Assembly: GCA_973895155.1 (NCBI GenBank)
Contig: OZ316891.1
Span: 13,981,037 to 14,045,036 of the forward strand
Length of the DNA stretch: 64,000 nt
Origin: Marsupella aquatica
Taxonomy: Eukaryota > Plantae > Marchantiophyta
Direction: 5' to 3'
Numbering within the stretch: position 1 is the first letter of the stretch; every line of letters starts with the position of its first letter. Under the pieces are notes generated by a model, which was not told the origin of the DNA, made no database searches, and worked only from the letters and a program-made list of their open reading frames with translations. The position numbers were made by a program, and so were the translations under genes. Of the stretch, positions 1 to 64,000 are shown in pieces.

Positions 1-1019
1 GGACTCGATTGACTTCTGGTTTATTATTTTGGTTGTAGTTGCCCTTCCAGTCTGTTTGGTACTCCCATTCCAAGAGAGACACCCGCCGTTTCAAATGTTT
101 GCAATTGAGCTTTTTCTCCTTCTAATTCATCTCTGGTAAAATCAACTCTTTGAGATTTTGATCAAGAGAAAAGCTTAAACATACTCATAAAGTACAGAGA
201 TGGAAATTGATTCGAGCTCCAGACCAAACTAAAGTGAGAATGCACGGCTCAACATCAAGCTCGATTATTGAATCTCAGCTGGAAATTCCCATGTCCTGGT
301 TTACCCTGTGTAATTTGTTCATTTCTTGTTATTCTCTGTGCTTCCCGTTTCGATCCAATTTTCTGCTCACGTCTGTCTTGGAAGACAGTTTGCAATAGAT
401 TAAGGATGACTGAAATGATTTGCGTCGAAAATGGCACAGAGGCTACAGTTACGTGTGACAAACTTATCTATCTCGGTCATCTATTTAAGAATCGAGACAC
501 CGAGTTCCTTGCCTAAATTGAATACTCACCACGAATGGGGCTCAGACAGATAAATCAAAGTGAACAAAATCACAGAGATGTTCCAACATAATTCCAACCA
601 CACATAGGACTATGTGTGACAATTCTATTGTGCAGAGCACAGTGGTGGAAACAATCACAATGCTGGTGGAGTTAAAGGGCACAAGTGCAAGCTGGAAGAT
701 AGACATGCCGTGTGACCAGAAACGTAGTTGGGCGGAAAGCGTGGAGAAGTTGTGTGTTCTTGGGAACTTGAGGACTCACACGAGGATCCCCATCGTTGGA
801 AAATCTCACCTGAGCTATAGGACACGTTTGCTGGTGGTTTTTGTGACTATTCAAGACTCACGTGGTAAACTGCACTTGATGAAAAGGTGTGGTTCTACTT
901 GATGAAAAATATATATCACTGTGCAAGATATAACTTCTTACGGAGGAAATTGAATCTCACATGCATTGCTGTGGAAAAGTTTTTCACGAAGTACTGTCTC
1001 ATGAACAGTTGCTACACAT

Positions 1020-1230
1020 TTTGATTCATACAAAGTTTTATATATATCAGTGCCAAAAAGTGCCAAAACGGGAGACAGTATCTCAAAGCAAGAGACCCAC
1101 TAAAGTGGAGAAGCCAAGGGGAAAGACCCAGGACGACCAAAGAGCCAAAGCCCAAGAGCACCCAGTGATGGCAAAAGAACCACAAGCCAACTGTTAGCGC
1201 CAAACTGAAAAGCCTAGTACAACTCTTAAA
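1020..1230 (-). repeat. Interspersed repeat related (inverted) to 37295-37570 and weakly to 13260-13400
   Basis: Shared gggaaa..c.cagga..accaaagagccaaa.gcc...atggcaa.ag.....aaactgaaa. Confidence 0.5.
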
Positions 1231-1301
1231 TTTCAAATTGTCGCAAGTAGTCAGTTTTGAACTCACTTGGGTCGCAGCAGAGGCAACTTGTGAAAGCATA
1301 A

Positions 1302-1489
1302 TGTGTTGTCTCTTGCTCACAGTGATATATGTATATTTTTAACTTGGACAAAATGCAATCTGAAGAGTTAGGTTGTCGCTTGGACGGTGATATAAATTTT
1401 AACTTGGACAAAATGCAATCTGAAGAGTTATGTTGTCTCTTGCAAGGTGATATATTTGCTGAACTTGAACAAATGCAATCTGAAGAGTG
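1302..1489. repeat. Tandem repeat, about 60-68 bp x3
   Basis: Recurring aacttggacaaaatgcaatctgaagagt unit. Confidence 0.85.
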
Positions 1490-2909
1490 ATTTAGTAAGT
1501 GGTAAAGAGTGATTTTGAAATAGTGAATAATGTAAAGTGTGATTTTAGTTCAGAGTGATAAAAGAGTGTTTTTTAATTTAAAAGTACCTCAAAACAACTG
1601 TGGAACAGGAAAACTTGATTGTATTGCTCAAACATCCCACACATTGAGGGGGAAAATATAGACACAAATAGTTGGTAATCTTGAGATGAGATCAAAAAGG
1701 TGATTTTGAACTCAAAGGTGACTAAAAATGCTCATGGAAACAGAGAAACTTAATTGTAAATTTTTAAACACCCCACAAATGGAGAGGGATAAATATAGCA
1801 CACATATTACTACAAAATCCTTGGGTTGTGCAGGAACAAGATGTGTGGCATGATTGGGGAATTACAAGGCCACAATTCGATGAGATGGAAAAAGCACACT
1901 TAAGACTAAATGGAGCACGTTCTAATCTTTTTAGTGGGGGCACAGAACACATTTATGTACAGCATCGTTGGGTGGACTACTGTAGCATTACATCTCATTG
2001 TATTTATGCTTGGAACCAAGTGGAAATTACCTTCAGATTATGAAATATTGTAGGGTATTCCACAGGGGGAATTATAAAGGAGAATCAACAGATCTGTGGC
2101 ATCCAGCCCTGGAACCTAGATCCCATACCTTGAGACAAGACCAAACCAAAGTAGCAAAGCAGCCAAATAGGGAATGTGGGAGATAGTGAAGACTTGCCCC
2201 ACCAGCCATCTCTTTGTGGGAAAAAATAAGGGTGGATGATATCAGACTGAAATATAAAAATATCTGTGCCATTTGCCACCAAGAAATCCACTATGGAGGA
2301 GCATTCCCTAAGGTAGTGTACAATTGACTATAGGTACTTCATAACCAGACTTCATGCCTGTCCATGCCATAAAGTTTCCACCCTGCTTCTAGAGCTACTG
2401 GCCACCTTGGTGACTTGAAAGAAACAAGGAAAAAAATGGGTGCTCCCCACTACACCACCCACGTAAAGGTGGTGCGGCATACAGGTTACCGCTGTGCAAC
2501 CAGTTCTGGAGTCCTTGCTATGTCCATGATTTATTGTTCGGGAAGTCATGATAGAGGTAACTTCCTCCATTGCATTTACATAATCTGAAGACTGTCCTGG
2601 CTGGGGTTCTAGTTTGAACCCTGTGACCAGAATTCTAAAAAAAGCTTGTTGGCTACAGCAGGTCAACTTTTCTTATTTTCTGGTCACAAGGTTAGAGGCT
2701 AGTAACAGTTGCCCAGACCATCATTATCCTGTACATAAACCCTTCACAGTTAAGGGCAGTTAAGGGGGATGGAACGTGAGACCTCTGAGTTCCATGCTCA
2801 CCCCCTTGGCCAACTGAACCAAGCAAGCTGGTTCTCTAGTTGGAGCATTGGTGCAGGAGCGTCACCCTTCCTTATAAGCTCACTTGTTCTCTCCCTCAGT
2901 ATCTGGGAG

Positions 2910-3262
2910 CGCTTGAAGTGTTTTGTTCAAGCTCCGCACATAAATCTAAGCTGTATGTATTAGCACTCTGTCTCGTTCAAGTCGTTCCCAACCAGGTCGA
3001 AGCATTTGCTGAAGCTCCCGAAAAGAAATATTAGCTTAGCTCGATCTACTCACCCTCTGTCTCGATTTCGTTCGCTACAACGTGCCTAAGCTCCATTAAC
3101 TATCACTCTGTCTAGCGCAAGTCGTCCGCAACCAGGTAGAAGCATTTTCTCAAGGTCCTGCAAAGAATCTGATCTCGATCTACTCACACTCTGTCTCGGT
3201 TTCGTTCGCTACTGCATCAGGTTCAAGCATTTTGTCGAAACTCAGCACAGAAATCTTAGCTT
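2910..3262. repeat. Degenerate tandem duplication (about 140 bp period) upstream of PRD1
   Basis: Repeated cactctgtct...caaccaggt.gaagcattt and ctcgatctactcac.ctctgtctcg.tttcgttcgctac. Confidence 0.75.
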
Positions 3263-3605
3263 TGCAAACGCTCTCTGTGCAGGGGCCTTCCGAGCTTTCC
3301 GTGATCCTTGAATTCAGTGGTCTTTGAATTTGACGAACTAAAATTTCTGCGGAGATGGCTAAAGCAGTTCATTTGAATGTCTCTGCGGCAATCGGAACTC
3401 CCGGTTATCATGGTCTATCAAGCAACTGACAAAAATTAGGAATCCGAGCCCGGTTTCTTCCCGTGTCCCGTGCGATTTCGCCCTGCGGACGGACAGATGA
3501 ACGGACGACACTTCGGGAGAGCTATCACTTGACTTAAAGAGAATTCTCGGAGTGGAATCCAGGTTCAGTCCGAATATATCCGTGCCGTGATCACTGACAG
3601 GAAAT

Positions 3606-4052
3606 ATGGAGCCATGGTCGAGTCACAAAAGATGTGGAGAAATCAAATCGGAGGAGGGTGAATGTTGCGGTAACGGGCATAGACCATCGCTTTCGTTATG
3701 GACAGGATCGGGTGGTCGAATTTGTCTGCTTTGCGTCTCTAATTTGATATCGGAAAAACATGCGTTTCTCATTCACCGCACGTACGCAGTGGAAGAGCTG
3801 TCGAAGGCTTTGACCGATGTTCTCTTTTCTAGTGCATTGTTCAATCGTTATCCCAAATTTTTCGTGTCTAGCTTATCGGACGCCATTGGCTCGAGCATGG
3901 ATGAAAAGTTCTGCGAAAGTATTACAGCCGTTATCCTCAGCTTGTGTAGACTATCGAGAGATTACGATGACTCCCTGGTTGAAGATTTTATACGACAAAT
4001 TGTAAGGCAGCTCGGGTGTCCATCTCTCTGGAGTCCAAGCAAATGCTTCACG
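3606..4052 (+). CDS. PRD1: PRD1 exon 1
   Basis: ATG at 3606; donor GTAAGG at 4053; CxNGHR...CLLC motif. Confidence 0.9.
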
Positions 4053-7000
4053 GTAAGGATCATCACAATCATTTGACAGCATTGACAGCATTAACAGCAT
4101 TAACGATAAAAGGAGTGATCGTATACTTATTCTCATTGATTATTAACAGTCAATTAGTAGTATGTAGTATCGCATGACATCTTACAGATTTCAGCATGCA
4201 AGACTAGTCTCCTGGTATGTAATATCGAACATCTTACGAAATGCTATATGCATATTCAGTCTACTGCGATTACACTTGATGACCACGAAGTAAATTTTCT
4301 GCTAGTACATGTGCACTTGCTCAAAATCCTTGCACCTTCAAACTGTATGATTGTCAAATGAATGTGACAGCTACGTTTGATTGGACTCCTGTTGGAGCTT
4401 CACTGCCTGCAAGAACTTTGCGTACCTCTAGCCATCAGGAACCAAAAAGACTTCGTTCCCAACCTCATAGTTCGACTTCAACTCCCAGGGTACGCATCGC
4501 CATCTGCACCTACTATCGAAGCATTTGCAACTTTAGATGACATTCTAACTTTGCAGGTACTATTTCTTAACTACTTCAGACGGGCATCTTAATTGTTGCG
4601 AAGCTTAAAGTTTCCGCAGAACGAGCTCCCGACAAGGTGACTGACAGTTAGCGTGGCTTGTAAACGTCTGGCATAGTCGAGCCTCAGTCGAGTCGGTCTA
4701 TAGCACCTTTTATTGTCGTCCACTTGAGCAGAACGTATTAATCCGATTACTTGCCGCATTATGTCTAAGTTGACCATCAAGTTTTTATATCACAGTAACC
4801 TTAGCTACCAACCGCTAAAGTGGAATACATTTGAATACAGTGAAGAATTAGAAGAAGACATTTTCTATGTTCTCTTCAAAATATCGTCCCTCAACGACGG
4901 AGTTGAGCAATTTCTCCATTATCACCTTCGCCTGTGTCAGGCAGCAATTCACACTCTCCTGAAGACGGAAAGTGACTCGCTAAGGATCAACTGCATTGGT
5001 ACGACCACGGGCAATCGGTTCTCGCCATTCATCTTCGTGCATGGAAATCATCGGGCGATGTCCGGCTCCCGGCTCGTCTTTCGTTTGTAAGGCATGCTGC
5101 GGAATCGAGCAGTTGTTTGATATTCTAACTTTTAAATTGAACTTTGTTAGTGCTGAGTGATGGTGATGTGTTTGCAGCTCTACTGAGTGTAATGGCTAGT
5201 CGCTTAATCTTCAGTTTTGCGCGAGGCAGCGCTCCTGATCGGGAGAGAAACGTGCCTTCGAGCAGAGAAACTGTGGTCCAGACGGACTCGGCTTTTGTGC
5301 ACACTTTTGCTGAGGCCATGAAAGCGTCTTTATTGTCCACTGATCTCGAAGTTCAGGCATCCGCCCTTCAATTAATTCACTCAGTGTTTCCCGAAGGAGT
5401 CTATCTCGATGCTGAGTTACAAATCTTCGTTGAGGAAGGGATTGTGGACTATGTTTTTGAGATCATAAGATTTTCAGGTTCGTATTTCGGTAGGCATGTA
5501 ATATTAATGGCAGCGTTCTTCATACTTTCTAAACGAAATTTCTACTTTCTCCACCCGTCTTTCACAGCTGCAAATTCAATTTGTGTTGTGCCCTTCGTAT
5601 TCTCTTAGCATTCCGCCATCATATTCACGGCTATTCACGGAAAATCCTATGTAGGCTACACAGTTCCTGGTCCATAGAACTCACATATTTGTTTTCAGGT
5701 TTGTAGCTTTAAATATGGAATTGCAGCTGCACTTAAGGTTTTGTCCGTGTGAATAAGGTGAGCTGCGATAGGTCTTGAGATTCCTTGCAGACCAATCATC
5801 TATTGAATGGTTCTTTTGCAGGGGAGCAGGATAACATTCAAGAGCTGGCGGTGGATGTTCTGATTGTCTTGTCAGCAGAAAAACGAATATTTCCTCATCG
5901 ATTCAAAGTCGGACTTGATACCATGATCCGAGTTTTAGCAGAGTCCATAAATGCTAATTCTGTAAAGTTGCAAACAAGAATTCTCCATCTGCTATCCAGG
6001 ATCCTTTCAGATATAACTGAAACACTATCAACAGCCCGTGCCCAGGACCTCCTGTTGCTCTTCGCGAAAATTCTTCAGAATCACGTTAACGCAGTAGAGG
6101 ATCATGCTTTACTTAGTGACAGCAACATTCTCGCTCACACATTTAACTTTGCGTGCTTAGCGCTCATTTCTCTTACGCAAGCACCAGGCTGCGCTGGGAT
6201 TTTCAATGTTAATCGAATACTTGAAACAGCTACAGTAAGTGCGATAATAACTGCCTCATCTGCAGCGAAGGTCAATCCGGATCCAAGCAGTTTGAAATAT
6301 TCAGCCTGTCTACTGCAGGAAGTTTATAAGTTCAATAACAAGCAAATCTCGGAAGAAGACGCAGCAAATACAACGGAAGCACTAATACAACTTTGTGAAT
6401 TCCACCTCCTTCCTGCTTTTATCGATAATCTGGAGAAGCTTGATGATGAAACGCTCGTACTCACCTTCCTAGAAGCGTTCACTCTCATCCTGAAGACCGA
6501 GTTGCTGGAGAGCACACATCGTTTTGCTTTGAAACTGACTTCGAATCGTTGCTTCACCTTCACTTTCGAACTACTAGGCCGTTTTCCATCTCGACAATTC
6601 AAAGAAAGTGCATACAAATTTTTCAGCGCACTTGTTCATAAGCTAGCAGGTTGCAGCATTGACGCCTACATTCAAGAGTCTCTACATTATCTCGCCAGTG
6701 AGCCCTCTGATCTCCTAATACAAGTAGAACAGAGGATGGCAGGAAACCAACAACTGCTATCAGCTCATCACGCCAGCATAGCTATTCTCTCAACCAGCTA
6801 CTCCTTTAATGACAGGTGATTAGACCAGGGAACTTTCACGCGTAAATCGCCGTTGCATCTGTCACATTCGTCAATTGAAAAGTGGATAGGTATCTGAATC
6901 TAGGTGACTACTTGTCTGCGACATACATCTTACCGGTCAGGTACTATTTCACGATTTGAGTCCTGTGGGGAGAGAACTGCGATCTATTTATGATAAGCAG

Positions 7001-9569
7001 TTTTATTATACGAGCCCGTCATCAGATTGAATCACTTGACGTAAATTCCATTTCGATCCTCTTTGGTCGTGACATGGTTTGGTTTTCTTTACAGGCTTGC
7101 TAAGGAGACCGACATCGTGGCTTCTCTGGAGCAACATCTTCTGATCAATTGTGGGTCTGCGCTTGCTCTAGAAGCCACCTTGAGGCAGTTTATCTCATTG
7201 TATGCCGGTGCCAAAGATGCCATCAAGGATTTGGATACAGCTTGGAGTGCAGAGGCTGAAAACATCCTAGAGGTGGTGGTAGGGCGCTCAAACTGCCGTG
7301 ATCTATTATGTAGTGAGACACCAAAGCCCGTCCTGAAATGGTTCCTACGAAAAGAATCATTGAAGGGCTTGATCATGGTGCAACTCTTGACTTGGTTCAC
7401 TGCTGTCCAGAATAAATGCTTTGGAGATGGACCGCACGAGACGAATTCGTCAGCATCATCAATGGTTTGCAAAGAGGAAACTGGGTCCGAGTTTCTGGAA
7501 AAGTTGGCTGAGCTGATTGGGAATGAAGATTGTGGTACAACTGTGCTAGTATCTCTGTTTGATACTCTAGTCGTGCAGGGAAAATATGATGACATTAAAA
7601 TCTTTGCCCAAACTTTCACACAACTTGCACGTATGAGCGTGCCTGTGGGACATAAGCTCATTCAGCATGGACTCGTAAGCACCTTGCAGCAAATGATATG
7701 TACTTATCCTTCCAAGACGACAGACTGTTGTCTCACATCTTGCTTGGAGCTTCTTTTTCAGCTGCTGTATGACTCAGACTCTTCCTATGAGATGATGTCT
7801 AGTAGATCGTGGCGTGACATTGCTAATCAGGTGAGTGAAGTGACGATCGTTTTTCATCAATCTGCGTCTTATTCTTTCTCCTCAGCTCCTCCTTTTACAA
7901 CAGATTTCAATCAAATCTGAGGCCGGAGTCACACAGAAATTGGAAGTCCGGTACACTGCCGTGCTTACTCATTTCCCTTCAGAATTTCCTCCACATGTTG
8001 TCAAACAGATCTGCAAGCCAAACTGACTCAGCGCCAGTGATATTTTGCAGTGTGCAACTCTTGTTCTGCGAAGGAAGAGTTCTGGCATCACTTTTGAAGT
8101 TGTGGCTCCTCTCAGTCTTATCAACTTAATCTTACAAAAGTCATATGAGAACGACTTCTTCACACAAGCGTGTGAAAAACTAGTTTGCAACAGCGATTTG
8201 TGTACAAAACTGGAGGCACCAATTCTAGAGGCATCGTCACAAGGTGCGAAACTGTCTCAGATGGACTCAAAATCAGTCGAAGAAGAGCTACTGTGCGCCG
8301 CCATTATCTTCTGTCTATTGAGGTTGAGATGGTAAGACTTGCATGTATTCAATGTTTTTACAAAGCATTCATCGGACTTCTAAACAGATATAGGTGCATC
8401 CGTTCGTGGCGAAATTCAAACGTTGATTAATGTATTTCCTTTTGTAGTGCACTCCGGTTCGAGAACCAAATGGATAACCTGGCTGAAGAGAAACAGTGCT
8501 TTGGCTTGAACTCAATAGTCAATGGAGATAGTCATCCCAACGGGTGGAGCTTATCCAGAACCTCGCTAACTTGCGAGCACTGGTGCAGAGTGTTGTACTT
8601 CGGTCCTCCTTCCCTGAAGACCCTGGCATGCTGTTGCATAGCAGAGATGATTTCACAGCTTCCGGATAGTTCGAAGTCAACAATAAATAATTTCGTTGTA
8701 TTTAAAGAGTGTGACATGCCACCTAGTTTCTTAATGGCAGTAACAATGGTTCTTCAGGGTTCTATCTTGGGGGACTGTGAACGGCTGCAGAAGGTGGCAA
8801 GCTGCTGCTTATCTCGACTCCTACGCAGCCATTCTCTCAGTTTACAACAAAAACACTCGATTGCAAGCAGTCCATGGAATCAGTTGTTGCTTGAGAATCT
8901 AGTCTTGTCGCTCTCATCCTCGAAGTTGAAGCAGAACTCAGGAGCAATCAGATCTCGCGCAAGTTTCTCCGCGGCATACGTTGCCGTGGGGTTGTTAAAG
9001 ATGCCTCAGCCTCAATCCTACCTATCTTCTCTCTTTTCAGAAGAGTCGATCACCCGTATCATTTCTAACCTGTGTGAAGCTGACATCTCCGCGATGATTG
9101 TTTCATTTTTCCATGAACTTCTGCTCTCGCGATATCTTACAAATGACCATGTACGAATTTTGCGGGATTTGTTTCAAGTAAGACACAACTTCCAGACTTC
9201 TTAACATTGAACGGCAGATTAGATTCTCATTATATCAGGTATGTACACACGCACTGTCTCTGATGTTCATTGTTCAATCATATATTGCAGGCAACCAGGA
9301 AGAAAACTTATGACACAGAAAGATCCTTGCATCCGGGAAACAGACAGAGCAAGTCCAGATTTGTTCGCAGTAAGATTTTAAACGTAGTTCATACTACTAA
9401 CCACATCATTCACTCTGCCATTATGGAACTGGCAATAACCTGCAGAGATGAAGCTCTCGAAACTCTCATTAATGATGGTGGTGATGCGAAAGCATTGCAC
9501 GTAGAATCGGGTGCTTTCACGTCTTTGCTCGACACATTCATGCAGGACAGTTACAATTATCCAGATTAG
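3606..9569 (+). CDS. PRD1: PUTATIVE RECOMBINATION INITIATION DEFECT 1 (PRD1/MEI1-like meiotic DSB factor), 9 exons: join(3606..4052,4371..4489,4841..4998,5178..5477,5822..6815,7095..7830,8051..8331,8448..9177,9291..9569), about 1347 aa
   Basis: All 8 introns are GT-AG with consistent phases, giving one open frame of 4044 nt. Peptides align co-linearly with Arabidopsis PRD1 as I recall it: CGNGHRPSLSL..GGRICLLCVSNLIS, LQLPGEE, LLKTESDSLRINCIALL, FAEAMKASLLSTDLEVQ, EEGIVDYVFEIIR, SYSFNDRLAKETDIVASLEQH, CRVLYFGPPSLKTLA. Confidence 0.93.
4371..4489 (+). CDS. PRD1: PRD1 exon 2
   Basis: gtgacag|CTA...CCAGG|gtac; encodes LRLIGLLL...LQLP. Confidence 0.85.
4841..4998 (+). CDS. PRD1: PRD1 exon 3
   Basis: atacag|T GAA GAA...ATT G|gtac; encodes EELEEDIFYVLFKIS...LRINCI. 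Confidence 0.88.
5178..5477 (+). CDS. PRD1: PRD1 exon 4
   Basis: tttgcag|CT...TCA G|gttc; encodes FAEAMKASLLSTD. Confidence 0.88.
5822..6815 (+). CDS. PRD1: PRD1 exon 5
   Basis: ttttgcag|GG...GAC AG|gtga; lies within ORF 5785-6819. Confidence 0.9.
7095..7830 (+). CDS. PRD1: PRD1 exon 6
   Basis: ctttacag|G CTT GCT...CAG|gtgagt. Confidence 0.9.
8051..8331 (+). CDS. PRD1: PRD1 exon 7
   Basis: ttttgcag|TGT...AGA TG|gtaag; the upstream AG at 7981-82 leads to a stop. Confidence 0.82.
8448..9177 (+). CDS. PRD1: PRD1 exon 8
   Basis: tttgtag|T GCA...CAA|gtaag. Confidence 0.88.
9291..9569 (+). CDS. PRD1: PRD1 exon 9 (terminal)
   Basis: attgcag|GCA ACC AGG AAG...TAG. Confidence 0.85.
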   Translation, partial: ATRKKTYDTERSLHPGNRQSKSRFVRSKILNVVHTTNHIIHSAIMELAITCRDEALETLINDGGDAKALHVESGAFTSLLDTFMQDSYNYPD

Positions 9570-11747
9570 ATAAGTTCAAGAATTAGGATCGAAATTTAGC
9601 AATTATTTAAGCCGTCAAGCTGTATCTCACACTAGCTGTCGAGGAAACAAGATGACCTGGGGGACTGGATGGAGAAAATGGGTGCGAGAACCTCAGCTCA
9701 GTCACTGCTGAAGAATTCTCTAGTTGTTTCCTCTACTCTTCTTATTCCTTCACTGATCGGTTTCGTCTTCTTTAATTGCCTTCCAAAACATCAATCCCCG
9801 ATCAGAAGCACCCATCAGAAACGAAAAGTGCAGCAAATGGAAGAATTGTCTATAGACTTCTTCTAGTTCTGAAAAAAGCGAGCCCTCGTAGGAGTATGAT
9901 CCTTTTCTTATCTTAGCACTAGTTCTGTTTTCTCTTTCTTTCATGCTTGGGTATTGCAAACCCAATCATCTTGTCTACGTTGTACTGATAAAAATATAAA
10001 CTCTCTGATGTTTGCGGTAGCCAGCAGATTGGGATCAAAGTTTTTTCCTAACGACATTCATTCGAGATTTCTCTAGACGATTCGTTCTAGGTCCAGCGAG
10101 AGACTCCTACGAATTTTGAAATTACCAGAAAAATGTATGTCACCTGGTTCATCTGCCAGCATCGGATATAAGTCAATCAAGGGCTTTGATATCCTGTGAT
10201 CACCTGTGTATGCCTGCAAGTATAAAGATGTGCATTCTTACCCGTTAGATTCCAATATATCGTGTGTAAAAGAAAACATTTCACTGGACGCAAGGTGTAA
10301 CATCAGGCAGTAAAGATCACGAGCATTTGAAAAAAATTGAGAAGAGTGTCACCAAGTCAAATTGTTTCTATACACTAGTAAATCAGGTATCATACAGGTG
10401 CACATTCAAGCCAATTAAAAAGGTATTTTGTTAAGGTTGTCGGCAAAGTCTTGGCCCAAACACTTGAAAAGCCTAAAAGCTTGTGTATGTAAACCATTTT
10501 CCATATGAAACGCTGGTTCTTATGAAGCTTCCTACAGCGAGGATGAACAGGTTGTAGAACTCGGAAGGTTGTGGAACTCGGATGCCCGCTCAGATGCATT
10601 CATTTATTCATTTTTGTCTAGAAAATCGATGGCTGATCTTGACTTGACAACTATCAAACCAACATATGTATCCAAAGGCAAAGTGGCCAAAAAACTCATG
10701 GTCTCCTTTTGTAGCAACTGTAGGAACTAAATAGTAGCTAAACAATTGTGGGGATTCGTTTGTAACCCAATAACAATGGAGAGGAGCAGGTGCCCGGCAG
10801 AGAGATCACAAAAGACAATTTAGGCTGCTCCACAAGTTTTGCTCCACAATCTTCTGATGAAGTTAAAATAAAAGAAATATTTTCCAAAATGACGTAGCTT
10901 AGGCATTGGTTTGGAGAATAAAAGGGGAATTGAACACCTTGCTACATGGTCCTGTTGCATGATTGCGGCTATGCTCAAAGGTATATGATAAATTTGATCC
11001 TCAAATGCAAGTCTGAACTCCATCACAAAGTATAAAACGGGGAACTGCAATTGATTGAATGAATATTGAATGAGATATAGCAGATTGATCAATTTGACTG
11101 ACTAAAATGTAACCTTGCAAATGTCTATTTGTGCTGTGCTAGATGAATGTCTTTCAGTTCAATAAAATTGAGTAAGACACAATATTAATGAAACCAATTG
11201 ATTGTGAAGTTTTCAGAATTGCAAAGAACTGGTTTGCACACACGAACTACAAGTTCCAAAATCTTATAACCATCCTCCACATAAAACTGGCCAGGCATGC
11301 CTAAAACGTTGCTGGACTCTATTTGACAGAACAATTGCATGGTCAAACACGGTCACTGATGTCTCAAAGGGAGGACTGCAACCAATTGAATGAGACAAAC
11401 AAAGAAAAATGAATGATATAAAATCTTGCAGAAGACTCTCCTTGTGGTGCAAGATGAACCGAGTTCAAAGTCAGTTGCTTTGGACTGTTTGGTTCCCTTC
11501 GAGACAGAGTTGTACTGGTTGGCTATTTGGGGAACCTACAAAAAAGCATAAATTACATTTTGTAATATTCTAAGCATTTTGATGTAAAACACTGATGCAT
11601 CAATCACAAGATCAATCACAAGACATCCAATCAGTTAATGTTTTTCTTAATGCTTGATATTTTCCTTGGAATTAATGCTTGATATTTTGGACGCACTTTT
11701 TAATTTTTATGGTTCCCAAGTTTAGCTCTTGTTGTTGGCCTCGCGTC

Positions 11748-12089
11748 TGTTAGGTATTTACTCAAGGTCTAGGGTTACGGCATGTAACCATAGTTAGACT
11801 AACCATAGTCGGAGACTGGTTAGGTTAACTAGGATGCACACCATATGCCAAGCGGTGTTTGCTTGGATAAGTGGAACTTAGGCTCATTGTTATGAAGCCA
11901 CTTGAGAAATGAGGAGAGCTTACACTGTGGAGACTTGGTATGGCCGACGGGCTTAGAGTTCAGTAAAGCTCTCTTGTGTGTTCCCGTGGACGTAGCCTCG
12001 AGGAGGTGAATCACGTATCTCTTGTGTCGACTACTTGCACGTTGGATGTGTCATGTACTTACCGTTGCGATTATCGTCTATGCTCAACA
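11748..12089 (+). mobile_element. Solo LTR (Ty1/copia-like), 342 bp, with 5-bp TSD GCGTC
   Basis: Termini TGTTAG...CTCAACA; GCGTC at 11743-11747 and 12090-12094; a second copy at 36940-37292 shares cccgtggacgtagcctc..gaggtgaa. Confidence 0.88.
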
Positions 12090-12094
12090 GCGTC

Positions 12095-12275
12095 AAGCAT
12101 GAACAGTCCTGTTTGTTTGTTTGTTGTGGCAAACATATAAATTCCTGTTTATGTTTGAAAGCACTCATGTGATCAAACAGTGCTAAGGAACTTGAAACGC
12201 ACTTCCTGTAAGGGTCAGTAAAAAGTGCTTCTCCTTTCCCTGAAAGGTTGTTGGATATAAGCTCTCTATCCAACA
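12095..12275 (-). pseudogene. Ulp1/C48 peptidase-like relic (TE accessory gene)
   Basis: LYPTTFQGKEKHFLLTL, then after a frameshift LALFDHM..LPQQTNKQDC; order resembles the H..D..Q..C residues of C48 proteases. Confidence 0.38.
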
Positions 12276-14329
12276 TGCATGATTATGGTCCTACACCTCT
12301 GGGCTTTTTCTTTGTTTCCATTTTACCATTACTTAGAGATTGATGGGAATTTGTTGCTTTTCATGTGTTATTGTTGTAAGAATCATGATGAAAAATGATG
12401 CTTCCTAAACAAAGAGTACCCATATTCAAGAACATGGTGTTAAAAGCTAATTTGCATTAAATAAGTTGGAGTGTTCCGCTAGCTTTATTCTTCTTTGCAA
12501 TTGTGTGAGTTTTCTTTTCCCCTTTTTCACATAGGATAGGCCCCATTATGTTACCCCTAAGAGACAACTTATTTTTAAGTCACAGCAAATAAAACACCAT
12601 GCGGTACCTTTTATCATCGTTTGGAAATGTGGAAGATTTGTTCTTTTCCTTTACTTACATATGATAGGTACACATGTCATTGCTAAAAGCACCAGTTAGG
12701 CTCAAAGAGCAAAAAAACATGTTTTGGACTTTCCAAGCAATGTAGCTTTGGACCAGAAAAATCACAAGATTACATGTTTTTTCCCTTACAAACACAAGAG
12801 GTTGAATTAATAGAGACAGCTCCTTTGAAGTCACATACCTCCATGAATCCCCATCAAAAGACACAATTGTGAAAGCTGCCCCATTTGATTCAAAGGAAGC
12901 TTGGTGGCCTGTGTTAAGGGTTCAAAGTTAAGGTAACCCTAAAAATTCCTGAAAAAAGGAGGAATCACAAAATCTTCAAGGTAAACCCTGGGGGTTTAGT
13001 GTGTCTTGCTATGTCTCCTTCCCTTAGGCAGGTTCTCTGTTAAAGGATGTGCACTTAGGCATGCATTCAACAGAAGCTAAAGGAGGACATAATTTTCAGC
13101 TAAACACAAATGGTTAAGCAGTTTAAGAGTGACATTGTAATGCTTAATTTGACTACTGGAAAATTAGTGATGGATGCCTTGAGGCTACTTATTTAGTACA
13201 TAGTAAGGAGCCTGCAAAATGTAACATACCTATACACCACTAGTATCAACATTTGGCTGATTTTGTAGTTTGTATTTGCCCTCTTCGGTTGTCCTCTATG
13301 GATTTCTTTTGCTTTTACTCCATTGTACTTTATTTTTTCCCTTTTCAATACATTGGTTCTTTTTCTTACTTGGCATGATTGAATTGAATCGTGCTTTTTA
13401 CTGCTCTTTCTGAGGTAGTCTTGTAACCTGACAATTGTCGTTTAAGCCTGCTGAACACAACCTTCACTAGTAGTGGATGCTCACCAGTGAATGTATACCC
13501 ATCCAATTTATAGCAAAAGAGAGAAGAGCACACACGATGGTCAGTAGGCCAAAACCCAAAATATGGAAGGCAAGTAGACGGAGGCCTTACTAACTGGTCC
13601 ATTCACTACACCTAAACACTTACACTGTTCAACTCTCGCATATGTTGTCTAAATCTAGTTACTAGTTCTAGTTACTAGATTGGCACTAAACTTATGAGAA
13701 AATTTCATTATGCCATTATAAAAGGTAGACAAAAAGGGATATTTGTTGTTTTATTTTGTAACTCCCTATGCTTTAGAACCTTGGTCAAAAAAGTACGAAA
13801 TACATATTTAGCACCACATGTGATGCCCACAGCTTTTTGTAGTTGACACCCGGAGGTCCTGATTGGTCGGGCCACTGCCTTCACCATGTCTCCTCTCTGT
13901 CATCTGGCCTGGCAAGGCTCTGGTCTTTGTGTGCCCTTTAGTATATTCTGGTCTAGTGGAGGATGTTGTTTCAGATTGTGACGGTTTTGGCCTAGCTCTC
14001 ATGGTTTGGTTGATTTCGAGGCTAAGGATTGGTTAGCATCTAATGTTGCTTCAAGCTTTATGCCTTTGCCCTGTCCCATTTTCCCTCTCCTGCACTTCGA
14101 GTGTCAATTGGAGTGGTACAACCATTTTCAGCATTTTAGGCAAATTTGATGGGTTTTCCTGCACCTCAGACCCAAGCCACCCAAGCCAGTTGTAGGCTGC
14201 TTGACTGGATGGGGTTTTCCTCCCCTTCCCCCCTGAAACGAAGAAATGTTTCTGGAAGAAACCATCTCAAGAAAATGCAATTGATGCTGGGATGGACCAC
14301 AACCTTTGACTTTGAGACTCTGATAGACC

Positions 14330-14393
14330 ACCCACTATTAGACACTTGGAAAGGTGAACATCTAGACCATCTACTATTAGACACTTGGAAAGG
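14330..14393. repeat. Short tandem duplication (about 38 bp x2)
   Basis: ctattagacacttggaaaggt occurs twice. Confidence 0.75.
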
Positions 14394-15040
14394 TCAGTAT
14401 GTACATGAAGGAAGGGAATGTACCATCTAAGTGAAAACCTATGTTTCAAAGGAGTGCAACGATCCATCCAAGTATCTTGTCAAGCCTTGTGATCTATGGG
14501 AGCTTCGCCTCGTTCCTAAGGAGAGTGAAGGACGGATCACTCTGTTCCAGATTATTAAAAAAGAAAAGAAACCAACATAGGATAGTACAGTCCGTTGTAC
14601 GTGCTGTAATTATTGTAAGTGAGACATCGAGCATGCGGCCCATCAAAGTACAGCATAGCAGTCACACACACACTCCAATGAAAGCTCTACGAAAAGGCTC
14701 ATAGAAACGACAGGAGGTCAGGGGGTAAATAAAAGCTTCCCCGCACAGGACCCCATCATCCATCACACGAAAGACGCTCGCAGAAGTCAAAGTATGAAAG
14801 CGAAAAAGAGGGCGGGTGGGGATGCCTCGAAGGACAGTACCCGTCACCCTGCTCCAGTGCTCCTGCTGCTTGCCTGGGCTGTACCACTGTACCCGACCAC
14901 AGCGATGCTGCAAAAGTCCTCGTAAGAACGCGTGTAGAATCACCCATTCCAACAACGCTAATACAACGGGACAACGAATTCTATCATGCCCTTGCGCTCG
15001 CAAATTTTTCTTCCCCTCCCTTCTTCGTCGTCTTCTTCTA

Positions 15041-16739
15041 CAGTAGACTCTACCTTGTACAAGTGCAAGAAGAATACCCTGTCTTGCACTAATACAAGGT
15101 TGTTTTTTTTGTTGTGTTGTCTTGAAGGGAGTGGTTTACTTATGCTGAAAGGAAAAACCCAATAAAAAATAGGGAGTAACCGCCAGATCCCCCAAAAAGA
15201 TCAAAGGCCAACAACCACTCACAAACCGTGAATGGAAACCATTTCCTTTTTGTCCTTTATGAGTTTGTTTTAGTGATGAAATTTTGCCTTTCAAAGTGCA
15301 CTTGTACTCGGTTTGCATTATGCCATAAGTGCAAACCAATTAATCTTGCACTTATAAATAAAAACTACGCTATAAGTGCAGGCAGAACGGACTTTGCCCT
15401 TCTAGAGAATTTGTAAGAACTTATCCTTTGTTTGATGTGTGCAAACCATGGATTGTGCTACCCAACTTGCATGTATAGAAACTGCAAGAAAGACTCCAAA
15501 TACATGTAGAAAGCCAGAAACTACAGGAGAGGAAGCCTCCGCCTTGCAGTCAATCACATTTACTAATACATCTTGCAATATGACACTTTATGTCAACATG
15601 TCTTGCACTTGTAAATTAAGTCATACATTATCCCTCATGCACTTGTGGAAAACTGCAAGTATATGCTTGTCCATGGTTTGCACTTACATATATGTCTCAT
15701 AGTGAGATGCAATTTGCACTTTCAAGAACTGCAAGAAAGACTGCAATTACAAAAAGAAAGGAAGGAAATACCGGGGACGAAGCCTCCACCTTGCAGTAAA
15801 GCACATTCTGCACTTGTACAAGTTGCAATGTAGTACTCTATGTGAACATGTCTTGGACTATATCCCCTCATGCACTTGTGAGCAATTGTAAATATACACT
15901 TACCCGTGGACAGTGAGACCCAACTTGGACTAACAAAAACCGCAAGAAATACTGGGAGGAAATACTGCATAAGAAGCCTCTGCCTTGCTAAAAGGAAAAT
16001 TCTGCACTTGCAGCATGTCTAGCACTTATCAATGAAGGCCTACATTATCCCTGATGCACAAGTAGACCCCGAGAAGTGGACAACTGAAAGTATAGGCTTA
16101 TCTATGGTTTGTACCTACCTATGTGTCACATAATGAAACACAACTGCAAGAAAGACTGCATTTACAAGTAAAAAGGGAGGAAATACTGCAGAAGAAGCCT
16201 CTGCTTGGGAGTAAAGCACATTTTGCACTTACATGCGTTGCAATATAGTACTCTGTCAATGTTTGCGCTAATCAATAAATGCATCCTTTATTCCTCCACA
16301 CTTGTGGGAAATTGCAAGTACTAGCCTGATTACCACTAACCTAACAGAGATGAAGTAAAAAAAAAAACTTCCAAAGAAAAAGAATTCTATGCTATCGAAT
16401 ATTTCCCCATCCCCATTTTTTGTTCACCCTCACTTTGTCCTTATTTCTAGTCTAGTTCTGTCCTTAATTTTGAGTCGAGTTTTGTTCTTATTTGGCGTTA
16501 TGGTCCAGAGTCTTCACTCTAGACTCTAGCCCTTGAAAGTAATTTATGTTTGCAATTTATTAATAAGATACATTTCCCACCTTTTGCACTTACGTATCTG
16601 TGCAAGCCTGTATAGCGAGACCCAAATTGCATTTACGGAAGTTTCAAGAAAAACTGTAAATACATTGAAAACAGGGAGTAAATACTGGCCACCGCGTTGC
16701 AGTAAAGCATATCTTGCACTTACGCAGGGTGGACTACAT
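15041..16739. mobile_element. Non-autonomous DNA transposon (possibly Tc1/mariner-pogo-like) with internal 200-250 bp tandem repeats
   Basis: Left end ta|CAGTAGACTCTACCTTGTACAAGTGCA resembles the reverse complement of the right end TGCACTTACGCAGGGTGGACTACAT; internal actgcaagaaagactgc...gagg.aaatact units near 15480, 15730, 15940, 16143 and 16640. Confidence 0.6.
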
Positions 16740-17849
16740 TTCATAACCCCCTCTCAATCAATGATGAGCCATCAGTCTGGTCTGAGTAAACAAGCGAGTG
16801 GAAGGGCGAACGAACAGAGCCACTACAGGAACGGCGAACTTGTCTCCCTCAACCTCCCCGTCCTCCGGATCCGCTAACGGACAGTCTCTGGTCCTGTCCT
16901 GTCCCGTCCCGTCCCGTCCTGTCTGTCCTGCTCCCTGCCCAATCGCTGATGGTTGGCTGTCCAGTAGAGTACAGTACATTATAGTACAGTACACGCAATA
17001 CCGTACTTCAGGAGTCTTACTAGACTCGTACGATATGACTGCGACTGTTTGGTGCTGCAATGTCATGAGTGTCATGTACAGTATACGGTAGGATAACCGA
17101 GGTCTGGGCACGGGTTACTTACTACCGCCGTAGGGACGATGAAGTTCGCGCATGCCCCGGCGCCAAGCCTTTATATTTTATCTCTTTCCCCCCCCCCCTG
17201 GAAAGGAGCACTTTACTTTTGAGAAAAGTAAAAACACAACAAAAACAAGTAATAACAGGCTGGAACCAAAATAGAACAAAGGCCAAAATTTGTACCAAGA
17301 CCAAACACGTTTGGCCAAGAGAGAAAAGGGAACAGGAATTAACTACAAGTGAAAAAGGAAACCGAGTGACACTCATCAAGGAATCTAACTAAGCAGCTAC
17401 AGCAACGATGAGGGCCAACTCGGACAGGGTAACAGGAAGAGATCGAGCTCAAAAAAACTATAATCCAGCAAAAATGCAACCTAACGCAAACTTTTTTATT
17501 TCACCTTTCATAGGATAGCGCAAAGGCCGATATATTACTCCAGGTTCCAGTTCTTATGTTGAACCAATGTAAACACTCATACATCATTATATTTGCGATG
17601 ACTTTTTTAAGTTTTTAGGTTGAAAACACTTGCTAATTCTTAGCATATTGCTGCCATATGTACTGATTTTTTTTGTCTCAGTGACTCAAAATCTCAAATT
17701 TTAATTATTTTTTGTGCAAACCTGATGATCACTATGGTAGTGCCTCCCGTCAGCTTGTTCTCATTCTGAATGCAGGAGTGAAGACAGTAACCCAGCTCCC
17801 AACATGGGTTTCCATCCGTTATTTTTTCCAGAAAAATGTTATCCTGCCA

Positions 17850-17922
17850 GAAATTTCTGGACACATGATATGAGAAATTCTGGACACATGATATGAGAAT
17901 TTCTGGACACACGATATGAGAA
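17850..17922. repeat. Minisatellite, 23-24 bp x3
   Basis: gaa(a)tttctggacacatgatatga repeated. Confidence 0.9.
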
Positions 17923-18024
17923 TAGAAGCATGGAGTAGAAATGCTTCCTTGCAAGGTTTACAACGTTGATATTCTATGCAATGCTCAATCATTTTTGAAG
18001 CAGCAGTAGAAGAAGACCTGCTGA

Positions 18025-18390
18025 TGGTCTCTACTGGAGTACTGAATGGTATTTGACTGCTCCCTCCTTTTTCATCATCATGGTCGTTTCTCGCTGATCT
18101 AGAGCGAGGGAAGATGAATGTAGCCTGTTTTCGATTCATCATTGTGGACTCTTGTTTCTCTCTGAGCTAGAGGGCGAGAAGATGAATGACCAGCTGCTTT
18201 CCATGGTCTCTCTTAAGAGACTCGATGATATTTGACTGTTCCTGCCTTTTCATCATTGTGGTATCTTGTTTCTCACTGATCTAGCGAGAGAAGATGAATA
18301 ACCAGCCTGCTTTCCATCGTCTGTACTGAGCGACTCATGGTATTTATTTGACTGCTCCTCTGTCATCATTATATATCTCACTGATCTTTG
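18025..18390. repeat. Degenerate tandem repeat, about 115 bp x3
   Basis: Recurring tatttgactg.tcc...ttcatcat..tgg...gtttctc.ctga.ctag..cgag.gaagatgaat. Confidence 0.75.
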
Positions 18391-18849
18391 GCTATGCTGC
18401 TATTGATGATGATGCTCTGGTCTCTAGTATGGTCTGTATGTACTCAAATTGTTCCAGCATCAGGGCATTCCCCTCTGCCCCAATCGAGTACTGCCTGAAA
18501 TCCAAAGACTCATCATATCCTTCTTGTAGGCTAAATCTCTTGGACACTTGAATGCTACTTTGATTTGATTGGGACCTAACCCTTCGCTCGCAACAATTAT
18601 TGCAGAAGTCGCTTTACGTGGAGATCTTCAAGTATCGGTTCCAATTCCTCATGTAGCAATCAGAAGTTATCGGGTAAAATCAAGAACAAAGTGAGTTTAG
18701 CTTGTGTACTACATGGAGGGTGGCCCTACAGTTCTGTTTTAAAACAGTGTCAACATTTTCAATAATGAGGCAGCTTGGATATGATAACTCCCGGGTTATG
18801 CTTGGCAACCCTTATGTTGAAAAGAGGAGCCAAAGAACACAAGTCCCAA

Positions 18850-19127
18850 GCAAACTTTCTTTTGCCACTACCCCATGTCTAGAATTTGTATCTCTAGCAA
18901 GTGCCTCACTTCCAAGCAACTAGAGTACCTCATAATGACTCAAACAGACCACAAACATTTGTGGACAGGATTTTCATTCCACCACATTTTGCACTTTCCA
19001 AGGAAACCCTATCATTTTTGTATGTTGTGATCACCCGTTCAGTTGCCACACCGTGTTTGACAATTGCCCTCCTAACATCTTGCCAAATCTGAAATGTATC
19101 ACCTTCCTTCAAAGAAGGTTGAACCAT
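18850..19127 (-). pseudogene. MuDR/Mutator transposase N-terminal domain relic
   Basis: LKEGDTFQIWQDVRRAIVKHGVATERVITTYKNDRVSL..KC, then after a frameshift PVHKCLWSV; resembles the MuDR G..F....R.AI....KND....C...C.W pattern. Confidence 0.55.
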
Positions 19128-19205
19128 GGTCCTTGCAAGTTTGTGAATTGCAGTATGCAGCCTCTACATACAATTGAGACAGGAAAATTGAGTCAATATA
19201 CATAA

Positions 19206-20352
19206 CAGTCGCAGAACTTGACTACCTTAACACTTAGGTCGGGCATTGCTGACTCTGACACCGAGCTCCTCTATGGTCCAAGCCCGGAATGGCCATCTGG
19301 TGAGGACTTAGCATGGGGACACTTGTGAGAAATGAGGCGTTGCACTGGCAAAGGCAAGACGTTAAGCTGGTGACGCAAACTAAGGACTTAGACTAGTTGG
19401 GGGCTGGTCGCGTCATGGGAAAGGGCCGGACTCAAGGTTGACCGTCCAGACCCCTGGATGGACTTTGAGTTCTGAGGACTTGAGTGAGAACTCCTCTTGG
19501 GCCCAAGGCTAATGGAGTTTACTTCATGCACAATGGACGCTTGGGGCATGAGATATGGCCCAGCCAAGGTGTGGCCGTCCGAGGATGACGGGTTCTGAGG
19601 GCCTAGGCATGAGCACTAAGTTGGCCCGATCACAACGGGCTAAGGCACTCTGCCTATGGACACCTAACTATAAAGTTATGGGCATAGCCAGTTGGTGGCG
19701 TGCCCAGGTGTGGGGGTTGGGGTCTAGGTGGGGGGCCAAAATATGGGGACCAAAGTTGGTCTGGGGGTGGAAAGTATCCAAAAGCATATATGAGGGGAGT
19801 GATGTCTCCCTAGGTTGTGAGTTGAGCGAGAACCATGAGTTGGTTGCTAGAGTTGAGCCATTCTGGTCTCGACATTTTAGGACAAGCTATGCTATTTGGG
19901 CCATGGGGATGTTCTGGGGGCAGGGCGGTCAACTGTGACGGAAAGGTATGTGGGGCAGCCCGGGTTGTATCCAAAGAGGGATTGTTTTGGATAAATAGTG
20001 AGTGTTGGTTCTGGCTTCGGCTTATGGCAAGGCCATGCGGGCCAGGGAGGACCTATTGCTGACCTATTTACCAATGCTTGTTGAGCTTGAGTTAGCACGC
20101 TAGACTTGGGAGATCTAGATCCTTTTGGGGTTATTTACCGGAGTGCTTGGTGGCTTGTGCAGACTATGAGGGTCGTTGAGCGACAGTCGTGTTAGGGAGC
20201 AAGTGCAACTTTGTATGGAAGGGGCCGCCCGGGGGTGCAAGGGGCATCAAGTTGCTTGCTCAAGGAGTTCCATGGAGGCGTTCGGGCACCATGGGCACTT
20301 AGGCGTGGGTGTTGGGATTGGTGAGGGCGCTGGATGGCAAGGTCCACCACTA
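19206..20352 (-). mobile_element. Non-autonomous TIR element family, copy A (TSD TAA)
   Basis: Ends CAGTCGCAGAACTTG ... CAAGGTCCACCACTA, with TAA on both flanks; reverse-complement homologous to copies B and C. Confidence 0.85.
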
Positions 20353-20905
20353 TAATAGAAGCCAACAAGAATTAGAGCAACATCAACAATGGAATCAGAA
20401 AAGCCAAATTATAGAAAAGTAAGTTAATGTCTAATAAGTCAGGTTGTACTGGAATATGAAAGGCCCCATTTTAGTTGAACACATGAATTACAATGAAGGT
20501 GGTTTGTTAAGAACTCATAGACCTCTTAAAGAGGCATCAATGCTCAGTATCTTACCTGAAAAACTAGGAATTTGAATAGTAAGAGCTCCCTGTGGTGTAT
20601 TTAATGATTATGATTCTTTGCTCATCTGGATTGGGGATGACAGTGAATGCTCCGCTAAATGATGCAGGAACGCTGCAACGTCCATTCTCAAAGATGAAAA
20701 TTATGCTTAATTGGAATCTATGTATTTTGGCGCACCTCTACTACCACTAAGTAATTTTGGAAGGAAATCAAGAAACACACCGAATGACAAATTGAAGCCT
20801 CACAACATCAGATTACTTGTTGAAATGAACAAGAAGCATAACGTGGGATAATGTTCAATCTATGCACATTGTGATCTTGCAAATATGAAGCAACTTCATT
20901 GCCAT

Positions 20906-22212
20906 CAGTGGTGGACCTTGCCACCCAACGCCCTCACCAATCCCTAAGTGCCCCTGGTGCCTGAACGCCTCTACGGAATACCTTGATCAAGCAACCTGGT
21001 GCCCCTTACACCGAATGCGGCCCCTCCCATAAAAAGTTGCACTTGCTCTCCAACACGACCGCTACTCAACGGCCCGGGGTCCTCACTTCTTTTCTTCCGA
21101 CCCATCACGCGTGAATAAGTATAGGGTTTTTTATTGGGTTTAGTGAAATACTTTTAAATTTTTGTTGAAGAACATTAGGGTTATTTTAATCCAATTTTGA
21201 GAATTATAAGAATCATAGGGTTTTTTAAATCAAATATGGGAATATTCCATTAAGTTAGGGGTTAACAAATTCCTAAAAAAAACTTTATTGACTTAACTTT
21301 TAGGGTGTTTATTCCCCCAAAACTTTGAGCGTGATATGAGACACCCCTTGGATTGAGGCCCCCAAGCTCAACGGTCCTCACTGTTTGCACAAGCAACCAA
21401 GCATCTTGGTAAGTAACCCTTTAGGATCTAGATCCCCTAAGTCTAGCATCCTAACTCAAGCTCAACAGACATTGGTAAGTAGCTCATCGATAGATCCTCC
21501 CGATGCCATAAGTCGGAACCAAAATTGACGTCCACTATTTGTCAAGATTAGCTCCTTCCTTGGGCACAGCTCGGGTTCCCCCTCGTACCTATTCATCACC
21601 AGCTTACCCCCAAGACATGCTCATGGCCCAAATAGCGTAGCTTGTCCTAAGCTTGTCCCAACATGTTGGGACCATAATGATCCTGACTATAGCAACCAAC
21701 TCCCGTTTCTCACCCCACTTATGGTCTAGGGGCCAAGTGCCCTTGGAACTCAACTTCCACGTCTACTTGGCCTTGCCTCCCCAATGCAAGCTCCCTTGTG
21801 AGACTGAACGCGGCTTGGCTGCTATTTCGACAGGATTTGGCAAGCGGGCAAGATAGTCCCCGCAAACCCAGATCCAGCTGAGCTCAAGAGGATGTAGTCA
21901 TCCTTGAGAGATTTCCTATGCACCCAAGAATTCCTCCAACGGACTTCCCGTTGGGAAGTTATCGTCGTTTCCATTTGACATTTTCCCTTAGTGTCGCGAC
22001 CGCCGTAGCTCATGACTTTGGCTCGCCCTTAGCCCCTAGGGAGACACCACTCTCCTCATATATACTTTGCCAGTGCCACACCCCATTGTCCACAAGTCTC
22101 CCCATGCTAAGTCCTCCCCGGATGGCCTATCCGGGCCTGGACCATAAGGGAGCTTGGCGTCGGAGTCAGCGACGCCAGAGCTAAGTGTTAAGGTAGTCAA
22201 CTTCCGCAACTC
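20906..22212 (+). mobile_element. Non-autonomous TIR element family, copy B (TSD CAT), with a nested insert at 21076-21366
   Basis: Ends CAGTGGTGGACCTTG ... CAACTTCCGCAACTC, with CAT on both flanks; co-linear with copy C. Confidence 0.85.
21076..21366. mobile_element. AT-rich insert of about 290 bp nested in copy B
   Basis: Absent from copies A and C; short inverted ends GGGGTCCTCA / TGAGGCCCCC; flanked by duplicated ctcaacgg(c/t)cc; contains several degenerate TAGGG motifs. Confidence 0.6.
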
Positions 22213-25200
22213 CATACTTGATTCCTCTTGAGGCTTCCCTCCTCAACTGTTGACATACTCAACCTGTGGGGCAAGGATTGACGATATGCATTGAAGAGGG
22301 GAAAATTGAGCTCTAGCGTGCCCCACCTGAAAGTAATCTTGTACGCAATCGTGATGTGATCAAGCGCCACTAGCACTACTCATCTGTCACTGTGATTTGC
22401 AACAACTTTGGCTACTTCCTTGTAGAATACCTTGACAACTCATCATTTTGCATCTAGTTCCATGAAAGAGACACCATCCAGTCCAACTGAGGTATGTAGG
22501 ATAGAAAGATGTTGATGAGCGATAGGTGAATCAATACATTGCTTAAACTGTCAGCAGCTGACTTCACTTTGTTTCAGCAAAATTTGGTGCACTAAGTTGG
22601 CTTGAAATGTTGCAAATTCATCGTTGTTGGAGGATGCCTGTCGCAAAGTCGTTGCTCAAGAGGAAGGAATGTATGAAACACAGCAGATAGATGATGAGTT
22701 CATTATGCATCCTGTTCATAGCAGCTTCAAGGTTTCCTATGTTTGAGCAGCATTCAGTTCACACTCTGGCTGCGGCTGCCAAGCTTATTCGGGACGCTGC
22801 TACGGTGTTTGTCCCAGGTTGCAACTGGAAAATTTTCAAACTCTGTATCCCGTCAGGCCTCACAAAAGGAGCGCGCAGTTCAGGAGGTTGAGCTGAACTA
22901 ACCACATACAAAAACCGTGGCAATATTACAAATAGTGTAAAATCCATGGCAGTATTGTTATAAGCCACAACTTTAGTGACAATGTAGTTAAAAGTTGAAT
23001 GAAAAAATGAACTAAGCATAGTAATTAAAATGGACCAGGAATAATCACAATTGCTATATTTAAAAGAACCGTAACCTTGACAATGCAATTCATTTGACGG
23101 TCATATGATTGAACGACAAGTAGAAAGAAGCTAAGGGAGTTTGGGCAAGGACAAGGAATCATGACTGAAACCTCATAATTATTGAGTGATCTACAAAAAC
23201 CCAATTCTGACAAAAAACTGGAAATGTAGGCAAGCGCTACTTATAGTGCTTGTATTATGGGCAGGAGGTAGAACAGTCCATCAATCTGCCCAACAATACT
23301 ACTAGTCTCCTGTCTCAACTTTCTCTACCAATCCCTCAATTGCTCTTGAGGCGTCGGCTTAGGCTTAAGCAATATCCAATAGGACTTTCCATGATTACAA
23401 TGATTTGAAGCAAATGGGCGCTTCACTACCAATCCATAGCCTCCCTGACCTCTTTTGGTCTCCTTAAGACGACAAAACTGTGAATGCTCCCATCCAAGAA
23501 AGAAACATATGCGATGAACAATTCAGAAAGAAACATCCCAGAAAACTTGTCACCTTCTTAGAATTTTCCCTATGGTGACCCAAGTGCGACCACATTAAAG
23601 GAAAGGACCACCTTTCAATGCGTCACAGGACTCCAGAATCAGCTTCTTCATTGGCCATGCCTTTTGTTTGATGACAAATGAGTAGGGCATTCACCAAATT
23701 AGTTTTCTCTCCTACTTCACCAAGACTGCTTGGTCCATTAATCCCAACAATTTTAAAAATTGATTTGCGCACCTAAACAAACCTCTATCAGTCCATGGAT
23801 GCCTCAAAAAGGATAGCCTGAGAGATATCCAAGATAGTGGTTGCCTTTGAAAAAGTGCTCTAAACTTTGATCCCAAATTTCCAGTCACAACCATCATTTC
23901 CACTATTGCAAGTTGATTTGTCAAGTGGGTACGCCTGTGGGCACACTTGCTAAATGGAACTCTGCACAGTTCACACTGATTTTCCCTGTTGCGTAGATCT
24001 ATGATTGAGAAAACAACTCCAAATTTGACTGGAAATGGTGGGTCACCAGTTGAATTTTTTGTTTTTCTGTGCCCAACCTATGAAGCTTCCTTTTGGCCAT
24101 GCCTTCTGGATGTCTGTCAAGAACAGAAAGTTCAAGTTAGGGAACAAAGTCCAAACTCTGTCTGTAATTTCATAGCTCTTGAGTCAAGGGCAGTGAACTT
24201 TGAGACAACCTACTTATATCTGTCTTTCAAGGTTAGTGCTACATTGCAAAGAATTTTTATTTTTTATTTTTAAAATTTCATTTATTCCGCTTGAACCGCA
24301 CGGATTAACTGACAGCATGTGGAGCATGTAAGATGTCAAGCAAATAGGCAACATAGAGGGATCTCTGTCGTGGGGGTCGAGCTGGGGTTATATGTCAGCT
24401 CCTCGAATTCCCTTCTTGTACTTTTTTTGTACCAGGGTCAAGTCACTTAACGCATGACAGAACCCCAGCTCGACCCCCTGGTGACTTGACCCTGGTTAGC
24501 CACAACAGATCTGATGGCCTTGAGATTGTCACACCTGGGGTCAGATCAATCAATTCAATGATTTCAATTGCCCCACCACCACTTGTCTGCCAGGGCAGGG
24601 TTCCACCCTATGTGCCAGTTCCACCCCCAACCCACCTTCTTATTTCCAGAGTGCTTTCCTTTGCCCTCACTGTAGGAAAGCCCCTCTCGTTGCATTGTGC
24701 TCCAAGGGTGATGGGCACTGTCAGATTCTCCAATGTAGAGATCTTGATCATGGCCATAGGATCTTCTACAAAAACGGCATTGTAGTAGTTAATTTAGAAC
24801 AGGTCAAGACACCAGGGAACCCAGTTATACCAGGGTCAAGTCACTTAACGCATGACAGAAAATGATTAAACTAGAAAAGGTGGCAAGTTGACGTATGTGA
24901 CCAAAAAAGTTGACAATCTAGTAAAAGCCCAGATAGCAGAAAATTCATTCGATCCCCAAAACAAATTCAAGGCAGAGTGAAATCAAAGTACAGAGGGAGG
25001 GGCCCAACATGAAATTTGGTAGGTGTGACACAGTACTTTAATGTGAACAGGGTGCTTTGGCCTCCAGTGGGCTCAGACCAGTGAAAAAGTTCAGGCAACA
25101 CGCGGGGGCAATGAATGGCTACTGCCACATTATAACAAAAGGTGGGCTCTTCAGCCATGGTTGCTGTGGGACCAGGTGGTGATCTGCTTCTCCTCCAATG

Positions 25201-25787
25201 CAGGCTGGTTACTTTAGAGGGAGCAACAGAAAGGAAACCAGACCTGGAGCTCTTTCACACTTCAAAGTTTTGATTTGATGTGGAAAAGCTCGTTGCTGCT
25301 ACACATAATTATGATGTAAAGACTCTGCATGTGGCTATTTAAAACCGTTGGATGAACATTTACCATATAGTATGCAACATGCTTGATTTTTTGTCTTGTA
25401 GTGATATATAAGTGAATAAAATATGAAAATAGAACTAGAATACATATTAAGTATAGGTGAGATAAAATAAAATAAGTAGAGCACATGCAAAGAAAAGGGT
25501 ATAGTGAGTGACCAATGAAAAGTTCAGTCAAGTTCTATGATACACAGGTGCTACTACTATCTGTGCACTTATTAATTCAATGTGTTTTACTAATGACACT
25601 GAATTCAATAAAAACCATAAACCTAGGAGAGAAAGCCATGAGTGGATCTTAAGTCGAGACATGTTCAGATTATTTAGAATCATTTCTCTTACTCATGAGA
25701 AGACATAATTTTTTTATTCAAGATATCAAAATTAAGAGGGCTGCCAAATAAGTTCAAAACTTTCTAGGGTACCAAAATTAAAGGGAT

Positions 25788-25955
25788 CCAAAAATTAATT
25801 AAAAATCTATATGATACAAAGGATGCCCCTTGATAATGTACATTGAAATAAAAATACATGGCACAAAATTGTCCAAAAATTAATTAAAAATCTATGATAC
25901 AAAGGATGCCCCTTGATAAGGCACATTGAAATAAAAATACATGACACAACAATTC
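25788..25955. repeat. Tandem duplication, about 85 bp x2
   Basis: ccaaaaattaattaaaaatctat..gatacaaaggatgccccttgataa...cattgaaataaaaatacatg occurs twice. Confidence 0.88.
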
Positions 25956-26397
25956 CAAGTAAGACAAAATCTGAAAGGTGGATTCACCATATGGCAACTT
26001 CAAAATATACAATCTAGAGTGCTTTAAAAACGTTGGATGAACATTTACCAATGTAGCATGTTCTTCTAATGCCTTCCTGGTTTAACTTATTGAAAAAAAT
26101 GTAAAGTTGTGTTACTGTATCGTATTAAAATGAAATTCAGTAAATGAATCATTCAAATATAAAGAGATGGGATTAATAATTCATTGTAAAGTTTCAAATG
26201 GTAACCCAGAGAATCTAGGCGCAGCAATCTCAAACTGTGTGTGCTCAACAAGAAGGCACGTGTCAAGCGTGTGGACAAATAAAAAACTGAATATAATATC
26301 ATGAACATGAAATTTAACATCCCTCAATAGCACATTGGTATAATGTTCACCTTAGTTTGGGTTACTCACACTAATTTGAGAGTGCCAAATTTTAAGA

Positions 26398-26570
26398 GGT
26401 ATTTGCTTGATCAACCCCCAAAATGAAACTTGTTATTTGATTGACCCCCTGAGTTCTATCAACGGTCCATATCTGAGATCAAAAGGTCCATCAATGGTCC
26501 AGAATGGGGGAAAGTATCAAGGGGGTTGATTAAGCAAACCTTTTCCAGAAGGGGTCTACTAAGCATATCC
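26398..26570. mobile_element. Small MITE (Mutator-like) of about 175 bp
   Basis: Inverted ends ggtatttgcttgatcaaccccc / ggggtctactaagcatatcc with internal inverted copies; both flanks resemble aaatttta. Confidence 0.5.
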
Positions 26571-27344
26571 AAATTTTAGGGTCTACTTGTGAATTAGTGT
26601 TAGTCACACTAGTTGTCATAATAGTATTTCTGGGTGCGTGAATTAGTGTTATTGTGGTCTCCAGAGTGAAAAAATAGAGGCAAAAAATGATTTTGAAAAA
26701 GCCACAAGAATTAGTGTCAGCTTGGACTCAAGATCACCCATGTTTTAATAGGAATTAAAACAACAGTGGAAAAAAACTACTCTGAAAATGACAAAAGATA
26801 GTGTTACTTGCACTCAAACTATTTTTTACCAACATGAGTGTTAGTAACGCTCATTTTGTATTAATAGTATTTCTTGCATAAAACTAATTATGGTGAACAA
26901 GGGGCAAGCTGCTGCGGAGGCACACTAGCATCTTCGGTGAGAGATGAAAGGTAAATTGCTTCAGCTTGAGCACACTATAATGTCACTGAAATGTGTGGTC
27001 AAAACAGATTTCGGGGGAATGGAAAAAATTGGAAACTAAATACTTAGGGTGAAATAGGGTTGTGGAAGGGTGGCAGAGAAAAATGAAAGAAACATTGTTG
27101 GGGGTTGAGTTAATCTCAAAATGGAAAAATAACATTGAAGACTACCCTCATAGGCTGAAATTAAGATTCAAATAATAACCAAGAAATGGGGACTGAAACA
27201 AAGATACACTATATGTAGCACTGTAAACAAAACCTTTCTGCTGAGCACAATACTTGTTAAATTTAACTAACATGCACAGCGACCATGCAAAGTCACATTA
27301 GCAAACGTGCTATTTTTGGAGAAGCCATCAGAAATCCATTTCTA

Positions 27345-28745
27345 GAGAGATATACTGAATGGACCCTCCAAACACGACTTTTTTACTTAACAAACCAAAA
27401 GTTGCACACTCTCTCCCAGTGGACCTTCGGGCCCACCAGAGGTACTGTCTATGTGAGATGTTCTTCTAACACACTATGCAGTCCTTATAACACAAGATTG
27501 TTATTGTAAAATGCAACATGATGTTCTACTGTTCTTCACTACCCGACCGCATCACCAAATGCAATTGACTACGATTGCAGTTCCAAGTGAATCAATGTAT
27601 TGACATTATATACATTGACCACAATGCATACAAACATCAAGTGTAATGTCATTTGACAAACCAGACACTGTGTGGCCACACGATGACATAGAGCCCTGCA
27701 GCTAGATCATGTATACATCAACATCATTGTATACAAAGACCACAATGTTGGATGAACGAGGCATTGTGCGACCACAACATATACAAAGCGGTGTAGACAT
27801 TGGCATATACCAAATATATTATATTATATATATATATATTATATATATGGTGAAACAACTTAGGGTTTAGAGTAAACCTTGGAGTAGGCGCATAAAAGCT
27901 AAATAGGCTTATATCTGGAACCGAATACATTCTTGACAATGTATTCAGAGGAGGACCCGCCAAATCATTGACACGTTACTAAACTTTTGCACATTTGACT
28001 TTTTTTATGCACATGCTCTTCGCATGAGCTCGCATGACAAGGTTGCACATGTTGGGATTGGCCCCATGATGTTGTCTGGCCACTCCTTCATTGCAATTTG
28101 CACATCCTCAAGGGTCCACATAGCAAGAACACAAGCGGGAACACAAGCAGGATCAACAGGAACAAGCAACATGAGAAAATGCAAGAAAATGTCGAGAAAC
28201 AAACCAAAACACAATGAGAACAAAGCAGGTTCTGCATGGGTTCCATAAAGGGCGGGAACATTTGAATTTTGAAAATTCCTTTGAAAGTTGTATACATTAC
28301 GGACAATGTATTCATGAAAGCAAGGAGGTTGGGGGAGGTATGACGCTTTCAAGCTCCAAAGTAGTCATAAACTATTTTCTTTGTATCTTGAATACTAAAG
28401 TGACAATGTATTGTGAAAAGTTGAGAGGTGGGGACCCAAAGGCGCTTGCGCGCTCTAATGATGCCGCAAACTCGTTCAATTGTACTTTGAATACAATAGC
28501 CATAATGTATTCAACAAAACTAGGAAGCCATGGCGCTTGTCAGCCTACTACACACGACCAACCAAGGTGTCCACAAGGTATGCAGTGGACCTGACTAGCG
28601 TGGTAAAGTGTTTCACAAGAACATTGTTGTACGGAGTGGGCCCGGAGGTCCATGGGGTGAGAATCTAAAACTTTGGGTCCACTGGGAGAGAGTGTGTGGG
28701 GTGGTGTGTTAAGTAAAAAAGTTGCATTTGGAGTGGAAGTTCATT
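27345..28745. mobile_element. Long-TIR non-autonomous element; related sequence at 42168-42850
   Basis: 27355-27440 (ttttttacttaaca..cacactctctcccagtggacc..gggcccac) is the inverse of 28635-28735; the same blocks recur at 42170-42380. Confidence 0.6.
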
Positions 28746-31700
28746 TCTATGTTGTAGCTAGTAGATGAAGCATGTTAAGAAGGTGGCTATCCTTATGCCG
28801 TTCATCGTCTTTGACGGCTAGTGATACTGCCTTAAGATGGGATGAATTAGGTAGATTTACTTGGTTGCTTCTTTTGATTCCCTTTGAGATTAGATCTGGA
28901 TACTCTAAAGAGAGGAAATGGTTTGTTTGTTTGTCTCCACTCTGTTTCACAAGAACTAGGGACCCCATCAGGGTGTCTACCTATTCTACATGGCAAGTAG
29001 TGGGCCCAAGTAAATGTTGATGTGAAGTGCTTGTTTTGTCTAGAATCTTTAGACTACCAATGCTCCCATACATTCCAGACTTTGGCTCCTTTATTGTGGA
29101 TTTGCCTTTGCTGATGTTCATTCAAAAGAAGTCTGCAGTGAGTCTATCTTTAGAACAAGAAGTGACCCTGCAATGGGCTTTGGTGAAAACGAAGTCACAA
29201 GTGCCCCCCCATGCTTAGTACAACCACCCAGCTTATATGATTATGCAAATGCTTCTTTGTTTTTGGTTTGAAAGGGTGCTTCACTGGGGAGTCTCAAAGC
29301 TTCAACTTGATGAACATTAACTTAGTAGTTAAGGTTAAGGACTGGAAAAAGTTAGGGTCTACCAAATTTGTAGTCCATGACTTTTTACCAGGAACATTGG
29401 TCATATGCCATGACTGCAAGTCACTGTAGAGGCTGGTAAAATTTGAAATAAAAAATCACAAATCATGTGGAAAAGTCCCAACCATTTGTTTATAGCAAAA
29501 AGTCACCAAATATCCGCAACTTTGAAGCTTTGAGAGGCCCTACTGAGTCAAACACTGTAGCAAATACATGCCATGCCAAACAAGGAAGAAGCCTAGAACC
29601 CAATACAAACCAAACACACCCTAGTACATCTTCTCATATTCACATGGGAGCCACAAAAGGGTCATATATATATGTAGTGGGTTTTACTAGGTTGCCAAGT
29701 ACTTGTTTAGATTCCTTGAATGTACTTGTTTAGATTAATAAGTACTATGCTACTTTTTCATCATGGGTAGATAGAGTGGCTTAACTTTGCAGAAGATCCT
29801 AGTGCCTTGAGAACACCACATTGGAGAACCTGACTATTCCCATCACCCTGGGAGCAGAGTTTCCAGGTAGACAAGGGCACTTGACATAAAGGGAGGAGAG
29901 GGTGGGGGTAAATCCGCACCAAGGCCAGAACTCTGCTTGCTATGCTCAAGTGGACCAAAATTTGGGCTATGTGAATCCAACCCAAGGAGAATGGAAACCA
30001 TTCAATTATTTGATGTGACAGTCTCAGGGCCATAAGATCTCTTGTGGATAACCAGGGTGAAGCCACTTAACCCCTGACCACAAGAAATTGACATTATTAA
30101 ACCTATCCTTATACTGAAGTTTACTTTCATGAGTCGTTTGGCGCAACTTTGAACCAAAACTTTCAACAAACCTCTGGAGGTGCACTAGCCTTAAACGTGT
30201 AACTTCTTTGCATATGGGTTTGAGCAATTTGACAAAGTCTATACCAAAATTATGTTACACCTGGTAACCATGTAATCAACATTGAAAGACACTTGTCCAA
30301 ATGCTGTGCACAGAATCTCAAGTTCTAGAAAATCTCTAGTTCTAGATCTTTTGGCTCCTCCCCGCCATTGAGAATAATCTCATGACTTTGGCAATGTGCA
30401 CCTCTGTTCTTGAATTCCAGCTAATATTTTGATTTTCTTATGGCTTGAGATGGCAATGACTTTGTGAATAAAAGATTGGAGACTCGGACACTGGGATAGA
30501 AGTCTGGGACTGCAAGCTATCGATGCAAGCAGATACGTCCTTTCAATCTGGGATGCATTGTGATCCCTTCCGCCACACCTCAAGCTTGGATCAGTGGAAT
30601 TTCATACTGGCAAAAATGTCAAATGTAAGCTGATTCAATTGAAGAGGTAGCCTTGGGCCTGCTGCGTATAGAGAGCAATTTGACTGGAACCGGCTGAGGA
30701 ACCGGCTTCCCAGCCATCGCCCGTTATTACGTTGTGATCCACAATGAGCAGCAGCAATAGCAGCTTTGCATTTGAGCTTGGATAACTGCACCCACAGCTC
30801 GGAGAAGCGGCCTGGACATTAGCGACACCACACCACGTCTTTTGCATTTGTGTGTTGTGCAGTGAAAAAGATATCGTCGTTCCTTCTCCTTAGGAATTTT
30901 GTGAAATCCCAAATCCTTTGTTTGGAGTGTGAAGGACAAACAACAACCGAGTAGGATGTAGAGTGGACAAGCATGATTTTTGCTGTTGGCAACAAGGAGA
31001 GAATGTAAGAAATGCTTAAAAGGCTTTAATTTTGCTTACTAGTTTGCAAGCCAACGCGAGCAATCCTATCCACAAAAGCATCTGCAAAACTACAATCCAA
31101 AATTCATACAAAAAGTTGTTTTCATCGTGAGGTTGAATAGCCCCAGCCACAGAGAAAAGTTCTTGACAAGACACGGATGACTGCATTAATGCCTGCCAAA
31201 CAGAACAAAAGAGAAGGAAAAGACATTAAATTTGAATGTTTCCTGTAGGAGCAGAGGGAAAGAAGAGACCTAGTTACTACACTTACAGAAGAAAGACAGG
31301 TTGGCACCCAATGGATTGTCTACTAGGCTGGGGGACGAGAAATTTGCAAGGTACTCTCTGCATGGCGTAGATACTCAACAATGCTGTCAAATTAACCTAA
31401 CAAGAAGGTAGATAATGCACTTCAATTCCAACCGTCAATTGTGCCTCTGAGAAGAAAGTGGAGGCAATGTGCTAGTAGTCTGTCTTGGGGTGCTTAACCT
31501 ACCACTTTATCACAGTAAAATTCAAAGGCTCCAACGTAAAACCTCCAGGAAAACAAATGTACTCCATAAAACAGAATAATCCCCGTAGTGCCACGAAAGA
31601 AAGCTGTAACTATCTTTCTTGCTATCTCACTCTCACAGCATCCATGCCAGCTGCACCTGCTCCTCCCTGTTTCTCGCTCTCACTCTCCCACTCTCAATAG

Positions 31701-33841
31701 AAAGTGACATGATTGTTTGCAGAGAATTTCCTAAAAGATAGATAAGAAGTTCTAGTTTCTTCAGTGATCAATGCTTGCAATCCCACATTGCCGACTTCAA
31801 ACTCTCCTTCCTCAAACCTTCAATTTTGCTACTGTAGAGTATTTACAAATACTTGTTTTCTTTAAGACTGACAAAACATGGTTTGTGTATCTTCTTACCT
31901 GATTGACACAATTCCGTAGGTGAAGAGAAGAGCACACTTGACGCAGGGGAACGAGAAAAGTACAAGCAGATAGGGCATGAGAGACCTATGCTTCTAAACT
32001 CACTATTTGAAGCTGGTTCGTGAACCAAGGTTACAATTTGGAAAAACAATCAAAACTTTGAAAGGACCTATTTAGGTCCCCAGAAACTTCAGCAGAATTT
32101 TAGTGCAGCTTTGATCAATAAAAAAAACTTTAGAGCCCAATCTTTTGTCTCGTACATTGTTTGAACTCAAAGTTGTATGGGTCATCCCTAGTTAACATAG
32201 TTTCCGGATAGGTTTATTGTATTAACAAATTTTTAAAAGGTGGCAAGTTTTGACATACAAGAGGTTACAATGAGATTTTCTACATTGCCATTGGTAAATG
32301 CAAATAAGTACGTTACACTTTTTGTCCTCTACTGGTTAAGAAAACTAACTAGGATAGTTTCACAGTCAACATCAAACCAGGTTTCACCATTGAAGGGGAG
32401 TCCAATGTCCTCTACTGTAAGGGCCAGACCCTTTCCAACCAACACTGGGTTGAGTCTCTTACTTTGCTCTTGCTCTTCCCCCTTCTGGTTGGCTGGCACA
32501 ATCCCCTTGATTGAGGGTGAGAGAGGATGTTGAGGTTAGATCGAGGATGGTAATGACAGTCCAATGATGAAACATTTTGCAACATATTGACCTTTGGATC
32601 ATTCCAAACTAACCAGAGTGACTTTGCTTTAACTAATGGCGAAAAAAGTAGAAGGATATTGAACTATGGATCATTCCAAACCAACCAAAGTTACCTTACT
32701 CAACCAGTACGTAATTTTAAAAAATAGTTGCAAATCTCAAATCTAGTAGAAAAACCAATTGTTCTGCAATCAACGTGGGAGTATGTGTTTGTTAAAATTT
32801 CCTTGGTTAGTCACATGGCCTCAAAGGGAGCCCTGTCCCCGTTACTCTCTCGCAAGAAGACGCACGCAAAACTGCATGCAGGCAACTCCATAGCCACGCA
32901 CGCACGCCCTCTCGCACACTTCCACATTCGTTTCACACTTTCACACCCATAATTATGCACAAACGCTCCTCGCTGCCTCACTCCCTCGGTCCCTCCTTTC
33001 ACCGAGATTTTAGCTTGGGACCACTCCTGACGACGTGACATCACATGGCAGGCAATCGCAATTAACAGCCTCCACTTTTCTTTTTCTTTTTGACCGCATG
33101 TGCGACAATGTGTTGCTTTGACCAACAGGCGCTCGAATTGATGATGAGGTCAAAACGAAAACTTCTACTCATAGCTTAGCACTTTTTCTGCTTTGCCGTC
33201 TCCAGATTTGTTTCCTTCGATCATTCCATTTTCTTAGCCTGTTTACGAGTGTTGATCTGAGTAATTAACTTTTAGAGATTTGTTACACACGTTGTCCTCT
33301 CCCGACTTATAGGACACCCGATTTAATTGGACACCGCCACTACTGTAGCCGAATTGTTTAGGCTAGACTTCAGCAGGCTTTGCGGGAGGGGCTACTTTTG
33401 GGCTTTGCAGACATATATTTGGAGCACAAGTTTCCAAATTATGAAATCAAGTGTATTGGAGCTGCAATAACATTACTCCGTTGGTATCATGCAAAAGTTT
33501 GCACAAGTTTCCAAATGATGAAATCAAGTACAAACTTGATAGGACAAATGAGGTGATCACTATCAAGAAGGAGGAAATGGCTTTTGCTGACGGATACTTG
33601 ATTGGTTGGTCTAAATGGTCTGATGATTTTTTAGAGGCATACAATGAGGATGAACTGACATAAAGTGGTTAAGTGGGATTGCACATGAGGAGAAGATTTG
33701 ACATGTTTTCTTTAAGTAAAGTGATCTTGAAGCACTCTGCAAAACAATCTAAAGTTAACCAATTGGCTTTGGTCAGTTGGCCGAGGATGAGCCTAGAACC
33801 AAAAGGTCCTCCCTCCACACATGAGGAGTGTGGAGGATATA

Positions 33842-33938
33842 TGTGTGTGGGTGGGGTGTAGTGGTGGGAGTATTGATTATCTTCTCAGTATGTGTGTGTT
33901 GGCGGGGTGTAGTGGTGTGAGTATTGATTATCTTCTCA
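33842..33938. repeat. Tandem duplication, about 51 bp x2
   Basis: ggggtgtagtggtg.gagtattgattatcttctcag occurs twice. Confidence 0.85.
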
Positions 33939-35626
33939 GCCCTGGTTGCCCACTTTGGGTTGTGATTTAATCCTCTCTCCCTCCTAGTCTGGTCCCTGTC
34001 GGATCCCTGGGTATTGTCCTCTTGTGGCTGCCCTACATTGAAATGCATGCTCCAAAGCAGGATGTCTATCCTCTTTTGGATGGGCCTGCTTTAGATTTTC
34101 AAGGCAAAAAAAAACAATCTAAAGTTTGTATTCACAAACACCTTTAAGGATGACTATGTTTTGGATGCAAGTGTGAAAGTCTGCCACATTGCTGGACTTG
34201 CAAAGCTAGTCCAGCCAGTTATTTCCAAAGATCTAAACTGGTACTTTTGGGCAGGGAATCTTTTTCACAGTCCTTCAAGTTTGAGACACTCTAATTGGTT
34301 CACTCTTTTGTGACCAAATGTTATTTGGCTAGAGACCTCGTTTTGTTTTTTATTCAAAAGGAAATATAGAAGATCATGAAGTTCTCCACACCAATAGTGA
34401 GATACACCTACGGCAGTGTCCACCCTGCAAAACTCCCACAGGTCCTTGCTAAATGACTTTTGAGTGAGAGCCACAAGCAAGAAAATCTTCAAGGTTTTTT
34501 TTTGTTGGCAATGGTTACATTATCCTCACTAGGAAATGTTAGAATATTCCTTATCTAATATTCCTAGGTTTATTGGGGCAATTACATCTCCCGGGATTGA
34601 AGGAGAGCCATTAGATTTTGACCAATGGGACCCAAAACATCTGCATATTTTTGCCAAAAGTGGCTATGGTGTCTTATTGAGGTGGAATTTGGTGAAATTT
34701 CGCCACCGAAAAAGGTTGAGCCTTAATGGTCGAACCTACCAAACAATCCACATTGCACGACTTAGTGTCGTGTTAAGTCCTTCATCTCTTTGCGCCAGTA
34801 ATTTTGTCCCACATATCCATTTCAAGCGCAGGCGAATCCAAAATCCACAGAGTGCCGTCAGAAATTGAAATTGGGCAAAGACAAAAATGGTCGAAGACGA
34901 AAACTGGTCGGTGAGCGGTCTCCTCTAGAATACTATGCAGCCGCTATCGCCGACACAAACGGGTTGGATATCTTTTTCTTCTCTTGAATACCATACAGCC
35001 GCTACTGTCGAGCCGAAACATTTCGACCAGCAACATCGACAATCATGCCCCGAGTCCCTTGTCATGTTCGCCTTCGGGATGAAAGTGGCTGGGCTGGCAT
35101 TTCATGTCAACGTACTTGATTTGAAGGATGAGTTCTCTCGTTCTATATCGGGTTTTCTTATCTGTTCCCTCTCCCTCGTTAGTCCTACTGTCTGAGATGG
35201 AAACTACAGCTATTGAGTAATTGAGCTGCTTAGTTATCAGACGAGGCGAGAACACTCCACGGGATGTAGGGTTGTAGGTCGGCGTGAGACGAGATAGTTT
35301 CCTCTTCCTCAAAACAGGAATCCTGAACTGTAGCTCACCGGCTAGCATCATCTCTGGCCCATTGATTGATTCGGACTAGTTCTCTGTCAGCAGGTTCACG
35401 CGTCTAGACTACCATGTAGATATAGATAGCTGGCCTTGCTTGAAAGTTCACACGGTTTGAGACTCTTTTCTAAGATTCCTCGCTATGCAAAGGATCCAGA
35501 ATTATCACCAATGTTCACGGAAGACTGACTGAATTGATTGGATTCGTCGTCCTGTTCATATTACAGAGATTTTCCCGGGATGAGCGCACCCGATCTCCCC
35601 CGGCTCGTGATCAAATGCTTAAAAGC

Positions 35627-35801
35627 GTTAAATTGTCAAATTGTGAAAATCGTCCACTCACTGTGACTACTTGTTAGATTGTCAAATTATTAAAATCGTT
35701 CCACTGTGACGATTTGTTAAATAGCCAAATCGCTAAAATCGTTCCACTGTGACGATGTATTAAATTGTCAAATTATCAAATTTTTAAATTTGTCCCACTG
35801 T
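35627..35801. repeat. Minisatellite, about 43 bp x4
   Basis: gttaaattgtcaaatt...aaaatcgttccactgtgacgat units. Confidence 0.85.
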
Positions 35802-36939
35802 ACATCAATCTTTGAAACAGCCATCGCAGTCACGAAATTTGTTTCTGAAGTGGTTTCTGGAATCGTCTGAGATGATGATTCCAGCAGCAGCGGCGGGATG
35901 AGGAGCCTGTTCGAAAGATAATACGACTCGTCGGAATTCTTTTAACTCCAACACAAAAGAATTCTATAGGAGTACAATTAGGGTGGAGAGAATGAATGCT
36001 CGACCCGTCAACAGCGATATCTAATATTCAAGAAGTCGACGATCTTTCAATGTCAACAGTTGATTCGATCAACTGTTGAAAGAAGCGAGGAAACTTGCAC
36101 GCCGTTGGGAAAACCGAAAGGACCCCAAATGAACGTCGCAAATCGCGTCAGGATTCTCGGAAATTGCACGGCTTTGCCAGGTTGTCTGGAGAACTGCAGC
36201 CAAGGGTGTGGCGCGCCCTTGATTGGCAAACCGACCAGCTGAAAACACAACCTCATCTCGCCTTGCTAGCTCGGTGGTATGCCAAATTTCCTGTGAGAAT
36301 ATTTCTGTCAGACTTGTCTCTTTGCGGATTCTTTCGCTGCTCCTCTCCGCTCACAGCCCACCATTCGCGCTCTTTCCTTAGCGTATCTTTTGCTTTCCTG
36401 AACGAACTCCTATTTCTGGACAGAGGTGTTGGTCCGTGTATGCTTTACTGGACTGTACGATACTCCGTAATAATTTAGCGGAGTACTTCGTACTGACGCG
36501 TCTGGCGGAAAGGTGCAAATGCATTTCTCTACGGAACAGCATACTGTACAGTATCTATTCAATTTCTCATACTGTAGACTGTAGTGATGTTTTTCGAGTT
36601 ACAGTCAGATTTCGATAAGTGCAACCTTAATTAATCTAACCACAATATACAGTTATACACTGTATAATGGCTCCGCTAACCTACTGCCTCTAGAATGACT
36701 CGGGGGTAGCTAAATTGAGGGTGAGGGAGGGAAATGGGAATTGCGGTTTGGGGGGTGTAATTGAAGTTGAGGGTGCCTTTGTGAATCATGGATGGGGGCG
36801 GGGTGAATCATTCTGTGAAAAGGTGCACACTGCAAGTCACTCAATCTAATTGGATGCAAATTGCTGAACAGGCCACAGGCTTGAATGTTTTCACCTCTAT
36901 TTATGGTCAAAGAACTAAGTCAGGCTAGTAAAGTGAAAT

Positions 36940-37292
36940 TCTTAAATAAATTCTTAGGTCTAGAGTTACAATAGTATACATAGTTAGGACTAATCTTAGT
37001 TGCATACTTGGCAACATTAGTCATGATGCACACTAGTGTTGCACACTATAAGCCCAAGATGTGTTTGCTTGGATTGGAGTAACTCAGGTTCATTGTTACA
37101 AAGCCAATTGAGAGATAGGGAGAACTTGTTGCTGATACTTGATATGACAGAAGAGTCTGGAGTGCAATACAGTTCTCATGTGCTCCCGTGGACGTAGCCT
37201 CAGTTGAGGTGAACCATGTATCACTCTGTGTTGACTACTTGTGCGTTGGATGATCATGGGCTTGTTGTTGTGAATGTCATCTTTGCTCAACA
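36940..37292 (+). mobile_element. Solo LTR, older copy of the 11748-12089 family
   Basis: Co-linear similarity ending tgctcaaca; the 5' TG and TSD are degenerate. Confidence 0.78.
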
Positions 37293-38080
37293 TAATTTAC
37301 TCCAAAGCTTTACCAGAACTTTCAGTTTAGTGGTGGCAGAGTAGGACTTTAGTAAGTTACTCTTGCCATTGTGAGCCACACTCAGGCTTTTGGCTCTTTG
37401 GTTTTCCTGAGTTTTTCCCTTGTGATCTCCTTCCATGCTTTTGGCACTTTTGTTTTCCTGAGGTTTTCCCTTCTGATCTCCTTTCATTGTGGTGAGGCTC
37501 CTACCTTTGGGATAGTGGCATTTTCTGGTCTTTGGCAATGTGATATGCATATTAATCGTGCAAGAATACAAAAAATTGCAGCTTTCCTAAATATCTTGAA
37601 AGTGAAGCAATGACTTACATCAAAAGTTTTACCAGGAGCATTGATAGACTCACAGGATCTGGATAGACTAAAGTGTATTCCCATAGCACTATAGTACTTT
37701 GCCCTTGTTACAATTTATGTGTGTCCATTTGGGTCTGTGGGAGGTTTCCCTTGATATATAATTAGTGCAATAATCTTCCTTGAATTACAATACTACCATT
37801 ATTCTTTTCATATTTATAATATTGCCACTTTTTCACAATGTGTATACAATACAACAAAACAGTCTTACATGGAAAGCCAGGTTTTCACAATGTGTATGTA
37901 CAATACAACAAACAGTGTTACTTGGAGAACAAGTTTACCAAGATTACCATATACAAAAATAGTGGCAATATTCTAAATATTAAAAAAACAATGGCAACTT
38001 TATAATAGGAGGCAACTTTAGTGGCAATGTAGTCAAATGCACATGCATGAAGCGGAAAGTGCATTTGAATTGTCTGTGTA

Positions 38081-38245
38081 TGTATTGCACTTATTTGAGG
38101 CTGCAATGTATGGGAGAATTGGGTTCTGATAAGTGCAAAGTCCTAGCTGGATTGCACTTACCAATAACTGCAATGTCATTTATTTATTGCACTTATTTGA
38201 GGCTGCAATGTATGGGAGAATTGGTTTCCAATAAGTGCAAAGTCC
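38081..38245. repeat. Direct repeat, about 62 bp x2 (period about 102)
   Basis: tattgcacttatttgaggctgcaatgtatgggagaattgg...ataagtgcaaagtcct occurs twice. Confidence 0.85.
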
Positions 38246-39231
38246 TCTGCAACAAATAGAGTCACTGGAGTCCTCTGCAACAAAGTCCTCTCAAGTACTT
38301 GGCAACAGTTCTCTCAAGTTACACTACAATAAGGCATTTCACATGATCACCTGGGATTTTTTTGTTTGCAATTTTTCTTTTTCTGCAAGTAAAGGTCCAA
38401 CATAAGGGCTGGGCCAAGAGCCATGACAAGTCAAGTGTCACAAATGGGAGGAAGGGAGAGCCAAGGCCAACAGATCCAAGGACGGCAGAAGGAGGGTGGA
38501 ATTATGGTAGGGCCTTGGTGGTCTCAGTTCCATGGAAACAACCCATTACTTGCAAACAAGAGTGGGGTTTCTTTATTTGGTTTAAGAGAAGACCTAGAAA
38601 ACTGATATAACGTAAGGGTTTAAAACTTAAATGCCTCTAGCTCTAATTTACATCATAATTTGGTTCAGGGCTACCTGTTTATCACAGAAAGTCCAAAACA
38701 GTTGCACTTAATGGGTGTGCCTCCAAATAATGGACAGGGCCAACACAGCAAACTCGGAGAAAGTCTGGCACATTTGTCAAGGACACAAACAGCTCCACTA
38801 AATTAGAGAGCACAGTCCAATCTAGACTTTAGAGTTCTTAACTTGAGCATGGGGAACTTCTTTTATGTGTCAATCATATCATACATACAAGAAGCACAAG
38901 AATGAGCATGGACTTTGGAAAGTAAGATCATACACGTCTATGGACATGATCATTCAAAGCTAATGCAAACTGAGAGTCTGGGAAAGATCTCATTGGCTCG
39001 TGTGGTACCTTCAACTTCTTGTTTTGTGCACTATTCTCAACTTCCATTGCCGCAATGAAGGGTGCTACTCGTGGGCTAAGCTTGCTGGGAATCTACTTAC
39101 TGCAGGTATTATAAAAATGTGAAGACATACACCTCACGGCTTCACATTCTGTGCACAACCTGCAGAGCGGTAATGGCAGCATTGAATGGTGGGATCCAGT
39201 TGGCAGCAAAAAATGAGTTTCCAAGGAATGC

Positions 39232-40165
39232 TACCGTCTTCCCCCAAACACAACGCCCTGGCACTGTGTTCAAATATGAGATTTTTAGCGTCCTAAAAGG
39301 AAAAAAAATGTTTTTCTTCAAACACATTGTATTAGCACAACGCCTGGGCGTTGTGTTCAAAGTTGGCGCTATGTTTGAATATTTGGCATTGAGTTCGAAA
39401 TTGCACCCTGTGTTTGAGAGATTTGAAGTTCATTGGCACTGTGTTTGAATAGTTGGCGTTGTGTTTGAAATTGTACCCTGTGTTTGAGAGATTTGAAGTT
39501 CATTGGCACTGTGTTTGAATAGTTGGCGTTGTGTTTGAAATTACACCCTGTGTTTGAGAGAGATCCTATCTTGTGTTTCCTGCTACATTTGAAGCTGAAG
39601 CAAAATTGAACCAAAAAAAGCTGTCCACAGTTTTTGCAGCGTCTGTAGCAATAGTCGCAACAATTTCTGGAGCAAAAGCTCAGACACACGTACTTGACTG
39701 AAAGGGCACTCGACAACTTTATCTCCTTGTGAAACTTTTTACGTGAATGTGCACATGCACAAAGTTAGAAATCAGATCAATAATGAATCTCTAAACTCCT
39801 ATTCTGACTTATCTCCTACAAATAGGTTCATCAAATTTGTGACAAGCTTTCCTTTTGGCAAACCTTTTGGTAATAGGATAGAGATCCTCTTGATTCTCTT
39901 GGCTCTCTTCCCTTGTGTTTTTCAGTGTTTGAATTACCTACACATTCCCAAACACTTTCTTTAAGACATCAGTTAGACTGTATATGACTTTTATTTGTGC
40001 TTACACCATAGATTAATCTCCTAGCCTTTATACACAATGCGTAAACTCAAACACAACGTCAAACTCAAACAAAATGCCATTTTTTGAACACAGCGCCACA
40101 AGTGAAAAAATCCAAAAAACTTGTGACAAAATTTGAACACAACACCTAGGACGCTATATTCAAAT
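39232..40165. mobile_element. Non-autonomous element with inverted arrays of TGTGTTTGAA/TTCAAACACA motifs, including a 71-bp tandem repeat at 39392-39560
   Basis: The left part is rich in gttgtgtt(t/c)aa and the right part in aaacacaac/gaacacagc; the 71-bp units are nearly identical. Confidence 0.5.
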
Positions 40166-41619
40166 CACCCATGTAGCCCAATCACCCTCACATAGAATAG
40201 ACTCTCCCCATGGGGCATAATCCCCAAAAGGTATCATTGAGAGCTACCGGTGAATTTTTTGGAAAATGGATATGTTTCCAATATCCAGGCCACTATGTGG
40301 ATGCATAATTCTCTAACCTTGGCCCTGAGCATACCTAGCATTGTTTAGGGGAACAGAACTTTGCTACACTATATATGCACTTGGTGAACCATGGTCAACT
40401 TTGTTGACTTGACCTTGTCACGTTTGATTAGGTTTGTTAAACTTGAGTATACTACTTTCAAAAATGTGGACTTGAGCTTTGTTTTCAATACTTAGTCAAA
40501 ATGTGAGCTTTGGGTTTTACACTACAAAATTTGCAAAGAAGATTGAAGGGGTTGTACAATGGAGCCATGGCAAACTTGATTAAGGGACCTTCATTCTTTC
40601 CTTCATCTATATTGTATCTATTTAAATTTTTACCACAGAATTTTTTCATATTCTTGGAGTGCATGATGTACTTGCTAGATGGGAAAGCTCTTCTCCTGGG
40701 GGTATGCCCAATGGGTTAGAATAGCTTTCATTATACACATTGCTTTCCTCTGTGTTAGTGTTACTTTATAATTTATTTCTAGTTTTACAATTACTTTCTT
40801 TGTTTAATTTGAGGATCACCTATTCTGGTGTTAACTACTTCTATTTGTGATCCCGCTTCTGATATTCTTGCTGTTAGATCTAGGCCTGTAGAGAACCCAT
40901 CAACAATTTTTGGTTTGCTTCATGAAATTTTGAGAGTTTCTTACTGACTAAAAGAAATTAGTGGTACCAGTCCTGCTATTTTTTTTATCCTGAGGAAACT
41001 TTCAAGGCACAAGTGATGTTTGTAGACTGCCAAGAATGGCATAAAACAAACACAAATGCTTGAAAACTTCCTTGAGACCATGGTGGGAGTTGCTTGGCTG
41101 ATCACACTCATATGGCATCTTTGGCTGGCTAGAGTACAGGATACTATACATTTCCCAAAAGAATCTCTCCACACCACGGGTGTCAAAATTGGGAAAATAT
41201 TTTATTGGATATCTTGAACAAACCTGATTGTGAAACCTGAAAACTGTGCACTCCTTGTTCAGGCAAATTACAAACTAAATTGCTAGCTAACATTTCCATT
41301 CCTCACTAAATGATACCAATTCTCCATACCATATCTCTCTGTTGAAGCATTGAGCCAATTGATTTGCTGGGCTTTCCTTAATTGGGTTTATGTGTGACCT
41401 GTGTGCCTCTGTCTTGGCCATTGAATTGGTTGGCCATCTTCACCTGGCTTCAAAAATGTTTTAGCTGGACAACACAAAAAAAACACATTGTGGGTAGACA
41501 TTGGGGCAATGCCTGGGAAGAACCTCAGATTAAGAAGCTTACGAGCCAGTGAGGTTGGCAACATAAGTACTTCTGAGCCAAAAAAAATCCCAAACACTCA
41601 TAAGGCTGCTAAACAAGGC

Positions 41620-42000
41620 AGGAAGTGTAGTGAGCTACTCAAAACATGGCCTGACTGAGTGTCTTTCGGTTGTGGGCTGGAGGGGGGCAGGTACCTCCTT
41701 CCCCGCCCTTGCCCTCCCGACACTTTGTTGTGTTAGTGAGTTTGTTATGCTTGGTGGTTTCCACCCCCTTGCCCGATTCCTAGTGTAAGCTACTCAAGAC
41801 TATCCAAAGCTCATTAAGGATTTTTAAAGAGTTTCCCTGAGACTTGTTTCCTGTTGTGGGGCTATCTCAAACAGTGAGGCAGCTAAGCAAGGCATTAGTC
41901 TCTGCAGAGAAAGTAGCATGCTATTCAAGACTACCCAAAGCTGTTTAAGTAAATGTAAAGACTTTCCCTGAAGACCTGGGGCGGGTTGTGGGGGCTGTCT
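41620..42000. repeat. Degenerate repeat, about 135-160 bp x2-3
   Basis: gctac/ttcaagacta.ccaaagct..ttaag....aaaga.tttccctga..c...gttgtgggg recurs. Confidence 0.55.
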
Positions 42001-42167
42001 AGGGCCGGATTTCTTGTCTGCTCCCCCCCCCCCCTGCTGCAGATTTATCCGTGACTAGCATGCTAGTCCCAAGACGGGAACCAAGAAATGGTTCTCCAAA
42101 TCAACTTTCAGGAACCTCATAAGCTAGGAGCAAGCACTGCCCAGTCAAGTTGCTCTGAAGAGTTTCT

Positions 42168-42850
42168 TGAGAGATATACTTAATGGACCTCCAAACATAG
42201 CTTTTTTTCTTAACCAACCAAAAGATGCATATTTTTGCCTAGTGGACCCAAACTTCCAGATTCCCTCCCAGTGGACCTCTGGGTCCACTACATACAGCAT
42301 GTTCCTGTCAAAGGGTATATCACACAGTTCAGGTTGACTGAGTAGTTGTAGGACACCATGGTTGGTCACGTGTAGTGACATCGATGCAGGCTTTAATTTG
42401 AGTGCTCTTGGCCCAGAAAGTTCACTTACAGGGGTTGTAGGCATCCAGGATTGGGGGTGGTTTGGTTTTTGGGAAGTCCATTGAGACAGCAGAGCAATGC
42501 AAGCATGACCCATAATGATTATTCAATCATACTAACAAAACCATACGTGACATGTATACATAATGCACATTGTACACAAAGTCCACACTTACAAAAGAAA
42601 TTAGTGCCGGTGCCAAAGCCTGCTCTAATGGAAAAACCCTTGCAAATGTTGAACAAAGAATAATGTGTGTTTAAGATACACGTGCACATTTATTCAATGT
42701 TCACAGTAAGAAAAAATAATCTTTACCCCAACTTTCCAAAGACTCTCAGTGCTGAAGTCTGCCCAAATGGACAAAACCATGCCATATCCAAACATAGAAG
42801 TAAGATTGTGCCATGTATACACAATGCACATTGTATGCATAGTGCAGACA
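42168..42850 (+). mobile_element. Fragment of the 27345-28745 long-TIR family
   Basis: gagagatatact.aatggacc.ccaaaca...cccagtggacct..gg.ccac is shared. Confidence 0.55.
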
Positions 42851-44746
42851 GTCTTAGAAAACAAATTCCTCGCTGTCAACTTTTCAATGACAGTGTCACC
42901 GAATCCCACTTGTGGTGATGGTTGGGTCCAGGTGTGGCAAGTCTCCTTAGACATTCAGTGTCACGGGGCCCAAGCTGACCAAGCCTTGTGATAAAAAATT
43001 ATACTCAAGAACCATGAAAACTTAAGAATGTGAAAAATAACATGCCAAATAACAATGAGTGGAAGAAAGCAAAAAAAATGCTTGCAACCATTTAGTTTAC
43101 ATTTTGAATTATAATGAAGAATTCCTTTATATCCAATTGATTTCTTAACAAAGAAAAATGACAAACTCAGATAACCATTTGATCTCATTGATTGATGCAC
43201 ACGATTGATCATTTGCTATTTAAGTGGATGGTGGACGATGGTGCACAATGGTGAGAAGAAATGATTAATGTTGTCAGATTTCTTAGATTGACAAAGGAGA
43301 TCAAATGTTGATAATTAACGGCAACCGTGTGCAATTTAGACTGACAGTACTTTAAGTTAGTTAGCTGTTCTCTTTGGGTTTTCCGGGGGGTTTTCACAAT
43401 ATTGTTTTTAGGTTACTTGGGTATGTTAGCATCTTAAGATGCATCAAAAGAGTTTTCTAGCCAAAATTTTGTCCTCAAACTAGTTTGGGCTGAGATGTTT
43501 TACATTGCTACCTAGCTTTGGGACCTCCTTATTAAATAAATATGGAAAAATGAATTTCCCAAAGCTTTCGAATGACCCTTGTCAAACCAATCAGATGAAA
43601 AAGATTGAATGGAATGTAACAAAAAAGGGGCCAGGACCCAATAGACCGGTGGAAAGTTGGGTGGGTAAAAATTTAGGTTTAATATGGATTTTTATAATTA
43701 TCTCATTCAACCGCTAACAATGGCCCATGACAAAAACATGATCAATGCCATTAGTTTTAGACCAAAACTCTTGCTTGTCGAGCTAATTAATTATTGAGCT
43801 TGATTGTGAGCTCATCTTGCTGGTTTTCAAAAATTGTTGGCTTGAAGTGTCACCAGATGACATCTAGGTCTGCATAATAAGTTACAAATAAGGTCTACTC
43901 AGTTTTCATCTGTGGTGAGACAAAGGGTGGTGCTTGAAGGAGCGTGTAAAATGAGCTCCGTCAACCTTTGTGGGATAACTTGTACTATTAGGCAATGAGA
44001 GACAAGTACAAAATAGAGAGTCCACAAACTCATTAGTAAAATACCCCATGGATTGATGTTACATTGCCATTGTCCATGACAAAACCTGGATCCACCAGGG
44101 TTCACCAGTTTGAGTACCTCTTTCCTCAAGTTATGGAGCAAAGTCTCATGGTAGAGGAGAGGAATGTGAAAAAGAGAGAAACTGGGTTAAGGGCCATTCC
44201 AATTACTTGAGTTATATATTGCCACGGTCCTATTGTACATTGCAAAGAAGCAACATAGTAATTCTATTAATTTAAGGGGCAACTTAAAAAGTGGAATCCA
44301 GATGGACCTCCATGTTGGACACAATGCTCCCCTGGACCACATTTGGGTGATTTATGGGAATTTTGGGCTTATAACTTGATGATTCTGAGTCTTAAATAAA
44401 ATTTTAAATTTCCTGCAAGCTAGGCAACTAGAGATGGAGAGACATACAAAAACACAAGCTCTAATGTTTCATATTTACACAACTAAAATCTAGCAGAATT
44501 TACCCCTCCACATTCCATGATGCATAACTCAACCAAAATGGCCAAAAATGCACTACCACTTTGATGGAAGTGTAACTTACCCACTCCTCTAGAACATCCT
44601 CACAACTGAAAAATATTTGAATTTATGAACATCAAGCTATTATGATTTAACTCAAATTTTGTGAAATGAGGTCCATGGGGGTTTCAAAAGGCCAACATAG
44701 TGGTCCATGGGAGCATCACTTTCGGGCAACTTGGTGATTTTTCTAT

Positions 44747-45238
44747 CAGCTTTTTACTAACATGTCCCCCAAACTACCCTATATTACCAATGTTGCCCCC
44801 CCCAAAAAATTAATTATCAACCCGTCCCTCATTTATACCGGGATCAGTATTAACTTTTATAAGGGTTCTTGTTGCCATGTGGCAAGTCAGTATTGGCTAG
44901 CCTTAACCCGCAGCCACCCCCCTGGGCCACCCTTCCCTGTTGCAAGGCAGATTTTCAGGTCTGAGAGGGTAAAAAATATTTAGTTTTTCCTCCACACTCC
45001 CCTCACAAAACCTGACACTTTTGGCCCTCATTTTTACTTAGGAAAGTGCAGCAGGGAAGGGAAAGGGGGCGAAGGTGGGTTAAGGCTAGCCATACTGACT
45101 TGTCACATGACAATGAGAACCGGGATGAGAACCCTTAGACTAATTAATATTGACCTTAGTACAAAATGCGAGATGGGTTGATAATTAGTTTTGTTGGAAG
45201 TCATGGAAAGTTTGGGGGACAGGTTAGTAAAAAACTGC
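44747..45238. mobile_element. Mutator-like MITE/foldback with TIRs of about 170 bp and 9-bp TSD TTTTTCTAT
   Basis: Left tttttactaacatgtcccccaaact...caagtcagtattggctagccttaaccc pairs with right gggttaaggctagccatactgacttg...agtttgggggacaggttagtaaaaa; TTTTTCTAT at 44738-44746 and 45239-45247. Confidence 0.85.
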
Positions 45239-46713
45239 TTTTTCTATTTTGCTGGTGACATAATAGAAAACGCTTTATATGAGAGAAAATGATAATGTGC
45301 AAAATCTCATAATTTTATCTAGGTTGCAAGCACTCTATCGCGCCATTTTAGACGAGGTTCTATTTGCCTACACATGGGAAATTGAAGAGGCCACTTGGTA
45401 CTCGAGTCTGATGAGTACAGTACAATATCCAAGTTCTACAGACGCAAGTATGTCACATTCATAAATTGCTCCAACTGCAAAGGTAGAGATAATCCGGCAT
45501 TTTCCCGCACCAAAAATGTGACACCTTTCAATACAGGGGAGGGTTTCTCGTCATTATTTTGTAGTAACACAACTTTGAAGGGAGTCGCCTTTTGCATTGT
45601 GCACCCAATAATGCGTATGTTTGATGTGAAGGAGGAGTAGGTAGGACTTGTCTGATCAAGTTGATAATTTCCTTACCATGTTCCTTATCAAGTTCTGATC
45701 AAGTTCATTGTAAGGAAATGATGGACTTGTCTGATCAAGTTGATCAATGGACAATTTCAGTTTACTCCATGAAAAGAATGTCTGAAAGAAAGGGAAGAAA
45801 GGTATGTTTGGTCAATTTCACCTTGTGAGAACTCACAGTCTGATAATGCTATGTAATGGCTGTCAAACAATATACGTGATGATGTAATGTAATCTAACTA
45901 TGTAATGGCAATCAAATGCTAACTCTATGTAAAGAATGAGCACTCAGACTAGTGTCTGTCAGTAGTGAAATGCCTAATTGCCTTAGTACTACTATACATA
46001 GCAACTCAAATGCGTCACAAACTCACAATGTTGGGCTCATTACAATTTATACACCTAATAAGTAGTGTCTCGATCAATTAGCGTCGTTAATTACGCGGCA
46101 AATAATCATCGTTCACTTCCACTCTTCCAGCCCGGCGCCAAGCCTGGACTCACCAGCAGTATCTCTCTCGCAGTCTCGCTCGACTCTCGGGCCCCGGCGC
46201 CCCAGGCGGCCGACCCGGCCCCTGTCGAGTGTCGACTGCCTCGTCCGTCCCTGTTGGTTGCCCGGCTTGCCTTTGCCTTGCCTTGGCTTCCATGCCGGGA
46301 TCTGGCCTTGTCCCGATTGGCCCTGCATGCCCCTTCGCGGAGGTACAACGGTATTACGGTCCCTGTCTGCCTTCGTTGCCCCGATACACTACTGTAGTTA
46401 GTAGCTGAGTAGTAGTAGTATTTCTATACGGTGTGGAGCAGCAGCGAGCAGGAGGGACATGACAGGACCGGACCGGACCGGACCAGCGCTGGTGAGTTCT
46501 GCCCCGCCTGACCTGGCCTGGCGTGCAGGGAGACAGGTAAAAGCGGGCCCGCCACGGGCCTCAGTTAGAGCATCACATCACGTTCATGGCAGGCTGAAGG
46601 TCTCTTTGGCAGCACTCTTCCTTATGCTGCGGCGCGTCTTCTCATCATCATCATCATTACCCGGTGTTGGGTATACCGCAGCAGAGCAGCACTCCATAGA
46701 AGACCATTTAGAG

Positions 46714-47269
46714 ATGCAGCCGGGCACGTTGCCGGGCTCTCGAGGGCCATCTCCGGGTGCAGCAGCAGCAGCAGCAGTTGTAGCAGTAGGAAGCAGCAGC
46801 AGCAACGGAAGCAGTAGTGGTCGCGCAGGCGCATCGACACACATTCAACAAGCCATGCCTTCACTCCTGAGCCCCCCTCAGCAGCAGCACCATCAGTCCT
46901 CCGCGCTGCAATTCGAGCAGGCGGAGCATTCTGCTCCTCCAGCTATGGACGAATTCCTGGACCAAATGTTCTCGCTGCCTTCTTGGAACGACATGGGGGC
47001 AAGTGGTGGCAGTAATGCGGGACGGGCTCCCTGGGAGTACAATGCAGTGGGAGCTGCGGCAGCCACCCGCTTGGGTGTCGATGCTCAGAAGCTCTTCACA
47101 ATGTCGCTGCTCCCCACTGGATTACTGGGATCGCAGCACACCCGAGACCTGCAAGATGGGGGGCCTGATAGTGCTCACGTGGGTGACAGCGTGATCTATG
47201 CAAACGATGATAATCTCCTTAGCGGTCCTCGTGTGCGCGGCCTGCAAGACAATTCTTCGCCAGCTTCAG
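46714..47269 (+). CDS. LRL: LRL exon 1
   Basis: MQPG...[13 protein letters not shown]; donor TCAG|gtact. Confidence 0.8.
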
Positions 47270-50200
47270 GTACTACTGTCAATTTGCTCCCAGTTTTGCC
47301 AAAGGCATGGCAACGATGGATCTTCTATCGATGGGGCCAAAGGGTCAGAGAGTAGAAAGGCAGGCAGGAACTCAGGCGCACTTGTCAGACCTAGAATGAA
47401 GGAATGATGGAGAATTTCAAAGGGTGGGCTGGGGAGAGAGGGGTAGGGGGGTACTAGGGGGTGTCCTCTTGCATTGTCCAGCCGCCGCATTCTTTGTATA
47501 ATTCAGGAGAGTCTGTGTTAGTTGCATCCGTCATGGGCATGCTTTGCAATGCAAGTCGCTAACTAGCAGATTCCAGGTATTGGATCGCGAGGAGCAGGAA
47601 CAGGAGCAGGAGGAGCGACGACTCTCACGAGATCTCCGTCGGTAGGAAGCAGTGGAAGTGAGGGGTCAGGTGGTCCTCAGTCGCCACCACCCATTGCTCC
47701 CACATGGAGACAACCTTATGTTGGTGGAGTGCCACCATTGCCGTTGGGTCTAGGTCAGGCCAAGCCAGAATCTCTTATCCGTGGAGACTCAGGCGAGGCC
47801 CATCTTCTTGGGAAAAGGTCTCGAGACGATGACGAGGTTTCCATGAGAGAAACGCACTCCGGAAACAATGTGAGTGCTTGGGAACCCGCCTTGGTTTCAA
47901 TTCACTCAGACTGCGCAATAGGAAGAACTATGACGGTATCTGTTACAGTTGCTCACTTTTGACTGTGTTGAGCTGAAAATTTGTTTGCGAGAAGTACTGA
48001 TGTCTTCCATGTCTAACATAGAGAGGCATTTCCTCTCAACGCAGCTTCGTGAGGGGCCCCAAGGTCTCTTCGCCTCTTTCGCAGGCGCCCAAATAGCTCA
48101 GACACAAGTGCCTCGCGCCGCTGGCCAACCATCCCATCAACAGGTAGGAATTACTTACACCGTGCGCGGACTTTATCATATCTAACTCGTTGAGGATGTT
48201 GAGGAAAGGGAACATTTAATATAGAAGTGCCAAACATAGGAGGTGGCCGAGTCGAATATGCAATGATTATATGCTGCTGCCTACTTCTTGTTTCGTAGGG
48301 AAATGGCGGATCTTCGCAAGGAGTTCAGGCAGGACAAGCCGTTCCTGTAGTTTATGGAAGTCAGGCCGTTATTGCCCAACCACAAGCAGGGTCTGGCGTT
48401 GCTGCCATATCTGCCCGACCCCGAGTGCGGGCACGGCGCGGCCAAGCTACCGATCCACACAGCATTGCTGAGAGGGTAAGTCTATCAGGTTGCATTCTTA
48501 TCTGCGTTCGTCTCGTGGATCATTTAGCCATCATGTCAAGGTATTAGAGTGACGTCTGACCTGTTTCCGAGTCACTACCTTCACGTTTCTGGACTTAATC
48601 TATAAACTGTCACCCCGCTGTCATCAAACGCCTTCTTCTGCACCCTTTAGCTGTTCATCGAGCCACTGGCCGGCGGCCTTCTCGTTGTGCGCATTTTCGA
48701 CAGTTTGAAAATATGTTCATCGGGGCTTCTTATGTCGTGATTTGCAGCTTCGCCGAGAGAGGATAGCGGAGAGGATGAAGGCCTTACAAGAACTGGTTCC
48801 GAACTCCAACAAGGTAAAGTACTCATAGCTGTTGTTATCATTCTCTCGTAGCCCGGATGAGGATTCACGGTAGCCGAATGCATCATCGCATCAGATCAAT
48901 GTGTGCGTCGTCCTAGAAATTCAGATGTGAGCAGATCGATCTTTCAGGTTTGTACCCATCAAGGTACATCACAGTGATGCACAGCAATGCTACGGTATAC
49001 AGGGTCAGGTAGGGTTTGTTTGTTCCATGCAAGGGGGAGGGGGATATTAGTGACCTGTAAGGGCGGACCCGTAATTCGCGGTACATTAGGAAATCTGACA
49101 ACTGGGCGTCAGCTGTAAATAAGGACATCCAGCTCGTCTGCCGCAGGACAACATGTGGTTGGCAACCTGAGACTCGCAGGCAAATGCGGACATCAAGAAT
49201 TTCGTCGCTCCAGTATGAGCATCAGATTGCAGCTCGGGTCATGCAGTAGTCATGTCCAGGACGTTCGTCGAGGAACCACTACTCACTGGTCGTTGAAAAG
49301 TGAATAGTCACCACGCACTTTCAGACTCTGGTCAGATGTGCATTCAGCCATCGTACTGAGGAAACGTACTCATCGTCAAATCCATTTTCCCTAGTGCTAT
49401 CGAGATAGTCAAATCTGGCAGGGATCCAGGTTGTCACCAATCAGGGCCGGAAAATTTAAGTGGAATGGAAGGTGGGTTTCGTGAGTGGCTACAGAAACAG
49501 CTTGCGGGATTTGCCAAGTCTAGAAGTTGGCGCGATAAATACCGAGTTCATATCAGTCTCTAAATTGTTGGTCACGTCGTGGATAAAACTGCCGATTTTG
49601 ATTGCAAACAGCTCGCGACCTACCGCGGACGAGTGCACAGTCGGGCAAGTCGCGTACAGGATAGGAATTTGAGAGAAGATCAAGTCCTTCGAAAGCTAGC
49701 CGATGGGGATTGGAGCAACTTTGGAAGTTGGAACGACTTGATCGACGATTGGGAAATGTTATATTCTGTTGGGGCGATCGAACCTAATATTACCGTATCT
49801 GGTGCATAAGTCTACTTGATCTCCCCATACGTGTCATACAGGTACCTTAGTTACGTTAGGGATCTATCTGATCATTACTCGTAGTGTAGGATCCGTACAC
49901 GACTCGCCGCAAGACAAGTAAATGCGACCTGGTCTAATTCTACGGAAATTCTACGGAGGCAATGAGGACGTTTTGAAGTTGCTTTGTTGTGGTTGTGGTC
50001 GAAGCCGAGACGGATTGATTTGATCTGAGCCCTCGTCTGTGGGAGCTCAGGTACTGAAATTGAACTTGTCGCTATTTTACAGACTGATAAAGCGTCAATG
50101 TTAGATGAGATCATCGATTACGTGAAATTCTTGCAATTGCAAGTCAAGGTAAACCTTTGTCACTCTCGTTAGGTAGTTGATGTGGTGGGACTTTCAGTTA

Positions 50201-51006
50201 TTTTCTCGTAACAAGTGAATGCCTGACAGTGTATCAATGGCTCCGTCATTACAATTTATCCAGCCAATTGATTTGTCTCTCACCACGGCTCTCTCTGAAT
50301 GTGCCTACCAGGTTTTGAGCATGAGTAGATTGGGCGGTGCTGGTGCTGTAGCACCATTAGTAGCAGATCTCCCGTCTGAGGTAGTGGTACACTGGACATA
50401 TGTCCCTTTTGCCCAATGTTTGCATTCTAATTTTATCGGCATCGACATGTCCAGCCAGGATCTCTCCTTTTTCTGATCGGGAAATGATTGTGATGATTCC
50501 AGGGTCCAAGCAATTATGTGACAGCGACAATGGGTCGCACCAACGGTGGCCCAGGCCCTAGTCAAGATGGACTGGCGTTGACGGAGCGACAGGTAGCTCG
50601 ACTTATGGAGGAAGATATGGGGTCGGCCATGCAGTACTTACAAAGCAAGGGACTTTGCCTTATGCCGATATCTCTAGCTACAGCGATCTCTAGCACTAAC
50701 TCCCGATCTCAAGGTGGAAATCACGGTGTGCAAGGCTCGGGTGAAAGGCAGCGCTCGGAAGCCCCAGCGGGGGCTGCAGCTGGTATCAACAGCATTGCTT
50801 CCTTCACAGGTGGTTCCCCATCCGCCTCTGGTGCCATTGACGGCGACAGTGCAAACAAATCTGGCAACGGCGCCCCTAAGAACGCGATTAAGGATAATAG
50901 AGATGCAATCGCCGAAAAGACAAGTGGAGGTTCCTCGTCCAAGCAATCACCCAAATCCAAGACTCAATTCAAGGGCAAGGAAGAATCCCAAAGACGAAGT
51001 CAATAG
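46714..51006 (+). CDS. LRL: LRL (LOTUS JAPONICUS ROOTHAIRLESS1-LIKE) subfamily XI bHLH transcription factor, 8 exons: join(46714..47269,47577..47869,48045..48143,48299..48475,48748..48813,50083..50148,50312..50380,50503..51006), about 609 aa
   Basis: The spliced product contains the LRL bHLH ([81 protein letters not shown]), the C-terminal LRL domain ([37 protein letters not shown]) and the N-terminal [13 protein letters not shown] motif. All introns are GT-AG and in phase. The start codon is uncertain (in-frame ATGs also at 46459 and 46624). Confidence 0.95.
47577..47869 (+). CDS. LRL: LRL exon 2
   Basis: ttccag|GT ATT...AAT|gtgagt; the only nearby acceptor that keeps the frame. Confidence 0.75.
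48045..48143 (+). CDS. LRL: LRL exon 3
   Basis: acgcag|CTT...CAG|gtagg, 99 nt. Confidence 0.8.
48299..48475 (+). CDS. LRL: LRL exon 4 (basic region)
   Basis: Encodes [20 protein letters not shown], followed by donor gtaag. Confidence 0.93.
48748..48813 (+). CDS. LRL: LRL exon 5 (helix 1-loop)
   Basis: Encodes [22 protein letters not shown]. Confidence 0.95.
50083..50148 (+). CDS. LRL: LRL exon 6 (helix 2)
   Basis: Encodes [22 protein letters not shown]. Confidence 0.95.
50312..50380 (+). CDS. LRL: LRL exon 7
   Basis: Encodes [23 protein letters not shown]. Confidence 0.93.
50503..51006 (+). CDS. LRL: LRL exon 8 (LRL domain, terminal)
   Basis: Encodes [24 protein letters not shown]; TAG at 51004-51006. 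Confidence 0.92.
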
Positions 51007-54000
51007 CCCCTAAGGAGTCCAATGAAAATCATCTGCCTCGATTCCAAGAAGTGACTTGAGGACCCGGAGAAGGAAGCTATGTACGTACACCCCAGACTTG
51101 GTCAATCCTTGTAAGTTGACAAGTGAATGGATCGAACGAGATGGCAGTGGAGATTCCTACATTGGTATGGGATGGAATGGGATGTGGCCGCTTGCACATG
51201 TAGCTCTGCTCAGGAAGCTCGTCGGCATGTGGATTCGACTGTATCAATGGAGTAAGTTGGATATAAGCTACATATTCAGAGTTGGCAGACATTCGAGCTA
51301 GCCAGGGTGTGCAACGTTGGGACAGCTACTATTGACTGGTATTCCAAAACCACCCCGCCTTTTCCTCTGGCAGAAAAGCTTCTCCAACGTGCAAAAATTC
51401 ATTCAGAACCATCAGGAAGTTCGTACATTATTTCGACAGCACCTTTGAGGGAAGACGAAAACATCCGTTCACTGAAATACGACAAGGGACTGACTTCCAA
51501 CCACCTCTGCTACTCTTCTTTCTTCAACCTACATAGCTACTACCATTGCTGTAGTGGCTGCAGCAGCTCTGCCGTGTAACTACACCCAACATACGATTCT
51601 CGCTGTCTGCTTTCCTTGAAACTCTGAAACGCCACCCCACCCGCCGAGCGAAAAAGCTCACGGGCAAGAGGCATCGGCTGCTTTAATTTTAAAAGAATTG
51701 GATCGCTCTCCTTTTTCACAGCAATCGAACAACTTTTTGTTCACCGCTACAAGCATCAATGTCATCCTTGTCTCGTTCGTTTATCTTGTGTCTGTCTGCT
51801 CCGGTTTTTAAATCGGCTTTCATGGTGCATTGAACATCAGGTTTCTTTATCTGCGAAGGCGACATGTCATTTCGTTCACGGATTCTATCTGATCTTCCCC
51901 TTCCTTCGCGACCGAGGTGCCGCCGGTTTTTCCACTGTGTAGGTCCCATTCGTCAGGGATGTGCGTCATTCGTATTTGTCGGCTTCGAATTATGACGAGT
52001 TCGTGTCGTGCACTGTCGTGGAAGTCGTGCAATGTCGTGGAACATACTCACAGTAAAATAATTACTATTATAATACTAGTAATGCGTTGACACGATTGTC
52101 ATTTTATCTGAGACGAAGGGAATTCGTAATGAAGTCAACCTCCTGCGCAGTTGATTGCGTCGAAAACCGTAGCTTGTTTAGCGCGCCGCAGTGGAGAGTA
52201 GCGGTTCTCGAACTCATTGATGAGCGAATACAGCCAAAAACTCCCAGTATTCACATCGTTGCTCGCAGTCTCCGGCCTCTCACACCGGATCGCATGCTAG
52301 CCCCCGCATCCATGATTCCCGTCGCGCACAATTAGCGTTCCTGAGCCGAAACACGCTTCACTTCCGTTGTTTGCATTAGGGGTAGATACGGTCAAGGACT
52401 CTACACTCGTGGTTCCGGGATCCAAATGCTAGACCGTCGATGATCGAAAAGCAGTTGAGTAGATCCTTGGGTTTGTAACCTCGACTCGTCCCAGCCCTCC
52501 ATCGCGAGGAGTCAGCAAAAGTGAGAATCAAGTCAATAAATGAGGCTGTCTGTCAGCCTTGCCAACTTGCTCCTATAATAATGTCTCAATCCCCTTAAAA
52601 CACGGAAGAGTCGCAATACAGTAGACCTTCTAACGATACGATTCGTGGGACCAGAGAGCCTAAGGATGGAAAGCTACTGCGCTTGTTTTTCTTGGCCCTG
52701 AAAGTTCAAATAGATTCAAAGAAAAATAGCATAAAAAGTGTGCTAATCAAACCAGGTAAGGAGGTAGTTAAATAATACATTTCACGTCTCCAGGAAAGAG
52801 CACTCTTCACTTTCAAGCTCCGACAGTGGTTCCGTTCACTGAATCTCGATGGCAGTCTACATGCTTCTAGCAAAATCCACCGTAAGCATTCGTGCTTAAA
52901 GTGCTTCAAGTTAAGAACATCTTATGTAGACACAACTCACCGCTTTGGCACGAAATAATGCTGTTCCTGCCGTCTGGACAGTCTGGCTACTGGCTGGGTC
53001 TTCGTCTGCACACGCCACCTTAATGAATTTTGTAAGCCTTCTGTCGAACATCTTTTTCTGTCGAACATCTTTTTCTGTGAAAGTCTTCTCGACATATTGT
53101 ACTTTAATTACCACCCGCCAGCCCGAGGGTACGACGCCGTTGTGTGACCTATATGTGTGTATGGCGCGCTGTGCAACGCAGACGAAAGTCCACCCCATCA
53201 TTGCCATCTGACCTTCTGCCCATGCTTCCCCCACGGCCCCCGGGAAAAAACAGTTCACAGTTAACTGAAAAGCTTCCGTTTCGAGCAACGCTAAGTCCGA
53301 GGTCCTCTGATTTCAGATTCTCTCGTGCGGTAGGCCATTTATATACAGATTGGCACACTCGGAGCACGTCCCTCGATCCCTTGGCTTCGAACTAAAATAT
53401 GTTTCACCGCGAAGCAATCAATCAATCCATTCGAGTACGCTAGACATCTGAGCTATAGGAGCTACAGGACCAAGTTAGTGGTAATGGTGCAACTGATCTT
53501 CGACTAAACCTCGTAGGGATCACATGTACAGTTGTGACATTGATTCATGCGTGTGTTTCTGATTCATAGTTCAGCGTTATGCTGAGCTCGTACGCACCCG
53601 AGTCGAATCGGTTACTTTTAATTGTTTCTGTCAATTAAGACGAAGCTCAATCATGTTAGCATGAAAGGCTCGATCCTAACGAAGCAATCAATCTCGGCTG
53701 AAATCGTGGTGACCACCACCGGCATCCTTTGTCGAACTGCGACAGACCGACAGACACAGATGACCGTGTCGAGTGTGTCGTGTCGCGTACTGAAGAGTTG
53801 GTGGCAAGCAGTACTTCCTCTTTATCATGGAATTGCAGAAGATTAACGTTCTAGCTTCTCGGAGAGCTCGTAAATTCGTGAGGCAAAGTGTTGAGGACTT
53901 GAGGCCGTCCGTAGTCAAAACTTTGTACGTGAGTAACGTTACGTCCCTCTTTTGCCTCCGTTCATCAAATCATGACCGACAAAGCGCGACCCGTAAAAAG

Positions 54001-54122
54001 CGGGCCGAAAAAGTTTGGGAAACTTCTCGTCCTCGGTTACTCTGCCCCCTCTTGCCCGTCGTGCACAGTTAAGAAGAGGAGAAAGAATTTTCCGATTCTC
54101 TTCTAAGATTCTTCTCCGTATT

Positions 54123-54287
54123 CTCCACTTTGGCACGTCGTGGGGCCCAATAAATGTAGAATCCCTGATACATGGGTATACCCTCGAGGGCTTGATTAAG
54201 CCTATTAAACACTCCACTGTGGCACGTCGTATGGCCCCATAAATGTATTCCTTGTACATGGGTACTCCCCTCAGGGCCTCATTCAGC
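54123..54287. repeat. Tandem duplication, about 90 bp x2
   Basis: ctccact.tggcacgtcgt..ggccc.ataaatgta...catgggta..ccctc.aggg occurs twice. Confidence 0.8.
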
Positions 54288-54369
54288 ACGAAAAGTAATC
54301 TCGAGATTCATAAAGAGCCTCCCGTACCATTTTAGCTGCCCGCTGCCCCAACTGTTTTAAGATGTCACA

Positions 54370-54545
54370 CTTTTTCTAAGTGTGACTAGAGTGTGAATGA
54401 TCCTCACTTTTAGGTGGGGTGAATGACAATGATCCCCACTTTTGGGTGGGGTGAATGACAAAAGCTTCTATTGTCACTGACCAGATTCGAACCTGGGACC
54501 TGGTGCATTCTAAAGGGGATCCTCTACCAACTAGCCTTGGGGCAG
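54370..54545 (-). mobile_element. tRNA-derived SINE-like fragment
   Basis: The minus strand has an A-box-like GCTAGTTGGTAGAG and B-box GGTTCGAATC with tRNA spacing but no proper acceptor stem; it is followed by a duplicated unit of about 32 bp (gtcattcaccccacc.aaaagtg.ggatcatt). Confidence 0.6.
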
Positions 54546-55830
54546 ATAGTGTCCACACTGATTCGCTCTTGGTATTTAACTATATATTAACGTTGGAAAT
54601 ATTGGGCAGCGGGCAATCCCGTACAGGGTTAATAAAGGCTAATCACATTGATTAGCCTCGATATTGCTTTTTGTCCTTAATCAGGGCCTCAGGGCTTCCT
54701 TAAGTGTATTAAACACGTCACTTGCTGTGCTCCCTCGGTAAGAGTGTTGATATTAGTGTCTTAGATGGCCCGCGGGCAACTGTTGTGGTCGATCAGACCT
54801 TTTTGGATTTGCACATCATAAAGATACCACAAGGCACATAAAAATGAATATAGTTTTTAATTACTTTGTCATCTTATAATTGACAATATTATCTTTATTT
54901 TTTATATTTATAAAATTATCATTATTTTGAATATGGATGACAAGTTTTTTAAGTGAACCTAAATAAATCTTGACATCTTTATAAATACAAAAAAAAGTGA
55001 AAGTATTGTAAACTCAAACAGTGTCCATGTACTTAAAAGCTGAAAATGAATAACACTCAAAGATCCATAAAATGAATAGCACTGAAAGATAAAGCAAAAT
55101 AATCAGTGTCATCATCGTATGGAAATCCACTTGTGCACACCTTGTTACATGGCACAGTACACCATACATTGTTTTTTTTTAATATTTATTTACCAGAAAG
55201 CCTTTTTCATATGCTAAAGAGAATATTAATTCACAATTTCCAAACGATGAGGAAGTGTGGTTTATAATGCAAAAATCCCAGAGAGTGGAGTTTAGGTGGC
55301 CTCCAGTTTTGGCAGAGCTATGCCGTTGTAGTTTTTCCCCTCTTTTCAGCAATCATGCACTTGACTTGGTGGAATGACAGTGAGATTGTTGGGATTTCAC
55401 CATGTGTAGTTCAATTTTTTTAATATGGCTAGGGTTGTAGTGGGGAAGAGTAGCATTCAGGATAAAAATTCTTTGTTCACTCTACCTGCTATTTAACTTT
55501 GTGGGGTCAACAACTTCATCATTTATCAGTCTTTTTGCCCTCACTGTGTTGCACCTCAGTGCATCTTAGCTGGGCAGCTAAGATTGGCCCAATCTTGGTT
55601 GACCCTGTCAAGATAGGCATACGGACCAAAAACATAATTTCCTCTTAAATTTTGAAAAACACCAAAAATAAAAACTCCAATTTTTTCCGCCAATTGGCAA
55701 CCTCTCTGAGATGACATGCCAACTAATGAAAGCGACTAATAACTGATGAGATAGTTATACTAGAAAGTCTATTTGATTTGCTCAAGAGAATATTATCTTG
55801 CCACAACCATGGATGATGTTTGGTTGTTCT

Positions 55831-57234
55831 TAGTGATGGACCTTGTCACCCAGTGCCCTCACCAATCCCAACACTCTCGCCTAAGTGCCCTTGGAGTTTG
55901 GACGCCTACACAGAATACCTTGAGCAAACAACTTGGTACCTCTAGCACCTCCGACGATAACTCCCATACGAAGCCGCACTTGCTCCCTAACTCAACTGTA
56001 GCTCAACGGTCCTCACAATCTGTGCAAGCAACCAAACACTTAGGTAAGTAACCCGTAGGATCTAGGAACTCCAAGACTAGTGCCTCAACTCAAACTCAAC
56101 AGACTTCGTAAGTAGGTCCGCGTCTAGAGCCTCCCGTGCCCGCGTGGCCTTGCCATAAGCCAAAGTCCAAGCCTACACCCAATGTTTGTCCAGAACAGCT
56201 CCTCTTTGGGTGCCGCCCATGCTTCCTCACTTCCTATTTGTTAGTGGCTGACCACCCTACCTCCAAGACATTCTCATGGCCCAAATAGCTAGCTTGTCCC
56301 AAAGCTTACAGTCCTAAGCTTGTCCAAAAACATTGAGACCAAATTGGCCCCGACTAGTAACAAACTCCAAGGTTCCCACTCAACCAAGAGTCTAGGTGGC
56401 CAAGTGCACTTGGAACTCAACCTCCATGCCTACTCTACATTGCCTCCCCAATGCAAGCTCCCATGGGAAACTAAACGCGGCTTGGCAGCTATTTCGGCAG
56501 GATTTGGCCAACGGGCAAGATAGCCCCCGCAAACCCTAAGAACCAATGGCACCCATCTAAGCTCAATAAGGACATAGTCTTCCTCAAGATTTTTCCAACG
56601 CATGCAAGAAGTCCTCCAACAGAATTCTCTGTCAAGAAGTTATCATCATTTTTGTTTTGCGTAAGTTTCTCCTTAGTGTTGCAAACCACAACGGCTCACA
56701 ACTCATCCTTGGCCCCAAGGGAGACCACACTCCCCTCATATATGCTTATGGGGACCTATCACCCCGGGACCAGCTTTGGTCCCCTATATTTGGCCCTCAA
56801 CCTGGACTCCAACCCGCATGCCTAGACACTCAACTAAGTTGCTATGACCGTAACTTTCTAGCTAGACGTCTGTAAGCAAAGTGCCTTAGCCCATTATGAT
56901 TGGGCCAACCCATCGCTCATGCCTTGGCTCTCAGAACCCATCATTAGTCAGGGATCCCGGACGGCCACACCCGGGTCTCACCATATCTCATGCGCCAAAC
57001 ATCCATTGTGCCCGGCCTTTCCCATGACCAGACCAAGTCCATGCTAGTCTCATTCCTTAGTGTGAATTCCCATCTTAGCGCCTTGCTCTTGCTAGTGTAA
57101 CTAGTTTCCCAATACTTAGTCCCCATTGGATGGTCGTTCCAATGGCTTGGACCCCCGCTTGGACCATAGAGGAGCTTGGCATCGGAGTGAGCAACGCCGG
57201 AGCTAAGTGTTAGGGTAGTCAAGTTCGGCAAGTT
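55831..57234 (+). mobile_element. Non-autonomous TIR element family, copy C (most complete, 1404 bp; TSD TCT)
   Basis: Ends TAGTGATGGACCTTG ... CAAGTTCGGCAAGTT, with TCT on both flanks. Confidence 0.85.
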
Positions 57235-58208
57235 TCTTACACTCATTGCATACAGAAAAACAAAGTTGGTCTCAACCAAGACCTCGTTTGATGCATACAA
57301 GTCACCACCTATCATGAAATTTTTCCTAACTTATGTTGGAGATGTAATGTTGTCCTACAGACTGAAAATATCTCACTTATCTCAACACAACCAATATTCC
57401 AAGTCATGTGAGAACTATGGTCATTTTGACCATGACCTCTTTTACCCTCTAGAGTATCTGAAGACAGAATGTTCTAGTTTCACAAGAATTATACAATCAA
57501 GACAGTTCTCCCACCCACAAGCAAGTTCAGCTATTATTCAATTTGCCAAGTGGGTGCAAGTGTCAGACTCTGATTGCTAGCTAAGGTAGGATACAGTCGG
57601 ACATACTAAACTGGCGAAAGTAAAGGATGATTGACCAATTGGGTGACTGAACTACATGCACTTTGACCGTGGATAGAGCTGACAAAAAATCTAAGATCCT
57701 TCATGTTTTATTGTCCAAGAAGATTTGAGGAATTATATGTAAGCTGCACCAATATAAGAAGGTTTGCAATCAAACCCCAAGAGGAAGATGAAGGATGGTC
57801 GTCAATCCAAGTTTTAGGGAATCTAGCTTGGACATGTTCAAAGTATACCAATTATAGATATTTTACCAAAACTGCTTTAGGAGCAATAACAAGAAGCCTT
57901 AAGGGATGAGTCCAAGCTTTATTTCTCTTTTCAAAACTTTCTTGATATTCCAGAAAGTGTTCCAAACAAAGTGGAATGTATTTTTCAAACTAGACTTGGG
58001 AGAGTGTTACCACCAAAATATAAGCATGTTTAATATAGACAGTATCTTTTACCATGATAAATTGTGTAAACCTTGCAATATGCAGTTTATAACAGTGGCA
58101 AAAAATAACGTCATTGATCTGAGTTTATGCCAAACTCAATGTCTTACAAAATAATTATCACCCCACCTATCACCTATTAGGATCCCGGCTAGGATCCAGC
58201 GCTCTAGT

Positions 58209-60600
58209 CTAATCCAAAGGTACCACTTCCCCTTCCTTGCTTCCAAAAGTCCTTGTAGTCAATCCTGGAACAACTGCAACCCCCTCAACCACACCATCCT
58301 CTCTGGCATGATGAAAGTCCTTCTCACTCTCCTTGTCAGTATCCCCTTGTTTGTCATCCTCTTCAATGTTATCTGCAAGGATAAGAATCCTCACTTTCAA
58401 CACACAGCTCGATCTGTTGCTCATCAATCTCAATGGCAACACAATGTCTTCCCATTGCCAAGAAGGATGTTGTTCTTGTCCCTGATCCCAAACAAATATC
58501 TAGAACCCCATCATTCTCCTACTTGTCTAAAATGACTTACTTCCCAATCTAACAATACACGGGGTTTCTGATAGATATTTGTTGCCTTGTTATCCCCGTT
58601 GTGTTTCAGCTTCTTAGTCACAGTTGCGCATACAACCACATTGTTCCTTGATTCGATTGTGTCAAAGTTGAAGTGCTCCAATGAATGTTTACCATCTTGG
58701 CTATGAAAGCCAATTGCAAAACACTCAAAATTGTTGTTTAACCCTGAAAAATCACAAAAAGTTTAAGGAGTCATTAAAACTTTAGAAACATGGTTCATGA
58801 AATCATGAACATCCGGGTGAACGTACATCTAATAATTTTTTTCTCAAAAACTAAATTTTCTTACCACACACAATTCTGGACCGTACCCTTCATTACACCC
58901 TGCTTTCAAAACGTCTTGATGGCCTCATATTGGTCCAAGCTGTGGTAAATGATAATACTCCACAACTTTGCATTGGTAGCCACCTTAAGAGATTGGACCA
59001 TCTTTGTGATCTTCAAGTCCCCATCCACTGGCATCTAGCTTCATGAAGACATCCAGGCAATGCAAACTTGTAAGGAATATCCTCTAAGGCTAATGTGCAA
59101 GCCCGACATAAATATCATGCTGAGCACATCACCAAACTTTGGATGCTCAAATGCATTGGGATGAAGTCACCCTCTTGGGTTTTCCGACTAGAAGTCTTCA
59201 TGGCTAGCCAATTCTGCTCTTGAAAACAATATGCGTATTGAAATTGTCTGGGAATGACTTGAGAACTTTGCCTTCCTCATCTCCCTTCTTTTCCGGGAGG
59301 TGGTATCTTTCTGCAAAAGAGGAGCTTATAGTTAAAACCTCGGAATCCAAACATCAAATGTATTCAAACTGTCACTGAAAGAAAAAGTTAAAGAATCTTA
59401 CTCAACTCTAGAAATAGGTACAAAATTCTCTAGCACATTGTCCATGCAATGCTTGGGTACTTGATTTTGCAACCAGACCAACTCTTCTTGTGCAGACAAG
59501 TGAGGAAGGCCTTTTGCTTAGAACACTTTTGAGTGCAGAGTTCAAGATGAAGGACTTAGAGTCGGTTAAGAGGATTTTGGGGATGGAGACAACCCACTTG
59601 GAAAATGGTAAACTATGGTTGACACAGAGAAGATATGCAAGAAAGGTAATAATTACGTTCAACATGGAGGACAACAAGCCCCTTTGGCTCCACATTTCTC
59701 CGCACATTTCAAATTTTTATCGGTTTTCTACTCCACAAATGCAACAATAAATAAGCTCATGTCCCATATCCCTTAAGACAAGGCAATGGCAATCTCATAT
59801 ATTTGATGCATCTGAAATTTGCATCGTGTAAATTCATGCCCAATTTCTTGTAAAGAGAGTTCTTTAGTTAGAACTCTTTGCAACACAAGGCAAATACTGT
59901 CAGGATCTTTCAAGGCTTGTATGTGTCTCCATTCTTTCAATTTCATGTCCTCATAAGGCAGGTTGGCATCTCCAGACTTAGAGGCTTTCTTCTTGCCCTT
60001 GTCTCCTTTTTGCCCTTTGATTTCACATATTTCCAACTTGTCACAAATTTGCCTCACAAATGACCAAACATGATTTTGTCAAAATGCCAACTGAAATAGA
60101 TTATGGTTGGCATTCAAAACCTCAGCATCCTTGCGCACACCCCAATCCTTTAGATTGATTTCAATAGCGCACTCTTTCTTAAACTCCCGATTTGACAACA
60201 ACCCATTCTTCACAAAGTGTATGTGAATATAATTTACTTGTTGGATTGTTGTCATCTGTTGTCAAAATTCAGAATCAATATTATGACTCCATTCAAGGTT
60301 TCTAGCCTCCTGGACAGTCACTCAATCCTGCAAATATCCTGAATATTGTACTCTGCAAAATGCCTCACTGTTTGGGAACTACAAAGCAAGGTCTGCTTTG
60401 GCACAAGCCAAATGGTTGTCCCCAATCACATAGTAATGGTGATCAGTTTTCCTGGAAAATCAAAGGTAGCACACTCCTTGGGATCACCAAGAGGGCAAAT
60501 GGAGCTCCAAGTGGACTGGCCCCTACTACCTTAATCTATAGGGTCAACTGGGTCAAAAAATATGGTTGGATGTGTCTGACTTGGTAAATTGGCAACTCCA
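58209..60600 (-). pseudogene. Decayed ParB/Srx-like domain + beta-class N6-adenine/N4-cytosine DNA methyltransferase (N6_N4_Mtase-like) fusion gene with two apparent spliceosomal introns
   Basis: Manual minus-strand translation across stops and frameshifts. ParB-like part: YQVRHIQP..PFALLVDP..HYYVIGDNHLACAKADL..IFAGL..EARNLEWSHNIDSEF (VIGDNH at 60412-60429). MTase part: catalytic-type motif LEDIPYKF (DIPY at 59070-59081), IYQKPRVLLDW (QKP at 58562-58570) and SAM-binding VLDICLGSGT..GRHCVAIEIDEQQ (58477-58506 onward), i.e. beta motif order. Candidate introns GTAAG..TTTTGCAG at 59311-59401 and GTAAG..TTTTCAG at 58744-58864. Confidence 0.78.
59516..59808 (+). mobile_element. Ty1/copia reverse transcriptase fragment inserted in the MTase relic; inverted copy of 61869-62162
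   Basis: LLSAEFKMKDLESVKRILGME..GKLWLTQRRYARKV..FNMED.KP matches the copia RT pattern. Confidence 0.85.
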
Positions 60601-60638
60601 ACGCCTTCAATCAATCTCACCGCAGGAGGTCATGGTCT

Positions 60639-61715
60639 TAGTCACGGAACTTGACTACCCTACCACTTAGTTCCGACGTCGTTGACTCCAACATTGAGCT
60701 CCTCTATGGTCCAGGCCCTCAGAACCACCATCCAGTGGGGACTAAGTACGGGGGACTTGTGGGCAGTGAAGCGTTGCACTGTCTAGCAAAGGCGATATAT
60801 TGAGTTGGTGGCGCACATAAAGGACTTGGACTGGCATTGGGAGCTCGACGGGTCATGGGCAGGGCCGAGCTGAGGATGGATTGTCCGGTCCCCAAGATAG
60901 ACTTTGAGTTCTGAGGGCTTGAGTGAGAGATCCTCTTGGACCCAAGGCCAACAAAGTATAGTGTATGCGGAATGGATGCTTGGCACATGAGATACATTGC
61001 GGCTTGGGTGTAGCTATTCGGGACCCCCGAGTGACGATGAGTCCTAAGGGCCCAAGCATGAGCACTGTGTCGGCCCAATCACAATAGGGTAAGGCACTTT
61101 GCCCACAAACATCAAACTAGAAAGTTATGGGCCTAACAAGTTAGCTTTGTGTCCAATTGATCATATTAGTCCAGGTAGAAGACCAAAAACAGGGGACCAA
61201 AGTTGGTCCGGGGGTGGCAGGTCTCCAGAAGCATATATGAGGTGAGTGGTGTCTCCCAGTGAGCCAGAGGCGAGCCCAAGTCCTAAAGCATGGCGGTCGC
61301 GCTACTAAGAGAAATGTTAAACAAAAATGGCAATATCTTCTCAATGAGAAGTTTATTGAAGGACTTCTTGGGTGTGTTTGAAATTTCTCAAGGAAAAATA
61401 CATCCTCCTGATCTCATCTGAGTTTGAGGGTGCCTCCAGTGTTCATGGTCTGGAAAGGCTATCTTGCTCGCTTGCCGATCTTGCTAGAATAGCAACCAAG
61501 CCACATAAAGTTTTCCATGGGAGCTTGCATTGGGGAGGCAACGCAGAGTAGGCATGGATGTTAAGGTCAAAGCTCATCTTGCTTGGACTCTCGGTTGGGA
61601 TGGAGCCATAGAGATGGTTGCTAGAGTAGACTTGGTTGCTTGCAGCGTTTGGGACAAGCCCGGGGACAAGCTTTGGACAAGCTAGCTACTTGGGGCATGG
61701 GCATGTAATGGAGGC
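60639..61715 (-). mobile_element. Non-autonomous TIR element family, copy D (truncated)
   Basis: Starts TAGTCACGGAACTTGACTACC, is reverse-complement homologous to copy C, and lacks the other end. Confidence 0.82.
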
Positions 61716-61719
61716 AAGG

Positions 61720-62285
61720 CATTTTGCATCAAACAAGAGACAAAAATCAACAGTACCCTTAAGATACCTAAGAAACTACTTCACTACTTTAGAATGCACC
61801 TTCCTTGGATATGACATGAACATGCTCAACTTGTACATAACTAAGGAAAGATCAGGCCCAATGCAAGCCATCAAATATATGAGATTGTCATTGCCTTGTC
61901 GTAAGGGATATGGGACATGAGCTTATTTTTTGTTGCATTTGTGGAGTAGAAAACCGATAAAAATTTGAAATGTGCGGAGAAATGTGGAGCCAAAGGGGCT
62001 TGTGTCCTCCATGTTGAACGTAATTATTACCTTTCTTGTATATCTTCTCTGTGTCAACCATAGTTTACCATTTTCCAAGTCCCTGGTTGTCTCCATCCCC
62101 AAAATCCTCTTAGTCGACCCAAATCTTTCATCTTAAACTCTGCACTCAAAAGTGTTCTAAGCTTAGCAATGTCAGATATATGCTTGCCACAATCATGGTA
62201 TCCTAACATTAATTGGACCGTGCTTGATGTCTAATTCTAAACTTGGGCTTTCCATTTCTTAAAAGTGGCAAAGATATTATACTAT
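61720..62285 (-). mobile_element. Internally deleted Ty1/copia pol relic (integrase + RT pieces)
   Basis: Minus strand IFATFKKWKAQV (integrase), then ..FKMKDLG..KRILGME and ..VHSKVVK*FLRYLKGTVDFCLLFD (RT C-terminus). Confidence 0.8.
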
Positions 62286-62289
62286 TAAT

Positions 62290-64000
62290 TGCTTTGGAAT
62301 CAACCAATCAACTGAAACAATGCCAAGTCTTTTGAGAACAATTTGTTCCAAGCAATGATCTAAATTTAACTTTCAATCAAAGATCAAGAGTCGGAAGATG
62401 TCTCACAATATTTTGATTGCACTTTTACAACCAAAGCATTCAATGCCATACATCATACTGGCCGTCATCAATGAAGAAATTAAGCAACACTGAATAATCT
62501 GCAATTGGCACACAAACCAAACAACAGTGAGAAAGCTCTATTGAGTTGCTCCACACAATCTTGTACTCTCAAATCCTCTCACTAAATCATGTGAGAACAT
62601 AATGTTGTAGCAATGTGTTTCTTGAGTCAAGCTAAGCCCACTGTTAACCGCCAGAGAGTTGACCTTTCGCCAAATCCGATGTCTAACCATCCAACATGTC
62701 TTCTTGTCTCATCCATTATTTGTCGTTTATTGATTAATCAATGTACTGCCTTCAACTTCATGTCTGTTTCTTGTTTTGCGTGCTACCCGGCCTTCCCGAC
62801 AATGAGGCAATGAGAACTTTTGCAGTTTCTTGAAACAGCAATCCAACCTCTACGGGCCGTTGGATTCTGCCTATCACCTGGATTGAGAGTTCTATCATGG
62901 ACTCTCAGCTAAATTCCATTTTAGTTAATCAATCAGGGCATTGTCTGACTCTCACTGGGTGCAACTGGGTGCAGACCATGTCTGTCACGTAGATTGAAGG
63001 CTAAATGTCATCTAGCCCTAAACTGATCATTTTTAAAAGATTATTTCTAAACCCCATGTGGTAGATTTCTCAATATTTGTTTCTTTTTTCTCAATTGCAC
63101 TCTTCCATTTTTCAATCAATTGTTTACATTCCCTTGGTGCATTTTGTAGTCCAAATGGAATGATCTTGAATCTAAATAAATAAGCAAAGGAGGGTTCTTT
63201 CATCTCCACTACTTTGGACCTTACACATTTTACATTACTTTGCAGAATTTTTCTCTCTCCATTCTGCCAAGATTTCTTAATTAGTTGGAATCACAATGTC
63301 AACATGTAACATGCCGCCAATTCTCCTTTAAACGGCTCCAGCCAAATCCATATGAATTGCCCATTATCAAATGTCAACATTTCTAGCCATCTTTTCAAAA
63401 TCAATTCTTTAACTTTATTTCCAATTGCATTCAAGCAACATAAGCTTTGTAATTGAATTATCCCTGCAGTTTTGCAAGTACGCCTCCCCTACATCTTTTA
63501 TTCAATGGTCTCAATCAATTTCTTTTACATGATGTTTCTTCCATGGGCTTCCATCTCTACCTCGAGGTCTAGCAATCTGGCACGACCTCTTCCTGGGCTG
63601 TCTCTCTAGCCTCTCGATCCTGGAAAGTTTGAACAACAAAAGACCTCTACTCACTCCTACCAGATTGACCTATACCCCCCATTCAGGCAGGTTCCTTTCC
63701 TGTTTACTAACTTTTTCCTGGAATTCATATCCAGTGATGCCAAACAATTTACGACCAGCTTCCTCCCACACATGGTTAACAACATCATCCTGTTTACTAA
63801 CTTGTTCCTGGACTTTATATCCATTGATGCCAAACAATTGACAACCAGCTTCCTCCCACACATCATTTACTTGCATGAAGAAATTGAACACAAACAGTCC
63901 TAAGCCAACCGGTCAACACAAGTTCTTCTCTGTTCAGCCTACCTTTCCAAGCACGTGACTAGATTTGCCGTCAAAATCTTTTGACATGGCCAGATCTAGC
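62290..64000 (-). mobile_element. Possible decayed LINE ORF2 C-terminal region
   Basis: Weak motifs RAWKGRLNREELVL and NLPEWG..VNL in partly open minus-strand frames; heavily decayed. Confidence 0.3.
63699..63871. repeat. Tandem duplication, 90 bp x2
   Basis: cctgtttactaactt.ttcctgga.tt.atatcca.tgatgccaaacaatt.ac.accagcttcctcccacacat occurs twice. Confidence 0.9.

Follow-up and report, generated by a model that had tools for sequence, protein, structure and literature searches.

The question raised by this locus is whether a liverwort chromosome holds the remains of a single gene of prokaryotic type, joining a ParB-like domain to a DNA methyltransferase, and what element such a gene served. 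The window (the whole stretch of DNA that was analysed, 64 000 nucleotides of Marsupella aquatica contig OZ316891.1, positions 13 981 037 to 14 045 036) was compared with its own repeats, with reads of the same organism and with sequence and structure databases.

Structure and decay of the relic gene

The minus strand of 58209-60634 was found to be a dead, 5'-truncated gene copy. The intact gene encodes about 900 residues in the order PH-like domain, ParB-like module and beta-class amino-methyltransferase domain (DIPY ... DxxxGSGT). The features of the copy and its flanks are listed below; L001, L002 and L003 are metagenome relatives.

55831..57231: inverted copy of the dispersed repeat, truncating the convergent frame (repeat comparison within the window)
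57231..58030, plus strand: decayed convergent reading frame, possible partner gene of the element (frame pieces)
58209..58743, minus strand: last exon with QKP, SAM-binding motif I, acidic tail and stop (60-68% identity to relatives over 58514-58741)
58744..58864, minus strand: last intron, GTAAG...TTCAG (position common to L001-L003)
58794..58809: palindrome TTCATG-N4-CATGAA in the last intron, candidate binding site (12/15 positions invariant, 4/4 copies)
58865..59310, minus strand: methyltransferase exon with motif IV DIPY (59070-59081) and many frameshifts (DIPY aligns on phage DPPY)
59311..59401, minus strand: intron, GTAAG...TGCAG (position common to L001-L003)
59402..59517, minus strand: terminal part of the long exon, QKAFL...ENFVP (shared FxPxFxxW boundary of the homologues)
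59516..59808, plus strand: inserted, inverted copia-like reverse-transcriptase fragment (source 61869-62162)
59808..60279, minus strand: helical region, predicted HTH-like DNA-binding part and then linker helices (weak structural matches)
60280..60634, minus strand: ParB/Srx-like domain, 5'-truncated, with stops and 2 frameshifts (YQVRHIQP, YYVIGDNH, HNID; 57-60% identity to the L001 model; fold of a homologue)
60640..61718: dispersed high-copy repeat truncating the 5' end of the gene (further copies at 19207-20352, 21365-22211 and 55831-57231)

The motifs named in the original prediction were all found in the sequence: DIPY at 59070-59081, QKPRVLL at 58550-58570 (QKP at 58562-58570) and VLDICLGSGT at 58477-58506, all on the minus strand, and the ParB-side motifs at 60586-60563 and 60435-60412 in a six-frame reading of 57900-60900. 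Both predicted GTAAG..YAG introns (59401-59311 and 58864-58744) have matching positions in L001-L003. The stretch 59516-59808, whose removal had been proposed, is a copia-like inverted insert: it is 94.6% identical over 296 nt to the inverse of a copia-like fragment lying 2 kb away at 61869-62162 (RVT_2 match, E=2.6e-6), and in the organism's own sequencing run a deep contig bridges the site without it.

The relic was aligned to the L001 model with tolerance for frameshifts. The alignment begins at residue 297 of the model, keeps the same introns and contains 332 identical residues among 579 (57%). Decay amounts to about 5 stops and 14 frameshifts, the latter being a heuristic of the alignment, plus the copia insert. 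The first ~296 residues, i.e. the PH-like domain, a linker and one further intron, are absent: the gene is cut at ~60634-60640 by the dispersed repeat, and no match to the missing 5' third was found anywhere in the 64-kb window.

Taken alone, the relic scored 20.3 bits against PF01555 (E=5.8e-4) over a 43-aa fragment (58384-58512), below the cut-off of 26.7, and its ParB side had no match to Pfam ParB. The ParB and methyltransferase assignments were made from less-decayed relatives. In the profile check that had been proposed for the reconstructed protein, the relic stays below the PF01555 cut-off, which some of its relatives exceed. Through these relatives, an intron-containing gene with a ParB-like and a beta-class amino-methyltransferase part is supported. 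The two halves form one gene, both being carried in the same order by L001 and L002.

The dispersed repeat of 60640-61718 was very deep in all four sequencing runs that contain the stretch. The possibility that the two flanking repeats are the terminal repeats of the element itself was rejected, because both interrupt coding sequence and further copies of them lie at other places in the window. Family genes are flanked by opposite-strand frames, at the window copy and at the metagenome loci. The convergent frame at 57231-58030, of which 57785-57949 is also covered by deep contigs, had no Pfam, PHROG or database match; the divergent frame of L002 had no hit either, and neither of these two frames matches the other or the downstream frame of L003. 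A VGHT...IDQ stretch in the convergent frame, which we take to resemble a Sola-type transposase motif, was not counted as evidence. The gene at ~46700-51006 is presumably an LRL-type bHLH.

Relatives, selection and copies in the genome

The read-through of the ParB side retrieved 10 proteins of 388-658 aa with 50-58% identity among 509 candidates. In all 10, the conserved part stops at the FxPxFxxW boundary, where the first intron of the window copy starts. A metagenome scan yielded L001, L002 and L003. The first two hold nearly the whole gene, their contigs ending inside the last exon, and L003 holds the 3' half only. Splicing at homologous GT-AG sites gave a protein of ~900 aa. L001 and L002 contain one stop codon each and L003 is partial; no fully intact full-length copy was found among the three. 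In pairwise comparisons of the methyltransferase part, dN was 0.13-0.14, dS 1.3-2.4 and dN/dS 0.05-0.11 (3/3 pairs). In the ParB part, dN was 0.15 and dS was saturated. Judged by these ratios, the three metagenome copies are under purifying selection.

A profile search of 1.84 billion representatives returned 421 clusters at E up to 0.001. Twenty from the best 150 were looked up and 15 could be named, all of them eukaryotic: Chara braunii (5), Riccia sorocarpa (4), Ginkgo (1), Adiantum (1) and the animals Saccoglossus (2), Ptychodera (1) and Exaiptasia (1). Calypogeia fissa was added by a profile search with the last exon. The Chara and Riccia gene models are divergent and mostly truncated. 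Close loci were found neither in viral contigs nor, for the ParB half, in prokaryote genomes. A pattern for the methyltransferase retrieved 24 prokaryotic loci with 28-39% identity at the SAM end only, and phage records gave 99 matches, all below 60% identity and some of them ParB fusions. A tree of 16 rows had long branches, and its only two phage rows were both distant. The literature search, run on papers without their supplements, returned no paper on this ParB-methyltransferase family in land plants, and the accessible parts of PMC12695648, PMC13398078 and PMC9477723 do not mention it.

The stretch in the window was present in four sequencing runs. In run X2, contigs matching it exactly at depth 21-24 cover the relic and continue for at least 60 bases into the flanking repeat. 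Because one contig of this depth crosses into the repeat, the relic is taken to be genomic and single-copy, and the assembly contamination considered in the original prediction can be set aside. The same run contains family contigs of ~90% identity at depth 574-621, about 25 times that of single-copy DNA. This ratio suggests roughly 25 near-identical copies, contig depth being distinct from true copy number. These deep contigs lack the copia insert and extend 5' into the part missing from the relic; one is 1004 nt long. Their intactness was judged solely from the differences listed, among which indels lie within 7 nt of at least 7 of the 14 frameshift calls of the relic.

Deep, insert-free family contigs point to a young mobile subfamily. 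Copies far less decayed than the relic occur elsewhere; the original prediction had allowed for intact ones. T/A in the relic faces C/G in the family at 71 places and the reverse holds at 30 (p=5.5e-5), an excess consistent with 5mC-driven decay. Neither a transposase nor terminal repeats nor a target-site duplication was found, and both ends of the window copy are cut by other repeats. Carriage by a transposon, as originally predicted, is suggested by the young, multi-copy family contigs.

Predicted domains and the candidate site

Motif IV (DIPY, 59081-59070) precedes SAM motif I (DICLGSGT, 58506-58477) on the minus strand. The relatives have the same arrangement, which is the beta-class order. 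PF01555 scored above its gathering cut-off in 7/38 long family members and in five of 13 queries (the L003 exon with 36.9 bits, P0210, P0214, P0215 and P0216). Compared with a phage ParB-methyltransferase, the family profile matched at 98% (E=2.4e-13, 198 columns, 26% identity), with DIPY on DPPY. Against PDB, it matched DpnA (5e-14), CcrM (6e-13) and N4CMT (2e-5), and DpnA, CcrM, MboIIA and RsrI ranked higher than N4CMT and PvuII. The motif IV of streptophytes (plants and Chara) reads D-[IFAL]-P-Y; in animal members it is degenerate, DTP or DVP. The family thus departs from the strict [DNSH]-P-P-[YFW] pattern set out in the part of PMC4738411 available to us; Asp, the second Pro and Tyr are kept. 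It also differs from the SPPY or TSPPY of DN4MT1 and N4CMT, DIPY being found here. The latter enzymes, which had been put forward as precedents, are not close: both have SPPY, and MpDN4MT1 is devoid of extra domains. Together, D-x-P-Y and the best structure-database matches (DpnA and CcrM) lean modestly towards 6mA as the predicted product.

For the ParB-like module, a model of a homologue was used (P0001; pLDDT 64 overall, about 75-90 across most of the core). In the VIA comparison, the top 8 rows were all ParB/Srx (Z 8.9-6.0) and the next row had Z 4.7; the match to PadC had an rmsd of 3.3 over 98 aligned residues. Foldseek returned Noc/ParB at E 1e-4 to 8e-4, in alignments of 277-311 columns that span the N-terminal and DNA-binding domains but have an rmsd of 10-15 Å. 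The HTH-like part gave weak matches to the DNA-binding domain of KorB (Z 4.2, rmsd 4.0, 108 aligned) and to SopB (Z 3.5); the predicted recognition helix is the WGxRKxxxVxN segment. The VIA and Foldseek matches to ParB/Srx and Noc/ParB support a ParB fold for the ParB-like module. Pfam ParB had no match in the family members examined, and the ParB half had no profile match to the phage ParB-methyltransferase.

The GxxR arginine was present in 0/93 G-G-x-H-x boxes, most of which read GGNHS; 17 pattern matches that fell on an AGLS-type stretch, which is unrelated, are left out of this count. Of 98 proteins with context, 69 have an upstream [QE][VI]R. When the GxxR arginine is mutated in other ParB folds, NTP binding is lost (PMC12704722, as far as its accessible text goes). 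Since the GxxR arginine is missing here, a CTP-gated sliding clamp is doubtful, and a nucleotide-independent dimer tethering the enzyme to its site is the more likely form. A two-copy homodimer model scored 0.47, versus 0.04 for the best control, with at least 38% of contacts in common between runs and pLDDT of at least 69. The mark used was reached by 21/30 microbial and 17/29 eukaryotic solved homodimers and by 0/23 and 0/30 single chains. This pass may stem from likeness to solved ParB dimers. The N-terminal domain gave a confident alpha/beta fold (pLDDT 84), for which the VIA rows were weak PH-like folds (Z 4.5 or less) and Foldseek found no match. ParB fold, homodimer and PH-like domain are all model-based predictions.

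Perfect copies of the palindrome TCATG-N4-CATGA were counted in L001 (3), L002 (4), L003 (1) and window segment 57200-60640 (1). These 9 copies in 13.8 kb compare with a summed shuffle mean of 0.04, and the counts in the four regions were reached by 0, 0, 0 and 2 of 200 shuffles. Elsewhere in the window (1-57000) there is one copy, at 53652, outside the element, a count reached by 4/30 shuffles. Prokaryotic control loci (412 kb) contain none. Among the 15 CATG pairs of the four regions with gaps of 0-15 nt, 11 are spaced by 4 nt. In 4/4 copies, the palindrome occupies the same spot of the last intron, with 12/15 positions invariant. No other internal block of that intron is invariant, and the other intron has no such block at all. 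The four central nucleotides are element-specific, being CTAG at each of the three L001 sites and ATAT or ATTT at the others. Sites lie inside the intron, between genes and inside the neighbouring reading frame. As the motif was first noticed by visual inspection of the four sequences in which it was later counted, its positional conservation is the stronger evidence.

Explanations and comparison with known systems

The best explanation, to which we give a probability of about 0.6, is that the locus is a dead, 5'-truncated copy of a PH-like/ParB-like/beta-class methyltransferase-like gene, likely an accessory gene of a DNA transposon with young copies, whose intact protein is predicted to bind and methylate TCATG-N4-CATGA in its own element. 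We infer the carriage by a transposon, the binding of the palindrome by HTH-like helices, the catalysis and the benefit to the element. The intact protein would dimerise through its ParB-like domain, and the HTH-like helices that follow would read the palindrome. Docking there would bring the methyltransferase to its own element, where adenine or cytosine would be methylated. The most likely benefit would be a self-mark keeping the element expressed or recognisable against host 5mC silencing. More tentatively, the family could represent a recently active land-plant transposon with ParB-parS-like addressing. In this bolder form, which we consider less likely than not, a dimer would read the element-specific TCATG-N4-CATGA, even in an intron, and write 6mA or 4mC as a private layer beside host 5mC, from charophytes to gymnosperms and with animal relatives.

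Other explanations were weighed against the main reading. The gene could be transposon cargo in which the methyltransferase is dead or repurposed, which would leave the protein with a purely regulatory, DNA-binding role. None of the plant members seen retains the first proline of motif IV, the aromatic residue of this motif is lost in animals, and inactive methyltransferase domains are carried by DIRS1 elements according to the available part of PMC4738411. Nevertheless, Chara, liverworts and a fern all retain Asp, the second Pro and Tyr as well as the SAM motif, under purifying selection, which makes this unlikely. In addition, N-[IL]-P-Y is used by active rRNA adenine methylases, which counts against a dead enzyme. 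It is about equally improbable that the palindrome is read by another protein of the element, such as a transposase, or is the target of the enzyme instead of its dock, the ParB-like part having another job. Such a role would fit with the missing GxxR arginine, and just four DNA copies of the palindrome region are at hand. However, the palindromes lie in an intron, between genes and in a neighbouring frame, not solely at ends, and a ParB-type dimer would suit their size and symmetry; a like arrangement is proposed for Bostrychia PAG3 in the accessible text of bioRxiv 10.1101/2025.02.11.637652.

Less probable still is that the genes form a multigene family domesticated by the host, as in the case of MpDN4MT1, and that the window copy is a duplicated, non-mobile pseudogene. 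Spliceosomal introns, strong selection and the failure to find a transposase are in line with this idea. It accounts poorly for the coexistence, within one genome, of deep near-identical contigs and older decayed copies, for the many divergent, mostly truncated gene models of Chara (5) and Riccia (4), and for a patchy spread that includes animals; algal counterparts, moreover, sit on giant transposons (PMC12477816, available part). A ParB and methyltransferase pair is typical of phages, so bacterial or viral contamination, or the remnant of an endogenous virus, had to be considered. This is very improbable given the conserved GT-AG introns, the contigs of single-copy depth bridging relic and flanking repeat, the failure to find a close locus among viral contigs or, for the ParB half, in prokaryote genomes and the eukaryotic origin of 15/15 named relatives.

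It is disputed whether 6mA or 4mC occurs in land plants, and in what manner. Among land-plant writers of prokaryotic type, MpDN4MT1 was the only one found in the literature searched. The algal papers, in the parts available, propose that ParB-methyltransferase cargo marks its own transposons and name no site. The present family offers a candidate enzyme under selection, a candidate site of 14-16 bp and a genome with apparently ~25 near-identical copies. With a selected DxPY enzyme, a young subfamily and an intron-conserved palindrome, the self-marking idea becomes testable, although the window copy itself is dead.

The closest known system is transposon Sola1-1_Ec32 of Ectocarpus, which encodes an accessory protein of 1104 aa with a ParB-like and an N4/N6 DNA methyltransferase domain (PMC12477816, as for the following comparison from its accessible part). 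In both cases, a single eukaryotic protein of comparable length (1104 versus ~900 aa) combines these two domains and is proposed to bind and modify its own element. Here, in contrast, the family occurs in land plants, Chara and invertebrates, a PH-like domain is predicted at the N-terminus and a candidate palindrome is defined; the comparison is one of domains. In the Plavaka elements of Bostrychia, accessory genes PAG2 (PF01555 and SET) and PAG3 (ParB-like and 2OG oxygenase) likewise bring amino-methyltransferase and ParB-like domains onto a transposon, with inverted repeats proposed as binding sites (bioRxiv 10.1101/2025.02.11.637652, available text). There the domains are in separate genes and the repeats in tandem arrays, whereas here the domains are fused and the candidate sites dispersed, one of them intronic.

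Phage ParB-N6_N4_Mtase fusions (P0217, P0218; PMC12704722, accessible part) share the order of ParB and then beta-class methyltransferase. They have ~430 aa, GHGR and DPPY, whereas the present protein has ~900 aa, introns, GGNHS, DxPY and a ParB half devoid of sequence match to them. Chromosomal ParB/Noc and plasmid KorB, with their parS/NBS/OB sites, resemble the family in predicted fold and helices, predicted dimer and a palindromic candidate site of 14-16 bp. The family differs from them by the missing GxxR arginine, by the fusion to a methyltransferase and by its eukaryotic hosts, and no ParA partner was seen. MpDN4MT1a/b and bdelloid N4CMT, which are also eukaryotic beta-class amino-methyltransferases of prokaryotic type, are host genes with SPPY that make 4mC (bioRxiv 10.1101/2021.02.12.428880 and PMC8885841, in the parts available); the former have no extra domain and the latter a chromodomain, whereas DxPY, a ParB-like module and many decayed copies are found here. 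The ParB and methyltransferase architecture and the idea of self-marking are thus already published for algal transposons, to judge from the available part of PMC12477816. The present family is a land-plant addition to this known type of transposon accessory protein, and what is new is the candidate target site.

Insert and repeats around the relic

The insert at 59516-59808 in the relic (the dead, 5'-truncated copy of the ParB-like/methyltransferase gene) was found to be an inverted copy of 61869-62162, located 2 kb away. Where the uninterrupted form carries about three bases, the relic has the insert in their place, and no target-site duplication was seen. The insert looks like filler DNA captured during break repair. 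A tandem duplication of 90 nt (89% alike) was also observed at 63698-63870, within a decayed coding-like region.

A non-coding dispersed repeat of 1.1-1.4 kb is present in the window in at least four copies, in both orientations and with 70-87% mutual likeness:
19207-20352, dispersed repeat copy
21365-22211, dispersed repeat copy
55831-57231, dispersed repeat copy
60640-61718, dispersed repeat copy
A sharp boundary of this repeat at 55832 was shown by 61-80 contigs per sequencing run.

Host genes

Two multi-exon host genes were delineated:
3591-9201, + strand, long gene whose largest open frame has 346 aa
46700-51006, + strand, intact-looking gene
The last exon of the second gene resembles that of an LRL/UNE12-type bHLH transcription factor. 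Pfam searches, performed on two single exons for this bHLH-like gene, gave no match for either gene.

Palindrome and flanking frames

A further copy of the candidate binding site TCATG-N4-CATGA was located at 53652-53663; the DNA there is single-copy and lies 3.6 kb away from the element. This copy is compatible with a chance occurrence (4 of 30 shuffles). Frames flanking the gene were recorded in two related metagenome loci:
L002, 2-691, - strand, divergent low-complexity open frame, 230 aa or longer, with the palindrome inside its coding sequence
L003, 1780-1986, - strand, frame that lies downstream of and converges on the methyltransferase gene, arranged as in the window
The L002 frame matched neither Pfam nor PHROG, and similarity between the L003 frame and the convergent frame of the window was not detectable.

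Animal and distant family members

The distant family protein P0125 carries an N-terminal sterile alpha motif (SAM) domain. The hemichordate and sea-anemone members (P0210, P0160, P0211 and P0213) have a comparable overall layout and have lost the aromatic residue of the catalytic motif IV. The S-adenosylmethionine-binding motif of the Saccoglossus protein is intact.
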